A DNA stretch of 64,000 nt from Macrostomum lignano. Lineage: Eukaryota. The stretch's first letter is position 1. Each line of letters opens with the position of its first letter. Positions 1 through 64,000 of the stretch are shown here, in pieces. The stretch covers positions 26,839 to 90,838 of the forward strand of contig NIVC01003568.1 in assembly GCA_002269645.1 (NCBI GenBank), in the 5' to 3' direction. The position numbers and the translations under genes were made by a program. A model generated the notes under the pieces. It worked only from the letters and a program-made list of their open reading frames with translations. It searched no databases and had not been told where the DNA came from.

Positions 1-690
1 CCCACTCCATCCCCCTACTGTCACTCTCTCCCCACTCCATCCCCCTACTGTCACTCTCTCCCCACTCCATCCCCCTACTGTCACTCTCTCCCCACTCCAT
101 CCCCCTACTGTCACTCTCTCCCCACTCCATCCCCCTACTGTCACTCTCTCCCCACTCCATCCCCCTACTGTCACTCTCTCCCCACTCCATCCCCCTACTG
201 TCACTCTCTCCCCACTCCATCCCCCCTACTGTCACTCTCTCCCCACTCCATCCCCCTACTGTCACTCTCTCCCCACTCCATCCCCCTACTGTCACTCCCT
301 CCCCACTCCACCCCCCTACTGTCACTCTCTCCCCACTCCATCCCCCTACTGTCACTCTCTCCCCACTCCATCCCCCTACTGTCACTCTCTCCCCACTCCA
401 TCCCCCTACTGTCACTCTCTCCCCACTCCATCCCCCTACTGTCACTCCCTCCCCACTCCACCCCCTACTGTCACTCTCTCCCCACTCCATCCCCCTACTG
501 TCACTCTCTCCCCACTCCATCCCCCTACTGTCACTCTCTCCCCACTCCATCCCCCTACTGTCACTCTCTCCCCACTCCATCCCCCTACTGTCACTCTCTC
601 CCCACTCCATCCCCCTACTGTCACTCTCTCCCCACTCCATCCCCCTACTGTCACTCCCTCCCCACTCCACCCCCCTACTGTCACCCTCTC
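1..690. repeat. 30-bp minisatellite (cccactccatccccctactgtcactctctc)n, intronic in the NCKX gene
   Basis: About 23 near-identical tandem units with no spacers, ending just before the acceptor at 741-742. Confidence 0.95.
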
Positions 691-742
691 CCCAATCCTC
701 TGCGCCCATCCACCTACAGCTCACAAAGCGAACTCCCCACAG

Positions 743-4020
<3,278 letters not shown>

Positions 4021-4990
4021 ACCGGAATTACTGCCGCTAGTAGTATGCATGGGATGCACACTTTTGAGAGACCGGCTTGCAGTGAGTAGCGGGATGCACT
4101 CCAAGGTGTCCGGCCAACACAATAAGCTGCGTAATTCTGCACTAAGTTTTGTATTGTAATTCCACTGGCTCTAAAAAAAGCAAAGTGGTCCTTGAGTAGA
4201 TTTCACTTGGAACGGAAACCTATAGAAGAAGCTCTTCAATTTTCCAATTTTCCTGATTATCTCCCTTATTATGCTATTCGACTGACACTTCTAAACAATG
4301 TAATGTTTACATGAGGGGAAATGTAATGCCCCCCCCCCAAGTTTCTGCATAAGTAGTGTGTATAGTCCATTAATTTTAGCCTTCTGTTGTTGTTAGCAGT
4401 CTTGCTCACTTGAGCACTGAACAGTAAGTATATGTAGAAATTACAGTGTAGAAACTGATTTTCCCAAATATATATTTTCTTTTATCTTCAGGACGAAGAA
4501 AGAGTTCTTTAAAAAGTGTGACGACCTCGAGTTCTTAGTCTCCCTTGATCAGGAATGTTCAATGCAAATAAAGCGACAGAAGTTCCATAGACGACCATGG
4601 ATTACAAAATGTGAGGATTTGTCAAATATAAAAAGCGTTGCCTTTGGCTGCCCAACAGCCGGCAGTGCTGACTCCCAATTCAGATCAATATATTTTCCGG
4701 GGCGCGTACGGCCCCGCTCTCTCCCTCGCTGCTCCAGCAATGCAAGCAAGTTTGTTAACTGTTCCGCCGAAAAGTAAATGGCATACAAAACTAACAAAAA
4801 TGGCGACTGTGGGGTTTTGAACACAAAATGCCGAACAATTGAATAAGGGAAGAGTGAGGATTGGTGGGATAAATGCGAGGTTACAGAATGGAGAATATTT
4901 GCTACAACCGCGAGTTGCCGACGGCACAAAGTCGGAGGCAGTCGGGGAGATGAGAAAGCATTCTCCAAAGCCGAGAGCTTGCAGACGTGT

Positions 4991-7978
4991 TTAGGCCTCG
5001 GAGGCGTTTCTCTCAGTCTGAGCTAACGATGTTGACGTGTTGATGGTTCCGGTCTGCAGTGGTGGCGGCTCTGCCTGCTCAATTGAGTCAAAAAAATCGC
5101 CCTCTTTAAGGTAGTCCTGCTGCACAATGTCTGCCACGTAGCAGCGAGCTTTCGGATCTCTGATGAGCAGCTGGTTGAGCACCGGGTGCACATTGGCAAT
5201 GTTGGGCATTCGGCAGGCCGGGCAGGTGGCGAATATCCAGTTGGACTGGTTGGAACCGCGGAACTTCGCCCACAGGTGCTCCCGGTCGCTTAATAGCATC
5301 TCGCACATGAAGAACCCCAGCAGCCAGCTGTCGATTCTGCATTGAGCAGTGTGGGGAGGCAGGGTAGCTCAAGGGTAACAAGTTGGGCTCTCAGGCTCAA
5401 GCTCACGCCGATGGGGCTAGCGCTCAAACAGTGTGTACATGCCTGATGATGGAAGCTGCACACACGGTGCACTATTTTGGATTCAATAAGTTTGGGCATA
5501 AATTTTTTGTCTACCAGCAGGTTGCGGTCAGAACTAACTGACTATTAGATGAGGGGTAAGTGAGCAGCATCTCAATTAGATTCTGCATCGGATGAGGGGG
5601 TAATTGAGCAGCATCTCAATTAGATTCTGCATCGGATGAGGGAGGCGGTGAGCAGCATCTCAATTAGATTCTGCATCGGATGAGGGGGTAAGTGAGCAGC
5701 ATCTCAATTAGATTCTGCATCGGATGAGGGAGGCGGTGAGCAGCATCTCAATTAGATTCTGCATCGGATGAGGGAGGCGGTGAGCAGCATCTCAATTAGA
5801 TTCTGCATCGGATGAGGGGGTAATTGAGCAGCATCTCAATTAGATTCTGCATCAGATGAGGGAGATGGTGAGCAGCATCTCAATTAGATTCTGCATCGGA
5901 TGAGGGAGGTGGTGAGCAGCATCTCAATTAGATTCTGCATCGGATGAGGGAGGCGGTGAGCAGCATCTCAATTAGATTCTGCATTGGATCAGGAAGGTGG
6001 TGAGCAGCATCTCAATTAGATTCTGCATCGGATGAGGGAGGCGGTGAGCAGCATCTCAATTAGATTCTGCATTGGATCAGGAAGGTGGTGAGCAGCATCT
6101 CTTACAAATTCTGTTTCAGTTAGAAAGGAGTAAAAAGGCCCACTAAAACCGCATCTTAAAATGACTCACTTATAATCGTTGACAAAGTTCCCCATCTGTC
6201 TGGTCTCGGGTGGATAGTACTGCATCTGAGTCACCCTCGCATTGGGCTTGTACTCTGCCATTGTGGCGGGCGCTTTCACGGCCAAGCCGAAGTCAATGAG
6301 GGCCGGAGTGCCATTATGCATAATTAGAACATTGTCGCACTTGATGTCGCGGTGACAAATTTGAATACTGTGCAGCTTCACCAAGGCCGATGTGATGCAC
6401 GCGAAGTAATAGCGGATGCTGGACTCCGGCAGGGTGCCGAGTTCCTGCTTTAGAGTCTTCAGAGAGAGTGGAGAAGAACAATTATGATTTATGTGATAGT
6501 CAGCTGGTAATAATCATTTATTACACCTACACTCGGGCAGATGAGCAACCGACAGCTCAGCCGCAGCTATTGCGCGGCGCATCTGAAGGCTGCGTACGGC
6601 TGTTCAGTGCAAGGACTGGGGGGTCGCCACACACAGCCTCAATTGCCCCAGCTAATGCTGGCACCCATTTTACAGCTGGGTGAGCTGAAGCAATGCATAG
6701 TGAAGTGTCTTGCTCAAGGACACAATTTTTTCCAAGTGGGATCAGGAATCGAACCCCCGACCTTCAGGTCGTGAGTCCGACGCTCTAACCACTAGGCTAC
6801 AAACACTAGTGAACCGGTAGCAACTCAATAAGTTTAATTCACAATAACCTAAAACCTCTGACTCTTAAAATGATGATAATATGTAGTAAAATTAATATAT
6901 AATAATATAATAATAGGAGGGCTGCGGGCAGCCTGGCGCAATGCCTTCGGCGACATGGTCCCACAACCAGCGCTGACGGCAGTTCTGCCCATTTCGCCAA
7001 TACTGTACGCAGGCGCGCACCCATGCACCCAGGGTGCACAGCGGCCCTGACTTTCTAATCCTCAGGCATGTACACTCTGTGTGCCTCATGAGGATTTGGA
7101 TCGTACAGCCCCTGACCAACGCGCACAAGTTCCAAATCAATGTTTGTTTTATTTCTTACCTTTAGCGAGGCAAACTTCGCTTTCGGCATGATGGTAATAA
7201 AAAATCGTCGAGTGAGGTAGTTGACGAGAATTGTGCCAACAAACTGACTGGCTGACTGGCCTTTCAAGTGTAAAATGGTTCGCTGCACGTGACGCTCCAC
7301 TTTTTTCTCTTCTCGTCTGTGATAGCACACCTTCATTGCCAGGCTGGTGGAGTGACCTTGGCGGCGGACGAACATCACAACGCCTTGACCTGAATGGACG
7401 AGTTAGCAAGATTTATACTCTGTTGCGTTGCTACTTTTTACTTCCTTCTACATGTATACTTATGATCCCATTTGACCCGCCTATTGTATAGTTTAATTTG
7501 ATTTTAATGATAGCAGTTGCTTGTACAGCGCAGGTGTCAGGATATGGGTTAATCTGTTCTTCAAGGTTGCTCAAAAACAACCTCTCAACAGTTGTAAACA
7601 AAGAGTCTCACCCCCGATAAACAGCCTCCTATCCTTTCGCTGCAGCACAAACTCGGACAGATCCCAGGGCCGCTCGCCAGTTTTGGAATACATCTTGTCC
7701 GTGACGATGCACTCGAAAAGATCTTCCACTGAGACCTCCCTGGCGATGCGTAGAAAGTCTGGACAGTCGATCTTGTTCCAATCCAGAGTCTCGTGAAGGC
7801 AGTTATGCCTCGCTTGAGGCGTCGGCCAGAGTCGAATTCGAACCACCGGACAACCAAAACGATCAGCGGCTGACTCGGCTGAGACTAGACTTGGAGAACT
7901 GCAGCTCTTTTCCTCGATGCTCAGCGACATGGGATTGCAGTCCTCAGAGGCGCGCAGGCCCTTCCGAGTCATTGACAT
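4991..7978 (-). CDS. Divergent Ser/Thr protein kinase (AGC/CAMK-like), ~409 aa; exons 7978-7612, 7389-7160, 6456-6170, 5336-4991
   Basis: The spliced frame gives IGGQGVV (Gly loop), LAMK (beta3 Lys), RYYFACITSALVKLH, HRDIKCDN, DFG, YYPPE, KIDSWLLG and LLIRDPKAR. Introns are GT-AG with matching phases; total 1230 nt. Confidence 0.9.
5545..6102. repeat. 44-bp minisatellite (gagcagcatctcaattagattctgcatcggatgagggaggcggt)n in kinase intron 3
   Basis: About 12 tandem units, with only small variation in the last ~10 nt. Confidence 0.93.
6505..6805 (-). mobile_element. tRNA-derived SINE with CORE/MIR-like central domain, in kinase intron 2
   Basis: Minus strand has A box tagcctagtgg and B box ggttcgattcc, then gtgtccttgagcaagacact...cagctgtaaaatggg (CORE-like) and an AT-rich tail. 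Confidence 0.75.
6905..7130 (-). mobile_element. 3' part of SINE family A in kinase intron 2
   Basis: Shares gagtgtacatgcct...gggccgctgtgcaccc and the cctggcgca..gcgacat end with 28460-28735; ends in a (TAT)n-like tail. Confidence 0.55.
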
Positions 7979-8312
7979 GGGACAGATTTTTTATATGATT
8001 AACTGCCTTTCGAACTACATTGGAATATAGCCAACTCAAATAGTGGCTTGCATAGCCACCAAAGCTGAAATTGTGGCACAAAGCCGAAAGGCACACACAA
8101 GGGCGAAACAATTTTATTCAGCTATTGGTGAAATGAACGAACTAAAAATTCTACTACTTACCTACGTTAGGCGAATGCCTGCATTGTCTATGGACAAATC
8201 CTTAAAGCTCGTTATGTCAACCAAGTATTGGCTGATCGTGTTGCTACCGTCTTAACTTTGACTTTTTACTTTCACTCTGTCAATGAGACACCATAAATTA
8301 TAAGCAAGAGAG

Positions 8313-10627
8313 ATGCAAACAACTTCATTATCATATCACCGTGAAAACACGCCTGGTGAAAACACGACCGACTCGAAGAAAAATGTACAAAAAAAGAAGA
8401 CAGGAGCAAAGAAAGGCAATAAAGCCAACGACTTGAAAGCAAACGCTGATGTCCCCAAAGAGGAAGAAGCGAACGCCGGTCAGAGTGCCCCCAAAGAAAG
8501 CCAAATAATTCTATTCGACGGTGATTTCGATCTCAGCCACTTGACTCGAGATTTCTGGCTCGACCAAAGGCGCTGCGTGCAAAATGGAAGCAGGTAAGTT
8601 GGCATTCTGTTCCAACCAACTCAACACCTAAACATCTGATCCATTGAAATAGCACAGTGTATACTAGGGAAAAATTATTCTATCTTGTTAACGAGCCTAC
8701 CATATTCATAATGCTTTAGTATTTTACTGAACGTCTGCCTTATCTTATTCCAAATCAAAGACACATCCGCTGCGACAGCCACTGCGTCCGGTACATGTGC
8801 ACTAGTCGATCATTACGCGACTGGCAAGAAGAGGAGATCAAAACAATATTGGAGAACTTTAAACGGATTATCAAAGCTCAGAGAGACTTGGCCTCGTTGA
8901 CGCCGTTTGTGCAGAAAGTTTTAGCAGCTAAGGTATACCGCCACGATCTGCTGGTCATTACGCCGCTGCCCAGTAACATGTACTTAAGCGATCTCAAGAA
9001 GTTAATGGTGCATCTCACGCACAGCACAGTTCGCTACTACGCTGCCTGCATCCTGCTGGCCTTGGAATTTTTGCACCACAGGAGAATATATCACGGAAAT
9101 CTGTCGCTAACAAGCATAGCGTTGGATCACTACGGCAGGCCGCAGGTTACTGATCTAGACACGTTGCTGTTCGAAACCATTGGCGAAATGTCGTACCAGC
9201 TTGATGTATTGCGGTACGCAGCTTTATTAGGCGTTTTACACTGCGACAATTTGCGACACTTTAGTGTCTCCCATATGCGCTCTACATCCCTGGATGATAG
9301 ACGCAGAGACGTCTTCAGTGGAGTTTGTCCTAAGTGCCGACTAACAGCTGAGTGCATGGAACCGAAGCTATGCAATTGCAACGACTTCGGTTCGCTAGTT
9401 CGTCACATCAAAGGCAAAGTTATTAATAAGGATTCGATGCGCCGCATCCTGGATACTCTTCAGTGCACATGGATTGAAGCTGATCTTCGCTACTCATGGA
9501 GTCGTATTCCAAAGGTAGAGGAAGCTTTAAAAGTTGCTATTAATTATGCGAGCGTAAATTTCTGCACGCTCTTTTAGTAGTCCATGAACTGTTTTTTGAG
9601 ATGATAACAGATCAGTCATTTTCCTCCGCAGAAACAGAGTGCGCTGGGTTCTTCGACAGGCCCAAGTCAGTTACAGTATTCAGACGATGCCTACGATGAC
9701 ATTGACGAGGATTTCGACGAAGATATCGATTGGCCAATGCGACAATCGCATATATCTCTGTGCACCTCCAGCACCCCACAAAACACGGAAACGACGGGAA
9801 CTAAGAGCGACTCCAGCAACCCCAGCATCGTGATCGATTTGACCAGCAAGAAAAAGCACCAAAATATGCAGCGCCAAAAAGAGTTGCAAAGCCAAGGGTC
9901 TCAACTACTCTCCGAGCCGTCCCAGTCGGTGAAACTTTCCAACTTAAATTGCATGGGAGTGTCGTACAAATCAGTTCTGGGAAAGTCTTCATCCGATGCT
10001 GCGTTGGAGCCGTCTCAGAATAAAAATGCTGAACCAAAACTGGTGTCACGTTCAGCATCAGTGCCAGAACTCCCTAAAGTACATCGTTCGAAGCGTCAGA
10101 CTTCTATTGAATCGCTGAATGCAACGCCGAAAGTTTTCCCTTCCACGAAGAATTCATCATTCGATCAAAAATCGAAGCCTTTGCCACCTGAGTCATCACC
10201 AACGATGTCCGCGCAACAACAATGGGTCGACTTGAGCGATGAGGAATCCCGGGTAGAGACGAATACCAGCACCGACAAGAAGCCGCAAAGCAGCAGTAGC
10301 AGCACTCTATGGCAAGGCCTTTTTACAGCAGCCAGCAACAGCTCTGTGTCTGTATCTGAGCATACGGGGTGCGTATTCGATGCTGGCCACAATCAATCGG
10401 CTAGCAATTTATCCTCTGCAAAGGAGCAAAACCAAAAAAAGCCACCGACAGCACCGCCAGCGAACCCAACGCAGTTGCCTGCATCCAGTATGGACCAAGG
10501 CAAGCCAGCGACTATCAATGCCAAGTCGGATCACCACCAGTTCAAGTTTTCCGATTATCAGCAGATGATGCGACATGTTTATTTTGCTGTAGGATTTTTT
10601 TCGCTCATAAAACTTTGGAATAAATAG
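8313..10627 (+). CDS. Pseudokinase with long S/T/Q/P-rich C-terminal tail, ~689 aa; exons 8313-8593, 8761-9553 (alternative donor 9515), 9632-10627
   Basis: Splice phases match (2, 0); total 2070 nt. The kinase-fold segment RYYAACILLALEFLHHRRIYHGNLSLTS...VTDLD lacks HRD, the catalytic-loop K/N and DFG, and has no evident beta3 Lys. Confidence 0.8.
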
Positions 10628-10711
10628 CGGGTTTAAAATGGTTTCTTGTATGGGATCAGGAAATTTAATTAAAAGGGATGAGGTGAGAGCGAATTCAAGT
10701 TTTGCAAATCT

Positions 10712-11245
10712 ATGGAAGTTGAGAGAGGCACCAAATCAGCAACTGGGGGGGGGGGCAGAATCAGTCGTAGCTCAGCAATTAACACGGCTAAATTTCGTGC
10801 TAAAGTACACCCAGGTAAGGTAAGATACCCATGTGCACAAAAATTGGACTGGGGCTCGCGAAACTTTCGCCAACGAGGGCCAATCCCAAGGCACAGAAAG
10901 AGCACATTTCAGTTGACGAGAAATTCGACCGCTTTACACCCTGTGCGAGCGTGTGTCTGTGTACGTATTCTGCGTGCTCGGAGGTCAAATCAGCCAACCT
11001 TGATTTGTGGCACTGTCCTAAGCACTATCCCTGTCCCTACCACCGTCTAGGGCATCAACTGGATCACTCTGGAAGCGGCCCAGCCTCCGGAAGGATTCTG
11101 GTTCGCGACTGGCCTCATCATGCAGGACTATGCACAGGATGCGGCTCCGCTACGGACTGGCGACAACGCTGGTGGGGAAACCGACCAATTGGCTGGGTCG
11201 TACTTTACTAGCAGGTCGCGCCTTCTGTACAACATGTTCGGCTGA
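10712..11245 (+). CDS. Putative small orphan gene, 122 aa; exons 10712-10814, 10913-10983, 11051-11245
   Basis: Both introns are GT-AG with matching phases (1, 0), giving an open frame MEVERG...VDEKFDRFTPCASVCLCTYSACSEGINWITLEAAQPPEGFWFATG...NMFG*. No domain recognised. Confidence 0.45.
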
Positions 11246-12123
11246 TCGCGTCTTAATGTCTGATGAATCATTGCTGGCTCATCGGTTTGGTATGGTCAGC
11301 GCTGTGTAGCTGCTCTATCGTTTATTTATGCAAGAAACTACCGATATTACCAAACCGTACTATGTGAGTACTAAAAGTACAACTCTAGAATAATCATAGT
11401 AATTCATAAGCCCGAAACTTTTGTTAAAAGATACGAGTACTTGTACTATTTTAAAAAGTTTAAGATCAACCTAGGCTGCTTTCTAATAATTTTCAGGAGT
11501 TTGCATTATTATTTGCATTATTAGCTCGTATTTAAGGATTATTTTGTATGTCTGTTGGTTTGTAAAACGACACCCATTGCTGAAAAACTCTGCTTTGTAC
11601 TAACCCGAACTTTTTTCTTAACGAATTCGACAGAATACAACGTGATAGGAATAAATATATTCAACTGATAATTTTTCACCTGCTTCTAGAGTAGCTCGTA
11701 ATAGTCAAAATGGTTTCAATTCCAATTTCTCCTCGCGCGTAAGATACTTAATTGCACAGACCTGCTCATTTTTAACAGGATTCATATAATAAGTCCATGT
11801 GATCTAAAGCACTTCCTAAGAAACAGGTTGAAAATTTATCGTATGCTCTTCGTATCAAACACGTGCCAATAAAAAATGATGCTGATTTTACGATTTATTT
11901 GTGGTCTTCATAAAATATGCTGACAGGTGTACAAACAAATTTATTTATTATACAATCGAGAATCGGGTTTGATGTTTTTCAAAACATTCTATCACTCACT
12001 ACTACAAGTAGGATCAGTGGGATCGTTGCTACTGCTAACAAGTTATGAGAGCAATATTTTATAAGCGCGTGTTGCGTTTTACTGGGCAAAATGAAGGAAA
12101 ATTTTGAGAAATTGAAAAATCAG

Positions 12124-13026
12124 TCAATCCAGCAACTTGCACAGCAGGTACTCGGTGAACTGTTGGCTGTCCGGGGCGCAGCCTCCAGACGATGCAGCCA
12201 CTGTAAAACCGTGCGACAGGAACAGTCGCAGCACCTGAACAGAGTTGAGGTGACAGAAACCGTTCAGCGGAAATCGAATTACGTAATCCGAGTCAAGCTG
12301 ATTCCAACTTGCGTTGCGCGGCTCCATCAGGGAGTCTGTAACATCCGGGAACAGCTCGGCTAGCAGGTGCTTCCGACCGGTGATCAGAATTCTCTCCTGT
12401 AGTTCCGGTCGCACGGTCAGCGTGACACACTCGCAGTCCCGCTGCTGCCGTTGCCAGTTCAGCTGCGACTGCTGCTGCGGCCTTGCACTTCGTCGCAATT
12501 GTTCCAACTGTCGTAGCATCCCAGACAGCTCGTAGAACTTCACTTCTTCAATGAGCTGATCAAGCTCCTGGAAGTCATGTGGCGTAGTCACCCGTCCTGA
12601 GCGCAGGTAATTAAGCACATGGCGAAACAACTCCCCGTCCCGGTCGATAAAATAGTGCTGCTTTAGCGTGTCCAGTACTATCGGTACCGATCCGTTGAAC
12701 ATTTTCCCCAGCCGCGATTCAGGATAGCGGGTCAGCGTCTCCAGCGAGGAGGTGTACGCCACGCCGCCGACGTCGATGTGAACGGGCGCGGTATAGCGAG
12801 TTGGAGTGGCCGGACAAGGCACGCCGCTAATTTTGGACAGAAACAGCGAACTAATATGAGCCGAAGAGACGGTTACTGATGATGATGAGCACGGTAGCCC
12901 TGCTGCTAGACCTGAGGCCAGTCCGTTGCTTGGTGGGCTGCCGGATCGCATAGCCGCAGCAGCGGCGGCTGCCGCAGCCGTTAGCAAAAATTCAGCTGGC
13001 TCCTTCTTCACCGGGCCGTTATCCAT
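12124..13026 (-). CDS. KCTD15: BTB/POZ (T1-type) domain protein, KCTD1/KCTD15-like, single exon, 300 aa
   Basis: PVHIDVGGVAYTSSLETLTRYPESRLGKMFNG...HYFIDRDGELFRHVLNYLR; C-terminal YVIRFPLNGFCHLNSVQVL...FTEYLL. Confidence 0.92.
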   Translation of the reverse strand: MDNGPVKKEPAEFLLTAAAAAAAAAMRSGSPPSNGLASGLAAGLPCSSSSVTVSSAHISSLFLSKISGVPCPATPTRYTAPVHIDVGGVAYTSSLETLTRYPESRLGKMFNGSVPIVLDTLKQHYFIDRDGELFRHVLNYLRSGRVTTPHDFQELDQLIEEVKFYELSGMLRQLEQLRRSARPQQQSQLNWQRQQRDCECVTLTVRPELQERILITGRKHLLAELFPDVTDSLMEPRNASWNQLDSDYVIRFPLNGFCHLNSVQVLRLFLSHGFTVAASSGGCAPDSQQFTEYLLCKLLD

Positions 13027-14576
13027 CGATGTTGTTTTGAAGAAGCAAATTTTCCAACAACACCGGACGAAGACGCAGACAGGACGATAGAGATAACTCT
13101 AGTCGAGCTTGGAAAATGTCAAAGAGTGCCGGAAGAGACCAGAGGGGAGCCTTGGATGGTGCCCTCGGGATGTCGAGAGATGGAGGGATTTTATAGAAAC
13201 GGACGGCACTGCAGGGAGGGGCCTCGCAGCCTGCAGCCTTAGAACTGAAGCGAGGCCTCCGGCTACAACTCTTGAATTGACGCGTCCCACCTCCTCTCCT
13301 CCGCTGCCTCCTCCCCAACCACCTCATTCCCATTCCCCTCGCTTCTCCGAATCGCCTCAAGGTTCCCGTGCGCTTTCACTTAGCCGGAGCTGGGGGGAAG
13401 GGGTGCAAAGAGGAATGGGAGGCCTAAGCAACCTCCCAAACCCGGGCCATGGGGTGCCCCCGGGGCCCTACCCAGAGCGGCTCTCCCAATCCAGCCAGTG
13501 TTCTATATATAGGAGGAGGGGGAGACGATGGGTGAGCCCGGGATTGCCCGAGGGGCCACATTATCATGATAAAATTAAGGCGCCCCCGGGCCAGGATCCT
13601 CCATCTCGCGCACTCGCCTCTACATCCATCTCTCCGATTTCTCCCATGTATGCAGCGCCTTGCATTGTGCGCGCTCGGTGCAGAGGCCGAGATGATTAAA
13701 GCGCCCAGCCACCACACAATCCAACTCGCCCCTTTTCATATTCCCCCTCTGTGCTTGTGCGGCAAGACGGCCTGAGGCGGCCAACATAAAAAAGAGTGGA
13801 GCAGAGAGAGAGAGAGGAGGCGAAGGCAGCCTGAGGGCTCCATCGGGAAGGCGGCGAGCTAGGAAGAGGAGATCCATGCAGGCGCAGAGATAGGGGAAAA
13901 AAGAGAACGGTCATACGAAGTAGCCTCAGGACCGAAGCGAGTTCCTCTGACTCGGCTGGAACTGCAATTGGGGAAGTTCCCTCAGCTACCATCAGCTTTG
14001 GATTGGGCCCTCCTGTACGATAGAAATCTAAATGAAGCTGTAAATGCAACTGTGTGTCATGTAAAATCGCTCATAAATTATTGTCGATGCTTGCTATTCA
14101 ATAATCGTCGTCACCAACCCTATGCAGAAAAGTGAAGTGTTCAGCAACTGAGATATTACACAAATATTGCAGAGTGCTCCTACATGTAAAGCAATCCGAC
14201 GACGTCTATAGACGTCTATGACAAATATGTTGTTTTACATTACACCCACGTTCAGCCGACATATGGGTGGGCCATAGACAAATGTTATGCTCTCGAGTCT
14301 CAGCTACCACATACCCCTTCTTGGGAAAGAAACTGCCATCAACTGTCAACAGGCGATAACATTGCGATGTTTTTGCAAGCGCCTGTCTCTATAAACAAAT
14401 GAGTTACAATATGAATATTTTCCTATAGCTGATTTCGGTCAGGTATTCGTTCGACCATTCAAATAGCTAGTTTTTTTTCATTTGCAATGCACAAGCTTAA
14501 TGCAATTTTACATACGCTCTCGTACAGTGGCTCGCTATTCGTACAATAGTACAATTCGTACAATGCATGTATCTGA

Positions 14577-14800
14577 CGGCTGTAGCCTAGTGCTCTGATG
14601 TGCCAGCGGCCCAGGCTCGATTCCCAGTGCAGTCGCATTAATTTGGGGCTAAATTTTAATCTCGGCTTGGGTCTGCTCGAGCAATATTGACGCCCTTGAG
14701 GGCAAACACCCGAGAGGCACAGCTTGAAGTGTACATGCCTACATAAACTTAAGGCCGTTGCACACCCCTGTGTAAGTGTGTACCTGTAAGATTGTCTTCG
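14577..14800 (+). mobile_element. tRNA-derived SINE family A
   Basis: ggctgtagcctagtg (A box), ggctcgattccc (B box-like), and a body matching the reverse complement of 28460-28735. Confidence 0.7.
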
Positions 14801-17120
14801 TATTATAGAGACCGACGAGCAATGGATTTTAGTCGAATCGAGTACTTGACCGAGTTTCAGTGCTTCGAGGGTCGAATTTTTGTTGAGTAGTCGAGTGTTA
14901 ACTAAAAAATTCTAAATTTCAGTTTACAAAAAGGTCTTCACTGCCGCTAATAGTGGCTCCAAGCCACGAATTTTGGGCTGCCAAGTCCGCCACCGCCACA
15001 CCAGCAACCGCCGATTCCAGCACCTCACCTGTTCAGCGTTTTTGGCTGGGTGCCACCGCCTGCTCGCCTGCACACAGGCCAGGCCATGTCTTCACGCAGT
15101 CCTCCGCAACCTCTTTGACGGTCTCCTTGGTAGCCAAACTGGGCCTACGTCTAGGTCGCGAGAGCGGCCCTGGCAACTGACAGCAAATCTGATCTCGCCA
15201 CGCAACAGTGCTTCTGGCGTCGCCGTGTCTTCATCAATACCACGTCTTCGGCGAGCCCACACCCCTGGCCTGGCCGCCTCTGCTTTTGCTGCACCATCGG
15301 CTGAATTCCCGGTCGTGAGATCGATCGACGATGTTGCTCAAAGTGCGCCTGAGTGCACAAAACCTTTAAAAAAAGAAAAGCTAGCTCCTTGGCAAAATGG
15401 TTCGGTTAAATAATTGCCCATGTAAAGTCTAATACATGTACATGTACATGCGCGATACATCGATGTACTTTACAAAGAAATTACACAAACACTGAAAAGT
15501 CTAGACTAGAAGCTTTAATTAATTTTTGTCAGTGACTTATTCCACAAAACCTTTGTGCCACACACCACTTTTTTGAAACTTTCCTACTCCAGTGTCTGTA
15601 GATCGATGTGTGACATAGTCGTTTAAGTCGAGTACTTTTGTACAAGGACCACTAGGAACACAATTCGTTATAGTTTACATGTAGTAGTCCTTGCTTTTGT
15701 TATAGGGCTTATAGATGATGTCTCCAAAGCTCAGAGAATTACTGCATGAACTTTATCAGTTTTTCATTCAACCATAAAGCGCCAATAATACACTCAAGTT
15801 TATTATTGTGGCCTAAAAACCACGCAGCATGCGGCAAAGGACGAAGTCTTGATCTTAAGTCAGTGAAACCTGTATGGCAATTTGTCTACTTAACGTCGCC
15901 TTTAAGGCCTACTTAAGTTGCCTTGGCTGTTGCGCGATCTCTGCAATTAGAAATTTAACTATGACGGTTAAAATCACTTTCAAATACAATATTCAAATGA
16001 CTTGCGAAAGATTTAATTTACTGCTCTAAAGATTCCGTACAATATATTTTCAAAATCTGTTCCGTACTAACAAAATATTTTTTAAATAATAATAAAGCCA
16101 GACAAAGCCTAAAACTAAAAGATAAAATATATTTGTGCTTTAAAGCAGCTAGATCAATTTATTGAATAAAAACAGTAGAACCGCGTCATACTTAATGCCG
16201 TTCCTAGAAAAGGTCGCTTCATTGATGAATTTGAACCGCATACGCAACTACGCCTATTAATTAACTCGTACTTAATTAACTTCGTTTTTTGTCCAGTTAC
16301 AGTTGTATCACGGATTTAAATAGGTTTGTTTAGCATATACAGAAAGCATGATATTTTTAGATTTGCTGAGAAGGATACGAAATTGTTTTATTCCAACTTA
16401 TTCGTTGTTTTCAACTGGTATGGTAGAATGTAATACCAAAATATTTAACATGTACACCAAAAGCCCAAAATCATCAACATGTACGCCAAATTTCTTGAAT
16501 ATACCCCAGAAATTTATGATATGCATGCTTTCTTTCTAACTATGGTTTAAGAATACTTTTTTTCAATGCAAAAAGAGTTATTAACTAATTAAGTTCCTAG
16601 GGTTGGCACTCAAAAATATTTTTGATACTATATTTATATTGTAGTTGGGATGGGGGCTTAAGTTAAAATGAATGAAGCTAGATAGAAACCTACCTAATAT
16701 TAGCTGCATAAAGAAGACTAGATTGCAGACAATTTAGGAGGCTTGTTTTGAAGGAGAAGTGTAAGAGAAAATAGATTAAACAAAAAGGGAAGAGGGGAAT
16801 ATAGAAAGAGAAAAAATAGGCAAAAAGCAGTCAAGTTGATAGACATAAGGTGCCATATACTGATATAGAGGGTAGAAATGTAGGATGAATATATAGAATA
16901 TTCAAAATTGAATTAATTAAACCAAGTATTTGGTTTGAAATAGAACCAGAAAGTTAACAATCAATCCAAATAATGAAATATCCAATAGTCACTTTAATAT
17001 GTGGCAAAGATTTAAAGCAAGTCAGGAGTTAAATATTGGTATTGTATTGTGACTTATAAATGAAGGGAAAGCATTAGGCCTAGGGATAAATAAAAATTAT
17101 AAGACTAAAGACTAAAAAGT

Positions 17121-18069
17121 TTTGGACTTCTTCAAGTTTATGTTGATAAAATAGTTTCAATTTGGATAGGATCATAATTTTGTCTCTATAGGGGTTTTTG
17201 ATGGTGCTGATTTCAAATTTGAGCTCCATTTTTAGGTAGCTTTAACCCAATTATATGTAGCTTAAAACCAACCACCGGGGCATGGGGAATGGGGGGTTTT
17301 AGGGTGGGGAGATTCTTCATGGGGATTGATTTTATCAACATAAACTTGAATAGAGGCATAGAGACCTATTCAAGATTGTGTTGATAAATTCCAATTCTAA
17401 TAGGGGGGGGGGTTGAAACAAGTTGGAATTTATTTGACAATGAATCTCTGTTTAATTATATCAACATAAACTTGAATCAACATAACTTTATCGAAATGAA
17501 TTTGCTTACCGAAATTAAGTGCTGTTACTGCCTTAATACAATTAGAATTAGTAATCTAGCCTTGTACAGTAGTTGGTTTTGAGGTGCGAAATACAAGTGC
17601 GAGTTTTGAACGTTGCTTTGGCTGGGTGCAGTGAAAGTGCAAGTGCAAAGATTGAGCGGATTGTGACGTGGCAGTTTTTAAAAAAAGGCACACAGTGACG
17701 TGGCACTGTCAATGCATTATAACTAAATTGAAAAACTATAATCCGCAAACAAAAAAAACATTTGCATATTAATTTGTAGATATTAATATTCATCTTTAAT
17801 TGGCCTAATGAAGTTCTAGCACATGTGCCATAAAATTAAAAGTCAAGTGGATACACTTTCAAAAATGTATTTGTAGAAACTTTTTTCACCGAACCTCATT
17901 AAGAGAATAGGGAATCAAGTAAATCGTCATTGCATCAACCGTACAGGTAACTTTCTACACTTTTTTTGCATTTTTGTAATTTTGGGTGCCCCATAAGTCT
18001 CCACCGCAAGTTTCAGAAAAATTGAAAAATCGGAAGTATTTTATCAACATAAACTTGAAGAAGTCCAAA
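17121..18069. mobile_element. Probable non-autonomous DNA element or its core, bounded by a perfect 33-bp inverted repeat
   Basis: tttggacttcttcaagtttatgttgataaaata (17121-17153) and its reverse complement (18037-18069), plus extra internal tatcaacataaacttgaa copies. No TSD identified. Confidence 0.5.
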
Positions 18070-18524
18070 GTTTTTTATTTGAAAAGTTAAGAGTTTTAGC
18101 AGTTATAGAATTATGCCTCATAAGTGAGGGAGAGAATTTAGGATGGGATAATATGTGGTACATCTGGAAGAAAGGCAGGGATACTTGAGCAGTTGTAAGC
18201 ATGTTATGCTCAGATTGAATAATGGGGCTTTTGGAGGCTTTGGGACTTTAGGAGCCTTAAATGCTTTTTAAAATAAAGCATATTGAAAATTAAGTATATA
18301 GAACATGGATTCAGGGGCACTAATTCCTACAAACTTGGAAGAGTAAGGTTGGCATATTGGTCTAGGTCCATTCTTTGGATAAGAAGTAAAGATGCAAGCC
18401 TATTGGTGGAAGGTTACTAAAAGGAATAGGGCTAAATATTAAATATAATGTGCTTCTAGCAGCGAGTATAGATAGTTATTTCTATATTGGCAAGGTTTAA
18501 TCATTGCAATTTGTGGCTTCACCA

Positions 18525-18615
18525 AAAGCCTTCATCTGTGTGGCAGTTTTTTGAAAAAACAGCAACAATAAAACAACTTGCAATGAATATAGCAAGGATT
18601 TTGCTCATAGCTGTT
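18525..18615 (+). pseudogene. Decayed BED zinc-finger (hAT transposase-like) remnant
   Basis: SSVWQFFEK, then after a frameshift NSNNKTTCNEYSKDF, resembling the BED motif SxVWxxF...CxxCxK. Confidence 0.35.
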
Positions 18616-19218
18616 TGAAATTTCTATCTTGATGAATATAAATATTTTATTACCTTGTTTCCTTAAATATATTTTATTTATAAATGGAAAAATGAAAGTT
18701 AGTTCCTATTTATAATTGCTTTGATAGCAATTTAAATATAGAGTGAACTAATTTAACTATCAATTATTACTATTGGCAAATGATTGTTAAGTAGTAAGAT
18801 AGGCATCTTATTGATTGAAATATTTGTATCTAGTATTATTCAATATTTAAATCATTTCTATCAGATTTTCAAAATCAATAATTTTACCTTTTCCTATCTC
18901 CAATGCCATTGTAGATACATTCTGCTAAATATTCTGACACATTCTGTGACATTTGTGATATTCTTGCCAAGTATTGCTAATTGGTGGCATTACAACCATA
19001 ATAATAAAGTTATAGGAAGTTATAGAAAGTTTATAACTATGGATACAGATACAATATATAGATAGGCTATAGGAAAAAATTGAGATATGTCTATAGATAT
19101 AGATATGGGAAAAATGTGGTTATGGCAAAACTCTAATCCCTCTAGGCTATAGTGTATAAAATTATATAGGGGCTAATACCAAGGTCTAAGCATATTCTTC
19201 AATTTTAATTTACATGGG

Positions 19219-22200
19219 TGTTGTGTATTGAACGCGTAGGTTTGGTTGCTAGAAAAACTTAGTGAGTCTCGCCGGACCACGGCCTGTATTTATATATTAA
19301 CATGCACGCTGTGAGAAAAATTGGATGTTAGATTATTGCGTAACGCGTTTCGCAAATCAACATGCCCGACGGGCCGCAAACTGAACACAGAGTTAAGTAC
19401 GTATGGTCGCGCACCCACAACATCCTCCCCACATGAGATTCCCCTAAGTAATCGCATGTCAGTTCAGTGCATCATACACGGTTCAGTTCGGGTAGCGCAT
19501 TGGCGGGCGACGCTCGCGCTCTGACCTTCTCAGCACCGGCAGGGGTGCCGGCGGTTCCCCAGCGAGATCATCAGGCGGTCCTGGCGGATCCACCTCCGGG
19601 CCGCCGCCACCTTCGTCGAGCTGCGCGTCGCCGTCGTCGTCGCTGCCTTTGCCCGGTCCGGCCGGCACGCAGCGCCGCAGGTGCCACCGCTTGCCGTTTT
19701 CGAGCAGCACAGTTGTCTTGAATCGCTTGCGAACCCGGAACGGCCCGGCGAGCTTCGGCTCCAGCTTGCCAGGTGCCACCGGCTTGGAGATGTGCACCCA
19801 GGAGCCGTCTTGGATGACCGCGGTCCGCGTCGCCGATGCATGCCGCCGACGGTCGGTGTCGCTCTTTGCTCGCTGCTTTGCCGTGGCGACCCGGTCATGA
19901 GCCGACGTCGGCCGCTTGGCTTCCGAGTCCGGTTGGAGTGCGAGCAGCGGGGTGCGCATTGGTCGGCCAGTCATGAGCTCGTGTGGACTCGAACCCGTGA
20001 CGTGCGTTGGGGTCGCCCTATAGGCCGCGACGACAGCTCGGACGGCCTTGCAGAAGCTCCACCCGGCGACCAAGTGCGCTGTCACGCCCTCGCCGAGAGT
20101 GCGGTTGAATCGCTCGACGTTGCCGTTTTGTTCTGGACAGTACACTGCCGTTCGCTTGTGTTCGATCGCCAGGCTCGCCAGGTACTCGTCGAACTCGCGG
20201 CCGAACTGGGGTCCATTGTCGGTTGTGATGCTTTTCGGGATGCCCCACCTCGACCAGATGACCTCGAGGAAGTCGACGACTACCTTGGTTGTGACCGATT
20301 CTACGAGCGCGACTTCTGGCCATCGGCTAAACTGATCGATGAGCACGATCGCGAATCGCTGGTGACGCGGCGCCGCTCTGAACTCTCCGCAGATATCGAG
20401 TTGCAGCTCCTCCCAGGCTCCTGCTGGCGTGCTGGTGATCGTCATGGGCGGAACGCTTGGTCGAGACGCCTTGCCAGCCAGCGCGCAGGCCGTACAGTCC
20501 TTCACCGCCGACTCGATGTCCTTGTCGATACCGGGCCACCAAGCTGCAGATCGGCACCGCTGCTTGGTCCGCACAATTCCGTGGTGGCCTTCGTGCGCCA
20601 TATTGAGAACCCGGTTCTGCAGTGTAGCTGGGATGACGGTAGCCTGGCCACGAGCCACGCAGCCGTCGCCGAACAGGTAGAGTTCGTCCTTTGCGCGGTA
20701 GTAGGCCTGCAGCTCCGGTGCCAGTTGTTTGGACGCCGGCCACCCCTCCTTGATGAAGCGAGAAACCGCTTGCAGGACTTTGTCGCTGGCCGTTTCTTGG
20801 CGCACCTCGTCCAGGTTGACTGCTGGAGCCAGCTGCGCCATCAGGATTCGGCCGATCTCCTGGTCGTCCGTGTTGCTCTGCGGATCCTCCTGGACGTTTG
20901 GTTGTTGCCTAGACAGCAGGTCGGCGATAGTGTTGTCTCGGCCGCGCACGTAGCGAATGGTCACCAGGGGGTATGCCCTAAGACGCTCTGTCCACCGAAG
21001 GATGCGCAGCGGCCGGACTCCTTGACTGCCCGCGGTCAGCAGAGTGCTCAGCGTGCTATGGTCTGTGTAGACGGTCACTGGCCGGCCATAGGTGAACAGG
21101 TGCCACTTCTCGACCGCCCATACGACAGCCAGCGCCTCCTTCTCCCCGACCGAGTAGTTCCGCTCCGGTGAAGTGAGGGACCGCGAGCTGTAGGCAATCG
21201 GGTGCTCCTCGCCGAGCTGTATCTGTGCCAGCACGGCGCCGATGCCGTGGGCACTGGCGTCGCATCGGATGATTGTCTCGGATTTGGGGTCAAATGCCTT
21301 TAGGACTGGCGCCATGGTCAGCTGCCTCTTGATTTTCTGGAAAGCGCCATCTTGCTCTGGACCCCACGACCACGGCTCATCTTTGCGTAGCAGCCGGCGG
21401 ATCGGCTCCGTGGTTTCCGAGTAGGCATGGACGAACCGGCTGTAGAAGTTTGTCGCTCCGAGGAATGCAGCTGCCTCCTTGGTGTTACTCGGCTGAGACG
21501 TCTCCTTGATTGCCTTCACGTACGAGTCGATCGCTTGGATGCCGTTGCCGGAAATGCGGAAACCATGGAAGTCCACTGCCGGTTGGGCGAAGACGCACTT
21601 ATCGTTGAGCACGATGTTGTTCTCTCGAAGACGTTCTAGTGTCCGGCTCAGGTTGTCGTCGTGCTCCTTCTTTGTCTTGCCGTGCACCAGGATGTCATCG
21701 ACTGCGTTGACCGTTCCTGGCAGGCCTTGCAGGATGCGAGCCATGGCCTTCTGGAAGAACCCTGCCGCGCTGCTGAGGCCGAACGGGACGCGGCAGAACT
21801 GGTACAGGCCTTCGTCCGTGATAAAAGCTGTTAGGTATCGACTGTCGTGGTGAAGTTCGAACTGGAGGTACCCTGTCTTCATGTCCAGCTTCGAGAAGAC
21901 TTGTGATCCACGGAACTCGGCCGCCAACTCATCGATAGTCGGTGTCGGGTAGGCGTCCGCGACGATCGCCTTGTTGACGTCTCGTAGGTCGATGCAGAGT
22001 CGGATTCTACCGTCGCTCTTGGGGGCGATGACCATGTTGCTCACCCAGGCACTGGCGCTGATCTTCTCGATGATTTTCTCCGCCTCCATTCGGTCAAGTT
22101 CCGCTTTTACCGCCTCCTTCATGGCGAGAGGGATCTTGCGGCGAGCCTGGATCACCGGGTGGGCATCCAGTTTCAACTTCGGTCGGTGCACGATGCCCTT

Positions 22201-23589
22201 GGCTCGCCTGATTGGCCCGAAGAGGTCCTTGAAGCTGTCCTGGGGTTTTGAGCCCTCGTCACCGAGATGGTTGATTTGAAGCGACACGCCAAACTTCGGG
22301 AAGTCGGAGCGCCCAAGAAGGCTTGAACTGCCCTCTGCGACTTGAAAACAGACTGAGGCCGTCTTGTCCTTGAACGTGATCGGGAGCGTCGCTGTCCCGT
22401 AGGTCCTGATGTGCGAGCCGCCGTAGGCCACGAGCCGTGCTGGAGTTCCGCTTCCCTTGGTTGCGTGTCGTCGAACTCTCTGGAAGTCGGACATGCTGAT
22501 CACCGACACGGAGGCACCGCTGTCCAGCGTCAGCGTCAGCAGCTCGTCGCGGACCGCGCATTCGATGTTGTGGACGGCAGTCGGATCCTGGTTCGCGACT
22601 TGCAGGATGGTGCTCACCTCCTCGCCGACTGTTGCCACCGTCTTGCTTCGGCATACAGCGGCAAAGTGGTTCGGCTTATTACAGTTGTTGCACTTTTTTC
22701 CCATTGCTGGGCACTTGTGCTCCTTGCTGTAGTCGCCGCCGCATCGCCTGCACTTCTCGCTGTCCTTGCGCGTTTTGGGCTTGGCTCTGACTTTCTGCTT
22801 TGAGACGGCGTGCACAGTCTTTTGAGACGCCCCTGATGTGCCGTTGAGGACCTTGGCTTCGTTGATGGCTGTCTCGATTTGGTTGGCAAGCTGCAGGGAC
22901 TTCTCCAGTGTCAGGTCGTCTGGTTCCATCAGCAGTCTCTCACGGATACGTGGCATGCACGTTTTCTCGATAAGCTGATCGCGGACCATCTCCTTCGTCA
23001 GGTCCTTGAACGCGCAATCGGCCGCGAGCTGCTGCAGATCTCTGACGAACTGCTGCACCGGCTCCCCTGGTCGCTGCTCCCTGCACCGAAACCTGTAGCG
23101 AGCTCCGATGACGCTCTTGTTCGGCACGAAAATTTTGTCCAGTTCTTCGAGCAGCTTCTTCATGTCGTTCGCCTCCACGCTTTCCGCCTGCCGTTGGCCT
23201 TCCGGCCCGAGGCAGTGTCGAAGGACGGCCATTTGTCTCGCCTCCGACGTTTTGTCCAGTTCCGTTGCTGTTGAATAGATCGCGAACTGACTTTTCCACC
23301 TTGGCCACGGGCAGCTTGGCTCGCCCGGGCTAGCCAGGTACGGCGTTGGTGGGTTGAGACTGAGGTCTGCCATCTTCGTCGCCAATGTTGTGTATTGAAC
23401 GCGTAGGTTTGGTTGCTAGAAAAACTTAGTGAGTTTCGCCGGACCACGGCCTGTATTTATATATTAACATGCACGCTGTGAGAAAAATTGGATGTTAGAT
23501 TATTGCGTAACGCGTTTCGCAAATCAACGTGCCCGACGGGCCGCAAACTGAACACAGAGTTAAGTACGTATGGTCGCGCACCCACAACA
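19219..23589 (-). mobile_element. Intact Ty3/gypsy (Mag-like) LTR retrotransposon, 4371 bp
   Basis: 204-bp LTRs (19219-19422, 23386-23589; TG...CA; 2 mismatches). 5-bp TSD ATGGG (19214-19218, 23590-23594). PBS TGGCGACGAAGATGG matching the tRNA-Ser(GCU) 3' end; PPT gtggggagga. Confidence 0.98.
19483..23373 (-). CDS. Single-ORF Gag-Pol polyprotein (Gag zinc knuckles, protease, RT, RNase H, integrase)
   Basis: CRRC..H.C and CNNCNKPNHFAAVC knuckles; LDSGAS protease; RT NAVDDIL; RNase H CDAS; integrase H-H-CTAC, QLDICG, TDNGPQF, VERFN. The first ATG is at 23373 (the track ORF starts at TTG 23385). Confidence 0.97.
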   Translation of the reverse strand: MADLSLNPPTPYLASPGEPSCPWPRWKSQFAIYSTATELDKTSEARQMAVLRHCLGPEGQRQAESVEANDMKKLLEELDKIFVPNKSVIGARYRFRCREQRPGEPVQQFVRDLQQLAADCAFKDLTKEMVRDQLIEKTCMPRIRERLLMEPDDLTLEKSLQLANQIETAINEAKVLNGTSGASQKTVHAVSKQKVRAKPKTRKDSEKCRRCGGDYSKEHKCPAMGKKCNNCNKPNHFAAVCRSKTVATVGEEVSTILQVANQDPTAVHNIECAVRDELLTLTLDSGASVSVISMSDFQRVRRHATKGSGTPARLVAYGGSHIRTYGTATLPITFKDKTASVCFQVAEGSSSLLGRSDFPKFGVSLQINHLGDEGSKPQDSFKDLFGPIRRAKGIVHRPKLKLDAHPVIQARRKIPLAMKEAVKAELDRMEAEKIIEKISASAWVSNMVIAPKSDGRIRLCIDLRDVNKAIVADAYPTPTIDELAAEFRGSQVFSKLDMKTGYLQFELHHDSRYLTAFITDEGLYQFCRVPFGLSSAAGFFQKAMARILQGLPGTVNAVDDILVHGKTKKEHDDNLSRTLERLRENNIVLNDKCVFAQPAVDFHGFRISGNGIQAIDSYVKAIKETSQPSNTKEAAAFLGATNFYSRFVHAYSETTEPIRRLLRKDEPWSWGPEQDGAFQKIKRQLTMAPVLKAFDPKSETIIRCDASAHGIGAVLAQIQLGEEHPIAYSSRSLTSPERNYSVGEKEALAVVWAVEKWHLFTYGRPVTVYTDHSTLSTLLTAGSQGVRPLRILRWTERLRAYPLVTIRYVRGRDNTIADLLSRQQPNVQEDPQSNTDDQEIGRILMAQLAPAVNLDEVRQETASDKVLQAVSRFIKEGWPASKQLAPELQAYYRAKDELYLFGDGCVARGQATVIPATLQNRVLNMAHEGHHGIVRTKQRCRSAAWWPGIDKDIESAVKDCTACALAGKASRPSVPPMTITSTPAGAWEELQLDICGEFRAAPRHQRFAIVLIDQFSRWPEVALVESVTTKVVVDFLEVIWSRWGIPKSITTDNGPQFGREFDEYLASLAIEHKRTAVYCPEQNGNVERFNRTLGEGVTAHLVAGWSFCKAVRAVVAAYRATPTHVTGSSPHELMTGRPMRTPLLALQPDSEAKRPTSAHDRVATAKQRAKSDTDRRRHASATRTAVIQDGSWVHISKPVAPGKLEPKLAGPFRVRKRFKTTVLLENGKRWHLRRCVPAGPGKGSDDDGDAQLDEGGGGPEVDPPGPPDDLAGEPPAPLPVLRRSERERRPPMRYPN

Positions 23590-23863
23590 ATGGGCATATA
23601 TACAAACCTAGTTGTAAATTCAAATTTATACTAGAAACTTTTTATCAACTAATAATAAAAATCATTACAAAAGATCTATTTTATAAGATTTTAACCCGAT
23701 TTATATTTATTTGTATGTTATTTTAACTATAATAAAATCCTACAAATCATACAATAAGATCCTGCTAGTTTATAGGCTTTGGATATTAACAATTCTTTCT
23801 ATGCATGTCTTTTCATAATAGTTAACTGTATTCTCTTTTTCCAGATTTAAGTGAGTATTAAAA

Positions 23864-30112
<6,249 letters not shown>

Positions 30113-30514
30113 CTTCACACCCAAACTGCTGACTGCCTGTCTGTGATCATTTCATTCACTTCAATTGTTGGCTTTGTCTGTTCATTCTACTGCAAGTAAT
30201 ATAAATGAATTATTTTGCTATTATTGCATCCCGTGTTTAATGTCTCTGCAAGTGCTCTGCTCTACTGTAAACCTAATTTCCGGCTTAAACCCTGTGCTTT
30301 TTATTCCAGATTTTTTCTTTTTTCGCTTTTCATTTTTTCTCGGTTTTTATCTTAATTTGCTAATCGAGTGTCATATTCATCGTCCCAATATTGGCGTGAT
30401 TTCTATCAGTGTTCGATGCTGAGCCAATCTAATTAGGAACGGATCTGAATATTCCTCATTTGCAGTACCGCTTCTGCCATCGGAGCTTTTACCTAATGTA
30501 TTGAACCACTCGTA

Positions 30515-31590
30515 TGTGCACCCTCTGCTCCAGCCCCCAGTGTACATCCTCTGCTCCAGCCCCCAGTGTACATCCTCTGCTCCAGCCCCCAGTGTACATC
30601 CTCTGCTCCAGCCCCCAGTGTACATCCTCTGCTCCAGCCCCCAGTGTACATCCTCTGCTCCAGCCCCCAGTGTACATCCTCTGCTCCAGCCCCAGTGTAC
30701 ATCCTCTGCTCCAGCCCCCAGTGTACATCCTCTACTCCAGCCCCCAGTGTACATCCTCTGCTCCAGCCCCCAGTGTACATCCTCTGCTCCAGACCCCAGT
30801 GTACATCCTCTGCTCCGGCCCCCAGTGTACATCCTCTGCTCCGGCCCCCAGTGTACATCCTCTGCTCCAGCCCCCAGTGTACATCCTCTGCTCCGGCCCC
30901 CAGTGTACATCCTCTGCTCCAGCCCCCAGTGTACATCCTCTGCTCCAGCCCCCAGTGTACATCCTCTGCTCCAGCCCCCAGTGTACATCCTCTGCTCCAG
31001 CCCCCAGTGTACATCCTCTGCTCCAGCCCCCAGTGTACATCCTCTGCTCCAGCCCCCAGTGTACATCCTCTGCTCCAGCCCCCAGTGTACATCCTCTGCT
31101 CCAGCCCCCAGTGTACATCCTCTGCTCCAGCCCCCAGTGTACATCCTCTGCTCCAGCCCCCAGTGTACATCCTCTGCTCCAGCCCCCAGTGTACATCCTC
31201 TGCTCCAGCCCCCAGTGTACATCCTCTGCTCCAGCCCCCAGTGTACATCCTCTGCTCCAGCCCCAGTGTACATCCTCTGCTCCAGCCCCCAGTGTACATC
31301 CTCTGCTCCAGCCCCCAGTGTACATCCTCTGCTCCAGACCCCAGTGTACATCCTCTGCTCCAGACCCCAGTGTACATCCTCTGCTCTAGACCCCAGTGTA
31401 CATCCTGTGCTCCAGGCTCAATGTGCATCCTGTGCTCCAGGCTCAATGTACACCCTCTGCCCCAGTTCTCAATGTACACCCTCTGCCCCAGTTCTCAATG
31501 TACACCCTCTGCCCCAGTTCTCAATGTGCATCCTCTGCTCCAGACCCCAGTGTACACCATCTGCTCCAGCCCCCAGTGTACATCCTCTAC
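30515..31590. repeat. 26-bp minisatellite (cccccagtgtacatcctctgctccag)n
   Basis: About 40 units; divergent variants are clustered at the right end. Confidence 0.97.
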
Positions 31591-32319
31591 TCCAGCCCCA
31601 AACCAAGCACCAGAAACCGAACATTGTAATCCTAGTGCAACTTCAATTTACATCTGATCGAATTCCAAATGTACGACTTATGAATAAACTTTGTACACAA
31701 CCAACTGCAGATAGGCCCGGAATGTACTGTAATACCGAATGGCCAGTGCCCCTTGTTTTTGCAGCCCACCTAAATAAATGCAAACAATAATATATAATGT
31801 CTATTGTAAATTGCTTACTACAATATACGCTTGGCATGATTTATTCATAGTATTATAACTGCTTGCTTCCATACAGTTTTAACTGCAAAACTTTAACTAT
31901 CCATTTTCCAACCAGTTTTTGAAAGTCGTTTCTGAAATATTACAAGTGTACGTTTATTAAATATTTTAATATATAGATTATTACTATGGCCTCATTTAAT
32001 TTAATGCCTATAAAGCATCTCTTATAATTGGCGCTTTTCGCTTTCCTGTAAAATATTTTTGCTAAAAATTATAATTAGCTGCTAGTCGAAATTATATAGA
32101 CACTAAAATGATTAATTACCTGTGCTTTTTCTACTCAATACAAATTTATCAGTGAATTGGTGACTCTCAGCTGTTTTCTCATGTCCTAATTTTATATTAC
32201 TTTAAGTAGAACTTTAATGTATAAGTATTTAATTTTTTGTTTATATGAAATTCTTTTAACGCAATATAATAACCTGAAAACACACCGAAAAAACACAACT
32301 TTTTATTTTAAATTCAGGA

Positions 32320-32555
32320 ATAGAATCTAATGGATTGCTAATCTAGCCAACATGAATTAGTGAAAGGATTGCTAATCCAGCCAACATGGATTATTAAAAT
32401 GGATTGCTAATCTAGCCAACTAGGAATTTATGGCTAGAATGGATTGCTAATCTAACCAGCATAAATTATTAAAATGGATTGCTAATCTAGCCAACATGGA
32501 TTATTAAAATGGATTGCTAATCTAGCCAATTTGGAGGACTAAAATGGATCTCTGA
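32320..32555. repeat. Degenerate tandem repeat (aatggattgctaatctagccaac...)
   Basis: About 6 copies of ggattgctaatc(t/c)a with short AT-rich linkers. Confidence 0.75.
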
Positions 32556-32969
32556 AAGCTGTATATGATCTCCCTATTTTGCTTCGACTAAAACTAGTGG
32601 TTAATTTGCTTAATAATTATAAAATTTTGACGACTGCGCTGATCAGGTCATGTTACAGATTCGCTTTAAAGGTTGTTTTAAATGATTGCGTGCTGTGGTT
32701 TTCCCATTTCATGTTGCGCTTTTTTATAAACTGACTCTTTAACTGCCAAATAGCAAACCATTGGCCTGTATTGTTAATTATATTTTATTTTGCTGTATAT
32801 TACATATCCAGCTGTATATCAAATTTGTGTAATTCAAAATAAATTTGTACTCCAGTTTGTGCGTTGTTGTCTCAAATCAGGGGCTTGCTAATCCTTAACG
32901 CACTCTGTTCAACAGTTTGAAGTAAAAACTATGATTTGCCTGTTTTTAGATGCTCATTGGTGATGGTAT

Positions 32970-33690
32970 GGACTCATTAGTGATCGGGTGGACTCATTAG
33001 TGATCGGGTGGACTCATTAGTGATCGGATGGACTCATTAGTGATCGGATGGACTCATTAGTGATCGGATGGACTCATTAGTGATCGGGTGGACTCATTAG
33101 TGATCGGATGGACTCATTAGTGATCGGATGGACTCATTAGTGATCGGGTGGACTCATTAGTGATCGGGAGGACTCATTAGTGATCGGGTGGACTCATTAG
33201 TGATCGGGAGGACTCATTAGTGATCGGGTGGACTCATTAGTGATCGGGTGGACTCATTAGTGGTGGGGTGGACTCATTAGTGGTGGGGTGGACTCATTAG
33301 TGGTGGAGTGGACTCATTAGTGATCGGGTGGACTCATTAGTGATCGGGTGGACTCATTAGTGGTGGGGTGGACTCATTAGTGATCGGGTGGACTCATTAT
33401 TGGTGAGGTGGACTCATTAGTGGTGGAGTGGACTCATTAGTGATCGGGTGGACTCATTAGTGATTGGGTGGACTCATTATTGGTGGGGTGGACTCATTAG
33501 TGGTCGGGTGGACTCATTAGTGGTGGGGTGGACTCATTAGTGGTGGAGTGGACTCATTAGTGATCGGGTGGACTCATTAGTGGTGGTGTGGACTCATTAG
33601 TGATCGGGTGGACTCATTAGTGGTGGGGTGGACTCATTAGTGATCGGGTGGACTCATTAGTGGTGGGGTGGACTCACTAGTGATCGGGTG
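32970..33690. repeat. 20-bp minisatellite (gtggactcattagtgatcgg)n
   Basis: About 35 units; a tggtgg variant is enriched on the right. Confidence 0.97.
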
Positions 33691-33998
33691 GATAGGAATA
33701 GTAGCGTCGATACTAAGCATTCATCATTGATATTTGCATTTTCCCCAGTTTTGTACTAGCGTACTTGTACGTACTGTAAATGAAGCAAGGCTGGCTTCAT
33801 TTGAGTAGTGGTGAAAGTGAACATCGCAGCTTAAATATTTACTGAGTTACTCAGAAAATTATCAATACGGCCAAGTCTTCCCGATGGATGAAAGACTTAA
33901 ATGTTAGCATGTGTAAAAGTACTCGTACGATTGCAGGATAGACAACGATATAAACCAAATTATTGAATCAATCTATTATTCGTATACCGCAAAGTAAG

Positions 33999-34444
33999 GG
34001 TTTACCGCAGGAGGATTCCCGCAGGAGGGTTTCGCGCAGGAGGGTTTCCCGCGGGAGGGTATACCGCAGAAGGATTCCCGCGGGAAGGATTCCCGCAGGA
34101 GGATTCCCGCAGGAGGGTGTCCCGCAGGAGGGTTTCCCACACGAGGATTCCCGCAGGATGGTTTCCTGCAGGAGGGTTTCCCACAAGAGGGTTTCCCTCA
34201 GGAGGGCTTCCCGTAGGAAGGAGGGTTTCCCACAGGAGGGTTTCCCACACGAGGATTCCCACAGGAGGGTTTCCCACAGGAGGGTTTCCCACAGGAGGGT
34301 TTCCCACAGAAAGTTTTCCTGCTGTAATTTTCCCCAGCAGTGAAGCTTTCCCGCCGAGATTCCAGCACTAGTTTTTTCCCGTCGCGACGTTTTGCTGTCA
34401 ATATTTGAAAGCTTCATTGCGGGGAAATTTCCTGCAGGAAAACC
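33999..34444. repeat. 15-bp repeat array (aggagggtttcccac)n with imperfect inverted ends
   Basis: Tandem units at 34000-34320; ggtttaccgcagga at the left and tcctgcaggaaaacc at the right. No TSD found. Confidence 0.7.
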
Positions 34445-35122
34445 TGCAGGAAGACTTCCTGTAATAATCTGAAATTCCATCTGGCGCTATACGCTTCCAG
34501 AGTAATGCCAGCAAACGTGTACACTAGTTAGTCCGCTCAACAGTGCCTTGCAATCGCAACTATGTGCATTTGAGTCCATAGTCTACACTTAAGCGGGATA
34601 GGAGAATGATTTTAAAAGAATTGTTCAAGGAGAAGAAAACGAATGAATGCCATGGTCATGGAAGGAAGAGATTAATTGCATGGATTATATATGAATTATT
34701 GACTACAGATCGATGCGCAAAGGAATACTAACCGTTTATTTGATGCATTATCATGCTAATTAGTTCGTATTCGAGAGATTTTAGCTGAGCTGCGCGCTAA
34801 GCCATAATCCGTCCTGCTCTCGTAGTTACACGAGATGAACAGATGCAAGTTGATTTCTGCCATTTCGGTTGCTATGAAAATGCTTGGACGCCCATCAGCT
34901 TTAAGCTTCTGCTCAGAGCCGCTTTTTCGAGTACTTAATTTAGTCCCTGTATACTGAAAAGTGCAGATGTGGAAAGCACAATCTAAACACAGTCGAGTTT
35001 ATTCATCCTTCAACTGACAGTGCTACGAGTCTGCTCTACAGGTAGCACGTATCAGATTCCTTTATTTTTATGCTACGAAGTTACGCTCGTAATTGTCCCA
35101 GCAAACGGCTTTTCAATTGCAG

Positions 35123-36163
35123 TCACAGCGGAGCTATCTGTGCAAATTTTCCGCAGATAATTTTGCGCATTTCCCGTCTATAAGCTGGCGAGGCGATGAT
35201 GTACATGATGAAGTTGACCGTGTGGTTCAGGTAGAAAAACATCTCCAGACCCGTTTGAATGAACTCATTTGTAGCTTCGTCAGCCGGGCTGACCGTCGGC
35301 AGGGTCGGCCTGATGTTCAAGAAGGTGAAGAACGGGACAAGAAAGATCAGGAAGGCCACCGAGATGGCCAGCGTGAGACGGATGGAGTTCTTCAACGCCT
35401 GCTCCTGCTCGCTGTCGCCGCCCGAAGAGGAAGCGACAAAGCGTCGCTTGATGCCAACAAAAAGTAGGCAGTTCATCACCAGCGTGACGCCGGCTGGCAC
35501 GCAGGCGACCGTGGCGAAGGCGATGGCATTGCGCACCGACCAAGCCGCCAGCATGTCCGGGCCGGCCCAGCAGTACTGATCAACCACGGTGCCGTTCACC
35601 GTTACGTAGTTCACCTACACAGAGTCAGGCATTGTGAGGTGTCAATTCTATTGGACCAGCTTGGATTTACGCTGAAATTTTTCACACATTTCATCAAAAC
35701 TAACCTGCAGTCCGACCAGCAGGATGGCGTTCTTGGCCAGCGCCAAGACTGTCAGACCAGCCAGCACGGCTAGCGCCGCCTTTCGAGTGCACCACTGGCG
35801 ACTTTTGAGCGGCAAGTAGAGCGCGAGCACCCGGTCCATGGACACGCAGGGAACTAGCCAGACGGCCACGTCCGACACGATATAGTTGACAAACATCTGC
35901 GCCTTGCAGCCGGTGTCCGTCTGGGCAAAAATATCAATATTAGAGACGCCCAGAATGAAGTAGCGCCAGCATAGCGTGTGCACGGTGAGCGTGTCAGCCA
36001 CAGCCAGCGCTCGTAAGTAGTAGGACGTGCTGGTCGTCTGCTTGGACAGGTGTAGCAGCATGTAGGACAGGCAGTTACCGATGGTTGATGCTGCAATCAT
36101 TGGCAAAGTGACCAAAGCTAGGAACTGTCGGTGGCGTTGAGCGATCAGATCGGCCGCGTCCAT
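35123..36163 (-). CDS. Rhodopsin-family GPCR (invertebrate peptide-receptor-like), 316 aa; exons 36163-35705, 35614-35123
   Basis: TM1 IGN, TM2 LAVAD, TM3 SMDRV, TM6 FLIFLVP, TM7 NHTVNFIMY; one 90-bp phase-0 GT-AG intron. Confidence 0.9.
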
Positions 36164-37364
36164 GCCGGTGCAGAGCTAGCGACACATCTCCGGCGGCTCA
36201 CCTGGCAATCATTTATACAGATTAAAGCTCAGTGCCTGAGATAGACAATGCGTGCCGATAGACCTCGACTTGATGACGATTAGATCTCAGGAAATTAAGC
36301 TTTTGTCGAGGCTTCCTTTTTCACGTGTCTTCCTTCATCTGCTGCAAAAAATGATCGGAAGGCTCAAGAACGCGATGCTGAAAGCAATCTTCTGTTTGGT
36401 GCACCCTCCAAACAGGCAGAAATGCTGTCTGTTCGTGACTCGAGTATATTGAGGCAATGTCAACTGCAAATTGACCTACGTCTACCGATGATTGAAAGTT
36501 AAAAAAGAAAATTGTTCCCGTTTAATTGTCTTTCCTTTGATAAAAATTTTAATTTCCTCAAACCAAAGCCTGAAATTTCTGATTAAAACAATACACACCT
36601 GCAGTTCCTACTCGAACCAACACTCTGCTTTGAAGAGCAACTGTAATATCTTCCCATAGCTAGCGCTCCTGAAATGTCCTGAAATTAGACACGTTTGCTT
36701 ACCTCAAGCCTGTCTTGAAGTTTAGATAAAAATTGTTGATAGAGTCGATGTCAAGGACTATACTTAAGTAGACTACTTAAGTAAGTTTAACGAAGTGACT
36801 TCAGTGGTCCTTGGTCGATGTATATGTACTGTGCATGCATATCTGTCATGACTGCACTTAATAGGAGATCCGGAGCTCCGGAGCTTTTCTTTACTGTATT
36901 TATATGCTTTCTCAGTACCTGTGATTGGTGATTAATATCCAGCATGTTTAATACACAAGCTCCAATGGCATGCTTTCTGTTGCAGTTGCACACACGCAAT
37001 CAACCTGTTTTGAAATGCTTTAGGCCAACTCAGGTTGACTTCTGTGTGTTCCATAACACTAGATTTTTATTTATTTTTAAATCTACTCATATACCCATAA
37101 TCAAAGTGACTTATTTAAATAAACATAAACTGTGAAGACATCAAACTTCTTTGAGCTTACCGAAATATTTATCGTGTATATTTACGAGCTACCTATACGA
37201 GAAATTACCTACTTCCAGTAGTGCTTTTGACATCTGCTCCACGCAAACCTTATAGCATATTGCAATGCATGCTAAACTCATAATTTAGCTGCTTTATTGA
37301 GATGCTTGCTTAGATTATACTCGCATATTTAAAAATGACTTCAAAATTGGTTTTATCAAACAGG

Positions 37365-38295
37365 ATAAGCCTACTAGATATCGGGCAGGACAAGCCTGTT
37401 TGGGGGGGGGTGGACAAACCCACTGAATATCGGACAGGATAAGGCTAGTGATTAGGGGGATAAGCCCACTGGAGATCGGACAGGATAAGCCTGTTTGGGG
37501 GAGGGGATAAGCCCACTGGAGATCGGACAGGATAAGCCTGTTTGGGGGAGGGGATAAGCCCACTGGAGATCGGACAGGATAAGCCTGTTTGGGGGAGGGG
37601 ATAAGCCCACTGGAGATCGGACAGGATCTGGATAAGGCTAGTGATTAGGGGGATAAGCCCACTGGCGATCGGACAGGATAAGGCTAGTGATTAGGGGGAT
37701 AAGCCCACTGGAGATCGGACAGGATAAGGCTAGTGATTAGGGGGATAAGCCCACTGGCGATCGGACAGGATAAGGCTAGTGATTAGGGGGATAAGCGCAC
37801 TGGCGATCGGACAGGATCTGGATAAGGCTAGTGATTAGGGGGATAAGCGCACTGGCGATCGGACAGGATCTGGATAAGGCTAGTGATTAGGGGGATAAGC
37901 CCACTGGAGATCGGACAGGATAAGGCTAGTGATTAGGGGGATAAGCGCACTGGCGATCGGACAGGATCTGGATAAGGCTAGTGATTAGGGGGATAAGCCC
38001 ACTGGAGATCGGACAGGATAAGGCTAGTGATTAGGGGGATAAGCCCACTGGAGATCGGACAGGATAAGGCTAGTGATTAGGGGGATAAGCGCACTGGCGA
38101 TCGGACAGGATAAGCCTGTTTGGGGAGAGGATAAGCCCACTGGAGATCGGACAGGATAAGCCTGTTTGGGGAAGGGGATAAACCCACTGGAGATCGGACA
38201 GGATCTGGATAAGGCTAGTGATTAGGGGGATAAGCCCACTGGCGATCGGACAGGATAAGGCTAGTGATTAGGGGGATAAGCCCACTGGCGATCGG
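37365..38295. repeat. Composite minisatellite (ggataagcccactggagatcggacaggataag + cctgtttgggggagg or gctagtgattaggg)
   Basis: About 20 units with a constant core and two alternative linkers. Confidence 0.93.
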
Positions 38296-39467
38296 GCTGC
38301 CAGGACATGATCTTCATACTTTCTGTCTTTTGTGAAAGCGATAGTTCCGTAATTCGTATTACATTAGTATAATAAGCCACTACATGGCTAGTATGGCATC
38401 CGCATATGCAATGACGATGGGGAATATGGGCTGCATTTAGGGGGGGGGGGTACAGCAACGATGATTAACGTCAGGCAGGTAAGAGAGCAGCTCCATGACA
38501 AGGCGGCATCGGCCCCGCGTCACAGAGGTGCTCCCCGGCACGGTCTGACAGAGTTGCACATAAAAATACCAATTCATAGCAACAGAGAAATGCTATTGGA
38601 AAACAAGCAGCGCCTTTGACCGACTCACTTTCGCGCTTATATTATTTATGCGTCGGGTGTTGCGCAGTTTGGCTCTCGATTCTCTACAGTCTACAGTGTT
38701 AAGTCCAATGCTACATGTCCATGGCAAGGCAAGGCCAAGGGTGGATTTGAAGCGACAAGGGAAACTGGCGCGAACGTCTCAGTTTTAAGTAGAAAAAAGA
38801 TTTCGGCCTTTTTCAGGGACAGTTGTGCAGTGCGGAGTGAAAATGACGAAGAAGCGGGGCGCGTTGGGCTTTTGACTTTATATAAAGCCCTCTCCCTGTG
38901 GACGGGGAGGGGAGGGTCGGATGGCTTGGGGTGGAGGGGGTTGAAGGGCCCCGACGTCCCTCTGCTGTTGGCTGGTTGGGGGGTTGGGTGCCCCTCGTAT
39001 GGGTTCAGGGTTGGGGCTTTGGGGGTAGGAAATTGAGCGCCTTGCGGCGGGGGCCCAAGCTCCCCGGCTCCCCCCCTCTAAAGGAGTTAGTTTGGTTGGA
39101 CTTTGTGGCAATGTGGCTAGCTTGGCGGTAACGGGAATGAATCCATGGCTGGCCAGCATGTAGTGGTAGTGTGATAAATACAGCTTTGGAACAGAAAGAA
39201 AAGCTTATTCCTCAGCTTAATAAATTAAAAAGCCTCACATTTTGTCCTGTGATTATTTTGAATCGAAATGAGAACGCGATTTTCCTCTTCCTGCTTTACC
39301 TTTATCTTCACCTCATACATAGACTTTTTCGCTTAACCCTAAATCAAGCCACTTTGAAATCATTTTTAAGCTTAAGTAGTGTTAACATCCCAGAGTTGGA
39401 ATAGGAAGTTGCAATTGGAAATGAATAGATGTTTTGAGCTTGTTTCACTTAAATAGTTCTACGGATC

Positions 39468-40300
39468 CGGAATACATTCCCGGTATCCCGAAATCCCAGG
39501 ATTAGGCCCAAATCCCGGGATTTTTATTCGGCCTAAATCCCGGGATCACAATTGTCCGGGATTCGATGATCCCGGGATCGACCATCGGGATCCCGATCCC
39601 GCTTTGCAATAATTTAATCATTCATTCTCGATTAGTAGTATCTGCAGCTGAGTTACTTTTAAGGTGAAAATCCAGTTGTCGTATATTTTGATTTAATAAT
39701 CTTTTGAGCCTGCGGGCTAGTGAGTAGAAGGCTATATATAGGGCTGCAGGGCAGGGGTACAAAACAGAAGCTGTTAGCAGGTCGTAAGGATATTTAAGTT
39801 GTAATAATGTAGAAATACTTTAAGCAGTCCCTACTCCTTGGCCGTAGTTGGGATTAGAACCCAAGCTACCAATTCTCTATCTAGGGCGGGTGCCCCTGGA
39901 AAGATAAGGTCTGATCCCCTTCTACCCAGGTATCAGTACCTCGGGCCATACATGTATCATTCTCCAGGTTACATCACAATCAAGTGTGATTTTCCTGAGC
40001 TGATACTGGTATGTAAAAAAGCACGTCTATTACGCCAGCCTGTACATCACACTCCAATTCAAAGCTCACTGTCAGTTTCTTGTTTGCAAAATATTATATT
40101 CTGTTCTATACTTTTATCATTGAAAGTCCTTTAAAATCAGATTAGATGGCTTCGTAAACCAAAATTGCACCAAAAAAAGTAGACATTTTTTTCAATCCCA
40201 ACCAGGCCCAATTTTTCGGGATCCGGGATTGGCAAAGTCCGGGATATCCCGATCCCGTGAATCCTGGGATTGGCAAAACTCGGGATTTTGTATTCCCTAG
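39468..40300. mobile_element. Non-autonomous hAT-like DNA element, 833 bp
   Basis: 8-bp TSD TACGGATC (39460-39467, 40301-40308). Imperfect TIR ggaatac..tcccg and dense atcccg/cgggat subterminal motifs at both ends. Confidence 0.7.
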
Positions 40301-40318
40301 TACGGATCACTCTGGTGG

Positions 40319-41035
40319 GGGTTGCTTTAACAACCGCGAAACTTCACAACCGCGAAACTTCACAACCGCTAAAAAGACTGTCGTATATGAAAGTAAGTGC
40401 AAAAATTTTAGCCGTTGTGAAGTTTCGCGGTTATGAAGTTTCGCGTTTGTGAAAGTGACTGCAAAAAATTAGCGGTTGTGAAGTTTCGCGTTTATGAAAT
40501 TTAGCGATTGTGAAAGTATGAAGTTTAGCGGTTGTGAAGTTTAGCGGTTGTGAAGTTTAGCGGTTGTGAAGTTTCGCGTTTATGAAATTTAGCGATTGTG
40601 AAAGTATGAAGTTTAGCGGTTGTGAAGTTTAGCGGTTGTGAAGTTTAGCGGTTGTGAAGTTTCGCGTTTATGAAATTTAGCGATTGTGAAAGTATGTGAT
40701 TTAGCGGTTGTGAAGTTTAGCGGTTGTGAAGCTTAGCGGTTGTAAAGTTTCGCGTTTATGAAATTTAGCGATTGTGAAAGTATGTGATTTAGCGGTTGTG
40801 AAGTTTAGCGGTTGTGAAGTTTAGCGGTTGTGAAGTTTCGCGTTTATGAAATTTAGCGATTGTGAAAGTATGTGATTTAGCGGTTGTGAAGTTTAGCGGT
40901 TGTGAAGCTTAGCGGTTGTAAAGTTTCGCGTTTATGAAATTTAGCGATTGTGAAAGTATGTGATTTAGCGGTTGTGAAGTTTAGCGGTTGTGAAGTTTAG
41001 CGGTTGTGAAGTTTCGCGTTTATGAAACCCACCCG
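40319..41035. mobile_element. TIR/TSD-bounded element filled with a 17-bp satellite (tttagcggttgtgaag) arranged in 88-bp higher-order units
   Basis: 8-bp direct repeat TCTGGTGG (40311-40318, 41036-41043). Left-end aaccgcgaaac copies are inverted relative to right-end gtttcgcgttt. Period 88 at 40491, 40579, 40667, 40755, 40843, 40931. Confidence 0.65.
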
Positions 41036-42589
41036 TCTGGTGGTAGTTAGTAAACGAAAAACCAATAGACGAGGGACCTTGAGGACATGAAATACAAAAG
41101 CGTAACAAAGGCAACTTGGAGAGATTCGATGTCTTGTCTAACTCTAAAACTTTCTGTCCAAAGTTCAAATCAAATGCAACTAGCGACTACATCTTTCGAT
41201 GATGCCAGTCCTTTGAATTTTGATTTATTAAGCAATTATAGAAGTCTCGAGCTCGAACTCGAGTATCAGCTTCATCAAATTGCAGCTGCAATCAGGCATG
41301 AATTCACCAACCCAGTTTGCAGACGCAGGCCCTGGGACCCACCCAGCCTTCTCATTCTTGCTTCATCTGTCGCGTGCGTCACCAAATTTCTCACACAAGC
41401 GCCATAAAAGCTTCATCAATTGTTTCTTTTCACAATCCAATCTGCGCAATAACGCTGTGCGACATGCAGAACAACAGAACAGAAGCTTAAACTGATGACA
41501 GCTCAACAAACAAACTTTCATCACATGAAGTAGTCTTCTGGTTGAATAGTGAATCATTCTACGAGTGACTCATGTATGTGCCCTGTATTTCATCATCATT
41601 TATCATAGCAGCTACAAGAGGGCCTGTTTCTAAGCGTTGCTTGCGCAGCATGATAAGTATAAAATTTCAAGATTATTCAAACAATTTTCTTCCTGTTTAG
41701 TTTCATCGGATTAGAATTCTGTTGGTTTGGGTCTGTAAATCTAGGCTAGTCATTGAGGTGCCAGGTAACAGAGCAGTAGCTAGTTAGATAGCTTGTACCG
41801 TGCACTTACCCTGGCTTTGGGCCTTTTGCTTGTCACACGCATTCTGCATGAATTGATATTTATTGCACACATGCGATCGCTGCTTGGTTTTCTTTTAAAA
41901 ATAAATAAACAATTTGTTCTGCTTCTAAAGCTTTACAGCTAGCCGCAGAAATTTAACCGCCTCACTGAAGCTGATATTCGCGCTTCTGTATAAACTATAA
42001 ACAGTCCGTACCTGCCGCCCCCCCCCCCAGCTCTAGTGGTGACCGTGCAGTCTGAACTGATCGGTAAGACGGTAACCTACCAACTACTGTATAGGTTCAA
42101 CTCTATCCGAATCTCTAACCGCGCATCAGTGTTTAAGTATATAGCGCTTCCGACTAGGCGTCTGCACCTTAAACATCATTGTAATTTGCTGGCAATTTAG
42201 GCTGAATATTCCGTATACGTTCGTACACGCCTGCGGTAACTGTACATGAATAATGAGTGCACTATAATTTGCTCCTACCACTGGGTCTACGTTGCTTAAA
42301 CATGCTTTTATTCGATGCATCAAGACATTAATGAAGGAATGGACAAAATGTATACAAGTATGATGCGCTGTAGAGAGATAGAGAGAGAGACTGGAGAGAG
42401 GCGGGGATCCGGGATCGAGAGAGAGAGGGTACAATAAAATCAGAATGAAATCAGGCTGAGGGCTAAGAGGGAAAGGCCAGAAAGATATTCGAGTAATGCA
42501 GGGATCAGCAAACTTTTTAACTTAAGGGCTCGATATACTCGTCGAATCTAGCACATGACTGTGGGCCAGTGGCAGGTGAAGAGACAAGT

Positions 42590-43290
42590 GGGAATAGGGA
42601 GAGAAAAGAAGGGAGAGAATCGGAGAGATTGGAGATAAGAGGAGAGAAGAGACCGAGGAGGAGGGGAGAGTAGGGGAGAGAGGAGAGTAGGGGAGAGAGG
42701 AGAGGAGGGGAGAGAGGAGAGGGGAGAGGAGGGGAGAGAGGAGAGGGGAGAGGAGGGGAGAGAGGAGAGGGGAGAGGAGGGGAGAGAGGAGGGGAGAGAG
42801 GAGAGGGGAGAGGGGAGAGGAGGGGAGAGGAGGGGAGAGAGGAGAGGGGAGAGGAGGGGAGAGAGGAGAGGGGAGAGGAGGGGAGAGAGGAGAGGGGAGA
42901 GGAGGGGAGAGAGGAGAGGGGAGAGGAGGGGAGAGAGGAGAGGGGAGAGGAGAGGGGAGAGGGGAGAGGAGGGGAGAGGAGGGGAGAGAGGAGAGGGGAG
43001 AGGAGGGGAGAGAGGAGAGGGGTGAGGAGGGGAGAGAGGAGAGGGGAGAGGAGGAGAGAGGAGAGGGGAGAGGAGGGGAGAGAGGAGAGGGGAGAGGAGG
43101 GGAGAGAGGAGAGGGGAGAGGAGGGAGAGAGGAGGGGAGAGAGGAGAGGGGAGAGGGGAGAGGAGGGGAGAGGAGGGGAGAGAGGAGAGGGGAGAGGAGG
43201 GGAGAGAGGAGAGGGGTGAGGAGGGGAGAGAGGAGAGGGGAGAGGAGGAGAGAGGAGAGGGGAGGAGGGGAGAGAGAGGAGAGCTGAGAA
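42590..43290. repeat. GA-rich low-complexity tract (gaggagagggga)n
   Basis: Nearly pure purine repeat; explains the spurious LSP-rich ORF. Confidence 0.95.
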
Positions 43291-44935
43291 GAGACACCAA
43301 CCTTGAGCGGGCCAGATTGCTATTGTGGAGTTTCAAAAGACCCAAAGGCCGGTTAGAGAGGCTTCGCGGCCGCATGTGGCCCACAGTCCCGAGTTTGCCG
43401 ACCCCTGGAGTAATGAGACGAGAAAAAGAGATAGAGAGACAGCGACAGGGAGGAGGGACAGAGCTAGAGGGAGCAGAGATGATGGCAGGAAAAAACTCGA
43501 GGTTTCGTCGACCGGCTGCCCCTGACACTGCTGGTGTCTTTGTCTGCGCCAAGGTCGAGTAAGCAGCGGCGGACCGGCTGTAAGATTTTGCCCGTGCCAT
43601 TCGATATTAAGGTGAATTGATTTGTTTAGCTTGACCCCACAGAAAATTTTCTGGATCAGGATCGACTTCTTCGTTGTTGTTGTGTTAATACTGACTCACC
43701 CCATGGGAAATATACGTTTCATTATTTGTATATATATATTCGAGCGTCGGTTTCTGCATAATTATTGTACATTGGCATGAGACCACCAGTATAGGAATGG
43801 AACCTGAGAAGCGTGCAGTGTTTATGCAGCATGTGTATCGAAATATGCAGCTTGTTCTATTATGCATAGAAAGCGAAACTCGGCTCTCGTCTTTGCTTTC
43901 CTAACCAAAATGACAGAGTGGAGACCCACCTTGCGCAAGGCGTTCTCGTGTGCGCGTCAGAGAGAGGGGGGTGTGAATTCTGAACAGCAGAGATTTAGTT
44001 TCACCAGGCACCAACATTCCCAAGCAATGGAACCCCAAAGCATGCGCCCTAGTTGCTTTTGCAGCAAAAGCAGCACTAGGGGGGCATTTCGACCTGCTTT
44101 TGACGTACATAGAGATTCTGTAGCTAAATCCGCGGCGCATTAAGCAGAACAGGCGTGGGTATTTAATTTCACTTGGCCTTCGCTTTGCACCAAATGATTC
44201 AAATAGCTGCGGGGGCTTGAACAAAGTTTTCACCAGGCCGCAGACCTTGGCCTGACGTGGCATGCGTGAGAGAGTCGGGTGGTATTATTATTCAGTGAAA
44301 AGTGATACGTCAGAGGCAGAGCCAGAGCCAGGCCACGACAGTTTGCCATGTGGAGAGACTTTACCGAAGCGAAAGAACTGATGAATTCGTCATTAGTAGA
44401 AGATAAGATAATTAACAAACAAATTTATAAAATTTTGATATCTACGAGTATCGATTGAACTGATCGTTGAGATCGAGTATAAAACATTAAAGCCTGTGAC
44501 GAATTCAGGATTGTCGTGCGGGGTTGGCGGGGACTAGCTTTTTATCTCAACACGCAACGGTGCCAAAGGAGTAAGAGTAAACTAGAAAATTGATAGAGCA
44601 AGACATTATATAGAAAAAAAGAGATTAAGGGCGCCTAAGACTCAAGTATAGTGACTCCTGCTTTGTCAGCAGAGATGCATGCTACTCGCTGTTGCAAACC
44701 CGAATGTACGTTTAGCGAAAATCGGGCAATTATTAATAGAGTACAAGTGTACACTGTACTCTTCTACAACAAAACGGGTAAAAATATTAGTCTGGTCTCT
44801 CGTGCTATGGGAACAAAATTGCAATATAACACCAATATGTGCTTAACGGTGCTCAAGTGTAACACAAATGAACTGCTGCAAAATTAATAAGTTTGTTGAT
44901 TTGAAACAATGATCCCGTCACTGGTCACGGACAGA

Positions 44936-47900
44936 TCAAGTCGCTTTTCCTTGCTGCTGCTGATCCTAAAAAGCGAATGAAAGCCAAAATTTAAAAAATC
45001 ACCTTCGTTACTACTAAACAATAGTAATGCAAGCAGTTGCGAAATTCTGCTAACCTGAACAACTTTTCTTCGCTTCTCTTCTTCTTCCTTTAATGCTTCG
45101 TACTTCTGCAGCGAACTCTTCAGCTGGCGGACTAGCGACTCCGTGATTGGCGGGAAGATCTACGAGGCGTGGGAATTAAGTTCAGACCGAGACGACTCAT
45201 TTTGATCTGTACTAGCAGTCTTTTGGATTGTCCCAATCCTCCAATCGGTTAATTTAGTCATCCTAGCAACTGCCATTGTCAAAACTCTCACCTTGGCTAC
45301 GGCCTCGAACATGGGGATCAGGACGAAGCGAATGAAGCCAATCTGAGCGGTCGGCTTGGTCACTTTCTCCCTGTCCATGAACGGCGCCACCGGTAAGCCC
45401 TCGATCTTTTCCCGGTCCGACTGAAACGGTAACATTGCGGGGCGTTGTAGGTTTATGAACATGAATACAGCTGTAATCATTTAATTTTTACCTGATTAAA
45501 GTACTCCTCAAGCAGACAGTCGACCCATGGCTCGCTGACCTCCAGAGGGCGAACTTCGTTCGAGATGTCGCAGCATTTGATGAGGACCATCTTAAGCTAG
45601 ATGTAAGATCGATCGAAAATTAGAATCCGCAATTAAACTGGTTACGTAGTAGTTTTACAAGAAAATATGCGCATTCTTACTACGAGTAGTTCCGTAAAGG
45701 CTGCTAAGTCACATGACTATTGATTATTTGTCAAGCACTGATAGGATATATTTATAGCCTCTTGTCACGTGGCTGCTGACATCAGCTCAGTCTGAGAAAC
45801 GTCATGGGCAACTCACAGTGTCTGTGTGTTCCTTCTTGGCGAAGTCGAATCCTTCTTCGATTCTTTTTTTGAAGTTCTCTAAGATCTCGCCGTGTCTGGC
45901 CATGTCGGTGGCCAAAATTAGCATTGTCATGCCCTGCAAGAGTAGGGAGCGAGAAAGGCCTATAATTTCGAAATTATATCAATAGCTCGTATGTTCGATG
46001 GCAGAATTAATTATCATATGCTGTCATTTCGCTTTTTCTTGCTTATCCAGTTGCTGAAATGGGCATGAAGCTTGAATTCTTGACTTTCAATATTTAGCTA
46101 TGATAGACCAGTACGTTCTGTTAGGAATTGAGTCTTCATGCATTAATTCGCTGAATAAATTTCACCTTTCGAATGCGCTGAAACGTGTCCTTGTCCACAT
46201 TGGCAAAGATGTTCGTCTCAGGGTTGTTGAGTATCTGGAAGGCCACGGCGCAGTGGTGGTTCTCCAGGGGACTAATGTCGTTGTACCTGATAGCCAGTTC
46301 GGTGCGGGCATTAATCTGGTAGGTATTGTTGTATCCCGGATGGTCTAGATCGTGGCAGATTGCGGCTGTGATCAAAATGCCGAGGTCCTCCTTGGGCAGT
46401 TGGTTGTTGAGGCCGGTAAGGTGGATCATGCCGTACATCATCTGGCAGACGCAGAAGCAGTGCCGAAAGTTGTGAAACGGGTTGTTTCGATAGTTGACTT
46501 GAATGCACAGCTGCGGACAAATGGGTTGGTCAAACCGATGCACCAGTGTACTTCTGCAACTTAAAGCCAAGAAACGATCAGATCATAACTCACAAGCCAT
46601 CTCTTCAGCGTGACTGGGTTGATGTTGAACTCTTGCATCAGCCCCAGCTCATGGTACATATGCTCCATCAAGCTCAGCATCTGAAATAATTAATATTAAA
46701 TGCGAAGGTCATTTCAGATGTACTTATACGAGCGTACTTTAATGCATTAATTAAAGAATTCTGACCTCATTTGGCTCCCAGTGCCAGATGTCAAATGTTG
46801 GTTTCTTCAGATATTCGACTGTTTCTTGCGTTAGAATGTACTGCAAAACGACATTGAAATGATCCGTATGAATTTGGTGCGCTAATATCCAAGTTGCTTA
46901 TAAACAGCGGTGTTGTAAGACAAATATCTTTATATGGACTTTCTAAGAAGCGGACAAAAGCTGACATCAAAGTGTAACCTGCAAGTACAACCATAGGAAC
47001 AAAGCAAGTGAAATACACAACAATACAAAAATTCAACTATGACTTCATTTCGTGAACACTTCGCGGTACATATATGGAGTTCGGTTATTTCACTGAAGTG
47101 GTTACTTCATCGCTAAATTAAGGAATACCTTCTGAAAGGCGGGAACGCGCTTTAGACTAACAAATTTGATGCCGCTCTCATCTGTCACGAGCACATTCTC
47201 AGCCTCCTGCGCTGGCGCTGGCATTCTGCATGTCGCGTGGGGCAAAGCGAGCATGAAAGCTGTATCATATCTGGTCAGCAGTGATATCTAGTACTAATGC
47301 AGCACAATACATTCATAACGGTAATAACTATTAATAAGCTATTTAAAACTATGCTACTAGCAATTGGACTTATCGAATTCTTATTATTGTTTCTTTTTTT
47401 CAGTACAGAAATAGCACCTTTGCGTAGAGAGGCGCATTTCGCCTAGCATCGGTAACTTTAATCAGTTCACCATTGACAGAGCAGAGCAACTGCTGAATCT
47501 GGCTGCTAAAATTAAAATAGAAATCAAATGTCTGAGTTTTACAACGTTAAACTTTTGATCCAAATCTTATTTTTTGAAAATGGTGGCGTGCATTCGGTTT
47601 GAAATTGAGACAGATTGGTTTTCAGAGGAAAAAATTGCAACTCACAGATTCTTGCTCGGCGATTGATTGATCTTCCGGCCATGCTGCCACACCTGGTCGC
47701 GAACTTCGCTGATGTCCTTCTTGCACTTTTCAATCTCAACCAGCTTTAGCGACTCGGCTGTGGGGGAGGTATTTAAAAGTCAGGTCATTGTTGTGCGGCA
47801 AAGAGTAACTTGAAAAACATGATACGCCTGTCAGGGAAGTATAGACGCGTAGCAACAATATAGTGCGATATTCTGTGCTTTTTATTTAGCTTTTAAACAG

Positions 47901-48544
47901 CGCAATTCTCCTACCCTCTAGTCGCTTCTCGATCATATTCAGTCTTTTATCCAGCTCCGTCCTGAAGTTTTCCATTTTGAAGGCTCGGTTGAACTGTTCG
48001 CCCACTTTGCTGAGAACTGCGGTGAGCGCCTGCACCTCGGACTCGGTATCCGCTGGTTTCGTGACGCTGACGGTGTAAGGGGAGCTGCGAGGGGGGGGGG
48101 GCAGTACACGTGTTTCTTTCTTAATAGGCAAGTGAGATTATTGTTCGATGGTACCACATAAACCTTTGATGCACCGAATCTAATCACTACAACAGAGATT
48201 TCAACAGCACTGCCAGTCTGTCGGTCAACTCACTCGACGGAATTCTGCGGCATGGATGGCACGATTGGCACGTGGCAGCCGTTACGCGATTTCAACGATA
48301 TCTTCGAGGCCCTGCGGACCTGCGCAACCTGGCAGATTAGGTCGTGGATGTCCTGCGAGGAGCTGTGCGGGCTGAACAGGATCTGCAGAATCCGGGCGGG
48401 ACGGAACATGTGACTCAATATGTGACTCAATATGTAAAAGTGAGAATCGATACTTTTAAATAAACAGGAACCAGGACTAACCGTCTCTGAGTGACCATTT
48501 ACATCCAAGTAGATGTAGCGAGTGCTGCTGGCTCCGTTGCCCAT
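44936..48544 (-). CDS. PDE9A: cGMP-specific phosphodiesterase, PDE9A-like, multi-exon
   Basis: MGNGASS start; [10 protein letters not shown]; [13 protein letters not shown]; NPFHNFRHC; [37 protein letters not shown]; ILATDMARH; KCCDISNE; [19 protein letters not shown]. The stop is inferred at 44936-44938. One internal junction (~47.4-47.7 kb) is unresolved. Confidence 0.93.
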
Positions 48545-49562
48545 GTCTGCTTACAGTTGCAATCGCTTACGGTGAAAATTCCCTCTAGGATTTGTACAAT
48601 AAACTCAGTTCACTTATCGACTCTCGAACAGCTCCCGTTTCTTGTAAGATTCTTTCACCTCAGCTAAAAAACAAGTCGATTTTCTCGGCCGGCCCGATGA
48701 AAGCAGAGAGAAAGAAAAAGACTGCGAGCGGGCAACGCCTTAATGAAGACACGCTGCTCAGTGTCGAATTACTATGGGCGTTCATGTGCTCGGCTCCTGT
48801 CTCTCGTCCCCTCTTTCTGTTCACCATCAACGACCAGTCACGTTCCAGATCGCCTAATCTCCCTTTTTACAGTTTCTTCCCCCACTGCCTGCTCATAGCT
48901 TATTCTGCTTTAACTTCCCCGAGTTCCAGTCTCCTGCTCGAGCCTGTCTGACTCCGACCAATCAGCCGATTTCATGTCATGAACGTTCGAGTAATAATCG
49001 CACTAGCTAATGGGACTTACCGCCTAGTAATCCTTCTGCGCCTCCGTTAGAATCGAGAAGAGATTTTTCTCGATGTCGTCTCAGTCTCACCTCATACTCG
49101 CACTCGCAACGCACTGCATATGGGCTTACCTCTTTTTCGCTTCGTTCCTTTTTTTACAGTAAGAAGTAAGAGCACTGGTCACAGCTTTCCTTTCCCTTAC
49201 TCGCCGAGTTGAAACGAAGGGGTTAATTAAAAGCTCTCTGTTCCCATGTGCTTGCCCGAAGCTTCCCATTTAATTGGAGGTCGTGTCTTCCTTTGTAGAC
49301 GAAATCCACGAGTTTCCCTTTATAGTGCATCACCTGACCAGCGACATATCTTTCCACAACAACAGTGTGTGTATCCTGTCCAAAACCCGTTTAACCAAGA
49401 GAAATTCGCGTGTCTTTGCTTATGTTGTGCATTTTGCCTCAAACAAGCCACGATAACATGATACTCTTTCACACGATATATTTTGGACAAAAGTAACATT
49501 AAGAAGAATACATACAAGGTTCCAATTAGTATAGGAGGATAACTAATGCCTAATCTGTCATG

Positions 49563-49675
49563 CCGTGTAGCACTCCGTGTAGCACTCCGTGTAGCACTCC
49601 GTGTAGCACTCCATGTAGCACTCCGTGTAGCACTCCGTGTAGCACTCCGTGTAGCACTCCGTGTAGTACTCCGCG
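49563..49675. repeat. 12-bp tandem repeat (ccgtgtagcact)n
   Basis: About 9 units. Confidence 0.9.
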
Positions 49676-51189
49676 TGTACGCATGCATTAACTAATATAG
49701 TTATCATGGTTTAGCGCTAAATTCCTTTTGGAGATCACTTAACAGTATATTATAGCACGAGCATTTTACGATTATTACTCGTAATTAGGCTGGATTAAAG
49801 CCAGCGAATGCCTTAAGAAGAATTCTATCAAGAGATCAAGAGATTAAAAGCAGAGTTCAGTTTTTGACGCAATTCTTTATATTATTATAATTTAATTTCA
49901 TTTGACGTAATTCCTTTTTACAAATACTAGTCTATTTGCCTTAAATAATCGTACATGAAATTGCACTCCCGCACTCTTCTACTCCCAAGAATGTCAGTAT
50001 AGCGATGAAACAGCCTTCGAACAAGTCAAGCGATGAGAGTCAGTCTCGATCCAGTAAACCCTCTCTGCTGCGCGTCTGCTGGTCCCAACTGGCTTGGCGC
50101 TTTGCCGAGAAAAGTCTCAAGTCAAAAAAATTCTAACAAGAGCCGAGAAATAGTTGTTATGTCGCTAGTAGTTGGGGCCTTCTTGACAGGCAGTCGTGTG
50201 CCATTGATTGTGCCACATTGTGCCTTTACTTCTTCGATTCTTGCTTTACTCTGTCAGAGCTTTGTTCTAAGACTTGTCACCTGCTAAAATAAAAATGAGG
50301 GTCCATTTAAAGGACTGGGTAGGAGAAATAATAACCCATTTATTTTCAAGTTGCCAGATTATTCAATATTCAGGTCACAGATTAATTCAGCCGACTTCTT
50401 TTTTTAAATGACGACGTTTGAAATAAGACAGCTCGTTTCTAAGAAAAAACGCTCATTTTCTCCGAAATCGAAAGACCTTTTTGTTTTAGGTCTTTTAGAT
50501 TTTTAGACAGCAAAAGTTTTTTTAAGTTTTCTTCTACTTTTCTTCTACTAGTCTTAGTCTTTATGATGACTAAGAAATTTCATGATTACTGTTAGTGTTT
50601 AGCGTTCTGTCTTAGTTTATAGATGGATATTCGCGTTTATTGTGTTTCTTTTGACTTTTATCTCGTATTTTTTGTGTTTCTAAAGACCCTATCTTTTCAA
50701 GGCCCTGGTCAATAACAGTAACGGTAACAGTAACAGTAACGGGACAGTACTGTAACTTACTGGCCACAGAGATTGAGAGATTTAAGAGATCCATTTAAAT
50801 TAATATTTTGACTTGCCAGCTAGCTTCCTAATGTAATGGCTTAGGCTAAGTCAATACTTTTTGCATCAACTGTCTAATTGATAATCTGCAATACTGCTCC
50901 ACAATATGTTAATGTCACATGGATTTATAAAGAAGTAATTTAGTTTGAAAAATTGAATTTTGCCCTATTTATTACTTCGTCTTCAACTATGTTGAAATAA
51001 AAGGTAGGCCCCTAAAAGAAAAATAATAATACAGAGTATATTTAAGATCATATCTCATATATTTATATACTTAAAATTTCTAATATTTATTTAGAACAAC
51101 TGGTATATATACTTAGCATGCAATTTTAGTATATGGAAATAAGCATATTTAAAAGATCTTAGAATTTCCTTTGGTATTGGCCTTAACAA

Positions 51190-51382
51190 CTGGCCTTCTC
51201 AACCTTTTTTCAGGCGACCCTAATTTATTCATTTGCATCATTTTACAATGTTCCCGAGCCCTATTATAGTCAAAATAATGCATCATTAAGTATGACATAC
51301 TCACATTTATTAGTCGCTGCAACCCCCAGAAAATGGTCATGCAATCCCACTAGGGATTGCAACCCATAGGTTGAGAAACACT
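51190..51382. mobile_element. Degenerate hAT-Charlie-like MITE
   Basis: The right end ggttgagaaacactg matches a CAGTGTTTCTCAACC-type TIR; the left end ctggccttctcaacc is degenerate. No clear TSD. Confidence 0.4.
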
Positions 51383-52920
51383 GACCTATAACATACTATA
51401 TTCCAAATCATATAGATAGTATATGTCACAGATCATTATCCAAGGTATATGCCTAAACAAAAATTGAATAGGCCCCCTAATTACAAATGCATGCCAAGAA
51501 AATTGTGTGCACATCTATTCCCAAAATTATGCCAGTGTTGTGACAATAAATAAAATAAATATTAAATGACCTTTTTATATTGTGACCATAGGCTAATTGA
51601 CCTTTTTGTATTGCATAAAAAACCTTTTTGGTAGATAATTTAGTTGATTTTTATGCTTTTTTAGTAGTACTATTCATAGTAAAAAATCTATATATAAAGA
51701 TTTATTAGAATGCCTTATTGCAAGCTTAAAAAACCAAAAAAAACTTGTAATTTACACTTAAAAATGAACTTTTTTCATCTTTTTTTCTAATTAGGCCTAA
51801 CATTAACTCTTTAGCATGATTTTATAAAGTGCACATCAGATGTGCATGCATATTGTTTTCTTTGGAGTGATGCATGCCAAATATGCACACTTACTTTTGG
51901 TATGCAAGGCAAATGCATGCCCAAATTTTTATATGTATACTACATGATCTGTAGTGTATGGTATGCATGTATACTATTTTCTTAAGAATGATATACACCA
52001 ACTGTGCATGCCTATTCTGTCATACAAGGCCAATGCACACCTAAATTTTTAGGCATATATTACATGATCCATAGTGTAGAGTATATATCCAAAAATATTT
52101 GGTGTGTATTGGCCTTGCATGCCAAAAGTTAGATGTATACAGCTGGCATGTAAGACTCTTAAGAAAATAGTGTGCATGCATTCCTGGCATGCAAAGCATA
52201 GAATCACACAGAAGAATTAGTGTTAAGTAGAAAAAAAGATTTAAAAAAGCATTAATTTAAAGCTTTCTAGTTTTTAAGGTTGTAATATACCATTTAGACA
52301 AATGTTTATATGTATCAGTTTTCACTATAAATATTAAATAGTAAAGGCAAAAAGAAATCTTGACTAATAAAAATATAAAATCAGCCAAAAAGGGTCCTTT
52401 AGGCAATGCAAAAAAGGTCATTTATTATTGTAATATTGGCATAGATTTAAGAGTGTGGGTGTGCACTTAAAGTTTTTTGGCATGTATTTGTAACCTTTCA
52501 ATTTTTGTTTGAGCATACACCCTGAATGATCCAGACCATGGATAACATATAAATAAGAAAACATAAAGTTTAATTTATTTACATTTATACAAACCTTTAG
52601 TTTTATATAAGGTATAATAGTAATGTATTATTTGTATTCCAAAATGTATAGTTATATTTGTTTAACAATAATAGAAATCAAAAAAATAATTACTTAATCA
52701 CTAAAATAATCTTTATCAATCTTAATAATCATTTATTTAATGCCAATAAGCTTCTCAATTCCTATTTTAAAAAATTCTAGTATTTTGGCCAAAAAATAGA
52801 TTATAAACAAAATTTCTACTTTTGCTATAAAATAATGCTAGGCCTTATAAATTTTTAAACTGATGCTATAGTTAGAAAGCTGGCATAGTATATATAAAAC
52901 TTTTGGAAGATAATCTATGT

Positions 52921-53217
52921 CATACATGCGCAACAGTCGGCCGAGTCGGCCGATCCGGCCGACTGATTTGGCAGCCAACCAAGGAAGTCGCAAAAATGCC
53001 CACCCAAAAAATACCCACGCAGTAGTACTAAGTAGCTGACGAGGCATTTTTGCCTGATAAGACAGTCATAGTTACTCCCGCCGTTTACCCAAAGTTGCGT
53101 TAATTTTGCTTTAGGGTTTTTTTACATGTAAGTCGCATTTTTGGCCAAAAACTACGTCGCATTTTTGTTAAAACTAAGTCGCACAGCCGACCGAATTTTG
53201 GACGTTGCGCATGTATG
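52921..53217 (-). mobile_element. 297-bp MITE (hAT/P-type ends) carrying a 28S rRNA-derived segment, copy 1
   Basis: 14-bp perfect TIR CATACATGCGCAAC; 8-bp TSD ATCTATGT (52913-52920, 53218-53225); subterminal tgcgact repeats. 53090-53027 matches 28S GGGTAAACGGCGGGAGTAACTATGAC...AAATGCCTCGTCATCTAATTAGT at 53/64. Confidence 0.9.
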
Positions 53218-54189
53218 ATCTATGTACTATCTATATGCTATTCCTATGTTGTAGGCCTAACTTATAAAACTGTCAACTAGATCTTTTGGTTAATATTATC
53301 TCATTAAAGACTGTGCCTAATAAAGCTTAGGTTTAGGTTAAAAATAAAGACATTTAAAACAAATAAATGTATTGCCAAGTGTAAAAAATGTGCAAAATAT
53401 ATTGTACTTAAAACGCATTCTATTTGCCCTAGAACTTTATAGAATTTTAATACTTTTTAGTTTTGAATAACTAGTAATTTTGTACAATGTCAATATTAAT
53501 TTTTTTGTTTTATACTTTACTAATAAATTATCAGTATTATTTACTTTTATTTTGTTTAAAAAAACCCTACTAAAAACTACCTATAATAAAAGTATATATT
53601 CATTGAAATATCCCAATATAGTCTATAAACATATATAGTCTATAGAAATTAACATTTGGAAATGCAAGTTAGACTAACAAAAATTACATGTTTTTAGTTA
53701 GTTTCATCAAAAAGTTGTGTGCTGCATACACAAGAGATCTTTAAGCTATGATGTGATTATTGATTATGTGTCTAATGTATCAGGGACCCTTTGTGTATAT
53801 TATGATTATACTCTGAGTGCATTTTTAGCCCTTGTATATTCTTAGAATTTTCTATAGCAATGACCATCTTCTTGAATATAGGACATGTAAGACATTGGCT
53901 AAGCTAGGATAAGGCATTCTATCTCATTTATCTTATAGTCTTAACACATTGTTCCATTCTATTACATTTTATATTGCTTTTATACTAACAAATCTTTCCA
54001 TTCTAATAAAGAACACAAGGCTATTATAATGGTCTATTTTTTAGCTAGGACACTAATTTTTGAATAAAAATTAAGAATCTTGTTGAGCATTGGCAGCTGA
54101 TTGTTATGGCTGATTTAAATTTTTAGTGACTAAGTGCTTGATTTATACTGCTAAGTCAGTGTAATATAGTGAAAGCTTTTTTTGCATCA

Positions 54190-54465
54190 CATACATGCGC
54201 AACCCCCCTGATTTACACTGCCCATGCGACTTACTTTTTTGACCAAATATGCAACTTACCTGTGAAAGAAACCCTAAAGCAAAATTAACGCATTTTGGGT
54301 AAACAGCAGGAGTAACCATAACTGTCTTATCAGGCCTAAATGCCTCGGCATCTAATTAGTACTATGTCTGTATTCTTTGTGGTGGCATTTTTGCGACTTA
54401 CCCCTGGTCCACCACAATTTATGGTGGCCAGATCAGCCAGGTCAGCCAGCAGTTGCGCATGTATG
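54190..54465 (+). mobile_element. 276-bp MITE of the same family, copy 2
   Basis: Same 14-bp TIR; 8-bp TSD TTGCATCA (54182-54189, 54466-54473). 54297-54360 matches the 28S segment at 51/64. Confidence 0.88.
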
Positions 54466-55600
54466 TTGCATCATATATTTTGTATCTATGATAGTCTATA
54501 TAGAATAGAATATTCTGATAGAATAAAGACTGGTATATTTGTGTATTTGCATAATATGCCATGCATAAAAATATAGCTTTTGGTTTATAAATAGTATGAT
54601 CTTGACTCTAGTAATAGGGAGGCCTTAAGAAATATAAAAGCAATATGCTTAGGTATACCTAAGATATACAATAGAGATTGACATGTTCTTTTTTCTACTT
54701 AAAATATTTCTAATATTCTGCCTATTAGAATGGCAGCAAGTCTTTAGAATAATGCAATACAATATTAATTTATCATGCTGCCAATTGCCACCAAGCTAAG
54801 ATTTTGCAGCTTGTCTTTCCTAGTATGTGAATTTTCATGGATAACTATTAATTTGTAATAATCCCTTTGTCTATTGATAGTTTATCTATTGAGTAAATAT
54901 GCAGTTTTTTCTTTTAAAACTGTTTATTTGCTAGCTGAGAAATAAACATAGAGATAGGATAGGTAGATGTTCTATATTACATCATCCTGTTTATAAATAC
55001 AGTGTAATCAAATCTAGTAAAAGAAGCATTGATTTGTAGAATCTAATACTCTTGGTTTATACTTAAACTACATATTTGCTACTACCATTGACTATAATAA
55101 TCATATTGCAAAACTTCTTATTGAGTGCTTATATACTATTTATAAAGGACACAGATATTGCATAGAAAAATCGTTCAAAACAATTAATTGCTATTTTAAC
55201 CTATAGCTTTTTAATTATTTTTGTTCTGCTATTTTGACTAACTGGCATTAGTCAGTTAAGGAAACTTATTAAATTGTTTTACTTCATACACATGTATTTA
55301 TTTAGAAAGCATTTTTATTATTTAAGTTTTAGAAAGCATAAATACTTTAATGAGAATTGAGAATTGTTGATCTGGCTAATACACAAAAATTATTTGCAGA
55401 TAGTAGTCTTCAGAAAATCAGTACAAAAGAGTTTATATAAAAGTGGTCTAGGTTGTATTGGGATACATTAAAATTGTCTACAAGAAAAAAACTTTTCAAC
55501 TTGAAATTACTGTTGTTCTTGACTGTTACATAAGACATTTCATCTGCTGCTTCTTATCAACACTCGAGCCTTATTATTTGTCCAGTAAGAAATCGAGTTT

Positions 55601-58127
55601 CTAATGGATAAATACGCTGGAGAAAGTGTTCCATGCTACAGCAGCAACCAGCGCTGTCGTCATTAGCCACAGCAGGGTGGCATCCGCGATGGAAGCAGCC
55701 CTCGAAGCTTCTACATCCATCGCTGTCATTGCTGTCAGAATGTAAGGGCCTCGCGACGGCTGCTGAGAGCTTTCTTTTTCATTCTCAGTCGACAATTGAC
55801 GCTTTCGTCGGCGCCTAACTGCAGTGCCGCAGGTCTGCAAGCAGCGTTCGTCTGGATCCGTTGGTGTACATATTGTAACATCGCAGAATATGTAGGCCTG
55901 CGTGCTGACAGTTTGGGTGAATGACATGACGGCAAAATTGATGCCTATATTCTTTTCGTCAACTCGGAACACGCTGTTGGCGTCTGTGGCACACTTGTTC
56001 CTCACTACGTAGTAGCTTGCCCCAGTGCCGTCCGACTTGTCGCTGGCCCAGCAGTTGCGCACGGTCAGGCGCACGTTTAATGGGCTGGTCTCGCGTACCC
56101 TGGCGTAGATTCTCGAGCCAACTACTAGCCGATCGCCGGGTGCGATTTCGCTTGAGAAGCCTCTGGCATTGTACGATCTGTAGAGCTTGACCTTTATTAA
56201 TTTGGAGTAAAGAATGATTGAAAATTTCTTAGCTAGACGTGGCCTACTGTCAAATAACCTTGTGAACAAATCTTGACTAATCTGGCTGATTCCTTATCAC
56301 CGACCTACTTACAGGTCCCAATTTTCGAAGCATGGTTTGCGACTCAACGCTTACAGTTTCTGCTTAAATGCGCAATTTCATTCTTATTGTGAATTTTCAT
56401 ATTACTAGACCGGATAAGCTACAGTTCTTTCCAATTTCGCAAATTGGAAGATTTTTGACTTGACGAATTAGCAAGTAATCCTTGAACTGAATTTAGTTCT
56501 GCAATCAACGTCGCATGCCTACCTCTGATGTGTAACTATCGCCTCCCGTTATTGGTGGGGCCGTCCTAGCGTCCGGTAGCAATGCTGCTGTCACTTCCTT
56601 GAGCTTTGGTATCGCGCACTCCACTGGTATAATATAGGGCACATCCACATAGACTCCACTAACAGCGGTAACATTCCTATAGAGCATTGAGGTGTATATA
56701 ACATGCGTAGCATTAGTCGTCTGAACGCTATTGCAGCCAATATAGGGCACAGTTGCCCACACTGTTGTAGAGTTTTCATTTTTTGTAAAATTGCACGTAG
56801 TTTCATTGTACGTTCCGTACAGGCTCAGCAGGCTGGCGGAGGCGACGTCAGTGTATGTGAAGAATACATTCGCAACGTATAGGTGGCACACAACAAACGG
56901 TGCGGGTATTGGCGGTGGTGTTAATGAGATCTGGCTGCACCGAACGCTAACTGCTGTGTTTGGAGTACAGTAGCTAGGCGCTGCGCCCCAGCCGTTGTGC
57001 TTGCAATCGTTGGTGCTGGTAGCGCCAGCGGGGCATTTTAGTCCGGATAGCATCACAGGATAGCTGGCCGCTGTGGTTAGGTATTTGCCAGACATGCCTA
57101 TGGCATTTGCTGTTCTGAAAATTGGAAAGTTTCACTATGTTGTTGCGGCTTGGTTTTGCAAAGCCTAACTTACTAAACAAAGAGTTAACTTACTCATTGC
57201 GGCAGAGCATACGGCAGATGGTGGCCGCCTCGATGGCACTAAATCCAGCTGCGCAAATAGTACCGAAATTATCTCCGCCCAAGCTGCCGTTCTGAATGAG
57301 CACGAGGCCTTCCTCTGGTCCAGGATCGAGCCTAAGACTAGTGATAGTATTGTTGCAATCGATCGGAGCAATTGTGGCAAAGTCGGGCGGCAAAGTTGGA
57401 CCAGGCGTGCTGGTTGTTTGGGTTCCTGTGCAAATAACAGCCGCATCTCTACCGTTTCCTGCACAATCGGGAGGAAATGAAGATACAACATAGCGACAGG
57501 CCGTTTCCAAATTCCAGGTGCTAGTTGATGCTTCCTGTAATCGGTTGCGTTTGCATCAACAATAAAACCAGTTTTTGCCATATCTTGTTATTCGGGTTCC
57601 ACTTTTGTTTGGCTTAATGTGCCATAACATAATGGCTTAATGGTATGCTATAATGGTATGCCATAACAGGTGGCTTAATGCCGCTACTTGTGTCAATGTG
57701 ATTTAAACTTACTAAAAAGTCTGGACAGCCACTAATCGCCATGACCGTGTTCGTGTTGCCAACGGTATACGGTGGAAGATCCACTTTGAGTCCAGTGACT
57801 CCTCTGTATCCGAGCATAGCGCATACCACAGACGCACCATTGTTATCGAAGCCGAGATTGCAGATTCTACCTACTGCTCCCGTTGACATTGTCACTTCAA
57901 CAACTCCGAGGTTGGGTTTCGAGCCGCCAACTAGGCGGACACTGACTGGCCTTTGAGAATTAGCTGTGGATTTCGTGTAGATGTTAGTATTGCTTAGAGT
58001 TTTTTTTCAATTTTTAACTCAAATAGTGAGAAAATGACATTGTGTACTGCAGTTACTCACCGCTAGTAATAAAGAAGCACGAAAGGACCACTAGCTTCAC
58101 AGGAAGCAGCCGCCAAAGCTGTTTCAT
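55601..58127 (-). CDS. SRCR-SRCR-ZP type I membrane protein (DMBT1/CUZD1-like), multi-exon
   Basis: Signal-peptide exon MKQLWRLLPVKLVVLSCFFITS (58127-58061). SRCR motifs VRLVGGSKPNLGVVEV..GRICNLGFDNNGASVVCAMLGY and EEGLVLIQ..GTICAAGFSAIEAATICRML. ZP-N and ZP-C cysteines, furin site RRRRKR, C-terminal hydrophobic segment. Confidence 0.88.
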
Positions 58128-60029
58128 GATCAAAATTCGCTTTCTGATTTCTCGGATTGAATCTTAGCAAACAAAGTTAACAGGTGGTTTAGCATTGACT
58201 TTTCCTGGGCTAATCTTTCTCTGTGACAAACTAGTCTCAGCCAGACTTACGGGCGATTTGTAGAAAAGACTGTCTAGCGTACGTAGACAGAAATTGGGAA
58301 GAGTTGGGGCTGAGGTTGATATACCCTCCCATTCCACGCTTCCTCTCTCTATCACATTCAAAATCCTGCGTCAACACGATAGGCAAACGGTTGCTAATGG
58401 CAACCAAAGTCGACAGCAAAGGCAGACAATTAAGCAGAGGCAAGATGAGGAGAATAATTTTGGGGAGATGTTGAGTCTTGCGACAGGATAAAAATTTCCT
58501 CGCCCTTCTAACCCCATGTGTACAATCCGTGCAGTTCATGGTGTGGGGGCGAGAGAATATTGGCTGAGTGAGTACCTACTTTGGTTCCCTCTTCCCATTT
58601 GCCTCACTGCTCAGGGTGTACTGCAGCAGGCACCCTCTCGCTTCTCTTGGTTGGGCGTCTCTGCATGCGCTGTCAATAGGCAGCCACACCCTTGGTAACT
58701 TTCAAAAACAAGCTCTTCTGATGAGTCAGTTAGCCTATAATGAGGCTTGGGAAGCGGACTTGGCTTAGTCTTAGTGCTCTATCTCTGTCTGCTGTGCTTG
58801 TTTCTCCTCAGCTACCATCTCCTGCATTCATTCTCTGCCTCTCTCCCTCCCTCTGTCAGTGTTGTGTCGGAACTGCCTCGCATCGTGCCGTTTCGGACTG
58901 GCTTGTTTATTCATTTTTTCTGTCTCTCTCCCTCTCCGCTGCTGCTCTGTATTAGTTTGCTTTGGTCGCGCGGCTGCCTGCGTGCGAAGGAACGGATTGT
59001 GCGCAGCAGAAGGGGTTAGACAGATGCAGACACCGACGCACCCCAACTCCGCCGCACCAAGTCAGCCTCCAATTGAAAAGCAAAATAGGGCGATTGAGAG
59101 GACGGTGAGGCGCGACGCAAAGAAAAAATGGCTAAAAAACAAGCCAGGGACCACATGCAAGAGCTGTTTAGACGTTCCATTCTTTCTCGCTTTCGTCTTA
59201 TTTCACCTTATTTACAATTATAATAAGGCGCGCTCGGTCAGTCCAACTGCGTCGTGTTTGAAACACAATAATTACTCTGTTAAGCTTTTAAAGTAAGATA
59301 ATTTGCTTTAACTCTTTTTTGCGCAAGGAACTTTATTATTGCCGAGGTAAGGTTGTCATGGAGATTGATTTATTTTTCTTTTGTTTACTCGTTGATTAGG
59401 CAAAGCTACGTTTTCATGACTAGTTAAAATAAGTCAGGTTGAGAGTTTTAATTTTCGATTTTTTTCTTATTGGCCTTGTTATCACCATGTTTACTCCATT
59501 AATGTTTTTGTAGCTTTTATCGATTATTTATTTCATTATTTTGTCAGACCTTTGACCTGTGAAGTGCCAAAATTGAAGAAAATAGTATAGTGTCTTTCAG
59601 TGTTTTAAATATTTTTGCCATCTAATAAGTTAAAGTCTAGAAATGATTAACACAAATGCTGTAGTTGTTGTCAAGGCAATAGTTTAAGGTGAAAAAATGT
59701 CTAAAGCATGTATAGGTAAACTTAAGCAGTCTATATTTATTCCTTTCTATTTGTTGAACATTTTTGTGCACAAGCACTCATTAAGTTCGCCATAACCCAC
59801 GGCGCATTAAAAACGGGGTTTTCAGTCACTGTCTGGGCACACACATGATGCAGTTGTGTACGTGTACTCAAAATTCCACCCGACTATTATTGTAGCTATT
59901 TTTCTCTTCCATTGTTGGTCACTCACTAACAGTCCGACTATTTTTTCTTTACTGTTTATCTACTAGACCAGATTTTGTGTACTAAATAAAAACTTTAGAT
60001 ATAGAATACTATAATTGTATGATATTATA

Positions 60030-61843
60030 CCGTTGAAAACGCTACCCTAACAAGAATCGCCAAAAAGTCGTTGCAAACAACTCACTAGTGAATCTAGAGA
60101 CTCTGGGTAGCTCTTGTGACTTTTTAACGACTTAAACGCGTCAAATGTGACGGAGAGGCGCGACTGTTGCGTCACAAGCGCGTCACGTGAGTTGTAGAAT
60201 CGTAAAAAAATCGTTGAAGAATCGTTGTGTTGGCGCTTAACTTTCGCCTGAGATGCGACTAATTCAACTAGCGATGCAAATACGATTCAAACTCAACTCC
60301 GTGACTCTACAGCGACTCTGGCAGGCCTCAAATAGGACTCTTCCGCTCCAGAGTCAATGTACCGTCGCGCCAGAGTCAATGTACCGTCGCGCCAGAGTCA
60401 ATGTACCGTCGCGCCAGAGACACTTGCATCGCGCCAGAGTCACTTGCATCGCGCCAGAGTCACTTGCATCGCGCCAGAGTCACTTGCGTTGTGCCAGAGT
60501 CATTAGAGTCGCGCCAGAGTCACTTGCGTCGCGCCAGAGTCATTAGAGTCGAGCCAGAGTCACTTGCGTCGCGCCAGAGTCATTAGAGTCGCGCCAGAGT
60601 CACTTGCGTCGCGCCAGAGTCTTGCGTCGCGCCAGAGCCACTTGCGTCGCGCCAGAGCCACTTGCGTTGCGCCAGAGTCACTTGCGTCGCGCCAGAGTCA
60701 CTTGCGTCGCGCCAGAGTAACTTGCGTCGCGCCAGAGTCACTTGCGTCGCGCCAGAGTCACTTGCATCGCGCCAGAGTCACTTGCATCGCGCCAGAGTCA
60801 CTTGCGTTGTGCCAGAGTCATTAGAGTCGCGCCAGAGTCACTTGCGTCGCGCCAGAGTCATTAGAGTCGAGCCAGAGTCACTTGCGTCGCGCCAGAGTCA
60901 TTAGAGTCGCGCCAGAGTCACTTGCGTCGCGCCAGAGTCATTAGAGTCGAGCCAGAGTCACTTGCGTCGCGCCAGAGTCATTAGAGTCGCGCCAGAGTCA
61001 CTTGCGTCGCGCCAGAGTCTTGCGTCGCGCCAGAGCCACTTGCGTCGCGCCAGAGCCACTTGCGTTGCGCCAGAGTCACTTGCGTCGCGCCAGAGTCATT
61101 TGCGTCGCGCCAGAGTCATTAGAGTCGCGCCAGAGTCACTTGCGTCGCGCCAGAGTCTTGCGTCGCGCCAGAGCCACTTGCGTCGCGCCAGAGCCACTTG
61201 CGTTGCGCCAGAGTCACTTGCGTCGCGCCAGAGTCACTTGCGTCGCGCCAGAGTCACTTGCGTCGCGCCAGAGTCATTTGCGTCGCGCCAGAGTCATTAG
61301 AGTCGCGCCAGAGTCACTTGCGTCGCGCCAGAGTCTTGCGTCGCGCCAGAGCCACTTGCGTCGCGCCAGAGCCACTTGCGTTGCGCCAGAGTCACTTGCG
61401 TCGCGCCAGAGTCACTTGCGTTGCGCCAGAGTCACTTGCGTCGCGCCAGAGCCACTTGCGTCGCGCCAGAGCCACTTGCGTTGCGCCAGAGTCACTTGCG
61501 TCGCGCCAGAGTCATTTGCGTCGCGCCAGAGTCATTAGAGTCGTGCCAGAGTCACTTGCGTCGCGCCAGAGTCACTTGCGTCGCGCCAGAGTCACTTGCG
61601 TCGAGCCAGAGTCACTTGCGTCGCGCCAGAGTCGTTTCAGAGTCGCAGACAATTAAACGCTTTAAAGTGACTCTTAGGCGACTCTTTGACAACTTTTTGT
61701 TGACTTGTACCGTTACATCTCGTCAATTTCGAGTCGTCTGGAGTCACTTCTTTCATATTTTTACCTGTGTTACCTGAAAAGACTCAGGGGCAACGCAAGT
61801 GACTCTGGGACGCTTCTTGGCTTAGGTACCGTTTTCATCGGGT
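60030..61843. mobile_element. Putative non-autonomous element with ~30-bp imperfect terminal inverted repeats enclosing a 20-bp minisatellite (gccagagtcacttgcgtcgc)n at ~60360-61635
   Basis: Left end ccgttgaaaacgctaccctaacaagaatcg versus reverse complement of right end ccgatgaaaacggtacctaagccaagaagcg. gactc/gagtc motifs continue into both flanks. TSD not resolved. Confidence 0.55.
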
Positions 61844-62047
61844 AATGAACTGAGAGGCGAGTAAATGTACAGACTGACTGTCGGACGAAGGAAAAAGGAA
61901 TGCATAATAGATCTAAGCCATTTTCCATGTTTTTTCTATTGACTTTTTAATAAGCAAGAAGCAGTCGCGCGCTCATTAAATAATTATTATTTTGCTCTGG
62001 CATTTCAGCTCATGCTTCTCTGATTAAGGCATTTAAATTAGTTTGCC

Positions 62048-63400
<1,353 letters not shown>

Positions 63401-63599
63401 CCGCGTCCAGTGCCGTGAAGCCGGTTTGCATACGTGAGTGCAGAACTATAATATTAAATAATTCTTAGTTTTTTTCTACTGTTAGTAGTGTTTCGGTATT
63501 TTATGCAATTTTGCTATTGTGCACATATCTACAAAATTATTCGTGTCTTTTAAAATCTGGGATGGATATCAAAAAGTTTTTTTTTTGAAGATTGTCTGG

Positions 63600-64000
63600 C
63601 ATCGCGGAGAGGAGAAAATGAGATTAGAGAAGGGAGAAAATAAGAGGAGCGGATATAAATGTAAGAGACGAAAGAGATTGATGAAAGGAGATGAGGGGTT
63701 AGGAGATGAGATGGTAGAAAAGGTGAGAAGATGAGGGAGAGTGAGTCGAGGAGATAAGAGGAGAGTTGAAGTCGAGGGATGAGGAGAGTGAGCGAGGAGG
63801 AGATAAGAGGAGATGTGAGGTGAGGACAGCGATGAGATGAGAGGTAAGGTAAAGAGATGAGAGGACAGTGAGTCGAGGAGAGGAGATAAGAGAGAGGTGA
63901 GGTGAGGACAGGCGATGAGATGAGATGAGAGGTGAGGTGAAGAGATGAGATGAGAGCAGAAGTGAGGTGAGGAGATGAGAGAACATTAGAATAGACAGAA
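63600..64000. repeat. GA-rich low-complexity tract
   Basis: gaggagataagagg / gatgagatgaga repeats running to the end of the window. Confidence 0.85.

Follow-up and report, generated by a model that had tools for sequence, protein, structure and literature searches.

The locus studied here raises the question of how a piece of an rRNA gene came to lie in the middle of two short repeats, and whether it does anything there. The original prediction for this stretch of 64,000 nucleotides, which we refer to as the window, was that two independent insertions with a common 14-bp terminal inverted repeat (TIR) and unlike 8-bp target site duplications (TSDs) represent a mobile family, and that the middle of each insertion is captured 28S rDNA from the H69–H71 region of the large subunit (LSU) rRNA.

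Two inverted copies of a MITE family

The two insertions and their ends were confirmed (Table 1), and they belong to a non-autonomous, non-coding family of cut-and-paste DNA transposons (MITEs) with 8-bp TSDs. The TIR, CATACATGCGCAAC, has exactly four zero-mismatch sites in the 64-kb window, all of them ends of copy A or copy B, and complementarity within each copy is 14/14; at up to two mismatches 0.5 sites are expected by chance, and none of 100 shuffles contained six or more. Each copy is flanked by a duplication of its own, ATCTATGT in copy A and TTGCATCA in copy B, matching at 8/8 positions, and all four halves are perfect. The copies can be aligned end to end at ~78% identity with a single 21-bp indel, and stops in all six frames leave both of them without an ORF. 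They are mutually inverted and lie 972 bp apart, with 129-nt arms that are 78% complementary. Together with one weak fragment, described below, these two full copies make up the family in the window. Their bodies have diverged at 58 of 244 aligned sites, while the 28 TIR columns and 16 TSD pairs are unchanged, a combination that has a probability of ~6e-6 under neutral decay in situ by arithmetic from the A/B alignment. Because the bodies have diverged while the TIRs and TSDs have not changed, copies A and B were most likely each inserted recently, from masters of two subfamilies that had already diverged by ~24%.

Table 1. Positions in the window of the two transposon copies, their component features and the third fragment
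Feature	Position	Strand	Remarks
MITE copy A	52921..53217	-	297 bp, CpG-rich subfamily; perfect TIRs and TSDs, end-to-end alignment with copy B
MITE copy B	54190..54465	+	276 bp, CpG-decayed subfamily
TSD of copy A, ATCTATGT, left half	52913..52920	.	identical to 53218-53225
TSD of copy A, ATCTATGT, right half	53218..53225	.
TSD of copy B, TTGCATCA, left half	54182..54189	.	identical to 54466-54473
TSD of copy B, TTGCATCA, right half	54466..54473	.
TIR CATACATGCGCAAC, copy A, window-left end	52921..52934	+	0 mismatches
TIR CATACATGCGCAAC, copy A, window-right end	53204..53217	-	0 mismatches
TIR CATACATGCGCAAC, copy B, left end	54190..54203	+	0 mismatches
TIR CATACATGCGCAAC, copy B, right end	54452..54465	-	0 mismatches
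Three subterminal TGCGAC(T/G)TA motifs, copy A	53129..53183 (53129-37, 53153-61, 53175-83)	-	fourth at 52984-52992
Two subterminal TGC(G/A)ACTTA motifs, copy B	54225..54258 (54225-33, 54250-58)	+	third at 54392-54400
Conserved non-rRNA left core, copy A	53091..53151	-	90% identical to copy B; inverted-repeat arm
Conserved non-rRNA left core, copy B	54236..54296	+	from the A/B alignment
28S-derived 64-nt segment, copy A	53027..53090	-	53/64; 47/49 outside the central scar; nhmmer E = 5.7e-15
28S-derived 64-nt segment, copy B	54297..54360	+	51/64; 44/49 outside the scar; nhmmer E = 3e-11
Weak third fragment of the MITE/28S module, CAAATCTGGGTAAACAGCGTGAGTAACTATACCT	28384..28417	-	nhmmer: MITE profile E = 3.5e-4, LSU profile E = 0.015

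Both copies would be mobilised by a transposase encoded elsewhere, which would recognise the TIR, and probably the subterminal TGCGACTTA motif as well, and would make an 8-bp staggered cut in its target in a hAT-like or possibly a P-like manner. With up to one mismatch allowed, 7 of the 17 matches to this motif in the window fall within the 573 bp of copies A and B, all seven on one and the same strand of the element.

The assignment to hAT or P elements made in the original prediction holds for the length of the TSD, and the sequences give a mixed picture. Eight base pairs fit the hAT and the P-element superfamilies alike, and the TIR of the Drosophila P element starts with CAT, as does CATACATGCGCAAC. 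The usual tip of a hAT TIR is (C/T)A(A/G)NG, which the CATAC found here does not match. Buster-type hAT elements prefer targets of the form nnnTAnnn; positions 4–5 of the TSD are TA in copy A and CA in copy B. Half of the nTnnnnAn target preference of Hermes (PMC10368747) is present, both TSDs having T at position 2 and lacking A at position 7. The family thus resembles hAT-type MITEs and Ds-like deletion elements in its 8-bp TSD, its short TIRs beginning with CA, its small size and non-coding body, and its repeated short subterminal motifs, which are similar in kind to those that BED domains recognise in Hermes (PMC10368747); it differs from them in its tip, in its fit to the Hermes preference at position 2 only and in having no linked hAT transposase. 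The noncanonical tip speaks against a hAT-like mechanism, and the 64-kb window holds neither an autonomous partner nor any further TIR match.

A 28S rDNA segment captured once

The middle of the MITE is derived from 28S rDNA, namely from H69–H71, between positions −36 and +28 relative to the R2 insertion site. The match counts first reported, 53/64 for copy A and 51/64 for copy B, proved exact, and the reference 64-mer is genuine LSU sequence, with exact matches in more than 120 metagenome contigs and a location inside full-length LSU_rRNA_eukarya genes in 4 contigs, by an Rfam check. Because the Rfam LSU model gave no match in the window, either at the gathering threshold or at E up to 10, and because a 28S 46-mer was absent from the viral contigs scanned, an LSU profile for nhmmer was built from metagenome rDNA, using 66 eukaryotic LSU segments that each comprised the 64-mer and 300 nt on either side. 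The alignment to this profile, highly significant in both copies (E = 5.7e-15 and 3e-11), ends exactly at the 64-nt borders, and the arms have no significant 28S similarity beyond the fragment in shuffle tests (58–132 of 300). The strength of these matches and the sharpness of the borders bear out the claim of captured H69–H71 rDNA.

The segments of copies A and B differ at 9/64 positions (86% identity) and have seven derived positions in common (28 and 34–39 of the 64-mer) and share a derived scar in the middle. Because both copies have one and the same scar, the fragment was captured once, in the common ancestor of the family, before the two subfamilies split. The silence of the Rfam model might suggest that the 28S likeness arose by chance, from low sequence complexity or from chimeric rDNA reads in the assembly, but that model is silent because a 64-nt fragment is too short for it. 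We give such an origin practically no credence: it is refuted by the profile E-values and by the identity outside the scar (47/49 and 44/49), and chimeric assembly cannot account for two copies that differ at nine positions yet have one scar in common.

A weak third fragment of the module, CAAATCTGGGTAAACAGCGTGAGTAACTATACCT, was also found in the window; the sequence downstream of it has no significant 28S similarity. It does not belong to the neighbouring tRNA-like SINE, other copies of which lack it. The scar-specific pattern ACTGTCTTATCAGGCNNAAATGCCTCG had no match in the metagenome, viral or prokaryotic genome contigs scanned, nor did the 23-nt core AAACCCTAAAGCAAAATTAACGC in the viral and genome contigs scanned. 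Elsewhere in the window, a KCTD ORF matched only relatives at ~55–65% identity (full-length spiralian ones ~55–58%), with no identical protein among them, and a homologue search with a ZP-C exon returned no match.

Decay of the fragment and readings of its origin

Neither copy has the features of a functional H69–H71 fragment of LSU rRNA, the stem pairing of this region being broken and its conserved sequence lost. As read from the sequence, C28 has become G in both copies, which makes an uncompensated G-G mismatch in the H69 stem. The universally conserved H69–H71 sequence UAAGGUAGC is not retained, AAGGTAGCC being replaced by ATCAGGC.. in copies A and B, and the site at which R2 cleaves and primes, AAGG|TAGCC, is destroyed in both. 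In predicted folds the real 28S 64-mer forms H69 and neither MITE copy does; the two copies do not share a fold, and the stability predicted for each is unremarkable (z = −0.9 and +0.3).

The copies differ in their CpG sites, of which copy A has 21 (observed/expected 1.31) and copy B has 6 (0.45). Element-wide, 13 of the 21 CpGs of copy A read TpG or CpA in copy B, and this one-directional loss between subfamilies hints at methylation-type mutation acting on transposable elements in a flatworm lineage. The CpGs that survive in copy B, two in TIRs, two in TGCGACTT motifs and two others, form a pattern that fits selection on cis sites only; within the 28S fragment two of three are gone. The earlier suggestion that the segment serves as a protein-binding site, a nucleolar tag or a source of small RNAs is left unsupported by this loss, by the broken H69, by the missing common or stable fold and by the degree of conservation, since the fragment is 86% identical between the copies and the adjacent 62-nt non-rRNA core 90% (p = 0.59). 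As to whether the fragment decays at the rate of its flanks, it does so relative to the adjacent core, but core and fragment together, a central block of 126 nt, have decayed more slowly than the arms (88% versus 64% identity; Fisher p = 1.9e-5, or p = 7.5e-5 with CpG sites removed). Pure neutrality does not predict the higher identity of the whole central block, which counts against the passenger reading set out below.

We consider it likely that these copies represent a MITE family whose ancestor captured a 28S fragment a single time, and that the fragment is now a passenger. Our best guess at the route is that filler DNA would have been copied by template switching, with the highly abundant rDNA or rRNA as template, during abortive gap repair, the process that would also have shortened autonomous elements into MITEs. 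Deletion derivatives of Ac/Ds and of the P element are the known source of the filler-DNA idea; the route proposed here is drawn by analogy from them, and nothing of it is visible in the present copies. That the fragment is probably a passenger without rRNA-like function is suggested by the CpG loss, the uncompensated break in H69, the lack of a fold, the fragment being no better kept than the core, and the degraded state of the third fragment. The sample from which we argue consists of two full copies.

The conservation of the central block could also mean that the block, 28S fragment included, is functional, as a cis site for transposition or transcription, as a mimic of the R2 target that binds R2 protein or an rDNA-binding factor, or as a source of rRNA-like small RNAs. 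We regard this as improbable. The identity of the centre relative to the arms points in its direction, as does the retention of the fragment in both subfamilies despite ~24% divergence and a 21-bp indel elsewhere. In addition, the R2 site lies within the fragment, which also includes the upstream stretch recognised by R2 proteins; copy A has retained positions −25 to −19 of 28S, which are reported to matter for R2Tg targeting (PMC12222951), in intact form, and the inverted pair could yield double-stranded RNA if co-transcribed. However, conservation of the fragment does not exceed that of the non-rRNA core beside it, the R2 site itself is destroyed in both copies, H69 is broken and a common or stable fold is absent, copy B has lost two of the three fragment CpGs, and the central identity is equally explicable by recombination between subfamilies or by arms that are not homologous.

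Unlikely, too, is that the family was born in rDNA or passed through it. A progenitor would have resided in a 28S gene, where the transposase used the TIR-like sequence GACGCGCATGAATG abutting the fragment as a surrogate end, or a template switch was resolved there, and the 64 nt of 28S would have been carried along, the right arm being added later by rearrangement. The borders of the capture are indeed sharp, and the 14 nt directly 3′ of the 64-mer in real 28S match the right TIR, GTTGCGCATGTATG, at 11/14 positions in the same orientation and at offset 0, which has a probability of 4e-5 at one fixed position and of ~1e-3 when both borders, both orientations and a few nucleotides of slack are allowed. 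The filler-DNA route leaves this likeness unexplained, and in two of four complete rDNA units it is the only TIR match of at least 11/14 across the whole 18S–28S unit; in the other two, however, equal or better matches occur elsewhere, and the likeness was spotted post hoc. No TIR-like sequence of similar quality lies at the 5′ border, and between the fragment and the real TIR there is a right arm of 92–105 nt that has no likeness to 28S, so that a simple model of birth in rDNA does not give the observed structure. Matches of 8/14 and 8/13, found by eye at the fragment borders and considered as relic internal TIRs, are at chance level. We find it very unlikely that the central block is a working mobile copy of the R2 target, with its cleavage site disabled, to which R2 protein or a factor binding the rDNA core attaches, or that the family arose from rDNA through a transposase recognising TIR-like 28S sequence; the overlap with the R2 site and the TIR-like 28S neighbour are treated as leads only.

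Another reading is that the elements are rRNA-derived SINEs, like SINE28, or short internally deleted derivatives of R2, and to this we assign a very low probability. SINEs derived from 28S exist (PMC4994717), the R2 site falls inside the fragment, and the 5′ border of the fragment, at −36, is the furthest upstream cleavage position reported for an R2 ribozyme (PMC3774820); we treat the last as a coincidence. For planarian R2, cleavage has been reported at −28, not −36 (PMC3774820). The perfect 14-bp TIRs, the fixed 8-bp TSD, the position of the rRNA piece in the centre and not at the head, and the missing A-rich or LINE-like tail contradict identity as an rRNA-derived SINE. Between −36..−1 and +1..+28 only ~10 nt are scrambled, with no R2 ribozyme or UTR sequence among them, and an R2-derived origin is ruled out by an element that contains no R2 sequence and flanks that are not 28S.

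Significance and comparison with known systems

The family looks like decaying passenger DNA, and as such it is a curiosity and not a new mechanism. It illustrates cleanly how a DNA transposon acquired a short rDNA piece and spread it, and for repeat annotation it implies that scattered "LSU-rRNA" matches in the host genome would stem from MITE copies and not from rDNA pseudogenes. Its importance would grow if constraint on the central block were seen in family members across the genome, or if a genuine connection with rDNA or R2 came to light, since the R2 target region is contained in the fragment and TIR-like 28S sequence adjoins it. Should R2-target mimicry or birth in rDNA prove true, a cut-and-paste family would be linked to rDNA and to rDNA-specific retrotransposons.

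Pack-MULEs, hAT and CACTA elements that carry gene fragments, and deletion derivatives with filler DNA all capture a host fragment between their ends and amplify it as cargo. The family described here resembles such transduplicating transposons in spreading captured host sequence, but its cargo is very short (64 nt), non-coding and taken from rDNA, and the element is of MITE size. Like the mammalian SINE28, it is a mobile element that includes a 28S rDNA fragment (PMC4994717; PMC10946416, Table 2); SINE28 is a retroposon, whereas the present family has TIRs, a fixed 8-bp TSD and an internal rRNA piece. Pokey, a piggyBac-type DNA transposon of Daphnia, and its mPok MITEs (PMC10946416, PMC4912750) are likewise a class II family that includes MITEs, contains rDNA-derived sequence and has ties to the same stretch of 28S. 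Pokey, however, makes TTAA duplications, inserts into 28S and carries intergenic spacer (IGS) repeats, while the family here has 8-bp TSDs that are not TTAA, which excludes membership in Pokey/mPok, copies outside rDNA and a cargo of 64 nt from the 28S coding core. The 2024 review table of rDNA-derived sequences in transposable elements (PMC10946416) comprises 5S SINEs and TRIMs, SINE28 and the Pokey IGS repeats and lists no rDNA-carrying MITE of this type; to that short list the family would add a class II case from the 28S coding region.

A MITE family with 8-bp target-site duplications

The 14-bp terminal inverted repeat (TIR) CATACATGCGCAAC occurs without mismatch at exactly four sites in the 64-kb window, 52921 (+), 53204 (-), 54190 (+) and 54452 (-), where chance predicts 0.5 matches with up to two mismatches. 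The original prediction of a mobile family bounded by TIRs and target-site duplications (TSDs) is borne out by these four perfect repeats and by the two distinct TSDs flanking copy A (52921-53217, minus) and copy B (54190-54465, plus). In like orientation A and B can be aligned over their full length, with ~78% identity and a single 21-bp indel; neither contains an open reading frame, six of six frames being closed. This anatomy confirms a MITE family whose target-site duplication is 8 bp long, and the family passed all the MITE tests that were run. Assignments to SINEs, R2 and Pokey were also tried, and each fails. The proposed hAT/P typing is tentative: the TSD length fits hAT, whereas the tip of the TIR departs from the canonical hAT tip. 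Of the Hermes-type target preference nTnnnnAn (PMC10368747), both TSDs show the T at position 2 and lack the A at position 7; of the Buster-type preference nnnTAnnn, copy A has the central TA and copy B has CA in its place. The motif TGCGACTTA (at most one mismatch) occurs seven times in the 573 bp of both copies versus 17 times window-wide, within the copies always on one and the same element strand. This makes it a good candidate for a repeat that binds the transposase in the subterminal region, like those described for Hermes (PMC10368747).

Of 244 aligned sites in the bodies of A and B, 58 differ, whereas no change is seen in either TSD pair or in the 28 TIR columns, a pattern with P ~6e-6 if the copies had diverged neutrally in situ (arithmetic from body divergence). 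This disparity marks A and B as newly inserted copies from two master lineages that separated long ago, with ends kept by selection for mobility. The distribution of CpG supports the same reading: copy A has 21 CpGs (observed/expected 1.31) and copy B six (0.45), relative to 0.83 window-wide, and 13 CpGs of A are TpG or CpA in B, with none in the reverse direction. The six CpGs remaining in B comprise two in the TIRs, two in TGCGACTT motifs and two others. Such one-way decay suggests methylation-type mutation acting on one TE lineage, notable for a flatworm.

Origin of the 28S fragment

The 64-mer at the middle of each element was originally ascribed to 28S rRNA helices H69-H71, an identification that stands. 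Exact copies of the rRNA 64-mer are present in more than 120 metagenome contigs, and in four of the four checked with Rfam it lies inside a complete LSU_rRNA_eukarya gene. An nhmmer profile of 66 LSU segments, each the 64-mer with 300 nt per side, gave E = 5.7e-15 for copy A and E = 3e-11 for copy B. The ungapped identities of 53/64 (A) and 51/64 (B) were reproduced exactly, and rise to 47/49 and 44/49 outside a 15-nt altered centre, the scar. Rfam missed the fragment in its search of the window because it is too short. The capture is short and sharply bounded, since both profile alignments cover positions 288-351, exactly the 64 nt, and the element arms have no significant similarity to 100 nt of 28S per side (58-132 of 300 in shuffle tests); the downstream 28S flank is highly conserved, yet the arm does not match it significantly. 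Compared with 28S, seven positions are altered identically in A and B (C28 to G; AGGTAG to TCAGGC, the scar aligning to the LSU profile as a 2-nt insertion plus replacement), so their common ancestor already had the fragment.

A further segment, 28384-28417 (-), is hit by the MITE profile (E = 3.5e-4) and, over 23 nt, by the LSU profile (E = 0.015). Its upstream 7 nt are closer to the MITE junction than to 28S, and its downstream part lacks significant 28S similarity. The simplest reading of this segment is that a related element left it behind as a decayed relic. That it belongs to the adjoining tRNA-like SINE was rejected, as neither of the other two copies of that SINE in the window carries it. 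A marginal match to the non-rRNA core beside the fragment, TTATGAGCGAAAAAAATCCTACAGCAAAATAAAC at 10577-10610 (-) (E = 0.11), may be relic or chance. MITE-specific patterns were absent from metagenome, viral and prokaryotic sequence collections.

Conservation of the fragment and possible ties to rDNA

Function for the captured segment, also proposed originally, finds no support. Between A and B the fragment is 86% identical and the adjacent 62-nt core 90%; its identity exceeds that of the rest of the body pooled (p = 0.04) but not that of the core (p = 0.59), and the B lineage has lost two of three fragment CpGs, much like the rest of the element. In the H69 stem GGGAGU/ACUCUC both copies have a G-G mismatch with no compensating change, B has one more mismatch, and the universally conserved UAAGGUAGC is absent. 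The genuine 28S 64-mer folds into H69, whereas A and B fold unlike it and unlike each other (z-scores -0.9 and +0.3). Nothing in the conservation, CpG loss, helix or folds of these two copies thus points to selection for an rRNA-like sequence or fold. The expectation that neutral cargo decays like its flanks holds only by half: the fragment decays like the adjacent core, but the central 126 nt comprising both are better conserved than the subterminal arms (88% versus 64%; Fisher p = 1.9e-5, or 7.5e-5 with CpG sites removed). With two copies, candidate explanations for the conserved centre are constraint on it, recombination between the subfamilies, and arms that are in part not homologous.

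The fragment covers positions -36 to +28 relative to the R2 insertion site, between AAGG and TAGCC, on which the scar lies; the very same 28S sequence has served as target in R2 work (PMC12222951). After ribozyme cleavage, R2 RNA is reported to keep up to 36 nt of upstream 28S (PMC3774820). We treat the agreement at -36 as coincidence because the element contains no R2 sequence and planarian R2 cleaves at -28 (PMC3774820). In genuine 28S, the 64-mer is followed at once on its 3′ side by 14 nt that read GACGCGCATGAATG in 60 of the 66 LSU segments and match the right TIR, GTTGCGCATGTATG, at 11/14 positions in the same orientation with offset 0 (P = 4e-5 at a fixed position, ~1e-3 after allowing for possible choices); in two of four complete rDNA units this is the sole TIR match of at least 11/14. 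The resemblance suggests, as a lead only, that the family arose in rDNA via a cryptic end, or by template switching at the TIR homology; the simple model fails because a right arm of 92-105 nt separates fragment from TIR. We regard it as very improbable that either the conserved centre or this TIR-like neighbour stems from a genuine tie to rDNA, whether functional or historical.

Genomic setting and relation to known rDNA-derived elements

The MITEs occupy a 32%-GC stretch between the phosphodiesterase and ZP-C-domain exons (Table). They are inverted and 972 bp apart, with 129-nt arms (53023-53151 and 54236-54364) that are 78% complementary, and RNA transcribed through the pair could fold into a long hairpin with imperfect pairing. 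In the AT-rich stretch, 51880-52200 has a complex arrangement of direct and inverted repeats (inverted arms of 46 nt and 39 nt, a ~120-bp tandem duplication) and may be another small hairpin-like element.

Features of the window, with the duplications flanking the two MITE copies
Feature	Position	Strand	Sequence or source
TSD of copy A	both flanks of 52921-53217		ATCTATGT
TSD of copy B	both flanks of 54190-54465		TTGCATCA
Na/Ca exchanger exon(s)	1313-4020		Pfam
Weak kinase-like exon	8795-9577		Pfam
KCTD1/15-like, single 300-aa ORF	12124-13026		Pfam
HECT ligase exon(s)	27949-29379		Pfam
Rhodopsin-type GPCR	35123-36163		Pfam
PDEase_I (phosphodiesterase) exon	46136-46570	minus	Pfam
ZP-C domain exon	55601-56269	minus	Pfam
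SINE-like repeat, copy 1 of 3	28490-28730	minus	
SINE-like repeat, copy 2 of 3	14592-14786	plus	
SINE-like repeat, copy 3 of 3	6978-7086	minus	

The KCTD1/15-like host gene has its best full-length relatives in spiralians (55-58% identity). A Ty3/gypsy-type LTR retrotransposon has an intact gag-pol ORF of 1300 aa (19483-23385, minus; Pfam RVT_1, RNase H, integrase), and this ORF shares 98% identity with the retroelement portions of two Macrostomum lignano gene models in UniRef. The two models bear C2-domain and B9-domain annotations and look like chimeric predictions incorporating the TE. The ORF and the KCTD1/15-like gene thus place the window in M. lignano or a near relation of it. The SINE copy at 28.7 kb sits in an intron of the HECT-domain gene and has a tRNA-like head (GGGGCCGTAGCCCAGTCG...GGCTCGATTCCCAG), in which ARAGORN called no tRNA. 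Minisatellite arrays (24405-25561, 30377-31790, 42548-43600, 49539-49696, 60962-61777 and 62284-62870; e.g. the 12-bp unit CCGTGTAGCACT at 49.55-49.68 kb) create long spurious multi-frame ORFs.

DNA transposons commonly capture fragments of host sequence. A cut-and-paste MITE with a fragment of the 28S coding core is not in the table of a 2024 review, where the rDNA-derived TE sequences are 5S-derived SINEs and TRIMs, SINE28 and the Pokey/mPok IGS repeats (PMC10946416).
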